Source: Naegleria gruberi | Lineage: Eukaryota | Direction: 5' to 3' (one strand) | DNA length: 64,000 nucleotides | Assembly: GCA_000004985.1 (NCBI GenBank) | Contig: GG738847.1 | Shown: piece by piece, positions 1-64,000 of the stretch | Numbering within the stretch: position 1 is the stretch's first letter | Layout of the letters: every line of letters starts with the position of its first letter | Position numbers and translations under genes: made by a program | The notes under the pieces: model-generated | Told to the model about the DNA's origin: nothing | The model's database searches: none | What the model saw: only the letters and a program-made list of their open reading frames with translations

Positions 1-18
1 AGCTTTTCTCCCATCAGG

Positions 19-360
19 ATGTACCTTCCACTTTCTGATGTCTATCAATATGAAATTCAGAATGTTTGTGGAAACAAGTCAGAATCTTCATTCCTTGTAG
101 TTTGTAAAATAATTTCTGCAGATAATAATTATAATGTGGCTATGGAACCTTACATGATGTTCCTAGTTGACCCAATGAAGAATAAGACAGAAAAGATAGA
201 ATGTCCTTTTTATGGAAAATCTCAGTGGTCGATCAATAACGTACAACTCACCCAATTCTTTTCCATATTGGTTGTAAATGAAGAGCCAAGTGAGTGGTTT
301 ATGAAACGACTAATTTCATGTGAAAAGTGGAGAGATATCACCATTTTCACAAATGATTAA
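19..360 (+). CDS. hypothetical protein, possibly an internal or terminal exon of a gene that starts upstream of the window
   Basis: Continuous 113-aa ORF beginning at ATG 19. It is immediately preceded by tctcccatcag, which looks like an acceptor. No recognisable domain. Confidence 0.25.
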   Translation: MYLPLSDVYQYEIQNVCGNKSESSFLVVCKIISADNNYNVAMEPYMMFLVDPMKNKTEKIECPFYGKSQWSINNVQLTQFFSILVVNEEPSEWFMKRLISCEKWRDITIFTND

Positions 361-394
361 AGTTAATGTCCATGTTTTATTTTCCTTTTGAACC

Positions 395-2002
395 TTATCT
401 TCTCAATCTAAAGTCCTTAGTTGTGGATTCTTTTGTGAGAGAAACAGAAGCTTTCAAAGGAGAATAACCCTTAGCTGTAATTGTCAATTCATAAGTCTTG
501 TTTAAGGCCAAGAATAAGTAATAACTTCCAAAGTAATTAGTCTTTCTACTTTCGCCAGCTTTCCAAACAATTCCAGAAACCTCAATCAATGCATTTTCGA
601 TAGGTTTACCAGATTTTTCATCATAGATATGGCCACGAAGAGGTATTGGTTTGTAAGCAAAGTGTTCAAAGAGAGAAACCAATTGAACTGCCTCACTAAC
701 AGTTTCATTGAGAGGTGGTTGATGAGAATGCATAATTTCTACAAGGAATGAATAGGAAGTATATTCCTTAATTTGATGTTCCTGGTGTTCACCATCTGAG
801 GATGGTACTCTAAGAGCATAACCAACCTTAGTGGCCAATTCTTGTCCCAAACTTTTAATGTAATCTTGTTGGGCATTGTTTGTACAGGTATATCCTGTAA
901 GAACTTGTCTACCAGAACTGTGGAAATCCAATACTTTGGCAACTCCTCCAATTCTCTTAGTGAAATCTCTGATGGCAGATGTTTCAATTTCAGAGAATGC
1001 GTTCTTGCCCTTATAAGTGTCCATGTTAGGACTTCCATTTCCTGCACAACTATTAAAACCTAAATCATAATTTCTATTCAAATCAATTCCAAAAACAGTT
1101 GTTCCATTGACAACACCAGCAACATTTCTGTTCTTTCTCCAGAAATTATTTGTTGTAAATACATATTCATAACCATCAACATTAACAACTGGAATGAAAT
1201 AGAATTGATTAAATTCCAATAAATCTTCCCAATTTGGATCCGATAACAATTTTTCAATCATAGCAATATTAGTAATAACAGTGTTAATTTCTCTTGAGTG
1301 ATGAGCAGATACAACAAGAATATTTGGAACATCTCTATTCTTTTCTACATTTTTAGAAATTTTAACACCAAAAATGTGACGATTTTCAAAAGTTGGTTTG
1401 GTTGTAATTTGAATCTTTTTAACCTTTCCTGGATATCTCTTTTCAAGTCCACTCAAATAATTATTAACTTGATTTAAATTTGGATATCCTTCAGGAACTC
1501 TATCAAATCCACTATAAACCTTCAAAACATCCCTTTTCAATTCTGGATCCATCTTTGCAAGAGTAATTGTAGATTTTTGCATAATATCAGCTTCATCACC
1601 ATCCTCCCCCTGTTGATTATCACTCAATACACTCTCACTCATACTTCTTGAATTAGAATAAACAACTTTACAATTATCCTTATAATAAGCCAACAATTGT
1701 TTCAATTCCTCATCTCCAATATATAAATAAACATTTGTTCTCGTTGCAGAGATTACATTAAATCCACATTTCATAAAACGATCTCCAACTCCACTCAATT
1801 CCTGCTCACTAAACAAACCTGTCAAGGAAATTTGCACAATATATTGGAAATTATTACTTGATCCAACACTGACAGGAATTTTGTCATCGCAATATACTCT
1901 ATCAACAGTACATGCGATGAATAAAAACATGACAATGAAAAATAGGCTCATCCACCTCTTCGAAGAAGATGTTTTGTTTCCTCGTTGCGCCACCATCATC
2001 AT
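395..2002 (-). CDS. M14 zinc carboxypeptidase (carboxypeptidase A/D-like) with a C-terminal transthyretin-like (carboxypeptidase regulatory) domain; secreted
   Basis: A 539-aa ORF with the M14 HxxE zinc motif (VSAHHSREI) and a C-terminal transthyretin-like fold (GHIYDEKSGKPIENALIEVSG...ELTITAKGYSP). Its N-terminal hydrophobic signal is MSLFFIVMFLFIAC. The track start at 2014 is TTG; the first ATG is a few codons downstream. Confidence 0.8.
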   Translation of the reverse strand: MMMVAQRGNKTSSSKRWMSLFFIVMFLFIACTVDRVYCDDKIPVSVGSSNNFQYIVQISLTGLFSEQELSGVGDRFMKCGFNVISATRTNVYLYIGDEELKQLLAYYKDNCKVVYSNSRSMSESVLSDNQQGEDGDEADIMQKSTITLAKMDPELKRDVLKVYSGFDRVPEGYPNLNQVNNYLSGLEKRYPGKVKKIQITTKPTFENRHIFGVKISKNVEKNRDVPNILVVSAHHSREINTVITNIAMIEKLLSDPNWEDLLEFNQFYFIPVVNVDGYEYVFTTNNFWRKNRNVAGVVNGTTVFGIDLNRNYDLGFNSCAGNGSPNMDTYKGKNAFSEIETSAIRDFTKRIGGVAKVLDFHSSGRQVLTGYTCTNNAQQDYIKSLGQELATKVGYALRVPSSDGEHQEHQIKEYTSYSFLVEIMHSHQPPLNETVSEAVQLVSLFEHFAYKPIPLRGHIYDEKSGKPIENALIEVSGIVWKAGESRKTNYFGSYYLFLALNKTYELTITAKGYSPLKASVSLTKESTTKDFRLRR

Positions 2003-2702
2003 CGTTGTGTTCAACCAGCTGTAGCAAACGGTCCAGTACAGTCAGCGTGCTATTTTTTTTTAAAGATGTTTTTGTTCTTGTTCGGTTATGATAATCATTT
2101 CTATTGTAACATTTTTTGTTTTGAAAATTTGGTTTGTAATCAGATGTGATATTTTGTTGGATGGTTCAGTTTCAAACTTTGTTATTTGAAGGAAGAATTG
2201 TGAAGAAGATTACTTGTTGGAAGGTTGATTGTAAAGGTGATGAGGGTTGCAAAGAAGTTTTTGGTAAGAGTTGTATAATTAATTAAGGATGATGAATATT
2301 AAGCCATGTATTCATTTAAATTCATTATCAAGCAGACGAAGATAACATGGGATTACAATAGGCGTTTTCTGCATCTTTCTGGAAATGGTAACAAGTGCCG
2401 CTTGGTTCAAAAAAATGACCGTTACACATTTTAAATTGCAAGTCGTTACAAATTTAAATTACCACCGTTGACACCTAACCAATACAGCAAACAACATCAT
2501 TCAACAACCATACTACCAGTTGTACAACTCTCACAACAAACCAACATCAATCCACTCACTCCCTTCTCTCTATCATTTTGAGTGATTTGCAAGTGTTGAT
2601 CAATTTTTGCGGATCGCTTGCTCTCTTCATTATCAAATCTTCATATTGAAGAGAAATGAATTAATTTTAAATAACAGCCTAAAAAAAAGCATCTCTAACC
2701 TG

Positions 2703-4873
2703 ATGAGTAACAAGCAACAGTCGTTTTCTACAACGACTATGAATTCACCTATGGTTATTGGCTCGTCTACGACTGGTAGTGGTGGTAGTGGTCCTATAAC
2801 CATGATGATGATGAATAGTAATAGTAGTACTAGTGGTGGTGGAGGTAATAATTCATTGGTGAGTAGTTTGGTTGAACGTTCTACTACACCCTCTAATATG
2901 GGATCTAAGAAGAAGAATAAGCACCAGCTAATGCTTGATTCTTTAAATCGTTCTCCAATACACTTTTCTTCTAATACATCTACGAGAATAATAATAATAA
3001 CAATAATAATAATACTACTACTTCCTATTATAACATACAACAAATTTCACCCAAACTACAAGCCACTTATCATCAACAACAACAACAACAAATACTCACT
3101 CCTATAAAGACTCAAACACAAACACGTATTCAACAATACTTTAACAAGAATAACCAGAGAAGTAATAGTGCTGGACTCATTCAACTCCGACCTCAAAGTA
3201 GTAATTCGAATAATGATGAAAATTCTTCACCAATACAAAGCAAACAACAATCAAAGCCTACTAAACAAGCATTGACTACAACTATTGTCAATACCTTGGA
3301 TGGTTTACTTGTAAATAATAACAAGGAGAATGTATCTCCAACAACCCTAGGCACTACTAAATCTTTATCAGATTTAAAAATCTCAAAATCAACAACACAA
3401 CAAGAATCTAATACTCCTTCAATTACTACTCAAGAAGTACCAAGTATTCTCACTCCAACAACAATTGAATCACTCATTCTAAGATTTATTTCTAATGAGA
3501 CTCCTGTTATTAATAAGAAGATAACTAATGCATTGAGCAGCAGTGAAGAAAATTTGATCAAGTTTTTCAAATTGGTAACAGATCCACTTTCTTTGGGTGT
3601 TCACAAGAAGGAAACTCATGCCTTTGGTGAAAGATTTATTCAAGTTATATTTGCTGCAACAGGCACATTTGAAGAGTTAATTTCTAATAATTTAACTCTA
3701 ATTTTGAAAGAATTGTGCCATACATTTATTTCTGGTAGATTATATCATGAACAATTGATTGTAAAATTGATCAAACAATTGTATGATGTTTATAGAACAA
3801 GGGTACATACTGCCATTCGCATGAATAATTTAATGCCATACTTTGCACACATTACCTTTTTAACAAATTTCCTTGTTAAAGAAGTGATTCCTCTCAACAA
3901 TAGCAAATTGTATGAAGAAAAACTCAAATTCCTCGAATACTTTTGTAACAATTCCACCTACTGGAAGTTGTCTGATACAACAGTGTTTGTTGATTTATGG
4001 GAACAATCAATTATTCTAATGCAAGAAAGTAGTTATACTACCATGTTCCAAAAGATACAAGAACTCTTATTTTCTAAAGTTATTGACCAATGGTTTGATA
4101 CTGTTAGAAAGAGAGATTCATACGAGCAAGGTGTTGAATACTTGCAACTTTTAAATAACCTAGTGCGAGATACAAGTAATTCTTCTTTAGAAGTGATTAC
4201 AAACTTTCATTTTAAACTTTTGAAGAATCTTCTTGACAAACGATTCCCAATCATGGTTCAAATCCTTCTTGAGGATTTTAACAATAGATCCCATCAGTAT
4301 GGTGTTAAGCTGTCTGCATACAATATTAGAAATAGATTTACAGCTCTAAGATTAGAATTAGTTCATTTGCTTACATTTGTTGTACACTTTTCATATTTGG
4401 ATTGTATTGAAAAATCTGTTTTCCAAATGTATCCTCTAGAATCTAGTCAAATGATTGCAATTTTAACAGAGTATTTCTTTACTTACAATCACTGTAACGT
4501 TTATCATAACATTTATTGCATTCTATTCATGGAAGTTATTTTCAGAAATGAGGGCAATATAATCAAGTACTTTTTGGAAAAGTTCTTCTTTAGATCCGTC
4601 CAACTATATGAGAATAGATTAAAGGTTGATCAATGGGGCCATACTCTCCAATTGTTAAACATGATTAGATTAAGTTCAAAGTGTTCAGATAAGGAAGCAG
4701 AAATTAACAAATTCCTCTCCAAGCAAACAGAATGGAAACAATTCGAAGAAATTATCACTCAACAAACTCTATCTATGGAAGGTTTCTCTGATATTAGTCA
4801 CATTAATATTGGTTCTCCATTTGCTGAAAGATTTGGTTTTACAGAGTTTGATTTGTGTAAGTCTTCTGAATAA
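2703..4873 (+). CDS. SAPS-domain-like protein (SIT4/PP6 phosphatase-associated regulatory subunit family), with a low-complexity N-terminus
   Basis: ATG at 2703; the track ORF 2607 starts at TTG. There is a frame change near 2996-3000 inside an (aat)n repeat, and the downstream frame is open from 2999 to 4873. The pattern EYFFTYNHCNVYHNIYCILFMEV...QWGHTLQLL resembles the SAPS core (FFHYVFNNFLHAQVEV...GYMGHLTRV). I recalled this from memory and did not search. Confidence 0.45.
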
Positions 4874-5122
4874 ACAAATAAGATGTTTGAGTAATTTCAA
4901 TTATTATCCTCAATGTTAGAATATAATGAAATTGATTCGTCCTCCAAATTTCTATTCATAGGAAGAAAAGTGCTAAAAAAGAGATTTCAGTAGTTATTAA
5001 CTTCAGTTCTCTCTGTAAATTATACAACCTCATTATCTCTAACAGTAGTTTATTTTGATACCCATCATTACTGCTCATTAATATTCTGTCAACAACTCTA
5101 TTAAAAAAACAAAACAACAACA

Positions 5123-6129
5123 ATGCTTTCATTCACTAAGAGTAGATTAGTTGTTCAGCCAATCATATTACTCGCCTTTATTCTTACCATTTCCGTATCT
5201 CACTTTATTGTTGGTCAATCAACATTTACCAACAATTTTAAACAAGCAATCAATGCAGCCACCAACGAGTACAGTCAATCAAAGGAATGGAATTCATTCC
5301 AGGCAAGTCTTGGTTATATTTTTCAAACACCTACTTGTACCATCAGTGTCAAAGATGCTGTCTACCCTCAAATATTTAATTGGACTTTAAATGAGCTGGT
5401 TCTATGTTATGAAATGGAAGCAGTTGATCCATTCCCACGAATGCATGAATATGCTGGTCAATTACTTGTCAAGACTTTGAAAAATCATTACAATATTACA
5501 AATTTGAATGCAAAATTCTTAATTATCAATACTACTGAATTGGGATACTTTCCAACAATGAAAAATGCAGTAGATAGCGCAACTTGCCATGTTGCTATCG
5601 CCTCCACAAATTACGAGGAGAGCAGAAGTAATCAAGTTGAATTTCAATGTAAGTTTGATCTTTTGACTTTCTAACAAATCTATACGAAGGTCCATACGGA
5701 GCTAGTTTTACAGGAATATTGAGATCTGAAAGAAGTAATGGTTCACTAGTCATAAACACACCCTCTGACCTCAATAAGGAGGGTGTACTTATTGCAGCTC
5801 CATACATGACCATCGGTTATGAATATTCGAAAGTTAATTTTCCAAAAGCCACCATTTTATCTAACTTTGGATATCAAACAGCTTATCAAATGGTTATCAA
5901 TAAGGAAGTGCATGCTCTGATTGGTGATTATATTGAAATTAGTCAGTGGCTCCTAAGAACAAAGGCAAATTGTACTTCATGTTATGTTAAAATTTCAGAT
6001 TCTTCAAGAAGTTTCGGTTCTTTTATTTCAAAAGGTCTATTAACATCATCATCAAATAATGAAGTAGACTTGGTCACTCTCTTTAAATGTATCACACTTT
6101 TGTTAATTACCATATTTATAACATTATAA
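5123..6129 (+). CDS. secreted hypothetical protein (two exons)
   Basis: ATG at 5123 followed by a signal peptide (MLSFTKSRLVVQPIILLAFILTISVS). Exon 1 is 5123..5648 with a GTAAGT donor at 5649. A 41-nt intron spans 5649..5689, and exon 2 is 5690..6129 with phase conserved (…EFQ-C-PYGASFTGIL…). Confidence 0.5.
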
Positions 6130-6211
6130 ATATGGAAACCAATTATTCGAAAGCGAATTAAAAAGAAATTAATATTTAAAATATATATCACATAATCTCT
6201 TAAAAATATAT

Positions 6212-6390
6212 AGAACTTGGTACGTTTCGATCGTACGACCAGGAGGCTATTCTTGGTCTTTAGCTTAAAGTTTGATCTCAATCTCCTTCTCCTGACATTT
6301 ACCATTTGACCGCAGGAGTGAGGAACCATTCTACCACCAAACAACTTGGGACCGTTGGGATCCTTGCTCTCCCCACTGAGCTACAAGTTC
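6212..6390 (-). ncRNA. tRNA-shaped Pol III gene with a ~110-nt insertion between the D-arm and T-arm, a non-canonical anticodon region, and an initiator-type T-loop (ATCGAAA)
   Basis: The minus strand reads GAACTTG-TA-GCTC-AGTGGGGA-GAGC-A-AGGATCCCAACGGTCCC-[~105 nt]-GTACG-ATCGAAA-CGTAC-CAAGTTC-T. It has a perfect 7-bp acceptor stem, a canonical A-box/D-arm, a perfect 5-bp T-stem with a B-box-like TCGAA core, and an oligo-T terminator (fwd 6202-6206). No canonical 7-nt anticodon loop with U33 or R37 can be drawn. Confidence 0.4.
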
Positions 6391-6533
6391 TCCTGATAGA
6401 CACATAAGTTTCGAATAGAAAGTTTAGTATTACAATTCTCCACACTATATTTTGGTTTTAAAAATATTACAATAACTTTCCCAATTTGAAAAAACACGTA
6501 TTTTTCAAGACAACGAAACTGATTACAAAAAAA

Positions 6534-7028
6534 ATGTTAGAAACCAAAAGACTCAAACTTGTATTTCCCTCAATTTTCATTCTCTCCCAAGTTTTATTGT
6601 TAATTTTCATTATTGGATTTTCAAATGTTGTAACATGCAATGAAATTAAAAAGGAAACAACTGGAAAATGTTATTATGAGATATTGGGTTTAACTAAGGA
6701 AGCTTCAAAACAAGAGATTAAAAAACAATATAGAAGGTTAGTTGTGTTGATATTTAAAAAATTCGAATAGAAATTGTGAATTTCGAATAAAAGATTGTCG
6801 AGATGGTACACAGTTCCTTATATGGATAGATTTGTGCCAGCAAATGAGAGAGAAAAATATGCCCAAGAATATTTACCAATCATGAAAGCTTTTACAATTC
6901 TTTCAAATGACGAAAAGAGAAGAAAATACGATCATGATGGAATAATTGAAAATGATTACATTCCACAAAATGAATTTACTTTCGAATTCTTATTCAATAA
7001 TTTCCACTTTGATAAAAAGGAAGAATAG
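6534..7028 (+). CDS. ER-targeted J-domain-like (DnaJ-like) protein with no recognisable HPD motif (two exons)
   Basis: Signal/TM segment (MLETKRLKLVFPSIFILSQVLLLIFIIGF) followed by J-domain helices I-II (YYEILGLTKEASKQEIKKQYRR). The donor is GTTAGT at 6737, phase 2. In-phase acceptors lie at 6792-6793 or 6828-6829. Exon 2 carries helices III-IV (EREKYAQEYLPIMKAFTILSNDEKRRKYD). No His-Pro-Asp tripeptide appears in any frame. Confidence 0.55.
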
Positions 7029-8060
7029 GAGAAATTTTAGAGTTAATTAAATTGTTTATAAATTATTCAAAGATGGAGTTTTAGAATTCCAAAAATGGAA
7101 CAGCAGTCTGTTCTAGTAATACTTTTTGTTTCTTCGTTTTGGTTTTGGAAAAATGGAAATACTTAGCTAGAGGGTAAGAGATCCAATACTTTATCGACAC
7201 TTAATCCAACTTCACACAAAAAGTCAGTGTCCTCCTCAATTTAGTCCTGCCAATTAAAAAAAAATAGAATTTTCAATGATGAAACAATGCCTGTGTTGAA
7301 TGTGAATCTACAAGTTCTGTTCACTGATATTCTTTTTTACTGATTGAAGGAACAATTCCAAACTTTTCACGTGCATTAAAGAACACTTAATGAAGCAATT
7401 CCCATTGGTGCTTTACAATTTCTGTGACAATCAAAAATTAAAGAATAAGTTGGATTAAATATTAAGGAAGAAATAGAAAACTAAAGGGGTACGTATGGGC
7501 AAAAAAGCGTTTTATTGTAATTAGAAGATTTAATAATAAGGGCCAAAAGGAACATTACAACCCATCAAAACAACTTTCAAAATAATATAATTTCCTATTT
7601 GAAAACTACAATTATTCGAAAGTATATCCTAAACATTAAATTGTAAAGGATTCCATCAAAAACCACCAAGAAACTACAATGCCATCTACAATCATGGAAA
7701 ATCACTTTGAAAGTGTTATTGGAAACTTCTCACTTGTCCTTCTCAGATTAACATTCCATTCGATGAACTAAATTGTTACGATAGCTGATGACATTCGTGT
7801 CATTATAAAAAAAACAAGACGAATCTCTCTGCTCACTACGCACAAGAGATCGTCCATAGTAATACACAAGCAGCAAGAACAAAAACACTTTGGAAAATCA
7901 AATTGTCTACTGCTTCGATTCAAATCAACAATAATAATATTGGAAATTTAAATACAAATCTGTGATATTTTCCTGATTTTTCCAGAGAATTATATTACAA
8001 TCATAATCATAATAATCAACCATTATTTACCTATTGCAACAATAATAACAATAATAACGG

Positions 8061-10114
8061 ATGAGGATAATATCTTCCGAGTCGATGAACAAAAATAATG
8101 CCATGATGTGTAGTGGTGAGTCGTACTCAGCATCGTCACAATTTTTTTCCCTCCAAAACCACTACAATAACCTTTCCAGCCCAAGAACAACAAGATGCTG
8201 TAAAAAAGAGAAGAAGAGCAATGGTGCTGCTACAACAACTACTACTGCTAGTAGAACAGGAGGAAAAGGAGCCTTCTCCTCGGGATCTGCTTCTATTCAT
8301 CATTGGTTATTCATTGCATTGATGATTGGTTTGATGGTACTTTTTAGTGAGGTTAATAGTGTTCAGGCTAATTCATTAGTGAGTAATTATGAAATGATGA
8401 GTGATGCTGTTGGATTGAATGGAGGAGTGATGACTCTTGCTACTTATCAGAGTCAAAATTCTTCATCATCAATTAGAGTGGGAGGATATATTACAAATTA
8501 CAAAGTATTTATTGGACGTAATTGTACTCCAGAAACTAATGAAAGAGATTGTGGTGGATTGGAAGCACTTGTTTGTATTGATAATAAGTGTTCTTTTTGT
8601 ACAAATTCATCTCAATGCTCCGAACAAGTACACAACATTTATTCATGTCACAAAAAGGGAAATGACAATATTTGTGAACATAAGGATTTATTTGAATATG
8701 TTTCTTGGATGGATATTTTGGCAACAATTACTTGTTTTATTGGTGGAGTTCTTTCAGCTGCTTCAGGTACTGGTGGTGGTGGTGTTTTCGTTCCATTACT
8801 TCACGTTGCTGGTCAATTCCCACCTACCCTTGCAATTCCAATTTCAACATTGATGATTTTCGGTGCTGGTATTATCAATATTGCAACTTTGAGTTTCAAG
8901 AGACACCCTCACGCAGATCGTCCACTTATTGATTATGATATTGCTTTAATGATGGAACCTCCAACATTGTTGGGTACAATTATTGGTGTGTTCTTTAACA
9001 TGATGTTCCCTGATTGGCTCATTGTCGTTTTTGTTATTCTTACATTGAGTATTACCTCGTTTGTCATGTTTAAGAATGGTTACAAGAGATTGAAGAGAGA
9101 AAATGAAGAGAGAAAGAAATTGGAGGAATCTACAACTGAAGAAAATCATAATGATAATAATAATCCAACCACTGTCTATGATGGTGTCGATGGAGATGAA
9201 GAAAGTTTGTTAAAGGTTGAACAAACTACCTCCAATATTGTCGTTGCTGAAACCTCTGATGAAATTAAGATTGAACATCAAAATGAAGATCAACAAAGTG
9301 ATGATGGTGTTGGTTATTCAACAAGATCTATCGAGGAACAAAAAGAATTGCAACAAATGTATGAATCTGAAAAGAGAACACCATTTGGAAAGGTTATTGT
9401 CTTGTTTATTTGTTGGATGACTGTCTTTACATTGAGTTTGTTGAAAGGTGGTCACGGTGCTCCATCCATTATTCCTAGTGTTACACAATGTAGTGTTGGT
9501 TATTGGATTTTGACTGCATTGAGTTTCCCATTGCTTGGAGCAATGACTTTGGGCATTGTTTTCTACTTGTTGAAGAAACACGAAAGAAAGGTTCAAATTG
9601 GTTATCAATTCGTTGAAGGAGATGTTCATTGGAATAAGTACAATGTTACTCTCTATCCTATTGCTTGTGTTGGTGCTGGTATTTTGGCTTCCATGTTGGG
9701 TATTGGTGGTGGTATGGTCAAGTCTCCACTTTTACTTATTTTGGGAAGTGATCCAGTTTCTTCTCAAGCCACCACATCTTTCATGATTCTCTTCACATCA
9801 TCTATTTCTACTGTTCAATATTTGATTGCTGGATTATTACCTGTTGATTATGGTTTGTGGTTTTTGGCATGTGGTATTTGTAAGTAATTTTTTTATCAAG
9901 CAAATTCTAAATGATTGTATAAGTGTGTGGTGTATTTGGTCAATTGATTTTGGACTTGTGGTTGGACAAGAGTGGTAGAAGATCTATTATGATTTTCATT
10001 GTTGCAATTGTTACCCTTGCTGCTACATTCTTGATGGGTGGTGCTGGTATTTATGATGTTGTCAAACAAGTTGAAAAGGGTGTTTATATGGGATTCAGAT
10101 CACCATGTCTTTAA
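8061..10114 (+). CDS. TauE/SafE (TSUP, DUF81) family membrane transporter with an N-terminal Cys-rich extracellular region (two exons)
   Basis: ATG at 8061. Two TSUP half-repeats carry GxGGG motifs (GTGGGGVFVPLL and GIGGGMVKSPLL). A 44-nt intron spans 9880..9923 with a GTAAGT donor and taag acceptor. Exon 2 (9924..10114) keeps the frame (…WFLACGI-L-CGVFGQLILDLW…). Confidence 0.7.
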
Positions 10115-10339
10115 ATTATTGCCTTTTTGATAAGGTCCATTTGTAAATTGTCTAAACTTGCTCCATTGTTGTGGGGTACTAAATACTGAGATATCCTTAC
10201 TTTGCTAAACTAAAGTACATTATTTTATGATAAGAATTTAAAGTATTTCATTGTCTGTAAATCCAACATTGCCAAAGTCGCTGAGGGCTTAACAGCTGAT
10301 GAAGCTTCAGCAAAACCCTTAAGTTTAAATTACCATGAA

Positions 10340-10412
10340 GCCGACATAGCTCAGTTGGGAGAGCGTAAGACTGAAGATCTTAAGGTCCCTGGTTCGATCC
10401 CTGGTGTCGGCA
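10340..10412 (+). tRNA. tRNA-Phe (anticodon GAA)
   Basis: GCCGACATAGCTCAGTTGGGAGAGCGTAAGACTGAAGATCTTAAGGTCCCTGGTTCGATCCCTGGTGTCGGCA. It is near-identical to eukaryotic cytosolic tRNA-Phe, with a 7-bp acceptor, a GAA anticodon in CTGAAGA, and a T-run terminator (tttttattt) at 10420-10430. Position 51:63 is a T:T mismatch in the T-stem. Confidence 0.85.
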
Positions 10413-10439
10413 TAATTTTGCATTTTTATTTCCTTCGTT

Positions 10440-11021
10440 TTATCTTGTACAAAATTTAACACCTAATTCTGAGGGATGAGACTGTAAATCATCGAATTTA
10501 AGTGGACATTTGAAAATCCATTCACAATTTTCAATCATCTCATCATGTTTCGATTGAACAAATGTTGGAATGTCCAATTTGAATTGAGAGCCATGTAATT
10601 TCACATGTTGCATTCTTCTCCTCAGTAAATGCTGCCAGTTTTTAACATTTAACGATTTTTCAAACCTTGGATAATAACTAAACACCAAAGGTTTCCAAAT
10701 TAATTGCTGAACTCTTTCAAAACTTTCGTCTACAGTTTCGTAATCTTTTTCAATCACATTCTTTTCCACATTAAAAAATAATAATAACATTCTACTATTA
10801 CACAATGCCAAACTATTCAACAGTCTCACATCCATAAATTGTCCAATGTGAACAATCAACTCGGAGGGCAAATCCAACAATTTCACATTTCCAACAATAC
10901 AAATTTGATCTTTTCCATCACATGATGGGGGTTTGTTATTTTCCACTTGCGAAATATCATCACTAGCCTCCACAACACTGCTTTTTGAGAGATTTTTAAA
11001 AGGGTTCTTAAATAATGGCAT
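10440..11021 (-). CDS. hypothetical protein with an F-box-like segment
   Basis: A 193-aa ORF with ATG at 11019-11021. It has an F-box-like LLDLPSELIVHIGQFMDVRLLNSLALCNSR. Confidence 0.45.
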   Translation of the reverse strand: MPLFKNPFKNLSKSSVVEASDDISQVENNKPPSCDGKDQICIVGNVKLLDLPSELIVHIGQFMDVRLLNSLALCNSRMLLLFFNVEKNVIEKDYETVDESFERVQQLIWKPLVFSYYPRFEKSLNVKNWQHLLRRRMQHVKLHGSQFKLDIPTFVQSKHDEMIENCEWIFKCPLKFDDLQSHPSELGVKFCTR

Positions 11022-11200
11022 TTTTTTTAAAGATTTTTACAATGAACTTTTTCTAGTCAACCAGAGCAACAAGAGAAAAACTTCACAGTTTACAATCTTC
11101 ATGGTTGAAAGTAAATAGAAGAATCGCACAATTAGAACTATTGAAAAGGTTCCAAAGCCTTGTTTGCATTCAAAGCCTTCACTAAAAACTTTACAAAAAA

Positions 11201-13165
11201 ATGCCTCAACAACAACTCCAGGCATCACGGTTTTCATCCCTTCTTTCAAAATTACCCTCTTTTCGATCGGTGATTCTTCTCTTCTTTTCTCTTCTTTTAA
11301 ATTGTTTTTTATTGTTGTATATTGCTAGATATCATCGGAATGATTATCGGACATCAATTGAAGAATACAATAAATTAATGAATGGTCAAGCCATCACAAC
11401 CACCACAAGTAGTACAACAACAACAATGAGCACGACCTATCTACCAAATGATCAATTTCCCTTCCATATTAAAAAAGCATTAAATACATTGATTGAAAAA
11501 CAAAAAGGCAAATTTACAAGTTTAATTGATTATGGAGTTCCACGTATTGTGACAGCTACATCACATGATTATTTTGATAGACTTGAAAATTTTGTTGGAT
11601 CCATTCATGTAATGTATGAATCGAAAGGAAAGGATTTAAATCCAAGAATTAATTTAAAAACAATACCCAACGATGCAAAGATTAAAAAAGTATCAGATTC
11701 AATGGGTTCAAGTTATTGGTTTGGATGGAATACACTTGTTGAAGAGGAGAGTAGACCAATTCTAGTTTATGATTTGGGACTCACCAAGGAACAACGAGAA
11801 AAGTGTAAATCATGGAAAGGAGTTGAACTTGTGGATTTGGATTTTAATGTATTACCAAAACATTTTACAGAATTGAAAACATTTGCATGGAAACCACTTG
11901 TCATGTATTTGGCATTACAAAAATATCCATCAATAATATTCTTGGATAGTGGTGTTGAATTATGGAATAGATTGGATAAAATTGAAGATATTTTGTTTAC
12001 AAAGGGATATTTCTATGTAGTTCAAGAAGGTTTGAGAACTTTATGGAGATGTTGTGGTGATATTGGAGAATTAACTCATGAAACTACATTTAATCGATTG
12101 GGTTTATCAAGAAAAGAGTTTGGTCCAAAGACAATGTGTAGTGGAGGTATTCAGGGTTATATCAAGGATTCATATGCCTATAAAAATGTACTCGTTCCAA
12201 CATTGGAATGTGCTTGGGAGAAGGAATGTATGGCACCTACAGGAAGTCACATGGGCAACCATCGTCAAGATCAATCAGTTTTTTCATTACTTATTCACAA
12301 ATCAGGTCTAAACTGTGAAACTGATATTAGATTGTGGGGAAATAGAGGAAATTATGTTGATGTTCCAAAAGATGAAATTGTTTTATTCTTGAGAAAGGGA
12401 GCACGTGAAAAGCAATTTGTTGGATTTGCAGAAAAATCAAAGAAATTTGCCATTGTTTTACCATTCAGTGAACAAACCTTTGAAGCACTACTTTCAAATT
12501 TGAATCTTTGGAAGAAGAATTACTATTCGCCATGCACATCTTTATATAGAAGTGAATTTGATAGTGAAAGTGGAATTGATTTAATTTTCTATACCAATAA
12601 GAAATTAGGTGATTCATCCATTAGAGATGTTTCTAGTAGAATTGAACCAATTAGAAAATGTATCAAGAGTTTTGAATTTAAATATATTGATATGCAAGAT
12701 TCTGAAATGGGAAATAGAAATCAACTTTTAAGATTAGTTCAAGATGATTCATTCCATTCCAAGTATCATAGCTTCTTTTACATGACAACATATTCCCGAC
12801 CAATAAGACCAAATTGGATCAATGCAATTAATTCCATTGTCAAAGATTATCAACATTCAAAACCAGATTTTTGGTATATTGGATCGAATAATAGAGCAAA
12901 CTTTGAAATGTTTAATTTTGATGCTAGTGCTATTTATTCAACGGATATTTCATTTAGAACATTTTTGAATGACATTGCTTCAAAACAACAAACTGATCCA
13001 TTCAAAGATTTAATGGAACCAAAGAATTCTGATTTTACTAGGCAAGTGATGAGCAAATTTATTGTTCATGATTTTATTCAAAATTGGTTAAATTTCCCAA
13101 CATTTTCTGAAAAGATTGTCAGAGATTACAATTTGAGAACCTATTTTATTGATACGAGACCATAA
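11201..13165 (+). CDS. type II membrane protein, possibly a nucleotide-diphospho-sugar transferase-like (glycosyltransferase) fold
   Basis: ATG at 11201. The N-terminal signal anchor is VILLFFSLLLNCFLLLYIA. The segment WKPLVMYLALQKYPSIIFLDSGVELWNRL resembles the DxD region of PF03407-type transferases. The assignment is weak. Confidence 0.4.
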   Translation: MPQQQLQASRFSSLLSKLPSFRSVILLFFSLLLNCFLLLYIARYHRNDYRTSIEEYNKLMNGQAITTTTSSTTTTMSTTYLPNDQFPFHIKKALNTLIEKQKGKFTSLIDYGVPRIVTATSHDYFDRLENFVGSIHVMYESKGKDLNPRINLKTIPNDAKIKKVSDSMGSSYWFGWNTLVEEESRPILVYDLGLTKEQREKCKSWKGVELVDLDFNVLPKHFTELKTFAWKPLVMYLALQKYPSIIFLDSGVELWNRLDKIEDILFTKGYFYVVQEGLRTLWRCCGDIGELTHETTFNRLGLSRKEFGPKTMCSGGIQGYIKDSYAYKNVLVPTLECAWEKECMAPTGSHMGNHRQDQSVFSLLIHKSGLNCETDIRLWGNRGNYVDVPKDEIVLFLRKGAREKQFVGFAEKSKKFAIVLPFSEQTFEALLSNLNLWKKNYYSPCTSLYRSEFDSESGIDLIFYTNKKLGDSSIRDVSSRIEPIRKCIKSFEFKYIDMQDSEMGNRNQLLRLVQDDSFHSKYHSFFYMTTYSRPIRPNWINAINSIVKDYQHSKPDFWYIGSNNRANFEMFNFDASAIYSTDISFRTFLNDIASKQQTDPFKDLMEPKNSDFTRQVMSKFIVHDFIQNWLNFPTFSEKIVRDYNLRTYFIDTRP

Positions 13166-13754
13166 AATAAATGTATTTGTGTGAATTAATCGTAGAAAAC
13201 AGATTGAAATGATTTTACCAATGATATTAATGTCATCCTTATTGTTTCATTTCGAATTTCTCATTCAATGAACGACTGCTATATTTGTGCAAGATAAACT
13301 GGTCTGTCTACACAAACACAAATCACAAATTTTTAAATCTGTAATTAATTTTTATTTGTGTTTAGAGCTCTCATTGGTAACATTTTTCAATAATAAAAAG
13401 CTCTCAATATATTCATAATGTTTACAATAGTTCAATAATAATGGCATTCGAATAAAACTAAATGGCCTTTTCCTCTTTTCCACACAATTTCCTGCACCTA
13501 ATTATCCGTTTTAAAGTGGAACAGAAACCAACTGGTCTACAATTTATGTATCCCTTAATTGAATTTATGGACTCTTAACACAAGCTCCTAGAGAGTAGAC
13601 AAGTTATTAAATTGGATAATGATTTGAATGAGATTTCATTCCATTAATTTCATGGTATTTGAATATGGTCAATAATTTCCAATTATCTCACAATCCTCAA
13701 TCAAATTCATTGTTTTTGTGATCCATTCCATATCAAGAAGATACATTCAATAAT

Positions 13755-14510
13755 TTAAACATTGATAAAACTGAGAGTTAATTTGACACCTCCCTGAATA
13801 TAAACAATATTAACTGTAAAATCCAATCTTCCATCTCTTTCAGTCATTACTTCCAATCTAAATTCACCTTCTCCTGCCTTTTCATATTCTTCCTTTCCAG
13901 TTGCATGCATTAAAAGATATTTAATCCAATGCTTATTTTGTATAGTTGAGTAAGGAACTAGTCCTTGATCTGTTCTAAACATTATATAAGTATCTCCACT
14001 CTGTTCAACATATTTCAAATGTACATGTCTAGCATTCAATAATTTGGCAATATGAAATACATGATCCAATATTAATATTGAAGTGTATGGATAGGATGTT
14101 ATTTGACTACTAGTATTTGATCCAGATGTATTCTCTCGTTCGGGAGGTGAATTTTCTTCTTTTTGAATAGTAGTAGTAGTTGTATAGTGTGATTTTCTCA
14201 ATTCTAATCGGAGTGGTTTCTTTCTCTCAAATACTGCATCGGGATCATGAATAATACCAGTATGCAATGTTCTAAATGGTTTCATACTAACACTATTCGG
14301 AAAATGTGCATGATACATTGATAAATTATTATTATGAATATCATCTTGGATCATTTCATCATTACCATGATGATGATTTAAAGTACTACTACTACTTTTA
14401 TCCGATAAATTTAAATGATTAATTATTGTTTTAATTCTATTTAAATGTTTACTATTTAAAAGTGAGTCAACAGTTGTTGTGTTGTTGTTGTTTGATGATG
14501 ATATTACCAT
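13755..14510 (-). CDS. hypothetical protein
   Basis: A 251-aa ORF with an Asn/Thr/Ser-rich N-terminus. No domain recognised. Confidence 0.4.
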   Translation of the reverse strand: MVISSSNNNNTTTVDSLLNSKHLNRIKTIINHLNLSDKSSSSTLNHHHGNDEMIQDDIHNNNLSMYHAHFPNSVSMKPFRTLHTGIIHDPDAVFERKKPLRLELRKSHYTTTTTIQKEENSPPERENTSGSNTSSQITSYPYTSILILDHVFHIAKLLNARHVHLKYVEQSGDTYIMFRTDQGLVPYSTIQNKHWIKYLLMHATGKEEYEKAGEGEFRLEVMTERDGRLDFTVNIVYIQGGVKLTLSFINV

Positions 14511-14608
14511 TTTTTATTATTATTTAATTATTAAATTCAATTATTATTACAATCTTTAAAATATTCTTTTAATTATATATTAACATTAAACATCCAAGGA
14601 TATATATA

Positions 14609-15172
14609 TTACTCCTTTGATTTTACACTAAATGAAGTTCCACAACTACAACCAGTTTCAGCATTTGGATTCTTTTCAAGAACAAAGGCTGTTTTAGCCA
14701 TCGACTCTACAAAATCAATAGTACTACCCTTAATAAAACTCATTGTAATACTATCAGCAATAACTTTAGATTCTGGATAATTATTATGAATAAATACTTG
14801 ATCATCTTGTTCTACTTGTTTAGAAAAAGTAAATTCAACCTGATATCCACTACAACCACCACTCTCTACAATAACTCGTAACATTCTATCGTGTGCACCC
14901 TTCTTTTCATTGATATCTTTAATTCTTTTAGCACAGGCTTCTGTAATTAAAAGTGAATTTGAATATTCTTCCGATGATGTTGTTTGATTCCTCACACAAG
15001 TATTCAATGAAGTAAATTTTCTATATTGTTGTTGTTGTTGATGATTTTTAAATACGAGACATGATGAAGATGTAGATGATAATGCGGAGTAATGGGATGA
15101 AGGGGAGGATACAAAAATTCTTCTCATCGATGAAAAGACTTGATGGTGGTGTGAGGATGCGTTTTTAATCAT
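14609..15172 (-). CDS. isca: mitochondrial iron-sulfur cluster assembly protein, A-type carrier (IscA/HesB family)
   Basis: ATG at 15170-15172. It has an N-terminal presequence-like region, a HesB core (RVIVESGGCSGYQVEF), and the C-terminal CSCGTSF motif (Cys-x-Cys-G-x-S-F). Confidence 0.8.
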   Translation of the reverse strand: MIKNASSHHHQVFSSMRRIFVSSPSSHYSALSSTSSSCLVFKNHQQQQQYRKFTSLNTCVRNQTTSSEEYSNSLLITEACAKRIKDINEKKGAHDRMLRVIVESGGCSGYQVEFTFSKQVEQDDQVFIHNNYPESKVIADSITMSFIKGSTIDFVESMAKTAFVLEKNPNAETGCSCGTSFSVKSKE

Positions 15173-15311
15173 TTTTTTTGATTGACTTGTTTTCAGAATC
15201 TGAGTGATACTTTACAAATTTGTAGATATATGGACCTATAAAGATTTTATCTAAGATTAATAAATTAAAGATTTAATACTTTTTCTAATATATTATTATT
15301 ATACAAATGTT

Positions 15312-16355
15312 TTACTTTTCAATCTTTCTTAAAGCTTGTTCCAAATAGAAAGGATAAATTAGATCAACAAATTCAGCCCATTCAAAAGCAAGTAAAAATG
15401 GATAATCTTGAACAATCTTTTCCTTTTCTTCTTGAACTTTGTTTAAAGCTTCTTCACTTTCCTCTAGAGCAGATCCAACTATACAGAAATCAGCATCATC
15501 CATACTATTTGTAATCTTTCCATCTCCATATCCAACAAGAAGATGACAATGTTTAAATGTAAGACTTGATGAATCATTAGTTGCAATAAATGATTCAGCC
15601 AAATAAACATTCCTTCCTTTAAGTGGTTTATCCAATCTTTGAACACCATATTTTTCTTCTTCTTCCAATGAACATTTTCCATCTGTAATCCATTTTGTTG
15701 ACATGATTTTCTTTCCTGTTGCTAATGCTTGTAATACTTTCATTGTTCTAGCAAATGGTGGTGCAATAACATGAGTCACATCATCAGTCAAAGTATCTGA
15801 TAGATTACCACACATGTTAAAAAACATGAATCATGACTACATACCAATATCTGCAGCTTGTTCTCCAGCAATTTTAACTCCAAGTGATGTTGCAATTTGT
15901 GTCAATTCCTTTTTCAATGTTTTACTAAATCTATCAGATGAATTTTTAAAACCACTAAATGTGATCACAATTTCTGGTGATTGTGATGTTGTTAATTCTG
16001 GTTTTTCAAGAACTTGATTACCAATAACAGTTGCTACATTAGATTCTCTTTTAACTTTCTTTGCACTAGGTGATGTGGAAGCAAAATCTGTTGATACTAC
16101 TGCAGAAGCACCAGAAACAGCCGATGATAAAGATGATGATGTTTGGGATACTCTAGAAGTGCTTGGTCTATTAGGCTTAGAAATTTCTTCATGTTTTCTC
16201 TTTGTTGAAGATGATGAAGATGAAGATGGCGTGGCGGTTTTACTCTTTCTTCTATCTGGTGTTTGTGATGATTTACCGTTCAAGGATGATGAAGATTCAT
16301 CAATATTATTGGTTGCTTCCGTGGCATTACTTTCCTTGCTTCCTCCTAAACCCAT
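15312..16355 (-). CDS. BRCT-domain protein (two exons)
   Basis: Exon 1 is 15845..16355 (MGLGGSK…), then a 48-nt intron at 15797..15844 (GTATGT…tatcag), then exon 2 at 15312..15796. The join gives a complete BRCT fold (IVITFSGF…LGVKIAGEQAADI-D-TLTDDVTHVIAPPFARTMKVLQALATGKKIMSTKWI). Confidence 0.7.
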
Positions 16356-16464
16356 TTTTTTTTAATCAATTATTTTAAAAAAACGATCATTAATTTTGGC
16401 GCCAAAATGAAACGTTTATCATGGTGTGGTACACTTGTAAATATATGAATGGAAATGAAAGAGT

Positions 16465-19061
16465 TTATTCTTCATCATCTGGTTTGTGAGTATTGATATA
16501 ATCAGCCAGTTTTCTATCTGTATAATTAATGTGTTTCACTAACCAATTAATTAAATAGTTCAATAATTCAATGTCTAAACTTGTGGCATGACTTTTCAGA
16601 TAATCTTTTTGCATATTTTTCATTTTGGTTGTAAATGTCAAATGTTCTTCATGATGTTTTTTCACATATTCCTCTCCAATTCCCTTCTTGTATTTACTAT
16701 TATTTCAATAATAGAATATTCAATAATTATTACAATTGTTGTACAATATTGATGATGAATTATTATTAAATTTTGTTAAAAATAAAAAACAAACCTCAGT
16801 AACTGTTCCTCATCAGAAAAATGAAATTCCGTATATTCAATTAAACATCCAATTGTATATCCAACAACCCAATGACTTTGAGAAGTGAGTGATGCTTCAC
16901 TTAAATTCTTTAACCATTCAATTAATTGAGCATGTTGTGAATCAATTTGATCACATCCAACTGCATATTTAGTTGGATCCCATGATACAGAAACTAGAAG
17001 TGAATTACGACGTGACATGTTTGACATTCTACTTTGTAATTCACTTGATGAATTCGATGGACTAAATTTGGTTTTCTTCTTCTTATTACCGAATATTGAA
17101 CTCCAAAAACCTTCTTTCTGAATACCAGCATTATCTTGCTCTAATTCCTTTTCCAATTTTTTCAAATCAATATCACGTTCTTTAGCTAATTTATCAATTG
17201 TCTTTTTTTGATTATTCTTAATTTGTAAACTTTTGGATGGGTAGAGATGGTAGAGTTCTTTAATCATTGCAAGTTTTTCATTTCTCACTGCAATATGAAG
17301 TGGTGTATCGCCTACCTTATTAATTACATCTAATTGAATTTCTTTAGATCTAATTAGTAATTCAAAAATTTCCTCTTGTTCTGCCAGCACTGTTACATGA
17401 AGTGGTGTTAATCTATTTTTTTTTATATATATATATTTAAATATTCATATATATTTAAGAGTTAGTTCAATATCAGAGTAAAAATTAAAAGAGTTATATA
17501 AAATAGAGTCAATAAAAAATGAAACATACCCATAAACAGAATCCTTCTCATTAAATAACAATTCCAATTTATCAGAATCTCTTGCTAAACATTTAACAAT
17601 ATGTACCAATGATTCCATATATCCCTTTGAACAGCAATGATGAACAACAGTTTGACCCTTATCATTCTTCATGAATAATAATTTCAATAATTTCTCTCTT
17701 CCAATTGTATTTTCACAAAAATCAATTAAATATTTTGTAATCTTTTCATGTTTAACAGCTCTAAATAAACAACTTTCTTGTTTTGTATTTTTTCTAAAAA
17801 TGTTATGTTTTAAATCTTCAACAATGAATTGAACTTTTTCCAAATCACCTTCTCTACATGCTAAATGTAAAATTGTATTTCCACAATAAACTTTATATTC
17901 AATATCAACATGAAATCCTAATAAAGTTCTTGCAACTGTAAATCCTTTTGATTTGTTAATACTATTTAAGGAAACTGAAAGTGGAGATGCTTCATATTTA
18001 TCATGAGTATTTAAAATAGCTCCATTAATAGCTAACATGGTTACTGATTTAGAATGAGCACTTGAACATGCATAAAATATTGGTGTTGCATCTGACCTAT
18101 CTTTAGATTCTAATAAATCAGGTTGTTTATCCAATAAATATTGCATCACTGTTAAAAAATCAAATTTTGAAGCTGTATGAAGAAGTGAACATTTAGTTTT
18201 TGAATCAATTAAATCTTTTTTAAAATCAATTGTTGAATTATTACAATTATTATGCGTATTATTATGGATATTATTACTATTTATAGTAGTATTTCCATTA
18301 TTAGAATTGTTAGAAGGACTAGTAGTAGATGTATTATTATTATTATTATTATTATTAGAATAAAATAAATAAGATTCTATTAATTGAATCATTTCTAACA
18401 TTTCACTTTCAGTCATTTGAGTTGAATGATGAAGTAAATATGTAATTTTATACAAATTACTTGAAATATATTCTCTAATATCATTTTCAATGACAAATTT
18501 TGATGAAATATCATTGAGTTTGAGACAATTATTATCTGATAAACTTGTGTCTGGATTATTATTCATACTAATACCACTACTATTGGTACTTGCGATAATA
18601 ATATCGCTATTATTATTTCCATTAATAACTCCGCTAACCGTATTATTGCTATTATTATTTTGAATTAACATTGTTTTATGATGTATGTAATCTAAATAAT
18701 CAGTTATTGATTCATTTTCTAAAACTGATGATTCCTCATGATCATGTACAATTGAAGTTAAATGTTGACTACATAAAATTGCAGTTGAACCTTGAATGAA
18801 ACTATTCGAAACTAAATGTTGTTCTTGATCAATATCCTCATCATTATCATCGGATGAATCATCATCATCAATACTAATATTACCTATTTTTGAAACTTTT
18901 TCCAATGATGAATTATTTAATCTGAAGAGTGAATGTGAAGGATGAAGTGGTTTGCTACTATCATTAATTCCTATTAAACTTAATCTTTTGGTTTGTTCGT
19001 AAACGTTAATGATGTCAACTAGACCAAGACGTTCATCTTTCATTTTTTTTTTATTTGACAT
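16465..19061 (-). CDS. ankyrin-repeat protein with a C-terminal hemerythrin-like (HHE cation-binding) domain (three exons)
   Basis: Exon 1 is 17530..19061, with ATG at 19059-19061; the track start is TTG. A 117-nt intron spans 17413..17529. Exon 2 is 16798..17412, a 101-nt intron spans 16697..16797, and exon 3 is 16465..16696. Ankyrin motifs include G-LTPLHVTV and GDTPLHIAV. The hemerythrin signature is WDPTKYAVGCDQIDSQHAQLIEWL … HFSDEEQLL … KHHEEH … LINWLVKHINYTDRKLADYI. Confidence 0.75.
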
Positions 19062-19805
19062 TGTGTGTTTGACAGATGACTTTTTGTATGGCACCAATAA
19101 TTGAATAATTGGCAGGTAGGTATCACTTGCTACTATTTATTAATAATAGGATATCGTTACTTTGAAAATCAAGCAGAGATGTAACGTCCTTTTTTTATTC
19201 GAATAAAAATGCATAAAATGGGATATTAGCTAAAATATTTCCATAAATGTACATATTCTGACAGGACACTAGGAAAATGGCTCAAACACCTGTGGTATAA
19301 AATCTTTTCGATTAATAGATTGCGTTGTTGCTATTGTATTATTCGAAACTGTTGAAGGGAATATACTGAGTAGAAGAAATGTGTGAAAATATTATACGAA
19401 AGAGGCCTAATGGAGATTTCATTTGGTTTGTGAATTGCATTGATCGCCTCATTCTAGTAGTATTGGGCCTATTTATTTATCTAAATGTCGAAATGACATG
19501 TTTACAATTTGATTGTTGACTTTTTTAGAGATCTGAGTATCTTTTTTGGAATTTAAATTATTAAGGGTGTTTAACAAATATGATCATGGTATTTGAAATC
19601 AATATTAAATAAATTGAATCTACAGTTATTGTAATGATGAGTTTATAGAACTATTTCAAGAGATAAAAGTTATGATATCAAAAGTTTAATAAACTTGCCT
19701 ACACGAATAGAATCAAAATATTATCATCAATTGCAAATAATTGAAATCTATTTTACAAAAAGATGAACCTTACTTTGGGTTATTAATTTATTTTTAATAA
19801 AAAAA

Positions 19806-20155
19806 ATGTTTAGAAATCTCCAACGCTGCAAAATCCTTGAAAAATTCATCATTGTTAGAACTTTCAGTGAGAAGAAATTTTCATCATCAATTGCAACCAT
19901 TGAATAAATCCACGGTAACCATCACACTACCACAAGATCCAGAAATGGTTAGGGAAGGTGTTTTACAACTTTCTTAAAAAAGAAGGTGATTATTGTAAAC
20001 AAGATGAAGTTGTATTGGAAATGGAAACATACAAAGCTGTATCACAAGTTAGATCACCATATGCAGGAAAAATCATTAAGATATTCACTCCACAGAATAA
20101 TGAAAAGTTTGAAATTGGAAATTCTTTATTTTCTTTAGAATTGGAAAGTGACTAA
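19806..20155 (+). CDS. small mitochondrial lipoyl/biotinyl-attachment-domain protein; the reading frame is broken by two +1 shifts (sequencing error or pseudogene)
   Basis: ATG at 19806 with a presequence-like MFRNLQRCKILEKFII in frame 0. The lipoyl-domain N-half (TVTITLPQDPEMVREGVLQ) is in frame +1 at 19912-19968. The remainder (FLKKEGDYCKQDEVVLEMETYKAVSQVRSPYAGKIIKIF…ESD*) is in frame +2 at 19969-20155. The second shift sits at caactttcttaaaaaag, where an intron will not fit. Confidence 0.4.
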
Positions 20156-20517
20156 TTGTAAACTTTTCATTGTAAAAATACCACTTTAATTCTCAATATC
20201 CATTTGAGCATGTACAAATTTTACAACCTCGGGCGCATTTTCAGTCGAGATTCGTTTTTGTGTTATCATTAATTTCTCATTCCCGAATGATGAAAAATAG
20301 GTTCAACTTTAGAGAAGTGGTGAAAGTTAGGGGCAAAAAAATTAAAAAAACAAAAAATAAAAAAACAATAAAATTTCAACTGCCAAGTTTTGTTGTTCCA
20401 AAAGTTGGACCTCTTTTTCAACAGATTTGTAAAAAATTACAAGTTACCTTGCTTCCAGTTTTTGGAGGATTTTTCAACCAACCGATCTAAAAAAAATGTG
20501 TTCATCATCAATAATAT

Positions 20518-21906
20518 TTATTCATCATCATCAACCATTTTATCTACTTTGCTTCTTAATTGTTTGAAGGCAGAGGCAATATGTTCTTTGATCTCAGTAA
20601 CAGAAATCTTCTTAGACAAACACGGAATACATTTTCTGATGGTGGTTACTAATTGATCAACAGTTTCCTTGTCCAATTTAACTCTGGCATCGGGATACTT
20701 GGTGTTGTCTCCTGGCATAATATATTTTGTGTTCAAATTGAATGCAGAACATTTCTCAGCAAGAATCATGATAAGTTTAACGACAGCTCTTGTTGGTTGA
20801 TTCAAACCTAACTCTGCTACTTCAGTATCTTCTAAAACAATACCTTCATCACGATTATCACCCCAATAGATGGTAACTTTTCTGGAACGTTTAAAAACCT
20901 TTTTCCGAGCTTTCTCCAATTCATCCATAGCCCTCCATACTTCTTGCATATCCTCATCATAGCCAGAATTACTATTCAACTCATTTTCTAGTTGCTCAAT
21001 TTTTCTGTTTGCTTCATTCAATTCTGACTTGGCTTTTTTTAACTCTAGCTCTGCATTTGCCAGTTTAACTCGTAGTTGTTCCATTTCATTAATCACTGTT
21101 TCACTGACATTGGATTCCAATTCTCTCATAGAGAAATTATTCTTTTTCTGTTTGATTTCAGATACAGAAAGTTTGGAAGGTGAGTAATATGTGAATTTGC
21201 ATAATTTAACTTTTGGCCACTCATATTCTGTCAATATTTGGAATTTAGAAGTAAAGTTCATTTCCAATTCTATAATTTCAACAACTAAACTTTCACCAAG
21301 ATCTTTAACACATACAGCTTTTCCTACATAGAATAATTTTCCATCATCATCTTTATGGAATAGTGCAACATTTTCATCTTCGGTAATTGATAACATGTTT
21401 CCATCAACCTTTTTCAAGTCTTTAGATTGGAATTGAGATGGAGTAGTATCACTTAATTTGGATGAGCTTGCTTCATTTTTATGCTCTTTTGGTTGTGGAT
21501 TGCTTTTTCTCTTTTTGGAAGAGAATGAAACATCATCTTTTAGCAAGATAGGAACAATGTGAGTCACAATTTCTTGGTTAAGCTTATGAAGTACTGGAAC
21601 TGTGATAGTCTTATTCATGTAATGTTTTATATCTTTCAGTCCATTTAGTTGTGAAACATTTAAGGAATTCAAAAAAGAAACATTGGTATTGGTAGCAATG
21701 ATGATTTCTGCAATTTGGGGTTTAGAAAGTTTTTCCAAATTATTGTGTTGAATTAACTCAATATCATTTGAAGAAAATGGTACGGAAGGATTGAATGGTG
21801 GCACTTCTAATATTCTTTTAGTACCATTCTTACTTTTGGTTTTGGATTTTTTGAATACAGCAACTTCAACCTCTTCTTGACTACCATGAACACTACTTTG
21901 TGACAT
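20518..21906 (-). CDS. hypothetical coiled-coil protein
   Basis: A 462-aa continuous ORF. The central region looks coiled-coil (EMEQLRVKLANAELELKKAKSELNEANRKIEQLENEL). No domain recognised. Confidence 0.5.
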   Translation of the reverse strand: MSQSSVHGSQEEVEVAVFKKSKTKSKNGTKRILEVPPFNPSVPFSSNDIELIQHNNLEKLSKPQIAEIIIATNTNVSFLNSLNVSQLNGLKDIKHYMNKTITVPVLHKLNQEIVTHIVPILLKDDVSFSSKKRKSNPQPKEHKNEASSSKLSDTTPSQFQSKDLKKVDGNMLSITEDENVALFHKDDDGKLFYVGKAVCVKDLGESLVVEIIELEMNFTSKFQILTEYEWPKVKLCKFTYYSPSKLSVSEIKQKKNNFSMRELESNVSETVINEMEQLRVKLANAELELKKAKSELNEANRKIEQLENELNSNSGYDEDMQEVWRAMDELEKARKKVFKRSRKVTIYWGDNRDEGIVLEDTEVAELGLNQPTRAVVKLIMILAEKCSAFNLNTKYIMPGDNTKYPDARVKLDKETVDQLVTTIRKCIPCLSKKISVTEIKEHIASAFKQLRSKVDKMVDDDE

Positions 21907-22052
21907 TTTCTTTGGATTTGATTGTTATTGAATTATCATAGTGGGTCTTTTAAATATTTTCACTAGATTTATTTTTAGACCAAAACCGTTATTACCACAG
22001 CTTAGATCAACTTCCACCCGAAGGAGGATTTTAAAAATTATTACAACAAAAA

Positions 22053-22343
22053 ATGGCCACAACAAACAGCCAGAGAGTACAAAAGTCTCGTAATTTCAGG
22101 AAATTTTCTAAAAGGTTCTTCCAACAAAGTAAGAACAACGTTGTTTCTCTTTCTATTCACAAAGAGGTAGCAAGTGTTGAACAACAGAATCCTTCCACTC
22201 CACCGATAACTAAATCATCAAATATTANNNNNNNNNNNNNNNNNNNNNNNNNNNNNNNNNNNNNNNNNNNNNNNNNNAGTAAGTTTACTCTTATTATTAA
22301 TTATTGATTATTTATTTATTAGTGATGAGGATGATACTCATTA
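22053..22343 (+). CDS. small hypothetical ORF spanning an N-gap, possibly with a short terminal exon
   Basis: ORF from ATG 22053 runs into the N-gap at 22229-22277. Past the gap, a GTAAGT follows at 22279 and an acceptor ttattag at ~22320. Very uncertain. Confidence 0.2.
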
Positions 22344-22770
22344 ATATTACAATATTCGGAATTGTTAGGAGAGATTTCTTATTTGTTACTACAATTATTT
22401 GGAATTAATATTATTGAATCTGATTGGAAATACACTGAATTTGAATAAGTGGAAACAACATGGCCATGGTAAAATTAGTGGATGTAATTGGATCTTTCAA
22501 TTTATAATTTGAGTGGATGATTAATGACATTGTCATATTGATGTTTCTGTAATTAACAAGTTGAGCTTTGATAATTTGAGTGGATGGCCAATATTTAGCT
22601 GTTGCTTTGTTACATGATTTCAAATAATGACAAGTTGATTTTAGACTTGTTCAAATTTAATAAATTTACTTTTTTTACAGTCTAAAAACTTGATACCAAT
22701 TACTGTGTAAAATACCCTTAACTTTTTGTTTTTTTCGAGCCCTGAATTATTAACAAAACTTTCTCAAAGT

Positions 22771-22794
22771 TGCACCCAACTTTGAGGGTGAATT
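22771..22794. promoter_or_regulatory. perfect 10-bp stem / 4-nt loop hairpin in the 5' region of the acetyltransferase gene
   Basis: CTCAAAGTTG-cacc-CAACTTTGAG, about 130 bp upstream of ATG 22923. It lies inside a block bracketed by the 9-bp inverted repeat CCCTGAATT/AATTCAGGG (~22743 and ~22903) and a CCCT(A)6CCCTCT(A)6 direct repeat. Confidence 0.3.
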
Positions 22795-22922
22795 TCGGTT
22801 TTTTTAGGGGTAAAGTTTAAAATGTTGACAAGCCAATCACAGCTAGAGCAAAGCAAAATGTGACCCTAAAAAACCCTCTAAAAAATATTCGGGTTTTCTT
22901 CAAATTCAGGGAATAAAAAAGA

Positions 22923-23546
22923 ATGAAAAACTCATCACTACAAACTGGAAACAAACTTGTTGCAGAGAGAACCAAAGCACATCAACATTCTGAATTTCTA
23001 GAGAAGGTTAAAATACATGGCAGAACTCCAATGAATCATCCTGAATTTTATAAAGTGATGGAAGTTTGCAATGAATCTCTTCCCTATGTTCAATCATTGA
23101 ATAATTCTACCAATCAAGATGAAATACATCAAAGATTTGGTGAATTAATTGATAGTCCATTAGATAAATCCACAGGTGTATTTATACCATTTCATACTAA
23201 TTATGGAAAAAATATCAAAATTGGAAAGAATGTTTTTATTAATCATAATTGTTCATTCTTAGATCTTGGAGGTATTACAATTGAAGATGATGTAATGATT
23301 GGACCATGTGTTAAAATTACAAGTGAAGATCATCCAATTTCAGTTAAGGAACGTAAAACTTTAATTACAAAAAATGTACTAATTAAGAAGAATGCTTGGA
23401 TTGGAGCAGGTGCAACCATTCTTCCAGGTATAATTATTGGTGAAAATTCTATTGTTGCAGCAGGTGCAGTTGTTACTAAAAATGTTGAACCCAATACAAT
23501 TGTTGGTGGAATACCTGCCAAAGTCATTAAACAAATTGAAGATTAA
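22923..23546 (+). CDS. hexapeptide-repeat (left-handed beta-helix) O-acetyltransferase of the maltose/galactoside acetyltransferase family
   Basis: ATG at 22923. Hexapeptide repeats run through GKNVFINHNCSFLDLGGITIEDDVMIGPCVKI…AWIGAGATILPGIIIGENSIVAAGAVVTKNVEPNTIVGGIPAKVIK. Confidence 0.8.
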   Translation: MKNSSLQTGNKLVAERTKAHQHSEFLEKVKIHGRTPMNHPEFYKVMEVCNESLPYVQSLNNSTNQDEIHQRFGELIDSPLDKSTGVFIPFHTNYGKNIKIGKNVFINHNCSFLDLGGITIEDDVMIGPCVKITSEDHPISVKERKTLITKNVLIKKNAWIGAGATILPGIIIGENSIVAAGAVVTKNVEPNTIVGGIPAKVIKQIED

Positions 23547-23615
23547 CATTTAACTTTAATAAATATTATTTGACATGAAATGGTCATTCGAATTGGTGGA
23601 AAAAAGAATCAGTAC

Positions 23616-24956
23616 TTAAACTCTTCTCTTTTCATGTTTAGCACCATAATAAGTATGATAATCAGTAACAAGTTGATGATCGTTATTAATTTTTGATTCA
23701 TCATCCAATCGAAGTGAATCAAAAAATTCATGTAATAAAAGATCTTTAGCACTTGTTCCACTCGATGATTTGATACTTCTCTTCAAATCACTAAATAATT
23801 TAGTATCTTCCTTAGTAGATGTGGATGAATCTAATTTAATTCTCTTTGTTAAAATTTCCTTCACTCTATCTAAATCACTATTAAATGCATTCGAATGAAA
23901 AATATTTCCACTTTCAATTTCTTCTCCATCTTCTTTTTGAATTCTACTCAATCCATAATCTGCAATTTTTAACATGAAATTACATTCAATTAACCAAATA
24001 TATTCATCTTGTTCAATCTTTTCAAAGAATGCAATACCCTTCTTATCTGATTTTGGAAGTTTCTTATAAAGTACATTTCTTTCATGCATATCATTATGTT
24101 GGAAACCAATGGATTCTGCAATTGCAAGTGCAAATATTAATTGAAATGCAATTGATTTAGCAAATGAAAGTGAAACCTTTCCATTGATTGAATTTTCTTG
24201 AATTAAATCAACAATTCCACCATCACACTTCTCCATCATGATATTAAAATAATGTGGACATGATGTCTGTTTCTTTTTTCTTTTAGGTTGCTCCATTTCT
24301 TCTTCTTCTGAATCAGTTTCATCATCATATAAATCATCCTCAGGACATGTTGTACTTGAGAATGAACTAAACACATTTGGAAATAAATTCAATTTTCCAA
24401 CTCTCATTTTAGTTAATTCTTTTTGAATTTTAAATTCTCTAATGGGTGTACAATTTTCTTGTTTCTTTACAATTTGTTGACTTTTAACAGCAATATTTGG
24501 TGTTTTAAAAGATGGAGAAAATAATGAATTTAAAGCATTACTTGTTGCATTGGAAGGTGAAAATAAAACATTTGGATCAATGTTTTTGAGTGGTGTTCTA
24601 GGTGTTGGTGTTCTTTCACCTCCTGATTCAGAATCAGCATTGCTCTGTTCATTGTTCTTTTCATTCTCTTTTGATAGAATAATTACACTTCCATATTTAC
24701 CTGACATGATATTTGTATCCTTCTGTACTGCTAATTTTTTACGTTTCACTTCGTCGCGAAATCTCTTATTGGGTGTTTTCAACATGTTGGCAAAATTGAT
24801 GGCACTCGTATTAGTACTAGCAGAGTTGATGATTTGTTTACGAGGTGTTGTTAATCTGGATGGAGAGGAATCACATAATGGTGTTGGAGGTTGTTGTGGT
24901 GGTAGTGCACTACTTGTTGTTGCGGAACGTGATGAGGCTCTGGTTGTTCTACGCAT
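23616..24956 (-). CDS. haspin-like protein kinase (C-lobe conserved, N-lobe not recognisable)
   Basis: It has the haspin-specific catalytic loop FQHNDMHERNVLY (compare FEHRDLHWGNVLL) and the DYTLSR-type motif KIADYGLSR. The collinear C-lobe runs to the C-terminus. The N-terminal 250 aa are low-complexity with no Gly-loop or VAIK. Confidence 0.6.
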   Translation of the reverse strand: MRRTTRASSRSATTSSALPPQQPPTPLCDSSPSRLTTPRKQIINSASTNTSAINFANMLKTPNKRFRDEVKRKKLAVQKDTNIMSGKYGSVIILSKENEKNNEQSNADSESGGERTPTPRTPLKNIDPNVLFSPSNATSNALNSLFSPSFKTPNIAVKSQQIVKKQENCTPIREFKIQKELTKMRVGKLNLFPNVFSSFSSTTCPEDDLYDDETDSEEEEMEQPKRKKKQTSCPHYFNIMMEKCDGGIVDLIQENSINGKVSLSFAKSIAFQLIFALAIAESIGFQHNDMHERNVLYKKLPKSDKKGIAFFEKIEQDEYIWLIECNFMLKIADYGLSRIQKEDGEEIESGNIFHSNAFNSDLDRVKEILTKRIKLDSSTSTKEDTKLFSDLKRSIKSSSGTSAKDLLLHEFFDSLRLDDESKINNDHQLVTDYHTYYGAKHEKRRV

Positions 24957-25536
24957 TTTTTATTGGATTTAAAGGTACTCTTTGATTTTTCTAACGGATA
25001 GCTTTGGCGGGCTTCTACTGTCATATGGAAAATGTAATGAAGAAAAGATGATGGGTTTACATTCAAAGAAAGAAATGAACACTGTATCAAATGACAACTC
25101 CACCAAGATAAAACAATCATATTATTCTCTGACATTCACTATTTTCTTTGTTCTTAATGAAATTTGGAAGATTGACCCAACACATTCCAATTCTAATTTT
25201 CAGAGAGAATACGGAATATTAAAAGAAGGTGAAATATGCTTTCTAAGCCAAATAAATCTTCTTCTTCACATCTTCTATTGAGAAGAGGAGCCAAACAACT
25301 TTCCATTGAGGAACGAATTTCCCATCTTTTAAAACAATCAACTCCCACACTCCGGAGAATCACACAACTCCAAATACCAAATTATTCCACTCGCTCAAAC
25401 ACTTTAAAAAAAATTAGCAGTGTAACTCCCACACAAGTATTCTTCTTCTAGTGTGTATTCTATAAATTATCATCATCATCACCAATAATCATCATCATCA
25501 TCATCAACAATAACATTGAAATTCATCATCACAATC

Positions 25537-27393
25537 ATGAATGATAATTCAGCCTATTACTTGTCATCAGAGACACCCATAATGAATCCACCCTTTCTTC
25601 TTTCATCAAATCAAGAAGATCCATCATTACTATCAATAAATAATGTTGGATATGGTGGAGTGGGAGATTTGAATGAATCAACAGATCATTTACTAGGATC
25701 CAATGAAGTAGTTGATAATCAACAACAACAATTAAATCATGATGATTTAAATAATGAACATGAAGTTATAATTAAGAAACAACTTCCATCTAAAACTAAT
25801 TCCTTTTCAACTTTTTTAAATTTAACTAAAACATTTGCAGGTGCATCAACTTTTGCTTTACCTTGGAGTTTTAAACAATCTGGATTACTGACAGGTGTAT
25901 TAATTGTATTATTTCTTGCTATTTTAAGTAATTACACAATGAAATTATTGATTAAATGTAGAAGATATATACAGTCACAAGAAGAATATAAAGAATCATC
26001 TGAATATTGGAAGATTAGACCAGTAAGATTACCAATTTCTCATAAAAAAGAATTAAATGATGAAGGAAAATTAATTAATTTACCAATTTATCCTAAAAAA
26101 CATTCACCACCTAAAACTATTGATGAAAATGGTGAAATTATTACAACTATTGAAAAGTCAATTGATCCAAATGATTATATTTATGAACAAGATAGAATTA
26201 TAACTTATATTGATATTGGATATGAAGCAATGGGTAATTTTGGAAGTATACTTGTATATGTATTAATGGTTATGTGTAATGTTGGTGTTGGTACAATTTA
26301 TTTAGTTTTAATGGCTGGTTGTTTAAATGGAATGGTTCCAGAAGTTCCATTAAGAGTTTGGATGTTATTTTTCATTCCACTTTTCATTGTACTTTCTTGG
26401 ATTCGTTCTTACAAATATTTAGCACCACTCACAATGATTGGAACTATTGCTTTATTATTGGCCCTCGGTTCTGTACTTGTTTATGGTTTCATTTATCAAA
26501 GACATAATATGAAATGGCCATGGGAATATGCTCATGTTGCTTGGATTGAACCTTCTACATTGGTATGTTATTGTGAATTGATTCTTTGAATGATTGTTAA
26601 TTGTTAATGATTGAATGATTGTTAATGTGATTGTTAAATGATTGAATAATTGTTATTCTTGATATATAGCCACTTTGTATTGGTAATGTAATGTTCTTGT
26701 TTTGTACTCATACAATGATGTTATCAATTGAACAATCAATGAAAACAAGAAAAAGATACTATACTACTCTCAATTTTTCATTCATTTTTGTAGTTATTGT
26801 TAATTTGACATTTGGATTGGTAAGTTTAATCATTATTTCTCTCTCTAACATATTTCACATTATATTAATGTCATGAATAATAGTTGGTATTTGAATTCTT
26901 CCCTTATAATATTGAACAAAGTGCAACTGAAAATCTTCCACAGAATTCCATTTTTGTCTATATAATTCAATCATGTTTATGTTTAGAAGTTATATTAACA
27001 TATACAGTTGTATTAATGCCAGTTGGTGAATTATTTGATGAAAAGATTTTACAAAAATTATTAGAAAAATTGAAGAGATTTGTCAAGAATCAAAAATTCT
27101 CTAAATTTCTCTATTTCCTACTGAGTGTATTATTTAGAAGTTTAATTGTTGTTATAACAGTTGGATTAGCAGAGGTATTTGGTGATAGATTTGGAGTAGT
27201 CATGTCATTCATTGGCGCACTTTCACCAAATCCATTAGCTTTTGTTTTACCTCCACTTTTTTATTTAATTATTATGAGAAAGACAATTTCATTACCTACT
27301 TTTATTTTAAATGCTTTTATTATTGTATTTGGTGTTTTAACAATGGTATGGAATACTTATTCAAGTATAATGTCAATAATTAATGAAAAATAA
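25537..27393 (+). CDS. transmembrane amino-acid transporter (Aa_trans / SLC36-38-like), three exons
   Basis: Exons are 25537..26562, 26670..26819 and 26884..27393. Donors are GTATGT (26563) and GTAAGT (26820); acceptors are atatag and aataatag; phases are conserved. The Aa_trans N-terminal motif is FSTFLNLTKTFAGASTFALPWSFKQSGLLTG, with multiple TM segments. Confidence 0.8.
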
Positions 27394-27814
27394 ATGAAAA
27401 ATAAATGAATGCTTAGTTAATGATTAATCTTTTAGTAAATTCTAACCCTTATCTGTTTTATATGGAGATATTTTTGTAAACAACAATGTTAATATGTTCC
27501 AAAGACATTCGCCTTTGGAGATAGATATTGTGCATGTTTTTACTCCTCACTGCTATTGATGATTGAATTTACAATAGGAAGGAAAATTAAAATGGAGATG
27601 ATGATAATTAATTTTCCATCACTGCGATGCACACTCTTACTAAAATTGTCCTATTCATAGATAAGGTGCGTACTTTAAATTAAAAAAAAAGCCTCAACAA
27701 CAATCAACTTGAACCTATTTTCTTTTAAATCCTCATCGACAACAATATTATAGGCTATATAGACTATAATTATACAATCTACACCAACAAACAAACGATA
27801 TACATTTTACAACA

Positions 27815-29167
27815 ATGACAACTTCAACAGATACTGATAGTCAATATTCATCTGTGGTCGGAAAAGAAATTGATGATCATGATGAACAACCAACACTTTT
27901 AGATGTTTTATTATGTTGTTGTATGCCATCACTAAGACCTTCACGTTTAATTTATTCAATTTTATATCCAACATTGAATACAATTTTAAATCAATTTGGA
28001 AATTTTAAACTTGAAAAGATTATTAGAAATATAGTAACTCATCCAATCACTAAATTTATAACTATTCATTATGTTAAAATAATTAGTGTATTAACTTATT
28101 TAAGCATATCATTAATACTTTCAGGATTAGGAGCATTCTTCTTTTCATTAATGTTATTAACTTATTATAGACCACCAACACAATTTGATCATCCAATCTT
28201 TTTTATTAGAAATGGAACAACATTAAGTGCTAATGTGACACTTTTATCACATGATACCTCTAAATCACTTGTTCAAAATGGATTGTATATTGATACTTTT
28301 AAAGTTAAATTTAATTTACCTGAATCAAATGTAAATAGAGATATTGGAATGTTTTCAATTCATGCAGAATTTTATGATAGATATAATTCAAAACTTTATT
28401 CAACATCTAGAAGTGTATGTGTTAAATCTTTAAATCATTCTCAAGGTTTTTCTCAGAGTATTCTCAAATATAAATCAGTAATGAGTGAATTAGTTAATAC
28501 TGTATTTTCATTACCATATGCTTTATTAGGAAAAGCTGATGAAACTGAAACTCAATCTGTTGATATGTTAACTGAAACACAATTATTAGAATTTAATTCA
28601 AGAGTTGTACAAAGAGCTTCACATGTTTATGTTTGGTTATCTCATGATAATTTACAAATTTATAGCAGTAGTATTCAATTATTTGCAAGGGTTACTGGAG
28701 TTTGGCATTATTTGTATCAATATCCAATCACTTGCTTTTTAATTCTATTCCCAATGGCTTTTCTTTCAAATATGAGTGGTTATTTATTTGTTGGTGCCTT
28801 TTTATTTTACAAATTTATTTACAGTAGTGGAAAATCAAATAGCATTACTACTAGTACAATTACAAAACAATCTATTAAGCAACAAGCAACTTCTAATGAA
28901 AGTTCAACTACTTCAAGAAAGAAAAAGATTACAACAACAACTGTTAGAAGAAAGAAGATTATTCATACCTCATCATCTGATTCTATCAGTGATGATAATG
29001 ATAGTATTGATGAGGACATTAATGAAAATATTGAGAATGATGAACAACAACCAAGTAGAATTGATTCACCTTCTCAAAGCTCTACAACAAGTACAACAAA
29101 AAGACAAGCTGCCTCAAACAAATTGAAAAAGAGATTAAAGAAGAGAATTGAATTACAAGATGAATAA
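27815..29167 (+). CDS. seipin (BSCL2/Sei1 homolog), an ER lipid-droplet biogenesis protein
   Basis: ATG at 27815. The topology is TM1, lumenal domain, TM2. The lumenal domain carries the seipin signature NLPESNVNRDIGMFSIHAEFYDRYNSKLYSTSRSVCVKS (compare human LELPESPVNQDLGMFLV…STSSRSVML) and IQLFARVTGVWHYLYQYPITCFLIL (compare [32 protein letters not shown]). Confidence 0.75.
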   Translation: MTTSTDTDSQYSSVVGKEIDDHDEQPTLLDVLLCCCMPSLRPSRLIYSILYPTLNTILNQFGNFKLEKIIRNIVTHPITKFITIHYVKIISVLTYLSISLILSGLGAFFFSLMLLTYYRPPTQFDHPIFFIRNGTTLSANVTLLSHDTSKSLVQNGLYIDTFKVKFNLPESNVNRDIGMFSIHAEFYDRYNSKLYSTSRSVCVKSLNHSQGFSQSILKYKSVMSELVNTVFSLPYALLGKADETETQSVDMLTETQLLEFNSRVVQRASHVYVWLSHDNLQIYSSSIQLFARVTGVWHYLYQYPITCFLILFPMAFLSNMSGYLFVGAFLFYKFIYSSGKSNSITTSTITKQSIKQQATSNESSTTSRKKKITTTTVRRKKIIHTSSSDSISDDNDSIDEDINENIENDEQQPSRIDSPSQSSTTSTTKRQAASNKLKKRLKKRIELQDE

Positions 29168-29495
29168 ACTGTTAAAACCTTAAATTGATGATAAAACAAT
29201 CAGAAATCATTATTCTCAAAAATGTAATATCCTTAACCTTCTTGATGTATTCATGAATCACTCATTAAATGTTGTGCACCTTAATCAATGTTGTATGACA
29301 ACTCAAGAATGTATTCTTCCTCTGATACAAGTTGTTTATTAAAATCAGAGTCAATGGATGATACAAAATACAACATGCTGCTAATTCTTTCTCTCGGTAA
29401 GTTGTCAATGCAAAGAAACACGGAAAGCCTTCGGCATTTGAATAAAAAATATTCCAAATTACAAAAAAAATACAACCACTTGGAAAACCCTTATA

Positions 29496-31207
29496 ATGTC
29501 ATCCGAAATTTTAAAACAAGGTGCCCACGAAGAAAAGGGTGAAATGGCCTTTATGGTATGTATAGAGAAATTTGATGATGTATATTAAAGGATTGATGAT
29601 AAACGGGATGTGGATTTTCTTCATTTCATACAACAACAAAAATTTGATACAATATTGATAATACTTTTTTAAAAACAACAATACAACAGAGTAACATCAT
29701 TGGTGCCATTGCTGTAGCTGACCTTCTTAAAACAACCCTTGGTCCAAAGGGTATGGATAAGATTTTAGTTAAAGTTTCTGAAGGAGCCGACGGAAAGGTT
29801 GAAGTCACCAACGATGGTGCCACTATCTTGAAAGCCCTTTCTATTCAAAATCCAGCTGCTAGAATTCTTGTAGATATTGCCAAGACCCAAGATGAAGAAG
29901 TTGGTGATGGTACTACTTCAGTTTGTGTCTTCACAGGAGAATTGTTGAGACAAGGAGAAAAACTTTTAGATCAAAAGATACACCCTCAAACTATTATTTC
30001 TGGTTGGAGAAAGGCTTTAACTGTTGCTCACGCATCACTTTTGAAGGCCTCTGTTGATCACGGAAATGATAAGGAAGCATTGAAGAATGACTTGTTAAAC
30101 ATTGCACGTACAACATTATCATCAAAGATTTTGCAACAAGAAAAGGAATTGTTCGCTCAACTTGCTGTTGAAGCTGTTCTTAGATTGAACGGAAGTACTG
30201 ATTTAAATCATATTCAAATTCTTAAGAAGCCAGGTGGTTCTATGAAGGACAGTTATTTGGATGACGGATTTCTTCTTGATAAAAGTGTAGGAGTTGGTCA
30301 ACCAAAGAAAATGGAAAATTGTAAGATTCTCGTTTCTAACACACCTATGGATACTGATAAAATTAAGATTAACGGTGCTGTTGTAAAGACAGCCAGTATT
30401 GCTACACTTTCAGAAATTGAAAAGGCTGAAAAGGAAAAGATGAAGAAAAAATGTCAAAAGATTGTTGATCACGGAATTAATGTTTTCATTAACAGACAAC
30501 TTATTTATGATTATCCTCAAGAATACTTTGCTGATAATGGAGTTATGGCTATTGAACATGCCGATTTTGAAGGTGTTGAAAGATTGGCTCTCGTTTTGGG
30601 TGCTGAAATTGTTTCAACATTTGAACATCCAGAATTAGTTAAATTGGGAACTTGTGCTGCTGTTGAAGAAATAATGATTGGTGAAGACAAACTTTTGAGA
30701 TTTAGAGGATGTGCTAAGAATGAAGCTTGTACAATTGTTTTACGTGGTGCTTCTACTCACCTTTTGGAAGAAGCTGATCGTTCTCTCCATGATGCTCTCT
30801 GTGTCTTGTCTCAAACTGTTCTTAACACAAAGACTGTTTTGGGAGGTGGTTGTAGTGAAATGTTGATGGCTAAAGCTGTCTCTGAAGCTGCTAAACAAAC
30901 TCCTGGTAAGGAATCAATTGCTATGGAAGCTTTCGCTAACGCTCTTAAGGCAATGCCTGCTATCCTTGCTGACAATGCTGGTTTGGACTCTGCTGAATTG
31001 GTTTCCGTTCTTGAAACTGAACATTACAAGGGTAATTCTGATTTTGGTATTGATGTTGTCAAAGGTGAAATTGGAAATTTGAGAACTTTAGGTATAACAG
31101 AATCATTCAAAGTGAAAGAACAAGTTCTTTTATCTGCATCGGAAGCTGCTGAAATGATTATCAGAACTGACGAAATTTGCTACTGTGCCCCTAGACAAAG
31201 AGAATAA
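29496..31207 (+). CDS. cct2: T-complex protein 1 (CCT/TRiC chaperonin) subunit beta, two exons
   Basis: Exon 1 is 29496..29555 ([20 protein letters not shown]) with a GTATGT donor. The intron spans 29556..29689. Exon 2 is 29690..31207. The full length is collinear with CCT-beta ([26 protein letters not shown]…[18 protein letters not shown]…[28 protein letters not shown]). Confidence 0.9.
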
Positions 31208-31477
31208 TCAACCTAAATTTATTAAATAATTTATAATTTATCTTAAGTTCCTCTATTCTGTGTATTTGAGTCATTGATATCATTGATATCTATCCTTTCA
31301 ACACAATTTTATTTTGAATTGTTCCATTCCCAACTAGCCTGAAAATTCCCTCCATTTAAAACAACACAAAAAAATTCAATTAATTACCAACAACTCTTAG
31401 CATCATCCTCACTCTTGTTTAAATAATAATTTGATCATCAAATAGTTTAAAACAATCGGATCAAATACTTATAGAGG

Positions 31478-34400
31478 ATGGCTCCAAGGAGATCAACTAG
31501 GTCCAACAAGATTGAAAAAGCAGGTTCAAGTGAAGATAAACCAATTCTCACACCTGCCAATGTTATTACGTATGTATGAATTTAAATTGTTTAATTAGAG
31601 GCTAATAATTTATTAACTTACAAATAGAATTTTGAAAGAATATCAAACTAAAATCCAAGATGAAATTAAGTTCATCAAATCAACAGGTGATGGTCGTACT
31701 AAATATCTTCACTATTACTTGGAGACTTTGAATAGTTCGGAGATTGATTTTTCAATCATGGAAGCCTTGGAACAAAGTTTAATTCCTGATTCTTCTTCTG
31801 CTACCAACAATAACTCTACTTCTTCTAGTAGCACCAGTAATGATGATGATAATAACATAACAATGGTGGAAGCAACAAGCAGTGTTGATGAACAACCAGC
31901 AACAGCAGTTGTGGATAAAGTAATTGTGGAACAACAAGTTGAGCAAACAAAGGCTAAATCACCAACTCCATCTATTGAACAAGTTAATGATGATTCTATT
32001 ATGAAGGATGACCAAGTGGTTGAACCAACATCATCACACGTTGTTGAAACCACTCCAATAGTAGTAAAACATTCACCTATTCATAAAGATGATTCTACAA
32101 CAAGTGAGCAACAACAAGTAGATTCTACCACTCTGATTTTACCACCATCACAATCAACACCAACTATTGAACAAGTTATTACAACATCAACACCACCTCC
32201 TTTATCACCACCTCCAACAACAACAATACCAATAGTAACATCAGACAAAGTTAACAAAGAAATCTTACCTCCTACAGTTCAAGAAGATATAACATTACCA
32301 CCACCAATCACTACTACCAACAATGCTACTACTCCTCCTACCACCACTAGTATTATACCACCAACAATAGAACCATCAACAAGAGAAGTGACTGAGGAAG
32401 AGGAAACAATTGAAAGTGATGAAGAAGAGGATGAAGATTATCAACCTTCTAAAAAGAAGGCTAAATATACAACATCATCATCTAGTACTACTACTTCTTC
32501 TTCAAATGATGATGAAATTATAATTGATAAAGAAAGATTAGCAGAGGATGAATTACTTTCAAAAGAAAAGGAAATTTTGAAACAAGTTAAAGAAATGCAA
32601 AAGAGAGGAGAATGGCTTCCACAAACACAACAAAAAATTGGAAAAGAACCAAAAATTAACACAACACATTGGGATTATCTATTAATGGAAATGCAATTTA
32701 TTCAAAGTGAAAATGCAAAAGAAAAGAAATGGAAAATGTCAACAGCTAAAAAGAATGCCAAAAATGTTGCTAAATATCATGAACAATTAATTCAACTTGA
32801 AGTGAAAAAGAAAAAAGAAGCAGAAGCTCATTTAAGAAAACAAGCTTCAAAAATTGCTAAAATTGTCAAGACTGAATTTTGGGATAAGATTAGAAAACTT
32901 GTTACTTTTAAAAATCAATCAATTATTGATGAAACAAAACAACAATTATTAGCTGAAAAGAGAGATTTACTTGTTCAACAAACTGAAAAATTTACACAAC
33001 TCATTTCACAAGATTTAATTTTACAACCAACACCTTTACAAAATTCAAGTAATAGTACTGAATCAACAGCGACCACTACTATCAATGATAATACTAGTAA
33101 TAATAATAATACAGATAGTAGTAGTAACAATGATAATATGGATACAACTTCAGATGATAAAAATACAGCAACACCATCAGTTGAATCATTAATTTTAAAT
33201 AATTCTTCAGAAACTAATGAAGCAGAAGAAGAAGATTTTGATTCAGAAGAAGAATCAGATTTATCTGACGATCATATCATTGATTCTGATGATGAAGATG
33301 AGGATTATGAAGATGAAATTGCAATGTTACAAAAAGATATGGAAATGGATACTGAACAACTTCTTTTACAACATTACAATAAACCTCCACAAGATGAGGA
33401 GGAATTGTCATCACCACCACAACAAGAACAACAATCAGATGCCATTTCTACTACCACCACCAATACAACTACTTCCAATGATCATCATACTATGAGTGAT
33501 GAAACTCTTACAAATATAGCAACTACATCTGATAATACTAATAGTAATAATAATACTAGTGATAATAATAATCAAAATGATAATGCTAAATTTATTCAAG
33601 TAGCAGAGGATGCTAAACAATATCAACCAACAGGATGTACACTTCAAAGTACCAAAGTTAAAACACCAATTCCATATCTATTAGATAAAGATTTAGTATT
33701 GAGAGAATACCAACAAATTGGACTTGATTGGTTAGTAACAATGCATGATAAGGGATTGAATGGAATTTTAGCAGATGAAATGGGATTAGGTAAAACTATC
33801 ATGACCATTGCACTTATTGCACATTTAGCATCTAAAGAAGAAATATGGGGACCACATTTAGTTGTTGTACCTTCAAGTGTTTTATTGAATTGGGAAATTG
33901 AATTTAAAAGATGGTGTCCCTCATTGAAAATACTTTCCTATCACGGAACACAAAAACAGAGAAAGGATAAGAGAGTTGGATGGAGTAAACCAAATGCATT
34001 TCATGTTTGCATTACTTCATACAATTTAGTAATACAAGATGCTCTATCATTTAAGAGAAAGAAATGGCACTATTTAATTCTAGATGAAGCTCATCATATT
34101 AGAAATTTTAAAGGTCAAGCATGGCAAACATTGTTAAATTTTAATACTGAAAAGAGATTATTATTAACAGGTACACCATTACAAAATAATGTTATGGAAT
34201 TGTGGTCATTGATGCATTTTTTAATGCCACAAGTATTTCAATCTCATTCAGAATTTAAAGATTGGTTTTCAAATTCAATTCAAGGAATGGTTGAAGGTAA
34301 ACAAGAATTGAATAGAGAATTAATTTCACGTTTACATACAATTTTAAGACCATTCATTTTGAGAAGATTAAAGAAGGAAGTTTCAGAACAATTACCTTCA

Positions 34401-36197
34401 AAACAAGAACATGTTATCAAAGTTAGACTTTCACAAAGACAACGAAATTTATATGAAGATTTTATATCAAGATCTGATACGAGAGAAACTTTAGCTTCAG
34501 GAAATGTTTTTAAAATGATTAATGTTGTAATGCAATTAAGAAAAGTTTGTAATCATCCAGATTTATTTGAACCACGTCCAATTATTTCTCCACTTTCATT
34601 ACAACCTTTAGAATTATTATCAATTCCATTAGATTTTATTAATATCGATAATATTTATTATGGTTCTAATGAATATATGAATGATAATTCAAATAGATTG
34701 AAATCTTTACAATTTACTTTGAAAAATTATTTCAATTTCATTTTTACACAATATGAAATGGAAATGAATCATTATCATTATTATCAAGTTAAACAGTTAA
34801 AAATTCAACCTTATCAATCATTTATTAATAATAATCATAGTAATAGTAATCATATCAATAGTAATAATAGTAATACTAATAATAATAATAATCATAACAA
34901 TAATAATACTACCAATAATAATAATACTAACAAATCATTATTATTATTAGAAAATTTAACAATTGAAGAAGAGGAATATTTATATAAAATGTATCCTGAT
35001 TTAAATATTGATAAACATTTAGATAATCCATATTTTAAGAAACGTTCATTAGAAATGGCACTTGAAAGATATAATGAAAAATCTAATAGATTAGCATATA
35101 TGCAATTAGTTAATCAAAATAGATATAAAAGAAGACCTATTTATGGATATAATTTAATTAAAAAGATTGAAAGTTTATATTTAAATGATCATTTAAGAAA
35201 ATATCATGAACATTCTAATATTAGAAATGTTAATCATTTAGAAATGAGTAATATTTTATTAGAAATGTGTAAAACTTATCAAGATGTTGCTCAAGATTAT
35301 GATTTTGAATTGAATAATTTTATTTGTTTTATTCATCCAGCTAGAACAAGTGAAGAATCACAAATAAGAGAAGTATCAACTATTAGATATAAGAGAGATG
35401 AAATGAATGAAAATTCTAGACAATTAATTTCATCAACATTGGATTTAATAAGAAAACCATCTATTAGAATGCAAATGCATTTTCCTGATAAACGTTTATT
35501 ACAATTTGATTGTGGTAAACTTCAAAAATTATCAAATTTATTAAAAGATTTAAAGAGAGGTGGACATAGAATATTAATATTTACTCAAATGAGTAAAATG
35601 TTAGATGTATTAGAATCATTCATGTCAATGAATGGACATTCATATTTTAGACTTGATGGTCAAACTAAATTAGAAGAAAGACAATACATGATGGAAAGAT
35701 TTAACACTGATCCTAAAATATTTGCATTCATTTTATCAACAAGAAGTGGAGGTGTTGGTATTAATTTAACAGGTGCAGATACTGTTATATTTTATGATAG
35801 TGATTGGAATCCTGCAATGGATGCACAAGCACAAGATAGATGTCACAGAATTGGTCAAACTAGAAATGTTAATATTTATCGTTTAATAAGTGAATCAACT
35901 ATTGAAGAACGTATTTTACTTAAAGCCAATCAAAAAAGACACATGAATGAAATTGTTATACATAATGGTGCATTTACACCTGATTTTTTAAAGAATCAAA
36001 TGGAAGTGAGAGATTTATTTCAAGATTCAATTGATTTTTCATCTGCATTGAAATCTGCTGAAGAACAAATGTTAACTTTTAATACTACTACTACTAGTAA
36101 TATAATAATAGAAGAACTATTATTTCTACTAATAGTGATGATAATGATGATGGATCAAAGGAAAATTATAATGAAAAGGATTTGGATAGAATTTTAG
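31478..36197 (+). CDS. SWR1/SRCAP-family SNF2 chromatin-remodelling ATPase (HSA domain plus split ATPase with a long Asn-rich insert); the 3' end probably continues to ~36846 through extra short introns or frameshifts
   Basis: Exon 1 is 31478..31569 (MAPRRSTRSNKIEKAGSSEDKPILTPANVIT) with a GTATGT donor and acaaatag acceptor. Exon 2 starts at 31628. The HSA motif is EPKINTTHWDYLLMEMQFIQSENAKEKKWK. SNF2 motif I is ILADEMGLGKTI, motif II DEAHHIRN, motif III LLLTGTPLQNN, and the helicase-C is FILSTRSGGVGINLTGADTVIFYDSDWNPAMDAQAQDRCHRIGQ. The reading frame changes near 36100, 36230-36290 and 36590. Confidence 0.85.
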
Positions 36198-37011
36198 CAA
36201 GTGCAGAAGATGAAAATGATGTTGAAGGTTTGTTTTTTAAGATTTTTTTAATTTTTTAATTATAATATTATTTAATATAAATAGCATTGAAAAATGCAAA
36301 GAGAGAACAAAATGAACAATCTCAAAATGATTATGCTGATGAGGAAAATGCAGAAGATGATATTATCAAACATTTATCATCTGTTGAAAAGTATGTTTAT
36401 TCTTTTATTTAAAATTTAAATTCAATTATAATTATATAATATTTAATATTAAAGATATGGATTTGAATTATTAACATCCATGACATTGAGAGCAGTTCAA
36501 CAAGAAATTGAAGAAATGAAACAAAATGAAAAGGAAAAGACTGAAAATTGGAAGAGTGAAATTGAAACAATTCAACAACCAAATGAAGAAGAAGAAGAAG
36601 TCTGATAATAGTTCTGATGATCAATCTTCAGAAGAAGAATCTGATAATGAAATCGATGATTTAAAACAACAAGAGGTATTGCATCAATCACAATTACACA
36701 ACACTGACACACACTCTATAACACTACCACCACTATTACCACTATCACCACCATTATCATCATTACAATTTAATAACGATATTAGTAATGATGATAAAAT
36801 ATCCTCCTCATCATCACGTAAACGAAAGAGTACACTATTGGAATAATCACAATTTCACTCAACTAAGTTTTTATAAAAATTTAATTTTTCACATAACAAT
36901 TTTACTTACATTTTAAAGTTTAAACAAGATAGAAATGTATTAAATTCTTTACAAATTAGTATACCAACTGCAATATTAAGAGATTTATATGGTGATTTGG
37001 AAGAATTATTC

Positions 37012-39687
37012 ATGACAAAAAAGAAGAATTCAATTAAGGATAATGATTTTGAATTACAACCTTCTATTTTACTTCCTTTTAATAATAATAATAGTATTAA
37101 TAGTATGAATATGAATAATAATCATTTGAATCATTTGAATAATCATATGAATGATGATAATAGTTTAATTCAAGTTAATAATGAAATAATGAATGATGAT
37201 AGTAGTGTATTATTAGATTATAGTGAAATTGGAAGTGGATCAATAGATGATATAATGATGTTTGCTGATTATCCTATTGTTAATAACACTACTACTACTA
37301 ATGATAACAGTTCTGATTTAACACCAACTAGTATTTCATCACCAAAATCCAATTCAACAATAACTGGAAGTACTGGATCATCATCTTCTAATGAAAAGAA
37401 GAAGAGAAAGAGAAAGGAATCTGAAAATTCTAATCATTTAACCAGTGAATCATCCAATGTAAATAATAATATCACCTCATCATCATCTTCATCATCATCA
37501 TCAATAACAACACCAATAACAAATTCACTATTAGAATCTAAATCTATTATTTTAATTGAACAACAACCTAAGAAGAGAACATCTAAATTAATAGATAAAT
37601 CACCTCTAAAACCATCATCATCTTTAAAATCTAATTTAAATTCTTCAACACAACAAGCATCATCTTCAACAACAATTAGAAGAAAGAATAATAGATCAAC
37701 TAGTCAAGATACAGAAACATTTATATGGACATTAGAGGAGGAACAATTATTATTAAAACTAGTTGAAAGACATATACATTTTAATAATTCTAGTAGTACT
37801 AGTAATAATTCTAATAATAATTTATCATTATATGAATCAACAATTGAAGAAATTAAAGAAGGTGTTAATTGGCAACATGTAACTGACATGTTAAATGAAA
37901 TATTATCACCCATATGTCCAAATAGATCAGCACAATCATGTTCTAATAAGGTTGAATTATTATTAAAAGAAATTCAATCAAGTAATAATTTAACTGATCG
38001 TACCAAAGATAGAACATTTGATGAATTAGTTAGAGAAATTAAAGAATTTAGATTGAAGAGAGTTTACAATTGTATAACTGGTACTTTTATTGGAACACCA
38101 ATAGTTGGTAATAATTCAAATTCAAATTCAAATACTTCTAATAACATATTATCAATGAGTAGTGGTGGAACTATATTATTACCACCACCTTCTTCATCCT
38201 CATCTAATACTACTACTTCTTCCTCTAATACTTCTAATAGTAATGCAATGAAGAGAAGGAGTAAAACACAAAATTCCATAACATCACTTGTATCCTCTCT
38301 ATGTATGATACATAAAAAGAAGAAGAAATCATCATCCTCATCATCATCAACAACATCATCATCGACAACATCATCAACAGGTAACAACAAATCAGATTCA
38401 TTTGTTGTACTATCAGCATCACAATCAAAGAAATTACAACCACCTAAATTATTAATATCCTCTACAATTGTTGAATCTCAATTAATTTTAAATAATATTA
38501 ATGCTACTTCTAATAGTAATGCATCAAAACATACACTTGATTATAAGAATACTGAAAAACAAACACTTACATTAAATTATTATAATGAATTTGAAAAGAA
38601 TACAAATATGGAAAATAATAATAATACTACCAATACCAATACCAATACTACTAATACTAGTAATATAGATTTAAATGATTCAGATAATAATTCAATACCA
38701 TCATCACCTATAACACCAACTCTAAAAACAATGAGTCAACAATTTGATTTTATGAATGATGATGAATTTGGATTAAATATAATTGGAATGAAAAAATCAA
38801 ATTCTTATTCTTTCAATTTTAATCAACAACAACAAACAAATAATAATAATAGTGGTGGTAGTGGTAGTAGTGGTGTTGGAACAATTGGACCAACTAGTCC
38901 ACAACATCAACGTAAACGTGGTACTATTACATCATCTAATAAGCAATCAAGTAATGTTATTAATAATACAAGTAATATGGCAACAACTAGTTCTGTAATA
39001 ACACCAATGACACCATTAAATACATTATCAAGTAATAATAATAATACTATAACCAGTAATAATAGTATGATGGGTTTATTAACACAACCTTCATTTATTA
39101 ATAGTAATAATACTAATATTAATAATAATACTAATAATAATAATTCAACAAGTAATGTTAATGTAGTGAATTCAGCAACATCTGCTGCAACTCAACCAGC
39201 AACAGGTGCATTCTTACAAAATAGAAATCATTTATTATCTACTCAAGCAAATAATATGGTTGTTGGAGTTAATGTTAGTGGAATTGGATCAGCAGCAACA
39301 TCAACAGTTGGTAATATTGTTAATCCTGCATTACTAACACCTGGTACTACTTATGGTGGCCAACATATTCAAAATGTTGGAACCTATTATGCAACTCAAG
39401 CATATACACGTGGATCAATTGTACCAACTATTAATCCAATGGTTAATACTTATTTACAAGCTCAATATAATGCTTCTTTATATAGAGCTAATGTTGGAAC
39501 ACAACAACCAATATATTTCAATCCTAATATTGTAAATAATATTGTAAATACCAATAATACAAATGTACACACCATCAATAATCCAACCAATGCAGCAACT
39601 CAACCTGCAACTAGTCGACAATCAACAAGTAATTCTTTTGCTCCAAGTTTTTTCATGAATCAAAATAATCAAAACAAGAAACAATAA
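37012..39687 (+). CDS. low-complexity nuclear protein with a Myb/SANT-like domain
   Basis: An 896-aa ORF; the track start 36997 is TTG and the ATG is at 37012. A possible upstream exon is suggested by an in-frame acceptor caaattag at ~36960. The Myb/SANT-like region is TFIWTLEEEQLLLKLVERHIHF…NWQHVTDMLNEIL…RSAQSCSNKVELLLKEI. It has long Asn/Ser/Thr and Gln tracts. Confidence 0.45.
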   Translation: MTKKKNSIKDNDFELQPSILLPFNNNNSINSMNMNNNHLNHLNNHMNDDNSLIQVNNEIMNDDSSVLLDYSEIGSGSIDDIMMFADYPIVNNTTTTNDNSSDLTPTSISSPKSNSTITGSTGSSSSNEKKKRKRKESENSNHLTSESSNVNNNITSSSSSSSSSITTPITNSLLESKSIILIEQQPKKRTSKLIDKSPLKPSSSLKSNLNSSTQQASSSTTIRRKNNRSTSQDTETFIWTLEEEQLLLKLVERHIHFNNSSSTSNNSNNNLSLYESTIEEIKEGVNWQHVTDMLNEILSPICPNRSAQSCSNKVELLLKEIQSSNNLTDRTKDRTFDELVREIKEFRLKRVYNCITGTFIGTPIVGNNSNSNSNTSNNILSMSSGGTILLPPPSSSSSNTTTSSSNTSNSNAMKRRSKTQNSITSLVSSLCMIHKKKKKSSSSSSSTTSSSTTSSTGNNKSDSFVVLSASQSKKLQPPKLLISSTIVESQLILNNINATSNSNASKHTLDYKNTEKQTLTLNYYNEFEKNTNMENNNNTTNTNTNTTNTSNIDLNDSDNNSIPSSPITPTLKTMSQQFDFMNDDEFGLNIIGMKKSNSYSFNFNQQQQTNNNNSGGSGSSGVGTIGPTSPQHQRKRGTITSSNKQSSNVINNTSNMATTSSVITPMTPLNTLSSNNNNTITSNNSMMGLLTQPSFINSNNTNINNNTNNNNSTSNVNVVNSATSAATQPATGAFLQNRNHLLSTQANNMVVGVNVSGIGSAATSTVGNIVNPALLTPGTTYGGQHIQNVGTYYATQAYTRGSIVPTINPMVNTYLQAQYNASLYRANVGTQQPIYFNPNIVNNIVNTNNTNVHTINNPTNAATQPATSRQSTSNSFAPSFFMNQNNQNKKQ

Positions 39688-39789
39688 ATTGATTGTCATC
39701 TTTTCTTTAAATAAACTTTGAGCATATGAATAGATTCGTAGTTAAATGGAGAATAAAAAGCATTACCAAATCTTTTCTTTAAATAATCT

Positions 39790-41155
39790 TTATTGTTTAG
39801 TAGTAGCATTTTCAAATCTTTGAACAAGTCTTTGATTTTGACCACTGTGTGGCTTCTTTTCAAGTCTCTTATCCAGCAATGACTTGGCAATTGGATGATT
39901 TTCCTTGTTTGGTGAATTGAAAATGGCATGAAGGAATAAAAGTTCAAATACATCTCTTTGAGCATTAGATCCACCAATTAAATGAGTCTTTCCAGGGAGA
40001 ATGACATCTTTGAGTAATTGAATAGTTTCATCAAATTTAGAATCATTAAAAGCATTAATTGCCTTACAAATTGGAATACCAACTTGTTGATGAACAAGAG
40101 CACAAGTATGATTAACATCATTAGATTTGGAATTTGTATAATTTTCCAATGATTGAATATGTGAATTAATAATTTCTTCATGAATTAATCTATTATTAAA
40201 TACCATTGTAATATGAGCATCATTAAAAGATAAAGCATGACTATGAATAATATTTTTCCATTGATTTCTAACCTTTTCCCATCTATTATCATTCTTTTCA
40301 ATCATACCTTCTAAATATAATCTAAATAATAAAGCAGAAGCATCAACTAAATCTAATGGAGTAATTGACTCGATGAAAATTGAAATCTTTTCATCATAAA
40401 TTTTTAAAATTTCATCCTTTTTTCCTTGATCCATTAAATATAAACAGAAATGCCACCACATATGACATGCTAATGCTTGACAATTAGCCCAATTATTTTC
40501 TTCTAATTTCATAAATTCAATTCCTTTTTGAATTTCACCTCTCATTTCATTAATATGAACAATTGCATGTAATGCCCATGCATCATCTTGATTAATTTCA
40601 ATAGCTTTAATTGCTGCTTTCATACCTTCATCATATCTATGTACTTCTTCTAATCCAAATGCTTTTTATATTAAATAAAATTAAAAATTAAATTAAAAAT
40701 ATTTAATAATATTTAATAAAATAAAAAATAAAAAATAACCCACCTAACATTCCCATAAAATAACCATATAATTCCATAGGTACATGATCATCTTGTTCAT
40801 AAATATTTAAATGTTTTTCAACACTTGAACAAATATTATTAGATTGACCAAGATAGAAATAAGCATCATGTGCAAATTTAAGTGCAATTACATCTAATGA
40901 ATCAATTTTTAATAATTCTTCCCATATTTCAGTAGCATTAATATATCTACCTTCTCTCCATGATTCTAATGCTTTAATATGAAGAATTTCAATTTCATTT
41001 TCACTTTTTAATTCTTTTAAAAATTTTAATTTTTTTAAATAATTTTCATTATCTAAAAATAGATCAGTTCTTAATAATTCACTTCCTAATTCAATCACTC
41101 TTGCCATTACATTTAATGGTTCTTCTTTTAATGTTTTTTCAAGTGTTTCTGTCAT
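39790..41155 (-). CDS. ttc38: tetratricopeptide repeat protein 38 (TTC38) homolog, at least two exons; the 5' end may extend into the N-gap
   Basis: Exon 1 is 40744..41155 and runs up to the gap. An 82-nt intron spans 40662..40743 (GTGGGT…aaaaag). Exon 2 is 39790..40661. It is collinear with TTC38 (IDSLDVIALKFAHDAYFYLGQ; DAWALHAIVHINEMRGEIQKGIEFM; WWHFCLYL; IGGSNAQRDVFELLFLHAIF). Confidence 0.8.
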
Positions 41156-41660
41156 TGAATTCTTCCATCCAATGTACTTTTATGATCATGATGATTATAT
41201 GTATACTTAATTGTATTGTTATTACNNNNNNNNNNNNNNNNNNNNNNNNNNNNNNNNNNNNNNNNNNNNNNNNNNNNNNNNNNNNNNNNNNNNNNNNNNN
41301 NNNNNNNNNNNNNNNNNNNNNNNNNNNNNNNNNNNNNNNNNNNNNNNNNNNNNNNNNNNNNNNNNNNNNNNNNNNNNNNNNNNNNNNNNNNNNNNNNNNN
41401 NNNNNNNNNNNNNNNNNNNNNNNNNNNNNNNNNNNNNNNNNNNNNNNNNNNNNNNNNNNNNNNNNNNNNNNNNNNNNNNNNNNNNNNNNNNNNNNNNNNN
41501 NNNNNTCCAACATACACACTCCTCAAAGATAAAATATCTTAATCACTCCCAATTTTAATCAATGATTATTATCCACACTGTACTACTACTACTACTTGAA
41601 GAGATTACCATTAAATTAAATAATATTAATATATTCAATTATAAAATTCAATTAAAAAAA

Positions 41661-42379
41661 ATGTTGTCCAAATTTAAAAACTGTTTAAACATTTCTTCTT
41701 CTTCAAGAAACAAATTCATTCAATCATCACTATGTAAATTAAATAATACCACCAATAATATTACCAATAATAATAATATTTATCGTTCATTTACCATTAC
41801 TAATTCAACATTCTCTTCTTCTTCCGATAATAATTCATCATCATCATCATTTACATCACAACAACAATTAGAACAATTAAATAATAACAATTCATCTCCA
41901 TCATCCAATAATAATAATTCTAATAATTCTTCTAATAATAATAATTCTTCTTCTAATCATACATTTTCATTAGAAGATTTAGATAAAGTAAAAGAAGAAT
42001 TAATTAAAAATTTATTAGAAATTGATTCTAATTCATCAGTTCCATTACCATCACCTGGTAAATCATCTGGTGATCAATCAATTGATGAAGCAACTAAACA
42101 ATGGAGATTAACAAATACTAAAGATGATGAAAATTTACAAAAATTATTTAAATCAACAAAACAAAAAGCATCAACTTCTTTATTAGAACAATCTCAATTA
42201 AATAGTAATATTAATGATATGGAAAATGATGATTTTGAAGTTGGTGTTGATAAAGATGAATTTTCTAAATATGTTAATCCATTCAATCCTGAAACACAAG
42301 AAGTTAATGGTCCAAAAAGGTGCTGAACCTACTAGATTTGGTGATTGGGAAAGAAGTGGAAGATGTGTTGATTTTTAAA
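41661..42379 (+). CDS. sdhaf4: succinate dehydrogenase assembly factor 4 (SDHAF4 / DUF1674) homolog; a -1 frameshift at an A5 run near the C-terminus
   Basis: ATG at 41661 with a mitochondrial-presequence-like N-terminus and an Asn/Ser-rich linker. The C-terminal signature NPFNPETQEVNGPK is followed, after removing one A from ccaaaaagg (~42320), by GAEPTRFGDWERSGRCVDF*. This matches the SDHAF4 terminus GPKGPEPTRYGDWERKGR. Confidence 0.6.
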
Positions 42380-42492
42380 ATATTTTAAAAATTATATTAT
42401 ATTAATAATACCCTTTTTTATTAAAATAATAATATTTATAATTAAAATAAATATTATAAAAATATAATATAATAAATATAATAATAATAAAA

Positions 42493-44052
42493 TTATTCAT
42501 TAACTTTTGAAACAATTCTCTTAAATCTCATAATATTTAATTTTTCAAAAATGAATTTAAATAAAATGGTAACCTTATTAACTCTCTTTTTAAAACCAAT
42601 TCTTGCCATACCTTCACTATACTTGTTAATTCTTTCAAATGATAATTTAGAATCTTGTTCATATAATTGTAATGCTTGATTAGTTAATCCATGTTCATTT
42701 AATTGAATACATAATTGAATTGCATCATGAATAGCAACATTACCACGTTGAAATAATGTTGGATCAACACTGTGTGCTACTCCACCAATTGCAACTATAT
42801 TACCATTGGCACTATTATTATTACCAGTATTATTATTACTGCTAGTATTACTAGTATTATTCTTATTAATATTACTAGTATTATTATTATTAATATTAAA
42901 AGGAATAAATAAATTCTTCAATTCATGATCATATGAAATTTGAGAATGTGCAATGGTATGAATTCTATTTCTAGAATAAACGTATTGTCTAATAATATCA
43001 ATAACACTATCAACACCATTATCTCTTAAATTAGTATGAATCTTATTAACGAAATGAAGTGAATTTGTAGAATTTCTTTCCATTCCTAATGCAGAATGTT
43101 TTGGAATGTATTGAATTGAATGAATTCCTAATTGTTGATTTGATAAAGGTATAATTGCTAATCTACTTGAATTATTCCACCATTCAAATAATCTATTTTC
43201 ATAATCAATATCAGAAGGTGAAGGTAAAATAATTGTATCACATTCATAATTTCTAGATTTTAAAATTAATTCATTTCCTAATTTAGTTTGTAAATATTTA
43301 ACAGATTGTGATTGTGAAATATCATCTTCTGCTGCAACAAGTAAATCAACATGACGTTTTGTAATTGATTTTTTAGTTGAAAGTGAAATTCTATTACCAT
43401 TTTCATTAATATTTCTAATATTATCATTAATTAAATTAATATTTGATAATTTTTGTAATTTATCATTTAATAATTTTAATAAATAACTTTTTTGACATGA
43501 ATATAAACATGGTGGTGTTGTATTTTTTAAATCCATAACTGTTAATGCATTACGTATATCTGCACGTATTAAATGATAATGTGTTAATTTAATTACATTT
43601 TTAGATTGTTTTAAATCAATTTCACAATATTCATTCAATAATTCAATACTTTTATGTGATAATACTAATATTTCATCTTTAATATCTTCACTTGTTGTAT
43701 ATATATCAATTATACTTTGTGGTTCTTTTAATGAATATGCAATTGAAAATACTAATCCTTCAATAGTTTGTCCACTTACACCAATATGTTGTTGTTGTTG
43801 TTTTTTATTATTATTATTATTAGTTGTATTAGTAGTTGTATTAGTATGAGTTGTAGTAGTAGTATTAGTAGTAGAAGTAGATGAAGGCTTTGGTGCATAG
43901 ACTCTCAAGGAGGATGAAAAATTAGCCTTGTTGAAGAAATTTGTTGAAGAAGAAGTAAATTATTATGAGTAGAAATAGAAGAAGGATAAAAAGACTTGGT
44001 CATTTCATTGGCCAACATGGAGTGAGCCGAATGACGCAATAAACGCAAACTT
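42493..44052 (-). CDS. UbiH/COQ6-family FAD-dependent monooxygenase-like protein with degenerate cofactor motifs; a probable short 5' exon encodes a mitochondrial presequence
   Basis: The main exon is 42493..43908. The GD-AH-x-P-x-GQG-N-type motif is present but degenerate (IVAIGGVAHSVDPTLFQRGNVAIHDAIQL). The GADG motif is replaced by VAAEDD, and the GxGxxG is replaced by GVSGQTIEG. The upstream in-strand ATG at ~44052 reads MKSLRLLRHSAHSMLANEMTK… in a different frame, so an intron or frameshift is implied. Confidence 0.5.
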
Positions 44053-46097
44053 TTCATTTTTTTTCAATTTTACCTTTTATTGTGTGAATGAATACTAAAA
44101 TGGCCATTCAATTAGATGAGTTTAAAACACAATTATTGCCTTTATCATATTATTATATTGAAATTACAATGAAAGTTAATTAAATATGTAATTTTTCATG
44201 ATATTATCTTTCATTGTGAGAATGGATCCATAATTATAGATATTCAATACATTTAATACTTCCTATATTAAAATAAATAATAATAATGAAACAATAATAA
44301 TAAATTAAATTTTTAAATAAACATAGGATAGAGTTTGTATTAATAAAAGTTTATTTAATATTTTTAATTTTATATTTAATTGAATAACTTTTAATTAAAC
44401 TTAATTTTTGTTTATTAAAATTAATTACATAAACAATTTTCATAATACAATAAATTAAATACAATATTTTAAATTCAATTAATTTTTTTCCTTTTTCATA
44501 TAAAATTCAACCAAGAATATTTATTATAATGAATATAATTACCCTCTATTAATTTATAATTTAAATTATTTAAATAAATATCATTATTCTTTAAAGTACT
44601 ATTAATAATATTTAGTTTATTATCATTTAAACTACTAATAAGTATTTTTATAGGCATTAATATTTTACATTATTAATGTATTTTAAATAGACTTGTTGAT
44701 TATGATTTTATAAATAATTAGTTTAAATTTAATTATAAATGTTCGATAATATATTTTGTACAATTACAATTAGGTATTATCTGCTAATAATAAATCTATC
44801 CTGGATTCCATTAAGAATATTTAATTTTAATTAACATGTATTAATATTAGCATGTTTCAATTTGCAAAAATTTATGCCATTAAGTTTGCTCAAGAACTGA
44901 ATTCAGTGATCGGAACAGATATTACTAACCTTCTCAACTAAGTTTTATGAAGGAACGAAGCATTGTTGTTATGACAACTTTTACCATGAGCTGATTGTTG
45001 TATATGGTTTATTAACAAAAATACTTAGGCTAAGACGGTTACATTATTGTATTTCTACAACTGCGGTACATAACCAAAACTCAATAAATGTAGATGAACA
45101 CTACCATTGAGTAAATAGCTAGGTACGGTAGTTGCTAATACCATAGAATCATAGAATAATATAGTATACAGTACTATCAGTACTATACATCTCAATATAT
45201 GTCATCGTAACTATTTTCTGTTGAATTACACTTACGTTGATCACGGTTACAATGTATAATTGATTGATCGAACGGTACAAAGAATACAACAATATTTTCA
45301 TTGAGAATAGATTTTAATTCATACCTCATTATCTGAAGCACTTCTACATAGTACATGATGTTAATTAATTGGTGCCGAAGAGGAAACAACACAAGGATCA
45401 CCAACACCTCAAAATGAGAACAAAATTCTCCTGGTAATACTGACAACGGAGAGGAACCAGAAGATGACGAGGCAGGGTTTAGGCCATATATCCTAATCAT
45501 TAAATGAATCTATTGTACAACAAACATTAAATGATTGCGTGTAGACGATTTACCATTAATAGAAGTGCCACTTTATTATTTGAATCTGATTAGTGTATNN
45601 NNNNNNNNNNNNNNNNNNNNNNNNNNNNNNNNNNNNNNNNNNNNNNNNNNNNNNNNNNNNNNNNNNNNNNNNNNNNNNNNNNNNNNNNNNNNNNNNNNNN
45701 NNNNNNNNNNNNNNNNNNNNNNNNNNNNNNNNNNNNNNNNNNNNNNNNNNNNNNNNNNNNNNNNNNNNNNNNNNNNNNNNNNNNNNNNNNNNNNNNNNNN
45801 NNNNNNNNNNNNNNNNNNNNNNNNNNNNNNNNNNNNNNNNNNNNNNNNNNNNNNNNNNNNNNNNNNNNNNNNNNNNNNNNNNNNNNNNNNNNNNNNNNNN
45901 NNNNNNNNNNNNNNNNNNNNNNNNNNNNNNNNNNNNNNNNNNNNNNNNNNNNNNNNNNNNNNNNNNNNNNNNNNNNNNNNNNNNNNNNATTAATATGAAC
46001 AATTGCATGTAATGCCCATGCATCTACATACGAAATATTCTGGAAGACAATTTATCATCGATACGTCATTACTAATATTATTGAAAAATATCAAAAG

Positions 46098-47823
46098 ATG
46101 AAAGACTATGGTGCTACTACCAGTGCAACTAACAATATTCCACTGAGTGAAATACTCAATGATTCGAAACATTACAATAGAGAGAAGAAGAAACAAACTT
46201 TGAAACTAATCAGAGGAATTAAATCAAATTCTGGACAGAAAAAACTAATTCCCTTCGTTGTACATAGGGCAGTGATGCAATCACTTTTGAATGCCTATGA
46301 TAAACATATATTGGAGGTATGATAAACATATATTGGAGGATGGTAGTGCTGCTGAGAGAACCTCTTCTATAAAGGAAAAACTATTTTTAAATTTACAACA
46401 AAATGTGGTGGATAAAGGATTCAAGTATTTGATGGAAAAACAAATTAATTCAGAAATGACTATAGCTCAAAATGTTTTCTTTGGAGGTTTGAAGACTACT
46501 TTTCAACATCATTCAAATGAAATTGTACTGAATTTTCTGATACATGTCTTGGGAGAGGAATATATGAGTAATATTAGTGTAAAGAAGAAATTTAATCCAA
46601 ATGTAATTGATTTGAAATTGGTTCTAAAGAAATTATTCAGAGGAATTTCCGAAGAGTTTCATTCTAAATTGTATTGGGATATGATGATAGAATTATCATT
46701 GCAGAAATTACCTGAATTAATTCCAAAGAAAGAATTTTCAAATGTTTTAAAGGGCTTATTCGAATCTAGAAAATTCAAAGCTCCAATATCTTGGATATCA
46801 ATTATGTATGCCAATTGTTATTATTATGAGGATGTAAATGAGCTAATGTATGAACTTTTGAATAGGAATGGAATTGATACTTTTGGACCATTGGCAATAA
46901 GTGAATATTTTACAGAATCCATTTCAAAAACATTTTCTTTATTGGCAGAATATCAGTTTTTCATCAAATATTTACAATTTTTGGGAAAATTCCTAGAAGG
47001 AGAGAAAATTAATGTACAAGTTACTGAAAATAGTTATTTTTATTCGTTAATGGGACGATTATCCAATGAAGAGAGTACTAATTTGAATGATTTTCTTGAT
47101 AATTTACCAATTCCATTATTAGAGATGATTAACTTGAAAAGTATGAACCAATTCCATGTCAATATACATAGAATATTGGAATATGTTAAAGGGAAAGGAA
47201 TTTTATATTCTCAATCAGCCATAGAGAATTATTTGGCAGGATTTTACCTCTATTCAACACAATACGGTCAAATAATTAAATTCTTAATTGACAATTATCA
47301 TACAGCAGATATTTATGAAATAGAAAAGAAGGTGAAATTCTACCCAAAACTTGTACAATATTTATCAAATATCTATAATAATGTGGCTGTATATGTTAAT
47401 GAGTTTGCCACTTTATTTCCATCAGATAAACCAATTGATTTGGACAAGCTTTCTGAATCGTGCAGTAGTAGTAGTAGTAGAAGTAGTATTAGTATTGGAG
47501 ATTTAATTTTAAAAAATTGGAAAAATCCAAAAGAATTTGTACAATTTTGTAAGAAACGTTTCATTCAGAATATTTTCTATTTACCAACAGTTTACCGTAT
47601 TCTGTCACAAGTACTCAAATATTACAATGATAATTTAGAGATTAAGAGAGCTATCTATGAAGCAGCCATGTTTAATGAAAATCTAAAGCTCTCTAATTAC
47701 GTTACCCAATTACTTGAGGAAGAACCTGAATTATTACAAGAAACCACACTTCAATTCAATAATTATCATCAAACAGATCCAAGGTTTGCCATTTCAGTCT
47801 ATCTATTTTGTAATGAGAAATAA
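46098..47823 (+). CDS. hypothetical protein; the ORF is interrupted by a 22-bp tandem duplication at 46300-46343
   Basis: ORFs 46098..46322 and 46291..47823 fuse into one ~580-aa frame if one copy of TATGATAAACATATATTGGAGG is removed (…LLNAYDKHILEDGSAAERTSS…). No domain recognised. Confidence 0.45.
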
Positions 47824-48074
47824 TTATTTTTGTAAGCAATCCAGAGTTGGTAAAAAACCCATTTTTGAAACAAACGAGAATTTTCCATTTCTTCATATCT
47901 TTAGAGACCTCTATTGTTTCTTCCTTCTGACTTTTTGGATTAAATTCAATAGTTTTGAATATTGCTCTCCTTGATTTTGTTTGTGGTTTTATATCTAAAT
48001 TTACAATAATAATATCATACATATTTACAATTATTTTTCTGCAATATTTAAAGTGATTTGCTTTTCAGCCAAGT

Positions 48075-49791
48075 TTGCTAGAGTCAGTGGCTTTGACAAC
48101 AATAACCACCACACACAACAATAATAATACTAATACCAATACTAATAATAATATTAACAATAACAATATTAACAATAATACTCATTGTCTTCCCAATGAC
48201 ATGTTAATAATAATATTTCAATTTCTCAATCAACAAGATTTTATTATAATGTCACTTGTTTGTAAATATTGGAGATTTGTTGGTCAACAACCATTCCGAA
48301 AGGAATTTACAAATTACAAATTATACCCCTCTTATTCAATGATTACTCCAACATTTATTACCAATTCATTTGAATTTTTTAATTTCTTTTCTTCCATAAC
48401 ATGCTATTTATTTAATACAGTACCTAAATCAACATTTAAAACTATTTTACTCTCTCAGAAATTACAAAGTTTATTTGTAGATTCTTGTTGTTTGGTTAAA
48501 AATATAATACCATTCCATTCAATGATAAAAAAACATTCCTCCAATAATATCACTGAATTGGGATTAAATTATAAAATGAAAAAGAAAGATTTACGTGCTC
48601 TATTTCAAGTACTTCCAAATTTGAAACATTTAAGTTTAGGAATGGGAGCAACAGAATGTTTAATTAGTACAGAATCATTTCTTAGTACATGTTGTCATAA
48701 ATTAGAATCACTCCATTTACAATTATTACCTGAAAATCATAAAAATATTGTAAAATTATTAAATGGAATATTTAATCCATCACTTTCAACAACAACAACA
48801 ATATCCAATCTCATTGATATTAGAATATTTATAACAGAATCTTATTCAATTAATAGAAAATTAATTTTACATTTGATTTTAATTCATTTCCATATTTAAA
48901 ATATTTATTTCTTGATATTACCTATATTTATACATTAGAATCAATTAGTAATGTATTATTAAATTCAACTAATATTTCAAAATTAATAGAATTTGGATTT
49001 GGAACTGTTAGAAAATCTATTGAAAAATTACATTTTAAAAATAGTGAAAATTTAAAAAATTTAAAAAAATTATTTTTAAATAGAACAGAAATGATGACAA
49101 ATATAGATAATCTTCCTTCATTAGAATTATTATATATAGATGAACATGAAAAAAAACATTGTTCCACTAAAAATTATTCAAAACCATGGAATTTAGCATT
49201 NNNNNNNNNNNNNNNNNNNNNNNNNNNNNNNNNNNNNNNNNNNNNNNNNNATTTTTGTTTTGATCTTACCATAATTTAGATTTATCTGAATTGAGTCAAT
49301 TAAATTTAGAAATATTAATTCTTAGAATTCCTGTCGAAAATTATAGGATATTTCATCACATTTCTAAAATATTAACATTGAGAGAATTAACATTTCATTC
49401 TCATAATATTTATGCAACTGATTTGAAATTACTTTGTAAATTACCAAATTTAGAATATCTTTACATTAGATTGGAACATAAAAGTGAAACATCTTTTACT
49501 TTTAATTCACTAACTACACTTTCAATTTATTCAGATAATTTGAAACAATTAAATTTCTTTCAAATATCAAATTTACCAAAATTGAAAACTTTAATGGTTC
49601 GTAATAATCGGGATAATAACCATAAATGGTGGTTGCAACCATTATTTCCAAATTTACAAATACTTGTTGCCAACAATACAGGAACATTTTTAGCATCTCC
49701 ATATAATGATGGTATGAATTTTGGTGCGTGTGATATTTTGCAAAGAATAACAAATTATGAATATGTAGCCCACTTTCCAAAAAAATTTTGA
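48075..49791 (+). CDS. F-box / leucine-rich-repeat protein; spans the N-gap at 49201-49250; 5' exon not located
   Basis: F-box LPNDMLIIIFQFLNQQDFIIMSLVCKYWRFV is followed by LRR-like repeats up to 49791. Track start 48075 is TTG; a ttttcag acceptor at ~48069 suggests an upstream exon. Confidence 0.55.
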
Positions 49792-49950
49792 TACTATTAG
49801 GATGAAATAAATGTGAATATTTAAAAATTTTAATCATCATTATGATTCAATAATAATTGTAGTGTTAATAGTTAGTAATTAAATATCATTGATATTAAAA
49901 TATTAAATATTTACTTTATATTTTTAATTTAAATATAATTATAATAATAA

Positions 49951-52204
49951 TTATAAATTAAAATCATTATCATTTAAATGACAATGATTTGGAATGGTAA
50001 CATTTAAATTTGAATTGAATTGCATTGCTCTATGAATAGTTTCAAAAGCATTATCATTACCAGACCAACTTCTTCTAGCAATACCATTAGCAACATCCCA
50101 AAATAAAACATTTCTAGCTCTCTCATCTGATTGTTGTGATCCATCTAAAACTAAACCAAATCCACAATTAATTGCCAATCCAAAACCAGTACCACCACCA
50201 TTATGAAGAGCACACCATGTTGCACCCCGCATTGAATTACCTGTAAATGTATGAACTGCCATATCAGATGTAATATTACTACCATCATAAATATTTGATG
50301 TTTCTCTAAATGGTGAATCTGCACCTGATACATCATGATGATCTCTACTTAATGCAATTGACCCACTAATTTTACCTTCTCTAATTGCCTTATTAAATGC
50401 TAAGGCTATTTCAACTCTACCTTCTATATCTGAATATAATATTCTTGCTTGTGATCCAACTACTAACTTATTTTCCATTGCTTGTACTATCCATTTATAA
50501 TTATCTTGATATTGTAAATGTGATTTTTCACCAAGTGATGGATTTTTCATTAATCTTTCAATCACTTGAGCTGCTATTTTATCTGTTTCTTCTAAATCTT
50601 TTTCATTACCAGATAAACATACCCATCTTTTTAAATATTAAATTAAAATTAAATTAATAAAATTAAATTAAAAAATAATTAAAATATAAAATATAAATTT
50701 AAAAAATAAAAAAAATAAAACAAACCTAAAAGGACCAAAACCCAATGAAAATATATCACCCATAATATCTTGTACATAGGAAGGATATTTAAAATTACCA
50801 TCTTGATTACAAATATCAGCACCTGCTCTATTAGCTTCATATAAAAAACAATTACCATAATCCCAAAATTTCATTCCCTTTTCAACTAATTTGTTAATAG
50901 CATTAACTTGTCTTTTTAAACTTTCTGATACTTTTAATTTAAATTCATTTGGATTATCTTTCATTAATTGATTTGATTCTTCAAATGTTAAACCAACTGG
51001 ATAATATCCACCTTGATATGGATTATGAAGTGATGTTTGATCACTTCCTAATTCAACAAGTAATTCATCTTCATTAGCTAATCTTTCCCATAATTCAACT
51101 ATATTTCCTAAATATCCAATTGATGTTACTTGTTTTAATAAACGTGCTTGTTTAATTCTTTCAATACATTTTTCTAAATCATTACCAACACTTTCTAATA
51201 ACCATCCTTGTTCATATCTCTTTTTTAATGCTAATTCATTCACTTCTGCTACTACTGTTATACATCCACTAATCACTCCTGCTTTAGGTTGTGCTCCTGA
51301 CATTCCACCAAGTCCTTTTTTAAATTTAAATTTAATTAAAATTAATTAAAATATTAAATAAAAATATTAATTAAAATATTAATAAAAAAAATAAAAACCT
51401 ACCAGATGTAATAAAAACCTTTCCACTTAAATCATTTAAATTTAAATATTTTCTACCTGCATTTAAAACAACAAGAGTAGTACCATGTACAATACCTTGT
51501 GGACCAATATAACAATAACTACCAGCAGTCATTTGACCATAAATAGTATTACCTAAAGCATATAATCTTTCATAATCATCACGTGATGAATAATTAGGTA
51601 CAACTAATCCATTTGTAATAATACAACGTGGATTTTCAGGACAACTTGGAAATAAACCCATTGGATGACCACTATACATTGTAAGTGTTTGATTTTCATT
51701 CATTTCACTTAAATATTTCATGGTTAATAAAAATTGTGCCCAATTTGAAAAAACACTTCCATTTCCACCATATGTTACTAATTCATGTGGATATTGTGCA
51801 ATTTTAACATCTAAATTATTACAAATCATTAACATGATTGCACAAGCTTGTTCACAATTATTCTTATTTGTATAATCTGATAATGAATAGGCTTTCATTT
51901 CTAAAAAACGTGATGGTCTAAATCTATACATATAAATATGACCAAATGTTTTTAATTCATAGGCAAATTCATTGGCCAATTCTCTATGAAAATGTTGAGG
52001 AAAATAACGAAGTGCATTTTTAATGGCCAATTGTTGATCTTGTTTGGAGGGAAGAATTAGATTTATATTTTTAATAGGTGCATGAGGTACAGTAGAATCT
52101 CTCATTTCACTATAATTGAGTGCAGGTGGTAAAATAGTTTGTGGAATGCCCTGACAAAAATATTTACTAATTAATTCTTTAGTTGTTAATTGTTGTTCCA
52201 TCAT
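49951..52204 (-). CDS. hutU: urocanate hydratase (urocanase, HutU/UROC1), three exons
   Basis: Exon 1 is 51403..52204 (ATG 52202-52204). An 88-nt intron spans 51315..51402 (GTAGGT…aaaaag). Exon 2 is 50726..51314. A 99-nt intron spans 50627..50725 (GTTTGT…aaaaag). Exon 3 is 49951..50626. The joins restore urocanase motifs (…VFITSG-LGGMSGAQPKAG…; …GFGPF-R-WVCLSGNEKDLEETD…; MTAGSYCYIGPQGIVHGT; GLVLDGSQQSDERARNVLFWDVANGIARRSW). Confidence 0.9.
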
Positions 52205-52788
52205 TTAAAGTTAATAATAATTAAATATATTACTACGAATAGAATTGTTGTTATTTAATGATTGATAATAATAATAATAATAATAGATTATAGATTGTTA
52301 TTGTTGTGATGATAATAACGGAGAGAATGATGAGAGATTTTTTTTTAAAAACCAAGACGGAGTTTTAAGCAACGGAATGATTCTTGTTGTAAACTAGAGA
52401 CCAGTTGCATTTGTGGTGTAGTTGAAAATTTTGATTGGTTAATTAATAATCATTTCAATATAATTGATTTTCAATTTGAATGGTTGAACATTAATAAGAA
52501 TGATTCTATTTAATAGTAAGTCTTAATGAACATATCTCAGTTAATTATACGTCTCACTCCAAGGAAATGGTAAAATTAGTACTCTGGATTATGCGGATTA
52601 AGAAATATCCCACTTCCAGATACTCATAACCTCAAGAATTATGAAAAATATGTGACCAAATTCATTGAGATTCAAATTCTTATTATCATCAATGTTAGTA
52701 TTAAAATTTTCATGTTTATTGTTAAATTAATAAATAATACAATTTATTATTAGAATAAAAATACAATCATTTTCTCTATTGAATAAAA

Positions 52789-53808
52789 TTATTGTTTAAG
52801 AGCAGCTTCAAGACCAGCAACAGTTCTAATTTGAACCCAATCACTCAAATCACCACCATAAACATGGGTACCACTTTGAATTTCACCTGATTTGAATTTT
52901 TGTTGCATAGCCTTGAATGAAACTGGACCTTGAGTTTCAACATTACTATCAACATAGAACCATTCACAATCAAATTGTTTTGGAATACTCAATGATGATG
53001 ATGATGATACATTAGGTGAAACCATAACACTTGCACTTCTAGACTTGCTTTGAGATGAAGTTGGTTGAATATGTGCGCTACTATTAGCAGTGCTGGAGGA
53101 TGAACTACTTTGAACAGGTGAAACAATTAAAGTGGAAGAATGATTCTTCAATTCTAACATTGTTTGAGACAATGCTGAATTCCATTCAATTAAATTTGCA
53201 CAAAGTTGTTGTATAGCAGGTTCATAAACAGATTGTTCCTTTTCCAAAATTTCTAAAATATGTTGTTTACACATAATATTAACTTCTTCCCATTTTTCTT
53301 TAAAAGTATTCATCTTCTCTTTAGCCTTTGGTAATTCAAGTGGATTCTTTGATTGTTTTTCAGTTAACTTTTCAACTTGTTGTCTATAATAATCATATTG
53401 AAGTGTTAAATCTTTTCTTTCTTTAAAAATCTTTTTAACAGGTTCGAATAAAACAAAATATTCGTTAGCAGGATTAACAACGGTTTGTGTTACATTGGAT
53501 TGGAATGGAAGAACACAATTAGTTTCAACAGATTTGGATACCTTTTCCAAGACCATACCTGCTTGTTCAATTCTAGCTGATCCTTGAGTATTAACATCAC
53601 GGAAATCTTCTGCTAAAAAGGCCAATGTTGTTGAAAAGGCATGGAAATTTTCAATCAATTGATTAGAATGTTTAACAAAATTTTCACAAGCCTTTTCTGC
53701 TGATTTAAACTTGTTAGAGAGAATGGAAAATTCTTCATCTTCAGTTTGTTCAGCTTTACCAAGTTTTGTTTTAATTGTTTGTGTACCAATAACCCAAAGT
53801 TTCTTCAT
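52789..53808 (-). CDS. BAR-domain-like protein with a C-terminal GYF-like domain
   Basis: ATG at 53806-53808. The N-terminus is helical and BAR/arfaptin-like. The C-terminus has a GYF-like WFYVDSNVETQGPVSFKAMQQKFKSGEIQSGTHVYGGDLSDWVQI. Confidence 0.5.
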   Translation of the reverse strand: MKKLWVIGTQTIKTKLGKAEQTEDEEFSILSNKFKSAEKACENFVKHSNQLIENFHAFSTTLAFLAEDFRDVNTQGSARIEQAGMVLEKVSKSVETNCVLPFQSNVTQTVVNPANEYFVLFEPVKKIFKERKDLTLQYDYYRQQVEKLTEKQSKNPLELPKAKEKMNTFKEKWEEVNIMCKQHILEILEKEQSVYEPAIQQLCANLIEWNSALSQTMLELKNHSSTLIVSPVQSSSSSSTANSSAHIQPTSSQSKSRSASVMVSPNVSSSSSLSIPKQFDCEWFYVDSNVETQGPVSFKAMQQKFKSGEIQSGTHVYGGDLSDWVQIRTVAGLEAALKQ

Positions 53809-54644
53809 CTATATTTTAAATATATTATAAATATTTGGAAGTATTATAGTAGTGAAGATGAATATTTAATAATATCATTTGACAATAATTAGTACCAAGG
53901 ATTAATCATTGATGATGATTTTGTTATTGTTGTTAAAATATTATTCGTAGAAGAGTATAATGAATTATCATTGATCGTCATCATGTAGAGAGCAAATGAT
54001 GATGAATGAATAATAAAACAATTAGCCTAAAATTTTCTTAGCAAGCTTGAGTACTAACCTTTAATTGTTATGTGTTTGAATATTTTTTAAAAATAAATAA
54101 ACACTGTCTTGCTACGTACTTATTGGAGGTCACAATCTCTGCGCCTCACAGTAACTTTGAAAGGCTTGTGTCGCTCGTCATCCATTGAAGTACGAACTTG
54201 GATTCTAATTAGAAACGCAACAAAGGAATATTCATGTACTGTGGTGAGGGACTTTTTGTACAGTGTTAAATTAGTATGAGATGATTGTTTATTTCTAAGA
54301 ATGAAATAGAAGATAAGGAATAAATGTATTAAACAATTGAGGATGTATTGATGGGTTATTAATATAATATATTACTCATTCCTTTTCAATACTATTTAAT
54401 ACTCTTTATTGTTATCATTACAATGATATTAACAGTAGTTGCAAAAATCTTGATCATTCTAATTAAATTTTAAATTGCAAGAAATATGTATAATGTATTT
54501 CTAATTTTTAGATAAATATTACTAGCAGTAATCCTTACTAAAATTGAAATTGTAATTTTTTACTTTCTTGTTACAACAATCAACCTTTAAATATCATTTT
54601 AAATTTCCAAATATATAAATTTTAATATTTTGATAACCAATTAG

Positions 54645-56918
54645 ATGCAATCATGCAAAACACATTTCCCGCCATTTTTTGTACAATTTATTCAAAGTAA
54701 AAAAATGTCCTCCAACAATCCACGTGGATTCAATCAACAACAAAACATTAATAGGAGAGAATTATCATTCAATGTTGTTGGAGTTGGAAAACAAAACTCA
54801 AATACATCAACTAATACAACTTCAAATGGTGGTTCATCTTCTCCTACCACTAATTCTACAACAAATAATGTTGTTACTTCTACAACCAATAGTAAGCCTT
54901 CAAATACATCACCTAAATCATCAAAATCATCTTCATCATCAGCCAATAGTACAAGTAGTCAGAGACAAGCTAACAATGCACCAATTAAAAGTAGTACACC
55001 ACTCACAAAACAATCCTCTGGAACACAACTCACTACTCGAAGTGGAGTTGAAAGTTCTTCCTCTTCTGCTGCTATCAGTAAGAGATTGACTAGTGCTGCC
55101 ACAACAGTTAGTAGTACAACAAGTAACTCAATCAAATCAACAAGTTCATCCATTGCACTCTCATCTGCTTCATCTTCATCAAATCTTCTTCAAACAGTTC
55201 TAAGTAAGGAAGAAGAGGCTGAACTAATTAAAGAATTGTGTGGCGAAGAAATGTACCTATTATTAATATCAAGTAAACATCAAGAAAGAGAAGAATTTCT
55301 AACACGTTTAAATGTATGGATTAATCAATCATCTAATTTACCACATGGATTTATGATTTTTCCAAGTGTAAATTTACCAATTGAAAAGACAAGAGTATTA
55401 AAAGTACTTGCTATTATTCTAAGAATGACACTAGTTGATAAAATTATTAAAATAGTGCAATTAGCATATTCAACATGTATTTTATTAGTTGAATCAGCAC
55501 CAGTACAACAAGCAAAGAATATAACACATTTAAAAGAAGGTCTTTCACAAATATTACCATTATTGATGACTAAAGTAATTGATTCAAATGAAAGAAACTC
55601 TAAGAGTGCTATACAAGCAGTAACAAAAATGTCAACAGTTAAAGTAATTTCTAAATTAGTATTTAATTATGCATTACTATCAATTAATTCAGGTAAACCA
55701 TTATCACCTAAAGCTATTCAAGGTAGAATTTCACTTGTAGAATCACTTGTTTTAAAACATGGATTGAATAATAGTAGTTTAGAAGTTTCAATTCAATTTT
55801 TAGATTTTTTAAATGAATGTTTAACACATAAAACAGTTCAAGTTAAAGATTCATGTATTGAGTTATTAGCAATAATGCATAAATCAATGGGAAAGGAATT
55901 ATTTGATTTAAATGTAATGGATAAATTACCTTCAAAAACATCAACACTTGTACAAAAATTAGAAATTAAAATTAGAGCTAAAAAACAAGAAGAAATTGAA
56001 GAAGAAAAAAAGAAGGAAGAATTAAAAAATCAAAAAACACAAAATGAAACTAATATAGTATTTAAACAAGGTGATATATCGAGAGAATTAATAATGAAAA
56101 AATCACTTAAAAAAATTCAATCAGGTGAATCAATTCGATCATTTTTAAAATCACTAACACATTTACATTTTGATTCATGTAATATTTCTAAAATTATTAA
56201 TTTAGAACATTGTCCAAATTTAAGAGTTTTATATTTATATGATAATAGAATTACTAAAATAGAAGGATTAAATAATAACAAACAATTAATACATTTACAT
56301 TTACATCACAATTTAATTGAAAAAATTGAAGGATTGGATGAATTGGTTAATTTACAACAATTATATTTAAATAATAATAGAATTAAAATTGTTGAAAATT
56401 TAACAAAATTACAAAAACTACAAGAATTACATTTACAACAACAAGATATTGAAAATTCAATGATTTTAGATTCAGATTCAATGAAATCACTTTCAAATTC
56501 ATTAACTTTATTGGATTTAAGTAATAACAAGATTGAAGATTCACTTTCTATTGGATTTTTAGAAAATTTAATTGAATTGGATTTGAGTAAAAACAGAATT
56601 GATAAAATGGATCAAATTTTATTCATTTTAGAAAGTAATAGACAATTACACTCTTTAAATTTAATTGGAAATTCTGTATGCGATTCTTATAAAATGAGAG
56701 ATCAAATCATTGTTTCAAGTAGTTCAGATTTAACTTTATTAAATCAAGTGGAAATTACAGATATTCAGAGAGAATTTTTATTATCATTTGAACATCAAAA
56801 ATTAAAAAGAACATCAAGTGATAATAATGGAATGAATTTGGCTTTACATAATAATAGACAGACAAATAGTAATGAAAATGATCCAAACTTTTTAAAAGAT
56901 TTATTAACAATAAATTAA
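54645..56918 (+). CDS. leucine-rich-repeat protein (SDS22-like LRRs) with an N-terminal Ser/Thr-rich region
   Basis: A 757-aa ORF with in-frame ATGs at 54645 and 54705; the latter has an A-rich Kozak context. The C-terminal half has ~8 SDS22-type LRRs (LRVLYLYDNRITKIEGL, LIHLHLHHNLIEKIEGL, LQQLYLNNNRIKIVENL, …). Confidence 0.6.
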   Translation: MQSCKTHFPPFFVQFIQSKKMSSNNPRGFNQQQNINRRELSFNVVGVGKQNSNTSTNTTSNGGSSSPTTNSTTNNVVTSTTNSKPSNTSPKSSKSSSSSANSTSSQRQANNAPIKSSTPLTKQSSGTQLTTRSGVESSSSSAAISKRLTSAATTVSSTTSNSIKSTSSSIALSSASSSSNLLQTVLSKEEEAELIKELCGEEMYLLLISSKHQEREEFLTRLNVWINQSSNLPHGFMIFPSVNLPIEKTRVLKVLAIILRMTLVDKIIKIVQLAYSTCILLVESAPVQQAKNITHLKEGLSQILPLLMTKVIDSNERNSKSAIQAVTKMSTVKVISKLVFNYALLSINSGKPLSPKAIQGRISLVESLVLKHGLNNSSLEVSIQFLDFLNECLTHKTVQVKDSCIELLAIMHKSMGKELFDLNVMDKLPSKTSTLVQKLEIKIRAKKQEEIEEEKKKEELKNQKTQNETNIVFKQGDISRELIMKKSLKKIQSGESIRSFLKSLTHLHFDSCNISKIINLEHCPNLRVLYLYDNRITKIEGLNNNKQLIHLHLHHNLIEKIEGLDELVNLQQLYLNNNRIKIVENLTKLQKLQELHLQQQDIENSMILDSDSMKSLSNSLTLLDLSNNKIEDSLSIGFLENLIELDLSKNRIDKMDQILFILESNRQLHSLNLIGNSVCDSYKMRDQIIVSSSSDLTLLNQVEITDIQREFLLSFEHQKLKRTSSDNNGMNLALHNNRQTNSNENDPNFLKDLLTIN

Positions 56919-57038
56919 TGAAATTGACCGATTACGAATCTTTTATCTTCCTTCATTTGGTATTGAAATTGAGAGTCGGTATGCAACTCTTTGGCAAAAC
57001 CATACTGTAATATACTGTTATTTTTATAAAACAATGGT

Positions 57039-57539
57039 TCATTCAAATTCTTTAAAATTCCTTTTCAAATTCTCAATTACCTTCTCTCTCTTGTATGACA
57101 TGTCAACTTTACTCCATGATAATAAAATCGCTTCATATCCACCTGATTCCAATTGTTCCTTCTCATTCAAAATGTAAAGTTGATCTGCTCTCGAGAATTC
57201 TTTCACACCATTCTCAAAAGTACCATAATTAAATTCCTTAACATTTTTAAAATAATCATTCTTGGACCATTGAGTGAATGAATTTCCTTGAAGGAATGCA
57301 ATTCTCTGATTCATTCTGAATTTAAATTCACCTCCACCACCACCATGACGACGACGTTGTTCTGATAGGAATGAACTATTGAGAAAGAGTGATTCTTGAG
57401 AGGAGAGAAGAGATGATGATTTGGAAATGATTGAACTGCCAAGACTTTCCACAAATTTATTACATTCTACGACACTACCACGAAGGCCTACCATAACACA
57501 GATTAAATAGTTGGTATAGAGAAGGTTGGGATTTTGCAT
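57039..57539 (-). CDS. hypothetical small protein
   Basis: A 166-aa ORF with a hydrophobic N-terminus and a Gly5 run. No domain recognised. Confidence 0.3.
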   Translation of the reverse strand: MQNPNLLYTNYLICVMVGLRGSVVECNKFVESLGSSIISKSSSLLSSQESLFLNSSFLSEQRRRHGGGGGEFKFRMNQRIAFLQGNSFTQWSKNDYFKNVKEFNYGTFENGVKEFSRADQLYILNEKEQLESGGYEAILLSWSKVDMSYKREKVIENLKRNFKEFE

Positions 57540-57976
57540 TTTTTTTTAAATTTAGTTGGAATTCAGTCAATTTGAATTTGGAATTGAAATGGAATGTGGA
57601 GAACCAAGTTGTAATGAATTATTGAATATATTTGGATAGTGTGTTGTAAGCATCATCAACTTTCATTTATTAAAAAAATGCAATTTACTTCATCATTGCT
57701 TCTTGTCATAATATTATTATGTTGTTAACACTTTATATTATCAATTAATGGACAATCTCCTCATGTCAATCAGAATCAACAACATTACACTGATACAATT
57801 TATGTGTGGATTTAATTCCAACTCATGGTATGTTTATTAAAAGTATATTCAATAATTATTTAATAATATATTTACAATTTAATATTATTTAAAGGATGAA
57901 GGATGTGAGAGTGTTTTGAAATAATAAGAGATGTAATTCTAATATTGCAATATTTATAAATCAATGTCTTTCCTTT

Positions 57977-58428
57977 GGTAATCAGGATGAGAGTATATTA
58001 ATATCCAATATCTATCCCAAACCGCTTTTTTTGGATATGGCTTTTTAAAAAGGGCAATCTGGTTGAATTTTTACGGGCTTGGCTTTTTGGATAAATCTCA
58101 TCGGATTGGATAATATTATTTGAAAATGTGTCGTGTTTGAGTAATTGTCATTTGTCAACAAGGAATGCAGTCAAATCACTTTACGAATATTAATTAGATT
58201 ATTATCAATACTAATTGCAATAAATCAACATTTTTCGATATAAATTTGGAATATTGTATTTTTTCAAAAGTTTATTTTTTAGTGGAAATTTCTTGACTTA
58301 TTTTTGGCTTTAGTTTTTGGCTTTTTGGTTCAATTTAGCTTTTTGCCGATTTTTTATTCACCAACATCCAAAAAGTGGTTTAGGATGGATACTGGATATT
58401 AATATACTCTCATCAGGATTGGTGTAGT
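57977..58428. repeat. palindromic ~450-bp element bounded by ~45-70-bp imperfect inverted repeats, with internal GGCTTTTTGG repeats (MITE/foldback-like)
   Basis: Left arm at 57977-58024 is aatcaggatgagagtatattaatatccaatatctatcccaaacc. The reverse complement of the right arm at 58381-58428 is aatcctgatgagagtatattaatatccagtatccatcctaaacc, about 90% identical. Similarity extends inward (ccgctttttttggatatgg vs ccactttttggatgttgg). The interior has no ORF. Confidence 0.4.
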
Positions 58429-58604
58429 GGTATAATATTTGGCAATAATCAACATTCATTTTGATTTATTAAGTCCAACAAGTGGTGGTGTATGGATTGG
58501 AATATTTTACGTACATTGTATAATACTTTTGAAATTCAATTAACTACCCAAATTGATTTCTAATATTTCACAAACATAATAGGTTTATACAAGTTCAACA
58601 AAAT

Positions 58605-59999
58605 ATGACAAGCTACTCTGGTACCGATGGTCATAACAAATTTTATTCGTATGACGAAAACTTTATGCCACACCAAAACTATGGAGCATTATTATTCAAT
58701 ACTCTAGAGTTGGGTGTTGAAGTGTTAGTAAAAAGAGTATCTATGAACACAATGAAACACCTTTCGGAGAATGAGATGTCAAAGAAGGATGAACAATTAG
58801 AGAAGTCCTTAGAACTTGCTTTCATTGATGCAAATATCAACAACATACAACCACTAATATCAAATCTACAAGCTCTAGTGAACAATGAGAGTGGTGAGAA
58901 GATATTAGAACTTAATTTGCCCTCCATAACCTCAACATTGAACACAACAAACGATTCTAATTTGAAAAGAATATGTCGTCAGGTATTGGCGTTTTGTTAT
59001 TGTTCTCTTGGTAAATCTGAGGAATTAATTGATACGTGCAACAAGTTGCTTTTGGAAGATTTTACCACTTCCAATTTAATAATAACTAGCCTTTTATTTT
59101 TTGATCTTGGAAATAAGATTAATTCAATTCAATTGCTCAAAGATTCATTCATAATCATTTCGGACGTTAATTTAATATTTCCAAGTGAAGCAGAAAGATT
59201 GATGGTGGCTATTGGTGACCGATTGTTATTAATGATTACTTCTGATTATGAAGATGAATGTGAAGAAACTTTGTTTGCTCAATATGTAGCCAGAAGATTG
59301 TCTACATGTAATACTGCAAGCCCTGTTGTTTATGGTGATGGAACTACTCATGCATTCTTTAATAGAGCTCATAGGCTTTCAAGTATCAGTGAAACAATGT
59401 TATCAAATTTCGATCCTCTAGAACGTGAAGAACGTTATGTTGTGCTTTGCAATGCTATTCACAATTTTAACAGTGTTTTGCAATTGGTTTTAAAAAAACA
59501 ACAAAAAGTTGAGTTTCAAATAAGCTATCCTATTACAACTACCAAATCAGATGTATTTAGTATTAATGCATACAACAATACCTTATCAAGCTTATTTTTA
59601 GAATACTTGCATCCTGATATTCCAATAGCAAAAGCAATTAAGAATTACCATACTCAATTTGCCTCATTATTGACATTGGTGTTTGAAAAAAACGTTAAAA
59701 TAATTCAAGCTGAATTGGAGAAGGAAAAACAAAGTTTAGATTTAAACATCAACAACTCAAAAAGGCTTGAAAAAATTGAACAAATGTTAAATCTTACCAA
59801 ATCACAGAAAGAAAAAGAATATCTTTGTTTGTTTAAGGAAATATGTAACAAACACAACTACCCTCATATTTCTGACGTTCAACGTTATTCCATGTTTCAT
59901 TTAAGCTTAGATGGACCTTTTGTTCCAACAATAGAAGATCCTTATGAACAGTACGATCAATCCGATGATGAAATGGAAAATCTAGAACATGTTCAATAA
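58605..59999 (+). CDS. hypothetical protein
   Basis: A continuous 464-aa ORF with ATG at 58605. No domain recognised. Confidence 0.5.
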   Translation: MTSYSGTDGHNKFYSYDENFMPHQNYGALLFNTLELGVEVLVKRVSMNTMKHLSENEMSKKDEQLEKSLELAFIDANINNIQPLISNLQALVNNESGEKILELNLPSITSTLNTTNDSNLKRICRQVLAFCYCSLGKSEELIDTCNKLLLEDFTTSNLIITSLLFFDLGNKINSIQLLKDSFIIISDVNLIFPSEAERLMVAIGDRLLLMITSDYEDECEETLFAQYVARRLSTCNTASPVVYGDGTTHAFFNRAHRLSSISETMLSNFDPLEREERYVVLCNAIHNFNSVLQLVLKKQQKVEFQISYPITTTKSDVFSINAYNNTLSSLFLEYLHPDIPIAKAIKNYHTQFASLLTLVFEKNVKIIQAELEKEKQSLDLNINNSKRLEKIEQMLNLTKSQKEKEYLCLFKEICNKHNYPHISDVQRYSMFHLSLDGPFVPTIEDPYEQYDQSDDEMENLEHVQ

Positions 60000-60095
60000 C
60001 TTTATTCCAAATAAAAGAAATCGAATTTTCTGCCTCAATAAATTAGATTTCCATAAGAAGATGAAATAATTACCATTTTAAAATTTTAAAAAAAA

Positions 60096-61627
60096 ATGGT
60101 TGTTTGTAGATATTGGTTGCAAGGTTGTTGTCGATATGGCAATTCTTGTTGGTATGATCATTTCAAAACAACAGAACATTCATCATCCCATCAAGTTAAC
60201 TTGGAACTAATTAAATCATGGGAAAAGGAATTAAAAGAGCAAGAATCAAGTTTAGAGAGCATATTACTTGATGCAGACGAACACTATTATGAAAATAGTG
60301 AATATGAGGATTGGGATGATGATGATGCTCAAAAAATTAGAAATGCATTATTACATGGAAAGGAATTGTATATTTATGAAGATGACGATTCCGATTATTA
60401 TGAGGATGAGGATGATGAAGATGAAGAAGAGGATTCCGATGATGAAGATGATGATATTTGGAAAAGAAAGGTCGTATAAATTCTGACGATGAGGAAGATG
60501 AGGAAGATTCCGATGAAGATGAAGATGAAGAAAAAGATTTGAATTATTATGCAAACAAAGTTCGTCAACGCCATAGAAAGAAGAGAAAATTGAATGATTC
60601 TAAACGTTCAACACAATCTATCAATACTAATGTATTAATTATTCAACATTCTAATTATCATTTTACAAAATGGTTAAATACTATTATATTACATAATATT
60701 TTCATGTATTTACCAAATAGTGATCAATTATCATTTAGACTTGTTCATTCAGCTTTTACCAATGAACTCTACATTGGATATAATAGTCATTTACAATATC
60801 AATGCAAATATCAATTTCAACTATTTCTCCTCTTTAAAAATTTAATTAAAAATTATTTAAGTGAAAAATCTACAAAACCATCCACCATGCAATTTATTAA
60901 TGGATGTATACTTCATTTAAATGCACAAATATTAAATAATGAATTGATATCAAATAATCATTCCACTCTGATGAATCTTTATATTGATGATGAAGATGAA
61001 AATTTAAAAACATTGAAAAATTATAAACAATTATTTAAGGATGAAAATGTTAAATTTACAAGTTGGGCATCTGTAAAATTAGGTCATTCACAAGGAAGTG
61101 TTTGTGAATTATCTATAAAAAGAAAAGATGGAAATGGATATGTGAAATTATTTCAACATCATGTCAAGACTATATATAGTAGAGATGATACATGTCATGT
61201 TTATTATTATTTGACGACAAATAGCACTGAAAAAGGAATGGAAACATTGATATTAACTGATACTTATGAATCAGATAAAGTATTTCATAATAAGGAAGCA
61301 TTGAATAATGTATTTTCCTTATTGGATATTCCTTCAAATTGGAATTTGAATGATTTTGTTACATTTCTAATGATTTGTTCATGCTCATTCTATATTAATA
61401 TTAATGAATTTAATGGAAAGAAATATGCAATAGTTGATATTTTACAATTTTTACAATTACAAGATGTTAATTTTAATTTATTATCATCCAAAAATAATTC
61501 TGCGAATGATGTGAGTTCTATTCGTAAAAATTGTCATTCACATTATGAATTAGATGGAATTAAAAAGATGGAACAACTTGTGAATACAATTTCATCAACC
61601 ATCACAATCAAATCATTTCAATTCTAG
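60096..61627 (+). CDS. CCCH zinc-finger protein with an acidic Asp/Glu tract and an F-box-like segment; frame change at ~60440-60480
   Basis: ATG at 60096. The CCCH finger is CRYWLQGCCRYGNSCWYDH (C-x7-C-x5-C-x3-H). The acidic repeats EDEDDEDEEEDSDDEDDD and DDEEDEEDSDEDEDEE lie in two frames offset by +1. Downstream is ILHNIFMYLPNSDQLSFRLVHSAF. Confidence 0.45.
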
Positions 61628-61744
61628 TCAATATTTGAAAAGTTTAATTGATTTGCGAAATTTCTGTATGAAATATTCTGGAAAATTAGTAAAATTTGAT
61701 ACTAGTGATTATGGTTTCATACTAAATCAAAGGTAGAAAAATAT

Positions 61745-62256
61745 TTGAAAAGGAAACAATTAAATGATAATGATAGGAAGGGTTTTTCAGTTTCCATAAA
61801 AAGTAAAGAAATTTTAACTGAAATGAAAATTTATTCAGAATGTAATTTTAAAACAAATAATAATGAAATATTGAATGTAATACTTGAAGTGACATGTTTT
61901 AATGGATACCATTATGATTCAACTAGTTTTAAAATAATTAAGAACAAGACTGAGAAAATTGAATGGAGAGGTATGTTACAATATATTTAATTATTTCAAT
62001 ATATTTAATTTTTATTTTAAATGTGTGTTAATGAATAGATAAAAATACACTAATTGAATCAGAATCATTTATTACAGATTTGAAGAATAAGTTATTGAGT
62101 GATATGAAAGGTAGTGTGAGTAATAAGAAGTTTATAAAATCTCTCATTATCGTCATGTCAAAACATCATTATCACTTATTTTCCAATTCACAAAATTATA
62201 CTGCAACACACAAGAATACAATTGTTGAGGAGGTTATTGGTGCTATTACAGATTAG
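61745..62256 (+). CDS. small hypothetical protein, two exons
   Basis: An ORF from 61745 (TTG in the track) runs to GAATGGAGAG|GTATGT at ~61975. An acceptor aatgaatag at ~62038 continues in frame to TAG at ~62256. Weak. Confidence 0.25.
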
Positions 62257-62309
62257 TGTTCATAATGGCGTCTTGCAATATTTCCAATTAAATTTACAAG
62301 TCAATAAAT

Positions 62310-63761
62310 TTAATATTTTACAATTAGGTCTGAAAAGCAATTTTCATCTGTTGAAACAATCTTTTTCAAATTTTCGTTGAAATATTTGAGACATTTGCTG
62401 TCCATTAGCTTCTTATTGTAGACTACAAAGTGCCATCCACCACATTCGACACTATTCGTTTCATAATTATTTAACATTTCCTCTTTTCCAAATGCATGAT
62501 AAATACAGTTGACTATATTGACACCATCATCAGCAAATATGTACTTTTTCGAAGAGGAATTTGCAGAATCTCCAACAATGATAAATCCATGATCATTGAT
62601 AAATGTTGTTGCAATTGAGGAACAAATTATTCTATTTGGTTGGAATTTGTGTTGGCTTGTAGAGTTGCCTTCATAAACGGGACTATCTGATGTCAGATAT
62701 GGTCGTAAGGGGAATGATGGAAAATTAATCTTTTGGAAATACTGATCTGGACCATGACTTCCACATTGTGAATAGGTATTATAACCTGAATCATCATATT
62801 TTGAATGAGTTTGAAAGCAATAAAATTACTTACCACACATGTAAACATCTCCATTCTCCAATAAAACTCCCGTGTGAAAATATCCACATTTGATTTGATT
62901 AATTCTTTCTCCTTGAAATGGCGTTTTCAATTCAGTGAACTTGTCATTGGATACTTGACCATTTTGTGTACGGAATTGATCATCACCATGACAGAGAATT
63001 TGATGTTTTCGATCCTGAGTTTCATAAACTACAAATGTTGATCTCCCACTCAATGCCGACATGACATACTTCCTCTCTGTTAAATCCAAATGTAATTTTG
63101 GATCCTCTGAAAACGAGCTAGCATCAGCACGAAAATAATACACCATATTATCAGTTCCACGAACGAGAATATGAAGTGCAAGAGGTCCACTCACAATTTC
63201 CTTAATCCCCAAACTGGAATCATCCATAAATTTCTTTGACTTGTGTAAAGTTCCAGATGAACTTTCAATAGCCAATATCAACTTATTCCTCATTTGTAAT
63301 ATTATGAATACCTGATTACAAAACACATTTTCCACTTGATAACAATTTCCCAATTTCAATTCTTCTATAGCCAATCGATAATCCAATTGATAAAACGGAT
63401 TACTATCATTATTCAACACATCCACACTCGTATCACCACCACCATTCACATTCCGAAATGCATCATTCATCACAACATAATTAAGTGATTTAAAGTAGGG
63501 TGATTGAGTTGTTTTAGGTGTTGAAAACTTGATATACAACTCTTCAGCAGCAGCATTATTCAATGCTTGATTACCAATAGAATCCCACAATCGCACCACA
63601 AAAAAAGTTCCACCACAACTAACACTCCTCACCGACCGATCAATTGTTGTTGTATTGATATTTGGATGAAGAGGAGAGGGCATAAAATCGGAATGAGGAA
63701 CGTAGACTGGTGTCGTTTGTATTCCCAATATTAGAAGGGGAATTGTATTCATCATCATCAT
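62310..63761 (-). CDS. RCC1-like repeat (beta-propeller) protein with an N-terminal signal peptide, two exons
   Basis: Exon 1 is 62834..63761 (ATG 63759-63761; MMMMNTIPLLILGIQTTPVYV). A 48-nt intron spans 62786..62833 (GTAAGT…gattcag). Exon 2 is 62310..62785. RCC1-like blade motifs include KCGYFHTGVLLENGDVYMCG-G and ECGGWHFVVY. Confidence 0.6.
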
Positions 63762-64000
63762 TAATAACTATTTTAATAAGTTGTGATCAAAAATGAGTGA
63801 TTGAAATAGTTGGTGATCTTTGATCAAATTTTTGTATTTTTTTTATATGAAAAATCTAAAATGAAAAAGATTGAAATATTATTTAATTAATTCGTTGTAG
63901 CTCAGTCGGTATAATATTTAATGTGTTGTAAATGACTTCCAAACATTATTTGTTATATTAGAGAATTATTTAGGTTTTTTTACCAAGAATGTAAGCTGGC

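What the first reader, a model, noticed from the sequence alone, without database searches (positions are those of the whole stretch)
6212..6390. tRNA-shaped Pol III gene with a ~110-nt internal insertion and a eukaryotic-initiator-type T-loop
The minus strand shows a perfect 7-bp acceptor stem (GAACTTG/CAAGTTC). It has a canonical D-arm/A-box (TAGCTCAGTGGGGAGAGC) and a perfect T-stem (GTACG/CGTAC). The 7-nt T-loop is ATCGAAA. A54 and A60 in that loop are, from memory, the hallmark of eukaryotic cytoplasmic initiator tRNA. A discriminator base and a T5 terminator follow. Between the D-arm and T-arm there are ~125 nt instead of ~25. I cannot draw a canonical anticodon loop. The best attempt gives AGGAT/CTCCT stems around CCCAAC, which has C33 and C37, and the helix closes only if ~105 nt are removed. 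Three readings are possible: a tRNA with an unusually long or non-canonically placed intron, a tRNA-derived structured ncRNA, or a tRNA gene disrupted by an insertion. It sits in a 350-bp intergenic space and overlaps only a junk antisense ORF (5982..6344).
Basis: partly seen in the sequence, partly recalled or inferred. Interest (0 to 1): 0.75.

Follow-up and report, generated by a model that had tools for sequence, protein, structure and literature searches.

The report
tRNA-shaped gene with large internal insertion
A Naegleria (not dictyostelid) genome carries a gene that looks like a complete tRNA apart from an abnormal anticodon loop and about 110 extra, unusually GC-rich bases in the middle; it is probably an odd tRNA-like RNA gene, but with no relatives or expression data its function is unknown and it could be a defective tRNA copy.

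Summary
On the minus strand, 6390..6212 has a perfect 7-bp acceptor stem, a canonical D-arm, a perfect T-arm with loop ATCGAAA, a discriminator base and a T5 run. About 129 nt separate the D and T arms.

- **Known families:** none claims it. ARAGORN at default settings and Rfam 15 (E<=10) give no hit. ARAGORN calls a class-I "tRNA-Leu(CAA)" with a 107-nt intron only at a relaxed threshold. The in-silico spliced form passes at default.
- **Organism:** flanking proteins place the window in a Naegleria species, not a dictyostelid.
- **T-loop:** it is not initiator-specific. The same loop occurs in elongator tRNAs from metagenomes.
- **Anticodon loop:** every reading gives CCCAAC(C/G), with C33 and anticodon CAA, so an ordinary decoder is unlikely.
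- **Middle of the RNA:** "Intron" versus "giant variable-region expansion" is unresolved.
- **Composition:** the element is the GC-richest stretch of the 64-kb window and has no internal T4 run.
- **Homologues:** none found in about 88 kb of N. lovaniensis and Willaertia DNA, one metagenome scan or one viral scan. Conservation is untested.

Best reading: an expressed, non-canonical tRNA-like Pol III gene (0.5). Main rival: an aberrant, functionless tDNA copy (0.3). Interest is moderate.

The parts
6384..6390 (-). Acceptor stem, 5' strand GAACUUG (RNA 1-7)
   Evidence: Pairs 7 of 7 Watson-Crick with 6213-6219. Pair probability >=0.986.
6366..6383 (-). U8-A9 plus D-arm (GCUC-AGUGGGGA-GAGC); A-box-like internal promoter region
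   Evidence: Matches the tRNA-Phe D-arm at 17 of 18 positions. 0.00 matches expected by chance. D-stem probability 0.92.
6349..6363 (-). Proximal hairpin GGAUC-CCAAC-GGUCC at the position of an anticodon arm. As a 4-bp stem it has the 7-nt loop CCCAACG (C33, CAA, C37).
   Evidence: pair probability 0.72-0.86.
6342..6348 (-). Internal near-copy (CAAGUUG) of the 3' acceptor strand, immediately 3' of the proximal hairpin. It can close an alternative 6-bp helix with RNA 2-7.
   Evidence: The alternative fold is -43.8 against -49.8 kcal/mol for the minimum-energy fold, and has probability about 0.
6247..6353 (-). 107-nt insertion (RNA 38-144), an intron if the distal AGGA/UCCU stem is used. 44.7% GC was measured on the slightly longer 114-nt insert, RNA 32-145. 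Folds alone into one irregular rod with central hairpin CUCCUG/CAGGAG.
   Evidence: z = -0.61, not significant; central hairpin probability >=0.94; GC content. Unique in the window.
6241..6246 (-).
   Evidence: 4 Watson-Crick pairs plus a U31.C39 mismatch. Ensemble probability about 0.
6237..6258 (-). 3' hairpin GACCA-(12 nt)-UGGUC abutting the T-stem. Mutually exclusive with the distal anticodon stem.
   Evidence: (probability >=0.96).
6220..6236 (-). T-arm GUACG-AUCGAAA-CGUAC; B-box-like internal promoter
   Evidence: 0.03 expected by chance; probability >=0.98.
6212..6219 (-). Acceptor 3' strand CAAGUUC plus discriminator U
6202..6211 (-). 3' trailer AUAUA plus T5 run (6206-6202), a Pol III terminator-like site
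   Evidence: There is no TTTT inside the 179-nt element.

Best explanation
This is a tRNA-derived, Pol III-type gene of a Naegleria species that encodes a non-canonical tRNA-like RNA.

Inferred from sequence:
- The A-box and B-box regions (D-arm and T-arm) recruit TFIIIC and TFIIIB, and transcription stops at the T5 run 6 nt past the discriminator.
- The 5' and 3' parts fold into an intact tRNA body (acceptor, D and T arms, all tertiary-contact nucleotides). RNase P, RNase Z and the CCA-adding enzyme should therefore treat it like a pre-tRNA.

Shown by sequence: the anticodon loop is CCCAAC(C/G), with C33, Y37 or G37, and anticodon CAA on a class-I body. It is unlikely to decode normally.

Unresolved: about 107-111 GC-rich nucleotides lie between the anticodon-arm position and the T-arm. 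They could be excised as an unusually long intron by the ruler-type tRNA splicing endonuclease. That would leave a tRNA-like RNA of about 72 nt plus a free 107-nt intron RNA. Alternatively they stay in place as a structured expansion of a tRNA scaffold, which nearest-neighbour thermodynamics favours.

I infer selection, rather than recent accident, from the undamaged body and the extreme GC content of both body and insertion.
For: - All 16 stem pairs of the acceptor, D and T arms are Watson-Crick and the conserved tertiary nucleotides are present. These arms dominate the folding ensemble even in the 179-nt context, with probability 0.92-1.0.
- The D-arm and T-arm matches are far beyond chance.
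- The element has 46.9% GC, within the top 0.03% of all 179-nt windows. 6281-6400 is the GC-richest 120-nt stretch of the 64-kb window. The flanks have 22-28% GC.
- There is no T4 run inside the element. Only 22% of 179-nt windows lack one.
- The in-silico spliced sequence is called a tRNA by ARAGORN at its default threshold.
- The insertion lies where nuclear tRNA introns lie. Real eukaryotic tRNA genes with 103-nt and 120-nt introns and the same T-loop exist.
- The deviations from the tRNA consensus are concentrated in the anticodon loop rather than spread across the molecule. Neutral decay would not produce that pattern.
Against: - No orthologue or paralogue was found, so there is no conservation or covariation evidence.
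- There are no expression data.
- Predicted folding is not more stable than shuffled sequence: z = -1.0 for the whole element and -0.61 for the insertion.
- N. gruberi has about 924 tDNAs with fast turnover (PMC2888827), so one-off aberrant copies are expected.
- The locus sits in a lineage-specific, rearranged block.
- I could not draw a canonical bulge-helix-bulge or anticodon-intron pairing at the putative splice sites (manual inspection).
Confidence: 0.5

Rival explanations
1. It is an aberrant, functionless tDNA copy: a pseudogene or young defective duplicate. On this reading a tRNA gene acquired or expanded an insertion in its anticodon region and mutated its loop. It may still be transcribed, because the A and B boxes survive, but nothing depends on it.
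For: - N. gruberi carries about 924 tDNAs, and tDNA loci turn over about as fast as unconstrained sequence (PMC2888827).
- The element is single-copy in the window and lies in a lineage-specific block.
- Loop positions 33 and 37 and the 31-39 pair are non-canonical.
- There is no thermodynamic signal for the insertion.
- ARAGORN at default and Rfam do not call it.
Against: - Not one of the 16 stem pairs or the conserved tertiary nucleotides of the body is damaged.
- Both the body and the 114-nt insertion are strong GC outliers in an AT-rich genome. That outlier status should erode quickly without selection.
- The insertion has no T4 run that would stop Pol III.
- A random insertion would fall in the 7-nt anticodon loop only about 10% of the time (inference).
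Confidence: 0.3
2. It is a genuine decoding tRNA with an unusually long intron. Splicing at 36/37 or 37/38 gives a class-I tRNA with anticodon CAA. It could be made functional by C-to-U editing at position 33, or tolerated with C33.
For: - ARAGORN with introns allowed and a relaxed threshold calls tRNA-Leu(caa) with a 107-nt intron.
- The spliced form passes the default threshold.
- The anticodon stem AGGA/UCCU sits in exactly canonical register, with 1 nt after the D-stem and a 4-nt variable loop.
- Introns longer than 100 nt exist in real eukaryotic tRNAs.
- The eukaryotic endonuclease uses a ruler mechanism rather than a strict local motif (PMC4090602).
Against: - Cytosolic Leu tRNAs are class II, with a long variable arm and a different D-arm (established knowledge). 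This body is class I.
- It has C33 instead of the near-universal U33, Y37 under 37/38 splicing, and a U31.C39 mismatch.
- The distal anticodon stem has about 0 ensemble probability.
- At the same relaxed threshold ARAGORN makes 5 other implausible calls in this window.
- True long-intron tRNAs were found at the default threshold, but this element was not.
Confidence: 0.1
3. It is the RNA component of a specific ribonucleoprotein of the vault-RNA or Y-RNA type. On this reading it is a Pol III type-2 transcript whose paired termini and central variable domain bind a TROVE-family protein.
For: It has the general vault-RNA architecture: A and B boxes, paired 5' and 3' ends, a central variable domain and a T-run. 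Vault RNA exists in the related Discoba lineage, in T. brucei (PMC12547018).
Against: - No hit to the Rfam Vault or Y_RNA families, or to any other family, even at E<=10.
- Naegleria is reported to lack full-length MVP genes and to encode only short forms (PMC12547018).
- The termini follow exact tRNA geometry rather than the extended panhandle of vault or Y RNAs.
Confidence: 0.07

Closest known systems
Nuclear intron-containing pre-tRNAs with very long introns. Examples found here are the environmental tRNA-Met(CAU) with a 103-nt intron (L005) and tRNA-Val(CAC) with a 120-nt intron (L007). From memory only, the Drosophila tRNA-Tyr gene whose 113-nt intron yields a circular RNA.
   Same: - Same overall layout: a 5' half with D-arm TAGCTCAGTNGGGAGAGC, more than 100 nt inserted in the anticodon region, and a 3' half with T-loop ATCGAAA.
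- Acceptor stem closed by the two ends, with a T-run just downstream.
   Different: - Those genes have a canonical YU-NNN-R anticodon loop and a 5-bp anticodon stem, and ARAGORN calls them at its default threshold.
- This element has C33, a mismatched or alternative stem, and an anticodon (CAA) that does not fit its class-I body.
- It is called only at a relaxed threshold.
Eukaryotic cytoplasmic initiator tRNA-Met
   Same: T-loop AUCGAAA (A54, A60). The anticodon loop starts CCCA, with C33 as in vertebrate initiators (that comparison is from memory).
   Different: - G1:C72 rather than A1:U72.
- Anticodon CAA rather than CAU.
- No G29-G31:C39-C41 run.
- Elongator-type D-arm.
- The T-loop is shared with several elongator tRNAs.
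Vault RNA (Rfam RF00006; T. brucei vtRNA)
   Same: Pol III type-2 internal promoter, paired termini, a poorly constrained central domain, and a length in the 90-180 nt range.
   Different: - No Rfam match.
- Exact tRNA cloverleaf geometry at the ends.
- The host genus reportedly lacks full-length MVP (PMC12547018).
Class II tRNAs (Leu, Ser, Sec) with a long variable arm
   Same: In the thermodynamically preferred fold the extra sequence emerges between an intact anticodon-position hairpin and the T-arm. That is where variable arms sit. The anticodon triplet reads CAA (Leu).
   Different: - The extra region is about 111 nt in two hairpins. Known variable arms are about 13-23 nt in one hairpin (established knowledge).
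- The D-arm is class-I type.
- The anticodon hairpin closes to a 5-nt loop.
Archaeal tRNA-Trp intron encoding a C/D box sRNA, and tRNA-scaffolded RNAs
   Same: A functional RNA carried inside a tRNA body and released or stabilised by tRNA processing is an established principle.
   Different: No C/D or H/ACA boxes were seen in the insertion (by eye). I could not draw a bulge-helix-bulge motif.

Membership tests
tRNA (canonical, Rfam RF00005 / ARAGORN) | 7-bp acceptor stem, D-arm and T-arm in canonical spacing, with conserved tertiary nucleotides | tested here: met
   sequence; pair probabilities 0.92-1.0. Searches show the matches are beyond chance.
tRNA (canonical, Rfam RF00005 / ARAGORN) | 5-bp anticodon stem with a 7-nt loop carrying U33 and purine 37 | tested here: not met
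   The loop is CCCAAC(C/G), with C33. The stem is either 4 Watson-Crick pairs plus U.C (distal) or A.C plus 3 Watson-Crick pairs plus U.G (proximal).
tRNA (canonical, Rfam RF00005 / ARAGORN) | Detected by standard tRNA finders at curated or default thresholds | tested here: not met
   ARAGORN at default finds nothing here. Rfam finds nothing at the gathering threshold or at E<=10. Only -ps90 with introns gives a call. tRNAscan-SE was not available.
Intron-containing nuclear pre-tRNA | [quoted passage not shown] | tested here: inconclusive
   The position is compatible with 36/37 or 37/38. In the constrained fold both sites lie in an internal loop next to a GGUC/GACC helix. No A-I pair or bulge-helix-bulge could be drawn, and the required stem has about 0 ensemble probability.
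Eukaryotic initiator tRNA-Met | A1:U72, anticodon CAU, three G:C pairs at 29-31:39-41 | tested here: not met
   G1:C72, CAA, and stem AGGAU.
Eukaryotic initiator tRNA-Met | A54 and A60 in the T-loop | tested here: met
   AUCGAAA. It is not exclusive to initiators: the same loop occurs in Met-elongator-like, Val, Ala, Asn and Glu tRNAs.
Vault RNA | Match to the Rfam Vault covariance model | tested here: not met
   No hit at E<=10.
Vault RNA | Association with MVP/TEP1 particles | not testable with these tools
   Literature only: Naegleria lacks full-length MVP (PMC12547018).
Telomerase RNA (ciliate-type Pol III transcript) | Template of at least 1.5 telomeric repeats | tested here: not met
   The candidate N. 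gruberi telomere repeat is TTTGGG (PMC3622300). The element has only CCCAAC and CCCAAG, with no CCCAAACCC-type template.
tmRNA | tRNA-like domain with G3:U70 plus a tag reading frame | tested here: not met
   ARAGORN tmRNA search negative. The pair at that position is A3:U70.
SINE or other repeated tRNA-derived element | Multiple dispersed copies, A-rich tail, target-site duplications | tested here: not met
   Single copy in the 64-kb window. No copy in 88 kb of related genomes. No tail or flanking duplication seen. A whole genome was not available.

The most novel reading that the evidence does not exclude
Heterolobosean amoebae maintain a previously undescribed class of Pol III RNA. An intact, non-decoding tRNA body with initiator-flavoured T and anticodon loops acts as a processing and stability scaffold for a structured domain of about 110 nt. 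Alternatively, a tRNA gene is kept only to deliver its long GC-rich intron as the functional, possibly circular, RNA.
Probability: 0.2. Interest if true: 0.65.

Novelty: new variant of a known kind. Interest (0 to 1): 0.42.

Why it matters
If it is conserved and expressed, it would be a natural example of a tRNA used as a scaffold for another RNA domain, or of a tRNA gene whose product of interest is the intron. It would come from a deep-branching eukaryotic lineage whose non-coding RNAs are almost unexplored. It would also mark a blind spot of standard tRNA and Rfam annotation. If it is only a defective tDNA, it is one of many in a genus with hundreds of fast-turning-over tRNA genes and has little importance.

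Tried and rejected
**Orthologue retrieval by synteny**
- I fetched N. lovaniensis and Willaertia loci around orthologues of the 533-aa gene and the TauE gene.
- The element is absent there. tblastn shows that the 5.0-11.2 kb block holding it is lineage-specific.
- The N. gruberi orthologue (XP_002682274.1) has no DNA on record.
- A window protein is not on record either.

**Sequence and literature scans**
- Metagenome scan for A-box, 118-148 nt, then GATCGAAAC: 21 loci, none homologous. They are tRNA pairs or true long-intron tRNAs.
- Viral scan for the exact D-arm: 7 loci, none homologous.
- Literature search for the sequence strings: 0 papers.

**Hypotheses considered and dropped**
- Telomerase RNA, prompted by CCCAAC in the loop. 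The Naegleria repeat is TTTGGG and no template is present.
- Vault RNA, weakened by the absence of any Rfam hit and by the reported lack of full-length MVP.
- tmRNA, tRNA-Sec, C/D and H/ACA snoRNA, 5S-like, and ribozymes. No boxes were seen and Rfam gave no hits.
- MITE or transposon insertion. No terminal inverted repeats, no target duplication and no other copy.
- An alternative splice register giving CAU. It needs an 8-nt loop or breaks the anticodon stem (manual enumeration).

**Not run**
- A home-made tRNA covariance model. The only training tRNAs available had been selected with the element's own D-arm pattern, which would bias the score.

Full report
**1. What is in the sequence**

On the minus strand the element runs from 6390 to 6212. 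Its layout is:

GAACUUG-UA-GCUC-AGUGGGGA-GAGC-A-AGGAU-CCCAAC-[107 nt]-C-CUCCU-GGUC-GUACG-AUCGAAA-CGUAC-CAAGUUC-U, followed by AUAUA-UUUUU.

- The acceptor (7 bp), D (4 bp) and T (5 bp) stems are all Watson-Crick.
- U8, A14, G15, G18, G19, A21, C48, G53, U55, C56, G57, A58 and C61 are as in standard tRNAs.
- The deviations are A54 and A60 in the T-loop, and C33 and C37 in the loop that follows AGGAU.
- The 18-nt D-arm differs at one base from that of the only canonical tRNA in the window, tRNA-Phe(GAA) at 10340-10412.
- Neither the D-arm nor the T-arm is expected by chance: 0.00 and 0.03 matches in shuffles.

One detail is wrong: ORF 5982..6344 lies on the same strand as the element, not antisense to it.

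**2. Organism**

The neighbouring ORFs match Naegleria proteins:
- N. lovaniensis, 60% and 79% identity.
- N. gruberi, 83%.
- Willaertia magna, 41-53%.

The window is from a Naegleria species that is not itself in the protein collection. It is not a dictyostelid.

**3. Does any known family claim it?**

No.
- ARAGORN at default settings finds only tRNA-Phe.
- Rfam 15 finds only tRNA-Phe at gathering thresholds.
- Rfam finds nothing meaningful at E<=10 on 401 nt or on 191 nt around the element. That covers tRNA, tRNA-Sec, Vault, Y RNA, SRP, RNase P/MRP, 5S and the ribozymes.

With introns allowed and the score threshold lowered to 90%, ARAGORN calls a class-I "tRNA-Leu(caa)". The call has a 107-nt intron at 36/37, loop CCCAAGC and a U.C mismatch at 31-39. 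That setting also produces five implausible calls elsewhere in the window, so it is weak evidence on its own.

Two controls help interpret this:
- With the insertion removed in silico, ARAGORN calls the sequence at its default threshold.
- Real tRNA genes with 103-nt and 120-nt introns from metagenomes are called at default with the intron in place.

So the tRNA body is good. The anticodon region is what fails.

**4. The middle of the molecule**

Two drawings are possible.

AGGA (27-30) pairs with UCCU (147-150), in exactly canonical register: one nucleotide after the D-stem and a 4-nt variable loop GGUC before the T-stem. This leaves a 107-nt intron at the usual place.

(b) The thermodynamic drawing, which has three local hairpins:
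- a proximal hairpin GGAUC-CCAAC-GGUCC (probability 0.72-0.86);
- a central hairpin CUCCUG/CAGGAG inside a long irregular arm (probability >=0.94);
- a 3' hairpin GACCA/UGGUC abutting the T-stem (probability >=0.96).

The acceptor, D and T arms keep probabilities of 0.92-1.0 in this ensemble. The distal stem of drawing (a) has probability about 0. Forcing it costs 7 kcal/mol, giving -42.8 against -49.8.

In drawing (b) the extra 111 nt sit in the variable-region position and nothing needs to be spliced.

Both drawings give the same loop, CCCAAC(G/C): C33, anticodon CAA and a pyrimidine at 37, or G37 with 36/37 splicing. Enumerating every split that yields a 7-nt loop never gives CAU. CAA belongs to leucine, whose cytosolic tRNAs are class II with a different D-arm (established knowledge). 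The RNA is therefore unlikely to be an ordinary decoder.

Folding energies are not better than shuffles: z = -1.0 for the whole element and -0.61 for the insertion. Structure in the insertion is therefore not demonstrated.

A 7-nt near-copy of the 3' acceptor strand (CAAGUUG, RNA 43-49) follows the proximal hairpin directly. It could close a 49-nt alternative mini-structure at -43.8 kcal/mol. This is unexplained.

**5. Signs of selection or function available without relatives**

- The element has 46.9% GC and its flanks have 22-28%. Only 0.03% of 179-nt windows in the 64 kb reach that value.
- 6281-6400 is the GC-richest 120-nt stretch of the whole window.
- The 114-nt insertion alone has 44.7% GC.
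- There is no T4 run inside the element, although 78% of windows of this length have one. A T5 follows 6 nt after the discriminator.
- The insertion is unique in the window.
- Deviations from the tRNA consensus are confined to the anticodon loop, and no stem pair elsewhere is broken.

This pattern fits a maintained tRNA body with a changed "business end" better than neutral decay does. A very young aberrant copy would look the same.

**6. The "initiator" T-loop**

The metagenome scan returned 21 loci. It searched for the A-box, then 118-148 nt, then GATCGAAAC. ARAGORN annotation of those loci shows the loop ATCGAAA in two kinds of tRNA:
- initiator tRNAs;
- elongator-type tRNAs: Met with a long intron, Val(CAC) with a 120-nt intron, Ala(CGC), Asn(GUU) and Glu(UUC).

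The loop is therefore not diagnostic. The element also lacks A1:U72, CAU and the three G:C pairs of initiators. It does share C32-C33-C34-A35 with vertebrate initiators, a resemblance I recall from memory and treat only as a lead.

**7. Relatives**

None was found.
- Synteny failed. M14 peptidase and the 533-aa gene, and separately the DUF1647 gene, are conserved neighbours in N. lovaniensis and Willaertia. The 5.0-11.2 kb block between them in the window is arranged differently there. That block holds an unknown secreted-type gene, the element, a small J-domain-like gene, TauE, tRNA-Phe and an F-box-like ORF.
- nhmmer, BLAST and ARAGORN found no copy in 88 kb of those genomes.
- No N. gruberi DNA could be fetched.
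- The metagenome and viral scans gave no homologue.
- A full-text search for the sequence strings gave no paper.

N. gruberi has about 924 tDNAs, and tDNA loci in general turn over fast (PMC2888827). This explains the lack of synteny. It also raises the prior for one-off aberrant copies.

**8. Mechanism I commit to**

Confidence 0.5.
- It is a Pol III type-2 gene. TFIIIC binds the A and B boxes, which are about 150 bp apart.
- Transcription ends at the T5 run.
- The transcript folds into a tRNA body that RNase P, RNase Z and the CCA-adding enzyme can process.
- The product is a non-decoding tRNA-like RNA.
- The insertion has one of two fates. It may stay as a structured expansion, as thermodynamics favours. 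It may instead be removed by the ruler-type splicing endonuclease, as its position and the canonical register of AGGA/UCCU allow (PMC4090602).
- If it is removed, the products are a tRNA-like RNA of about 72 nt and a 107-nt GC-rich intron RNA.

All steps after "the sequence has these motifs" are inferred, not shown.

**9. Rivals**

- An aberrant, functionless tDNA copy (0.3).
- A real decoding tRNA with a long intron, possibly needing C33 editing (0.1).
- A vault-type or Y-type RNP RNA (0.07). This is weakened by the absence of any Rfam match and by the report that Naegleria has only short MVP forms (PMC12547018).
- A telomerase-RNA idea was rejected. The N. gruberi repeat is TTTGGG and the element has no template (PMC3622300).

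**10. Verdict**

This is a real, tRNA-derived, Pol III-type gene that current annotation tools do not classify. It is a new variant of a known kind: a long-intron tRNA or a tRNA-like ncRNA. Interest is moderate, because conservation, expression and function are all untested. A BLASTN or cmsearch against the other Naegleria genomes and one northern blot would settle most of it.

Noticed in passing
window 1-13200: The window is from a Naegleria species, with 60-84% protein identity to N. lovaniensis, N. gruberi and a Logan contig. It is not a dictyostelid. A 654-aa protein from the window (11201-13162) was looked up by exact match and is not on record in the collection.
   Followed up: partly
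window 5000-11200: The block holding the element is arranged differently in N. lovaniensis and Willaertia, while the flanking M14 peptidase, 533-aa gene and DUF1647 gene are conserved neighbours. The block contains an unknown signal-peptide-like gene at 5123-6129, the element, a small J-domain-like gene at 6535-7028, TauE at 8061-10111, tRNA-Phe and an F-box-like ORF.
   Followed up: partly
window 10340-10412 (+): A canonical tRNA-Phe(GAA), 67.9 bits against Rfam tRNA, with a normal TTCGATC T-loop. The A54/A60 loop of the element is therefore not a general Naegleria trait.
   Followed up: yes
window 6342-6348 and 6213-6219 (-): The 7-nt direct repeat CCAAGTT occurs inside the element. The internal copy sits right after the proximal hairpin and can pair with the 5' acceptor strand to close a 49-nt mini-structure. 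It could be a vestige of a duplication or an alternative fold. It is unexplained.
   Followed up: partly
L005 (1555-1712), L007 (1119-1290), L018, L020/L021: Metagenome contigs carry eukaryotic tRNA genes with very long introns: Met(CAU) with 103 nt and Val(CAC) with 120 nt containing a (CA)n run. L020/L021 look like a Met gene interrupted twice, with one insertion right after the D-stem. L018, a relative of L005, is missed by ARAGORN.
   Followed up: no
L012/L017/L022 (matched strand, first tRNA): Next to an initiator tRNA lies a tRNA-like gene with T-loop ATCGAAA and an odd anticodon region, CCGGTCCTTTTAAACCGG. ARAGORN labels it tRNA-??? (tt).
   Followed up: no
L026 (7743-) and L028 (viral contigs of 85 and 220 kb): These carry the same D-arm (TAGCTCAGTGGGGAGAGC). 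It is followed by CCAGC-TTTCATT, about 100 nt of AT-rich sequence, GCTGG and a normal T-arm. The acceptor strands do not match each other, and a second tRNA-like 5' half follows. ARAGORN does not call it.
   Followed up: no
window 40000-50000: A markedly AT-rich stretch with 19-23% GC in 2-kb windows and a strong negative GC skew at 40-42 kb, against about 30% GC elsewhere.
   Followed up: no

Follow-up and report, generated by a model that had tools for sequence, protein, structure and literature searches.

Ankyrin-hemerythrin fusion protein of Naegleria gruberi: a mis-spliced public gene model and a candidate diiron sensor

Results

Structure of the ankyrin-hemerythrin gene

Analysis of a 64,000-nucleotide window of the Naegleria gruberi genome (contig GG738847.1) identified a gene encoding a protein in which eight ankyrin repeats are followed by a single, C-terminal hemerythrin domain. 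Three minus-strand exons join into one in-frame coding sequence of 2382 nt (793 aa; Table 1), and both introns are of the GT..AG type. The product starts with a short conserved motif and a variable Asn-rich spacer, and a flexible linker of approximately 65 residues separates the ankyrin repeats from the hemerythrin domain. The orthologue start, MKDER, is conserved and corresponds to M7 of the N. gruberi protein (ATG at 19043); the true start may be M7, as judged from this alignment, rather than M1, giving a product of 787 or 793 aa.

Table 1. Coordinates of the ankyrin-hemerythrin gene, its encoded features, and its downstream neighbours in the window.
Feature	Position	Strand	Details
Ankyrin-hemerythrin gene, ATG to stop	16465..19061	-	Naegleria gruberi locus NAEGRDRAFT_45711, corrected model 793 aa
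Exon 1	17530..19061	-	aa 1-510 plus 2 nt; first ATG 19061
N-terminal motif MKDERxxxxDIIxVxExTKRL	18981..19043	-	aa 7-27; 59% mean pairwise identity, five orthologues
Low-complexity Asn/Ser/Asp-rich variable region	18210..18980	-	aa 28-284; species-specific insertions
Ankyrin domain	17190..18209	-	aa 285-585, spans intron 1
Intron 1	17413..17529	-	117 nt, GTATGT..TAG, phase 2, within ankyrin repeat 7 (..DSVYG|LTPLH..)
Exon 2	16795..17412	-	Ankyrin repeats 7-8, linker, hemerythrin first half (ligands H671, H708, E712)
Linker	16989..17189	-	aa 586-652; predicted disordered in orthologue model
Hemerythrin domain	16489..16988	-	aa 653-786, spans intron 2
Ligand codons, exon 2	H671 16932-16934; H708 16821-16823; E712 16809-16811	-	
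Intron 2	16697..16794	-	98 nt, GTTTGT..TAG, phase 2, within hemerythrin domain (..EEQLL|SKYKKG..)
Exon 3	16465..16696	-	Hemerythrin second half (ligands H731, H735, H772, D777), stop codon
Ligand codons, exon 3	H731 16654-16656; H735 16642-16644; H772 16531-16533; D777 16516-16518	-	
Stop codon TAA	16467-16465	-	Translation of joined exons
BRCT-domain gene, downstream neighbour	about 15312..16355	-	BRCT 39.3 bits; two ORFs, probably intron-split
A-type Fe-S carrier (ISCA-like, PF01521), second downstream neighbour	14609..15172	-	Fe-S_biosyn 40.4 bits

Both splice junctions are crossed without an indel by the N. lovaniensis protein and by the intronless metagenome orthologues P0002 and P0005, each of which holds the whole architecture inside one uninterrupted ORF; the alignment of five orthologues likewise has no indels at either junction. 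Because these single-ORF orthologues are collinear with the joined exons, the possibility that the ankyrin and hemerythrin parts are two separate genes was ruled out, and the locus is a single protein-coding gene of N. gruberi. A first-pass annotation of the window had proposed that three exons encode one protein with an Asn-rich N-terminus, several ankyrin repeats, and a complete hemerythrin domain; this outline is borne out by the junctions, the Asn/Ser/Asp-rich region, and the presence of all four quoted hemerythrin motifs in the joined translation. The same annotation looked to Amoebozoa for relatives, whereas N. gruberi belongs to Heterolobosea.

The public model of the locus (XP_002682476.1 / D2V0J3, 404 aa, "predicted protein") splices away six of the eight ankyrin repeats, keeping the last two, has a junction at ..REYIS|MLAEQ.., and reads through intron 2 to a stop directly after ..RFVFYF, which cuts the hemerythrin domain to half. 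Because of this truncation, Pfam found no hemerythrin domain on the 404-aa model. Judged against the orthologues, the public gene model is mis-spliced and masks the ankyrin-hemerythrin architecture, and domain-based hemerythrin surveys and proteomics searches using this entry would probably misread the locus. XP_002682476.1 is among the N. gruberi proteins detected by mass spectrometry (supplement of PMC9035749), where its listing is an on/off call whose direction is uncertain from the table; the protein is probably of low abundance. The difference between the public and corrected models could be taken to mean that an ankyrin ORF and hemerythrin ORFs from separate genes or pseudogene fragments were wrongly spliced together here, but this is very improbable given the single-ORF orthologues, the indel-free junctions in five orthologues, and the fact that it is the public model that drops strongly conserved repeats and ends in intron read-through.

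Ankyrin domain and linker

The ankyrin assignment is based on the Pfam Ank models and on structural matches. On the joined protein, Ank_2 scored 96.9 bits (curated cut-off 27.3; E 1e-27), Ank_4 77.3 bits, and Ank 71.8 bits, and the eight repeats begin at residues 290, 324, 357, 394, 428, 469, 511, and 545. The AlphaFold2 model of a 79%-identical orthologue contains a confident ankyrin solenoid, a disordered linker, and four long C-terminal helices; with a pTM of 0.54 and the disordered linker, its ankyrin-hemerythrin contacts are not reliable. A Foldseek search with the whole orthologue model returned ankyrin solenoids as the best matches (E to 2.6e-10 over 320-360 columns) and was swamped by them, so that the hemerythrin fold rests on the AlphaFold2 helices.

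Within the linker, a helical segment (KLAKExDIDLKKLEKELEQDNAGIQKEGFW) and a basic-x-x-Ser motif (SRRNSLL) are conserved, and a basic run is also present. Mean identity among the orthologues is 70% in the ankyrin domain and 69% in the hemerythrin domain versus 16% in the N-terminal spacer, a pattern that fits a conserved binding partner and a working metal site. The ankyrin repeats do not point to any particular output pathway.

Class of the hemerythrin domain and its diiron site

The C-terminal domain matched Pfam Hemerythrin (PF01814) with 42.3 bits against a cut-off of 25.3 (residues 665-782; profile positions 4-125 of 127), so that both this model and Ank_2 exceeded their cut-offs in the Pfam/HMMER check proposed by the first-pass annotation. 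Seven predicted diiron ligands (H671, H708, E712, H731, H735, H772, and D777) in the pattern H..HxxxE..HxxxH..HxxxxD are invariant in five orthologues, as are the ligand-adjacent hydrophobic residues F709, W768, L769, and I773. The orthologue model places helices at residues 532-553, 558-585, 592-619, and 626-653 (block-mean pLDDT mostly 85-94), in a predicted up-and-down four-helix bundle of the hemerythrin kind.

Among the NCBIfam models, the domain scored 88.5 bits on the hemerythrin domain TIGR02481 (cut-off 51.75) and, marginally, 85.1 bits on the bacteriohemerythrin NF033749 (cut-off 84), versus 31.2 bits on the animal/myohemerythrin-type TIGR00058, far below its cut-off of 131.85. The closest solved structures are the Methylococcus capsulatus bacteriohemerythrin McHr (4xpx, E 5.7e-7) and the DcrH hemerythrin domain (2avk, E 3.4e-6), whereas myohemerythrin (1a7d) matched with an E of only 0.03. 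The McHr ligands correspond to those of the N. gruberi domain, H671 being mapped to McHr H22 by residue counting and the other six being matched by motif, and the WLVxHI segment matches WLVNHI of McHr, three chains of which differ only at the Leu of this segment (L, F, A). In contrast, the comparison with FBXL5 that had also been proposed yielded no match, since no FBXL5 chain matched the domain among solved structures even at E<=1. Because of the ligand pattern and the best matches to McHr and DcrH-Hr, we concluded that the domain is a bacteriohemerythrin of the predicted O2-binding class, and not of the FBXL5/BTS or myohemerythrin-like type.

Comparison with known hemerythrin systems

The N. 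gruberi protein shares with DcrH of Desulfovibrio vulgaris a C-terminal hemerythrin domain on a larger signalling-type protein and the same diiron ligands; however, the output of DcrH is a bacterial chemoreceptor (methyl-accepting chemotaxis) domain rather than ankyrin repeats, and DcrH is prokaryotic, membrane-associated, and intronless. Similarly, in Bhr-DGC of Vibrio cholerae and in bacterial Hr-GGDEF, Hr-response-regulator, and MCP-Hr proteins, hemerythrin is the sensor module of a longer protein, but these proteins are bacterial and have enzymatic or phosphorelay outputs. McHr is a 131-aa single domain, whereas the Naegleria protein has approximately 650 additional N-terminal residues, including the eight ankyrin repeats. 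McHr has been proposed to deliver O2 to methane monooxygenase. According to PMC4919030, about half of the O2-binding hemerythrins form one end of a longer protein with a signalling or protein-binding function; its supplement text does not identify the N. gruberi proteins that it counts as "long" hemerythrins.

The single-domain Naegleria hemerythrins (Nfa1, the Nf hemerythrin A0A6A5BXL4, and the N. gruberi "myohemerythrin" XP_002680302.1) belong to the same superfamily, organism group, and O2-binding class, but are about 13-15 kDa, abundant, iron-regulated, and not fused to ankyrin repeats. The first N. fowleri hemerythrin described is >43% identical to annelid ones, and the hemerythrins of Heterolobosea cluster with those of metazoans (PMC2556348). 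Because the fused domain scores 31 bits on TIGR00058 versus 85-88 bits on the bacteriohemerythrin models, it is, by these scores and the published descriptions, a lineage apart from the single-domain Naegleria hemerythrins.

FBXL5 of mammals and BTS/HRZ of plants are likewise multidomain proteins of eukaryotes, and in them a protein-interaction module is under the control of a hemerythrin-like diiron domain. Their domains, however, belong to another hemerythrin subfamily, with ligand sets that differ from the bacteriohemerythrin-type set, and their outputs, an F-box with LRRs or a RING E3 ligase, are absent from the Naegleria protein. Pfam found no F-box, LRR, RING, or zinc-finger domains on the joined protein, and the hemerythrin domain of FBXL5 has no significant similarity to O2-binding hemerythrins (PMC4919030). 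FBXL5 and BTS, named as precedents in the first-pass annotation, thus come from the wrong subfamily. An FBXL5-type iron sensor was rejected as the identity of the protein on the lack of an F-box/LRR and of FBXL5 matches and on the C-terminal rather than N-terminal position of the hemerythrin domain, and a BTS/HRZ-type sensor on the presence of one hemerythrin domain only and the lack of a CHY/RING zinc finger by Pfam.

Phylogenetic distribution of the fusion

Collinear orthologues were found in N. lovaniensis, Willaertia magna, and metagenomes, and a second paralogous clade carries the same architecture; two Willaertia paralogues are collinear across the ankyrin, linker, and hemerythrin regions (30% identity, E 2e-72). 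By these alignments, Naegleria, Willaertia, and uncultured relatives all retain the ankyrin-hemerythrin family. The earlier suggestion that the architecture is uncommon agrees with an exhaustive HMMER scan over 1.84 billion representatives, in which only seven of the best 150 matches were Ank+Hr proteins; the query was the exon-2 translation, and giant ankyrin proteins dominated the matches listed. The full-length homologue search retrieved only five orthologues; N. fowleri and the correct N. gruberi entry were missing from a candidate list probably swamped by poly-Asn words, so that the lack of N. fowleri does not show the absence of an orthologue there.

Word-index searches, queried with the hemerythrin domain alone or a linker+Hr profile, missed known orthologues and are thus not exhaustive; the nearest single-domain relatives among their matches were hemerythrins of archaeal or bacterial type, 131-144 aa long and 30-40% identical. 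More distant matches had sensor architectures, namely Hr+GGDEF (P0179), Hr+response regulator (P0180), and MCP+Hr (P0182). Pattern scans returned just two short ankyrin-only fragments from metagenome contigs and no match in 185,579 prokaryote genomes. Our literature search found no paper naming the gene or discussing an ankyrin-hemerythrin fusion.

Gene neighbourhood

As previously noted from the sequence, a BRCT gene and an ISCA-type carrier lie on the same strand as the ankyrin-hemerythrin gene, the carrier starting 1.3 kb from its stop codon with the BRCT gene in between. Among four orthologous loci examined, the BRCT neighbour is kept only in N. lovaniensis. A tblastn search for ISCA gave no match up to 10 kb from the orthologue in N. 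lovaniensis, in W. magna, or on the P0005 contig, and none on the entire 7.5-kb P0002 contig. In an exact-sequence look-up, the ISCA ORF and P0026 were absent from the contig index. Because ISCA is absent beside all four orthologues, we treat its adjacency in N. gruberi as coincidental, and the iron-related neighbourhood offered as speculation by the first-pass annotation was rejected.

Discussion

The combination of domains suggests, with roughly even confidence, that the protein is a diiron sensor (of O2, redox state, or iron) coupled to an ankyrin protein-binding scaffold. The hemerythrin domain would bind a diiron centre and signal its state (deoxy, oxy or met, NO-bound, or iron-free) to the other parts of the protein; this state would alter the engagement of one or more conserved partner proteins by the ankyrin solenoid. 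The protein would then be a eukaryotic counterpart of DcrH and Bhr-DGC in which a protein-binding scaffold replaces the enzymatic or chemotaxis output. O2 or redox state is the most plausible signal, with iron availability as the main alternative. The same sequence features would be shown by a tethered O2 store, an NO scavenger, or an FBXL5-like stability switch.

Such a switch would respond to iron availability, the iron-bound domain being folded and stable and the apo-domain unfolding, with degradation or a change of partner as the result, and would couple a pathway mediated by the ankyrin repeats to cellular iron. We consider it rather unlikely. FBXL5 and BTS are eukaryotic precedents for it and the complete diiron ligand set is present, but the domain falls in the O2-binding class to which FBXL5 shows no match, the protein lacks an F-box, LRR, or RING output, and the ISCA neighbour behind the iron idea is not conserved. 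Hemerythrins are among the proteins under the strongest iron control in Naegleria, with levels about 7000-fold lower when N. fowleri is starved of iron, and the response to iron starvation has been described as mainly post-translational (PMC7326272); the iron-regulated proteins, however, are the single-domain hemerythrins and not the ankyrin-hemerythrin protein.

It is also improbable that the domain serves as a tethered O2 store or carrier or as an NO/peroxide scavenger, anchored by the ankyrin repeats to an enzyme, membrane, or cytoskeletal site. In its favour, ankyrin repeats are often anchors, McHr is the closest solved relative, and O2 binding and NO consumption have been observed in vitro for a single-domain hemerythrin of N. 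fowleri (PMC11964265). Against it, one domain on an apparently low-abundance protein of approximately 90 kDa would make a poor bulk store or scavenger, and Naegleria already possesses about five abundant single-domain hemerythrins for such roles (PMC2556348, PMC7326272).

The protein represents a new domain combination of a known kind, in that hemerythrin-domain sensors on longer proteins have been described before; a diiron sensor on an ankyrin scaffold is the preferred reading. Naegleria lacks an inducible iron-uptake system (PMC7326272), and an O2-binding-type diiron domain joined to a protein-interaction scaffold provides a concrete candidate for an O2/iron sensor in this organism. By the profile scores, Naegleria also harbors two evolutionarily distinct hemerythrin lineages, one myohemerythrin-like and single-domain, the other bacteriohemerythrin-like and fused. 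More tentatively, and as a possibility we regard as doubtful, the protein may be a heterolobosean-specific sensor of O2, NO, or iron, in which a bacterial-type hemerythrin was captured once, fused to ankyrin repeats, and now controls a lineage-specific response via protein-protein interactions. Possible controlled responses include the aerobic-anaerobic metabolic switch, the amoeba-to-flagellate differentiation, and a post-translational iron-sparing programme. If true, eukaryotes would have an O2-sensing route that relies on neither prolyl hydroxylases nor FBXL5.

Gene structure and public model

Joining positions 19061-17530, 17412-16795, and 16696-16465 on the minus strand gave an in-frame CDS of 2382 nt encoding a 793-aa ankyrin-hemerythrin (Ank-Hr) protein; the two phase-2 introns measure 117 and 98 nt. 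The joined translation contained all the motifs quoted in the first-pass annotation, which had proposed the three-exon join. The model is supported by the orthologues from two metagenomes (P0002 and P0005), each of which is one uninterrupted ORF on its own contig, and by the absence of indels at both N. gruberi junctions (..KDSVYG/LTPLH.. and ..DEEQLL/SKYKKGIGEEY..) in the five-way orthologue alignment. The possibility that the ankyrin and hemerythrin ORFs are separate genes is effectively excluded by the same single-ORF orthologues and gapless junctions. The orthologues start with MKDER, MKEER, or MKHER at the position of M7 in the N. gruberi ORF, suggesting that the true start may be the ATG at 19043 instead of 19061.

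The intron sites differ in close relatives. The Naegleria lovaniensis gene has two very short introns (45 and 48 nt) with in-frame stops, located in the hemerythrin domain but at other sites than in N. gruberi. The Willaertia magna gene has a single 260-nt intron inside ankyrin repeat 2, and the two metagenome orthologues are intronless. This lack of positional conservation between close relatives suggests recent intron gain or loss in the Ank-Hr gene.

Used as the query of an exhaustive HMMER search, the exon-2 translation recovered the public N. gruberi model P0026 (98% identity over the match), a 404-aa 'predicted protein' on a 941,567-bp scaffold (EFC49732.1 / XP_002682476.1 / NAEGRDRAFT_45711 / UniProt D2V0J3), whose sequence is composed of pieces from the Ank-Hr locus itself. 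The public model retains aa 1-201, skips from ..REYIS to MLAEQEE.. through a false intron, losing ankyrin repeats 1-6, and runs on into intron 2 up to a stop (..EEQLLRFVFYF), so that the C-terminal half of the hemerythrin domain is missing. Because of these splicing faults, Pfam found no hemerythrin domain in the 404-aa model; the ankyrin signal was sub-threshold only. The faulty gene model hides the Ank-Hr architecture in N. gruberi, and therefore the locus is probably misrepresented in domain surveys and proteomics databases. A copper-limitation study lists the accession XP_002682476.1 in its supplementary proteomics table, as present under a single condition of the BCS experiment and apparently within the down-regulated block (PMC9035749); we read this listing solely as peptide detection from the Ank-Hr locus.

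Coordinates of the Ank-Hr gene, its orthologues, and neighbouring features
Feature	Location	Strand	Detail
ORF with first ATG (19061)	19097-17445	-	550 codons
Further Ank-Hr ORFs	17390-16776, 16665-16465	-
Intron 1	17413-17529	-	donor G/GTATGT (17530/17529), acceptor ..AAATAG/A (17413/17412)
Intron 2	16697-16794	-	donor AG/GTTTGT (16795/16794), acceptor ..AATAG/T (16697/16696)
Ankyrin repeat starts	aa 290, 324, 357, 394, 428, 469, 511, 545
Pfam Hemerythrin (PF01814)	aa 665-782
N-terminal motif	aa 7-27; 18981-19043
Basic-x-x-Ser motif	aa about 640-652; 16989-17030
N. lovaniensis introns	L001 11717-11761, about 11819-11866
W. magna intron	L002 10529-10788
BRCT gene	about 16355-15312	-	downstream of Ank-Hr gene
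A-type Fe-S carrier (ISCA)	15172-14609	-	beyond BRCT gene
Biotin/lipoyl attachment domain ORF	19958-20155	+	36.6 bits
Syntenic neighbours (Peptidase_M14, Seipin, CCT)	395-2014, 27815-31207; L001 21573-22076; L002 20223-22222
AT-rich region	40001-52000

Domain architecture and diiron site

The proposed Ank-Hr architecture was borne out by eight ankyrin repeats (Ank_2, 96.9 bits, cut-off 27.3, E 1e-27) and by a C-terminal hemerythrin domain that is complete, as had been claimed: the match spans the PF01814 profile almost end to end (42.3 bits, cut-off 25.3). Pfam detected only these two domain types; thus, F-box, LRR, and RING are absent. Among the NCBIfam models, the hemerythrin domain (TIGR02481, 88.5 bits, cut-off 51.75) and bacteriohemerythrin (NF033749, 85.1 bits, cut-off 84) exceeded their cut-offs, and the hemerythrin family TIGR00058 scored 31.2 bits (cut-off 131.85). 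In a search of solved structures, the best matches were Methylococcus capsulatus bacteriohemerythrin (McHr; 4xpx, E 5.7e-7) and the hemerythrin domain of the Desulfovibrio vulgaris chemotaxis protein DcrH (2avk, E 3.4e-6); myohemerythrin reached a marginal E of 0.03, and FBXL5 chains gave no match even at E<=1. The earlier analogy with FBXL5 and BTS therefore pointed to the wrong subfamily. The domain is bacteriohemerythrin-like.

The ligand spacing agrees with bacteriohemerythrin: residue counting in the McHr alignment places H671 on McHr H22, and the other six ligands fit the pattern H708-x3-E712, H731-x3-H735, and H772-x4-D777. All seven diiron ligands, as well as F709, W768, L769, and I773, are invariant in the five-orthologue alignment. 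The WLVKHI segment corresponds to McHr WLVNHI, and the three matched McHr chains are identical except for the Leu of this segment. These chains are presumably Leu114 variants built for the study of a solvent or O2 tunnel.

Mean pairwise identity among the five orthologues was 70% for the ankyrin domain, 69% for the hemerythrin domain, 59% for the N-terminal motif, 52% for the linker, and 16% for the Asn/Ser/Asp-rich spacer; both folded parts are under strong purifying selection. An AlphaFold2 model of the N. lovaniensis orthologue P0001, whose input alignment combined orthologues with single-domain hemerythrins (mean pLDDT 75, pTM 0.54), was confident for the ankyrin solenoid (~residues 110-465) and, C-terminally, for four long helices (532-653); its linker (467-515) was disordered, as was its N-terminal spacer. 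In a Foldseek search of the PDB, this model matched ankyrin solenoids across 320-360 columns.

Two short motifs are also conserved. The N-terminal MKDERxSxLDIIxVFExTKRL matched no Pfam family and is predicted, with low confidence, as a single helix. A basic-x-x-Ser motif just N-terminal of the hemerythrin domain (SRRNSLL in N. gruberi) is kept in all five orthologues (SRRNSLL, SKRKSLL, AKRKSQL, SQKKSQL) and could be an AGC-kinase phosphorylation site regulating the linker.

Family distribution

The closest full-length relative is P0001 (660 aa, 79% identical where aligned), followed by P0002 (77%), the W. magna protein P0003 (68%), and P0005 (57%), each with ankyrin and hemerythrin Pfam domains. 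None is amoebozoan, and the gene belongs to N. gruberi, so the amoebozoan lineage suggested earlier does not hold. Further Ank-Hr proteins among the HMMER matches listed are a second W. magna protein (P0165, KAL9641939.1, 928 aa), the metagenomic P0113, which a contig end truncates, and P0164, from an assembly of SRA run SRR8832428. P0003 aligns collinearly with P0165 throughout the ankyrin, linker, and hemerythrin parts (30% identity, E 2e-72), which places the fusion before their duplication; we infer an old fusion within this heterolobosean group.

A pattern scan of 185,579 prokaryote genomes revealed no Ank-Hr relative, and one of JGI metagenomes revealed no fusion, its yield being two short fragments with ankyrin alone. 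In non-exhaustive word-index searches, the nearest single-domain relatives are prokaryote-type hemerythrins (131-144 aa, 30-40% identity). Those listed (P0010-P0024 and P0173-P0178) include Thorarchaeota (Asgard) and Thermoplasmata MAG proteins, which offer simply a lead as to where the hemerythrin domain came from.

The Naegleria hemerythrins described in the literature each have one domain (Nfa1, Nf hemerythrin, and N. gruberi proteins in about five copies); the first described from N. fowleri shares >43% identity with annelid hemerythrins, and those of heteroloboseans cluster with metazoan ones (PMC2556348). N. gruberi has been credited with O2-binding hemerythrins that are partly single-domain and partly long, the long ones undescribed, and approximately half of O2-binding hemerythrin domains are terminal in signalling or protein-binding proteins (PMC4919030). 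Our literature search found no paper naming the Ank-Hr gene; papers co-mentioning ankyrin and hemerythrin had neither word in the title or abstract, and those examined treat them separately.

Genomic neighbourhood

The BRCT and ISCA genes lie on the Ank-Hr strand as first annotated. At the N. lovaniensis locus, a BRCT gene that shares 56% identity with the C-terminal BRCT ORF of the window is followed by inorganic pyrophosphatase in place of ISCA, the W. magna neighbour is PEX11, and unrelated genes surround the orthologues on the two metagenome contigs. The ISCA protein had no tblastn match at any of these four loci, which speaks against the iron-related neighbourhood initially speculated on; ISCA is a species-specific neighbour, and we take its adjacency as coincidence. 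Loose regional synteny, in which N. gruberi shares a nearby Peptidase_M14 with N. lovaniensis and a nearby Seipin and CCT chaperonin pair with W. magna, indicates that the Ank-Hr loci are positionally orthologous, and the varying orientation of these neighbours relative to the Ank-Hr gene implies local inversions.

The short biotin/lipoyl ORF, ~0.9 kb past the Ank-Hr 5' end on the opposite strand, probably represents a single exon from a larger, unmodelled gene. The AT-rich region has GC of 19-23% in several 2-kb windows, strongly negative GC skew (-0.39 at 40-42 kb, -0.33 at 50-52 kb), and, as repeats, only short AT-rich tandem ones.

Possible physiological role

The locus is one gene encoding one protein, in which an ankyrin scaffold is joined by a flexible linker to an intact O2-binding-type diiron site. 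The architecture originally proposed stands; the lineage, the subfamily analogy, and the iron neighbourhood do not. Multidomain bacterial hemerythrins such as DcrH and Bhr-DGC suggest an analogy in which the hemerythrin domain would be a sensor module reading ligand, redox, or metal state, and a change in its state would alter binding by the ankyrin solenoid; FBXL5 is a functional analogue only. Single-domain Naegleria hemerythrins are abundant and fall steeply on iron starvation (PMC7326272); in vitro, one of them binds both O2 and NO (PMC11964265). For Ank-Hr, an iron-dependent stability switch is an unlikely role, and a tethered module handling O2 or NO is just as doubtful. Sequence alone does not separate the sensor module from these two readings. 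Ank-Hr adds a new domain combination to the known class of multidomain hemerythrin proteins; it is not categorically new but provides a useful, testable lead on oxygen and iron sensing in Naegleria.

Follow-up and report, generated by a model that had tools for sequence, protein, structure and literature searches.

A 423-bp interval of Naegleria gruberi nuclear DNA, lying in the intergenic region between two divergent genes, is probably a single MITE-like, non-autonomous insertion, and most likely one of the hAT type. The reading is built on a pair of perfect 19-bp terminal inverted repeats (TIRs), on an identical octamer that abuts both of them, and on a cluster of short direct motifs that lies just inside the two ends. 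The inverted repeat itself (57980-58420) is a real feature; we infer the mobility of the element, its superfamily and the role of its motifs from the DNA sequence. The feature is of an ordinary kind and probably constitutes a new addition to a known class. Its parts and its neighbours, numbered by position in the 64-kb window (the whole stretch of DNA that was analysed), are as follows.

57042-57539, minus strand: left neighbouring gene, N. gruberi locus NAEGRDRAFT_62329 (P0122), 166 aa
57981-57988, no strand: left direct repeat ATCAGGAT, candidate target-site duplication (TSD), identical to 58412-58419 and abutting the perfect TIR
57989-58411, no strand: whole proposed element, 423 bp, TIR to TIR
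57989-58007, plus strand: left TIR, perfect over 19 bp, GAGAGTATATTAATATCCA, exact reverse complement of 58393-58411
57989-58036, plus strand: left extended arm (TIR and subterminal similarity), aligned, with a gap, to 58366-58411 in reverse complement
58024-58090, plus strand: left subterminal cluster, G(G)CTTTTT at 58024, 58040 and 58082, with exact GGCTTTTTGG at 58081
58091-58306, no strand: interior, AT-rich, non-palindromic and non-coding, without inverted or direct similarity between its halves
58307-58345, plus strand: right subterminal cluster, G(G)CTTT(TT) at 58307, 58320 and 58338, with exact GGCTTTTTGG at 58319
58366-58411, minus strand: right extended arm, from gapped alignment and repeat search
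58393-58411, minus strand: right TIR, perfect over 19 bp, reverse complement of the left TIR
58412-58419, no strand: right direct repeat ATCAGGAT, candidate TSD, identical to the left copy
58605-59999, plus strand: right neighbouring gene, N. gruberi locus NAEGRDRAFT_45720, 464 aa

The inverted repeat and its intergenic setting

A repeat search places the arms at 57980-58030 and 58370-58420 (51 nt, 88% complementary, spacing 339 nt), in good agreement with the first-pass annotation, which had described arms of about 45 bp that are about 90% identical and lie 360 bp apart. The same pair is recovered at E = 3.8e-13 when the region is compared with the whole 64-kb window by blastn, and the comparison returns, besides this pair, AT-rich noise alone. 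It is also the longest inverted repeat in the whole window among those with arms at most 3 kb apart, the remaining ones being low-complexity AT/AAT tracts of 70-85%. The perfect core of the repeat is 22 nt long. The window was shuffled 500 times with a first-order Markov model; the longest such core of a shuffle measured 15.3 nt on average and was never longer than 20 nt. Together with the motif count given below, the blastn comparison and the shuffles exclude an origin by chance. The stretch at 40-50 kb, around three N runs, is the most AT-rich of the window (19-23% GC), and its low-complexity AAT/ATT tracts give rise to many spurious inverted repeats. The N runs (assembly gaps) of the window are located at 22228-22277, 41226-41505, 45599-45988 and 49201-49250.

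Gapped alignment extends the similarity of the arms inward, pairing 48 nt of the left arm with 46 nt of the right (42 positions match, 4 do not, and there is one gap of 2 nt), and past this alignment there is just one 24-nt stretch at 75%. The roughly 25 bp of further inward similarity that had been proposed is present, but weak. Palindromy is confined to the terminal ~48 bp, and the earlier description of a palindromic element holds for this terminal pair but not for the interior, which is unpaired and carries its GCTTT motifs as direct repeats. A single strand of the interval folds with both ends paired (z = -5.8 relative to shuffles) because the ends are inverted repeats, and the fold is thus no independent evidence.

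The intergenic space measures 1,065 bp and lies between divergent ORFs at 57039-57539 (minus strand) and 58605-59999 (plus strand), as had been recognized in the description of a space of about 1 kb between two genes. A Pfam scan of the two neighbouring genes found no domain in either. Further to the left, the ORF at 54645-56918 encodes a TOG/LRR protein with 100% identity to a Naegleria gruberi predicted protein whose scaffold is 941,567 bp long. The left neighbour has a 97%-identical second version, EFC35264.1 (NAEGRDRAFT_77082), in which two residues are substituted and a Gly run is shorter by 3 aa. The gene for it lies on a scaffold of 1,261 bp, which belongs to the N. gruberi assembly of the window and may extend to the insertion site; it probably represents the second haplotype of the left neighbour gene. 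On the right side, positions 1-1469 of an ENA metagenome contig (L001; ERZ929261, PRJEB11402) correspond to window positions 58546-60031 at 97.6% DNA identity. This identity to the right neighbour gene indicates that the environmental sample contains a close relative of N. gruberi NEG-M; the contig ends 127 bp short of the element. In Willaertia magna, the locus of the TOG/LRR ortholog has different downstream genes, and there is therefore no comparable intergenic region at that locus.

Two minor features are located in the same intergenic space, to the left of the element. A second AT-rich inverted repeat (57612-57633/57841-57862; 22 nt, 86%, arms 207 nt apart) is probably a chance structure, since its 14-nt perfect core is within the range of the shuffles (mean maximum 15.3). 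At 57648-57701 on the minus strand, about 280 bp left of the element, there are matches resembling C/D-box snoRNAs (SNORD16, SNORD61, snoU83, snoR116), which are sub-threshold (19-22 bits, E 0.9-3.5). An ATGATGA box is present at the 5' side of this stretch, and its termini form an AGC/GCT stem, but a clean CTGA D box is lacking.

Direct repeats at the ends and motifs inside the element

The octamer ATCAGGAT occurs on the same strand in both flanks, directly outside the perfect TIRs, and a match of 9 bp fails. The search for target-site duplications at the element ends that the first-pass annotation had suggested thus yields an identical 8-bp sequence at 57981-57988 and 58412-58419. The 500 shuffles were examined in the same way, with a boundary that could be shifted inward by 0-4 nt at every inverted-repeat core; 15 of 28,815 cores (~5e-4 per core) proved to be flanked by direct repeats of at least 8 bp. 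The real window has 92 cores, for which ~0.05 with such a flanking repeat would be expected; one is seen, and it is the top-ranked repeat.

The octamer is partly palindromic (ATC..GAT), which allows six of the eight positions to be counted as part of an inverted repeat that is prolonged outward across two central mismatches. This double reading is the reason why both the first-pass annotation and the repeat search placed the arm ends at 57980/58420. A model with an 8-bp TSD is estimated by hand to be ~200 times likelier than an arm that extends outward with two mismatches and has no TSD. The 8-bp duplication, which is seen in one copy of the element, is the favoured reading of the ends but is not proven. 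An allele with the corresponding empty site would read CCTTTGGTAATCAGGATTGGTGTAGTGG, with a single ATCAGGAT and without the element.

Within the element, six GCTTT cores are located at 58024, 58040, 58082, 58307, 58320 and 58338, all on the plus strand and none on the minus strand, where 0.29 would be expected on each strand of a 423-bp stretch (Poisson P ~7e-7). Stretches of this length elsewhere in the window all contain fewer. The cores are direct repeats and lie ~35-105 bp from the element ends. Exact motif counts are three for GGCTTTTT, two for GGCTTTTTGG and five for GCTTTTT, and the two copies of GGCTTTTTGG are the only ones in the window. The earlier count of at least six copies of GGCTTTTT(G) is accordingly borne out at the level of the six GCTTT cores, but the exact GGCTTTTT is present just three times. 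The left cluster includes an 18-nt direct repeat, TTGGCTTTTTGGATAAAT, which has an 89% match to 58317-58334. A near-perfect palindrome of 17-18 nt, GGCTTTTTAAAAAGGGC, is found in the left subterminal region (58038-58055), where two motifs of the GGCTTTTT type stand head to head; the right end of the element has no counterpart of it. The GC content of the element is 28.6%, that of the flanking intergenic DNA 23.8% and 26.5%.

Searches for further copies covered the window and several sequence collections. The TIR GAGAGTATATTAATATCCA has no other occurrence in the 64-kb window with up to three mismatches, and neither the arm nor the interior occurs a second time there. The collections do not contain the N. 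gruberi genome. Among JGI metagenome contigs, the 22-mer has one match, which lies within a gene for NAD-dependent DNA ligase and is a chance match; in bacterial and archaeal genomes, a first scan found no match and a second one two bacterial matches of 19-mers, with ~4 expected by chance in 596 Gb; and viral contigs gave 0 matches. The 20 large ORFs of the window were scanned with Pfam, and none has a transposase domain. Elements of the hAT superfamily are mobilised by a transposase that combines BED and hAT dimerisation domains, and a gene of this type was likewise absent from the window.

This singularity suits a different account, in which a non-mobile inverted duplication of ~50 bp, arising for instance when replication or repair switched templates, serves as a symmetric regulatory module or is neutral. 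We regard this account as rather unlikely, although several observations are in keeping with it. The element is single-copy in everything searched (the window, and the collections without the N. gruberi genome), and N. gruberi has very little recognisable transposon DNA, being very poor in recognisable transposons (0.28%) in one RepeatMasker-based survey (bioRxiv 10.64898/2026.06.24.734286). The element also sits exactly between the two divergent ORFs. In the regulatory variant of this account, which the first-pass annotation had also raised, each arm would face one gene, at a distance to its ATG of ~440 bp for the left arm (ATG at 57539) and ~185 bp for the right arm (ATG at 58605), and the GGCTTTTT repeats would be putative factor-binding sites; the motif cluster is strongly non-random and suits binding sites of any kind. 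However, an inverted duplication alone makes no identical 8-bp direct repeat abutting perfect arms. A regulatory role is further disfavoured by the absence of the arm motifs and of GGCTTTTTGG from other intergenic regions of the window, and by the flanking proteins, which are unrelated and show no link in their regulation. Upstream of other genes of the window the sub-motifs of the arms are not found again, so that they do not represent a promoter motif in common use there.

Boundaries and class of the proposed insertion

If the interval is a mobile element, its boundaries may be drawn differently, or it may be a member of a superfamily with 8-bp TSDs other than hAT; both possibilities, taken together, are improbable. 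With other boundaries, the element would be 441 bp long (57980-58420), with imperfect 51-bp TIRs starting AATCAGGATGAG / AATCCTGATGAG and a duplication of GGT (57977-57979 and 58421-58423). GGT is indeed present on both sides of the 51-nt arms, and the arms given by the repeat search take in AATC/GATT. Against this, a 3-bp match arises by chance in about 1 of 40 cases, and the two arm 'mismatches' (AG versus AG on the same strand) are precisely what perfects the octamer direct repeat, a coincidence that would be expected ~1 time in 9 for random substitutions affecting an inverted repeat. Moreover, GGT does not fit the TWA duplication of Harbinger/Chapaev-type elements (PMC3014272), and neither end begins with CAC/CACTA. 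By a hand estimate, the 8-bp-TSD model is ~5-10 times likelier than arms reaching 57980/58420 with GGT as a 3-bp TSD.

With the 8-bp duplication retained, the superfamilies considered besides hAT, from their TSD lengths, were P, Merlin and Mutator-like. The first base of the TIR, G, is atypical for hAT, and TIRs starting GAGA are typical of Mutator-like elements. Mutator-like elements, however, usually make duplications of 9-11 bp, and at the ends of this element a 9-bp match fails.

The preferred reading, that of a MITE-like and probably hAT-type insertion, can be compared with published descriptions of both groups. MITEs are characterized in general as short, non-coding sequences that have TIRs and an AT-rich interior and that adjoin genes (PMC3942097), and the present element largely answers this description. 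Its 423 bp are well within the usual size of less than ~800 bp, and it is non-coding: its longest internal ORFs, of 32-38 aa, give no Pfam match at E <= 1, and no remnant of a coding sequence was found, so that the earlier statement that the interior has no ORF stands. Its TIRs, perfect over 19 bp and extending to ~48 bp with 42/46 matches, are beyond all 500 shuffles. The 8-bp ATCAGGAT provides a candidate TSD, with the proviso that this octamer, being partly palindromic, overlaps the alternative reading of the arms.

For hAT elements, the hallmarks are 8-bp TSDs and TIRs of 10-25 bp (PMC3942097; PMC3014272), to which the 8-bp ATCAGGAT and the 19-bp TIRs correspond. Transposons of this superfamily also require subterminal repeats beyond the TIR, which are bound by the BED domain of the transposase, and in the hAT element Hermes these repeats are placed asymmetrically at the two ends (PMC10368747). 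The six GCTTT cores occupy such a subterminal position, and a requirement for them in cis is putative. Hermes makes an 8-bp duplication with the target preference 5'-nTnnnnAn-3' (PMC10368747), and ATCAGGAT fits this pattern, in that its second base is T and its seventh A, although as a single site it lends weak support. The terminal motif of hAT elements is YARNG (PMC3014272). The present ends read GAGAG, in which positions 2-5 fit the motif and position 1 is G instead of C/T; for this reason the element is termed hAT-like and is not filed as a member of hAT.

The closest known elements are MITEs of the hAT superfamily, for example Mar and the BuT2-derived MITEs of Drosophila and the non-autonomous hAT-N families of Anolis, which are likewise a few hundred base pairs long and non-coding. 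In common with hAT MITEs, the element has short perfect TIRs, an 8-bp flanking duplication, subterminal repeats and a location adjoining genes. It differs from them in its terminal pentamer (GAGAG here, YARNG there), in its occurrence as one copy in the 64-kb window with no autonomous partner in that window, and in its host, a heterolobosean amoeba. Hermes/Ac-type hAT elements share with it the nTnnnnAn target with an 8-bp duplication, and the short motifs of the element, which occupy ~100 bp inside each end and are differently arranged at the two ends, resemble the BED-domain-bound subterminal repeats of Hermes; the same-strand arrangement of GGCTTTTT matches this asymmetry of the Hermes subterminal repeats. 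Unlike Hermes/Ac, the element has no transposase gene, and GGCTTTTT is unrelated to the AAGT/AAGC motif of Hermes, so that transposase binding at GGCTTTTT is put forward purely by inference.

The first-pass annotation had offered a MITE or a foldback-type transposon as the likely class. The MITE half of this proposal agrees with the perfect 19-bp TIRs and the 8-bp repeat; the foldback half is not supported, as the arms are short, the interior has no inverted similarity, and the GCTTT motifs are direct repeats on one strand. Foldback elements, and likewise Tdd, DDT and thug, have TIRs and the absence of an ORF in common with the element, but the arms here make up ~48-51 bp of 423 bp and are without tandem subrepeats, and the interior is not palindromic. 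A comparison with the dictyostelid families Tdd, DDT and thug, which had also been proposed, has no basis, since the host is Naegleria gruberi and both neighbours are N. gruberi loci. The sequence ATCCCAAACC in the arms, which we take to resemble the DUSE-type small-RNA promoter of Dictyostelium, was dropped as a candidate promoter because the host is Naegleria and the motif does not recur in the window.

Proposed origin and implications

In the mechanism proposed for the insertion, the inverted ends would have been recognised by a transposase whose gene lies at another place in the genome and which most likely belongs to the hAT superfamily. The same transposase probably bound the subterminal GGCTTTTT repeats, by analogy with the BED domains of hAT transposases. 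It would then have cut the element out and inserted it at the target ATCAGGAT by way of an 8-bp stagger, whose repair would have left the octamer on both sides. On this model the element either lost its own transposase gene or never had one.

It is a good deal more doubtful whether the element belongs to a recently active, undescribed family of hAT-like MITEs of N. gruberi in which the GGCTTTTT subterminal repeats are transposase-binding sites. Descriptions of MITEs or hAT elements in Naegleria were not found in a literature search, which was incomplete and did not extend to Repbase. If such a family were recently active, the fact that the 19-bp ends are perfect and the 8-bp duplication is intact would point to an insertion of young age and to a transposase that still functions somewhere in the genome. 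An active family would also represent an endogenous cut-and-paste system, and thereby a lead for insertional mutagenesis in Naegleria, which lacks good genetic tools. In that case the insertion might, in addition, have rewired the upstream region that the two genes share.

Confirmation of the element as a transposon would add a small DNA-transposon family to a genome with ~0.28% recognisable transposable elements, and would point to a hAT-like transposase in a heterolobosean, which would be useful for repeat annotation. A lone MITE-like insertion in an intergenic region is otherwise routine genome content, which would not surprise a specialist and opens no long-standing question.

A structured RNA is a very improbable alternative, whether the interval is taken for a long hairpin from which small RNAs are processed or its interior for the gene of a small RNA. 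The fold with paired ends (z = -5.8) and the weak snoRNA-like Rfam matches at 58138-58237 on the minus strand speak for it, but the inverted ends explain the fold score trivially, a stem of ~48 bp with a loop of ~330 nt does not resemble a hairpin RNA, the Rfam matches, the best in the interior, have E values of ~5-8 and are far under the gathering scores, and no tRNA was found, the reconstituted empty site included. A tRNA or tRNA-like target for the insertion was likewise considered and rejected, since the empty site reconstituted in silico contains none. Elsewhere in the window, a tRNA-Phe (GAA) gene at 10340-10412 on the plus strand is the sole Rfam/ARAGORN match at curated thresholds.
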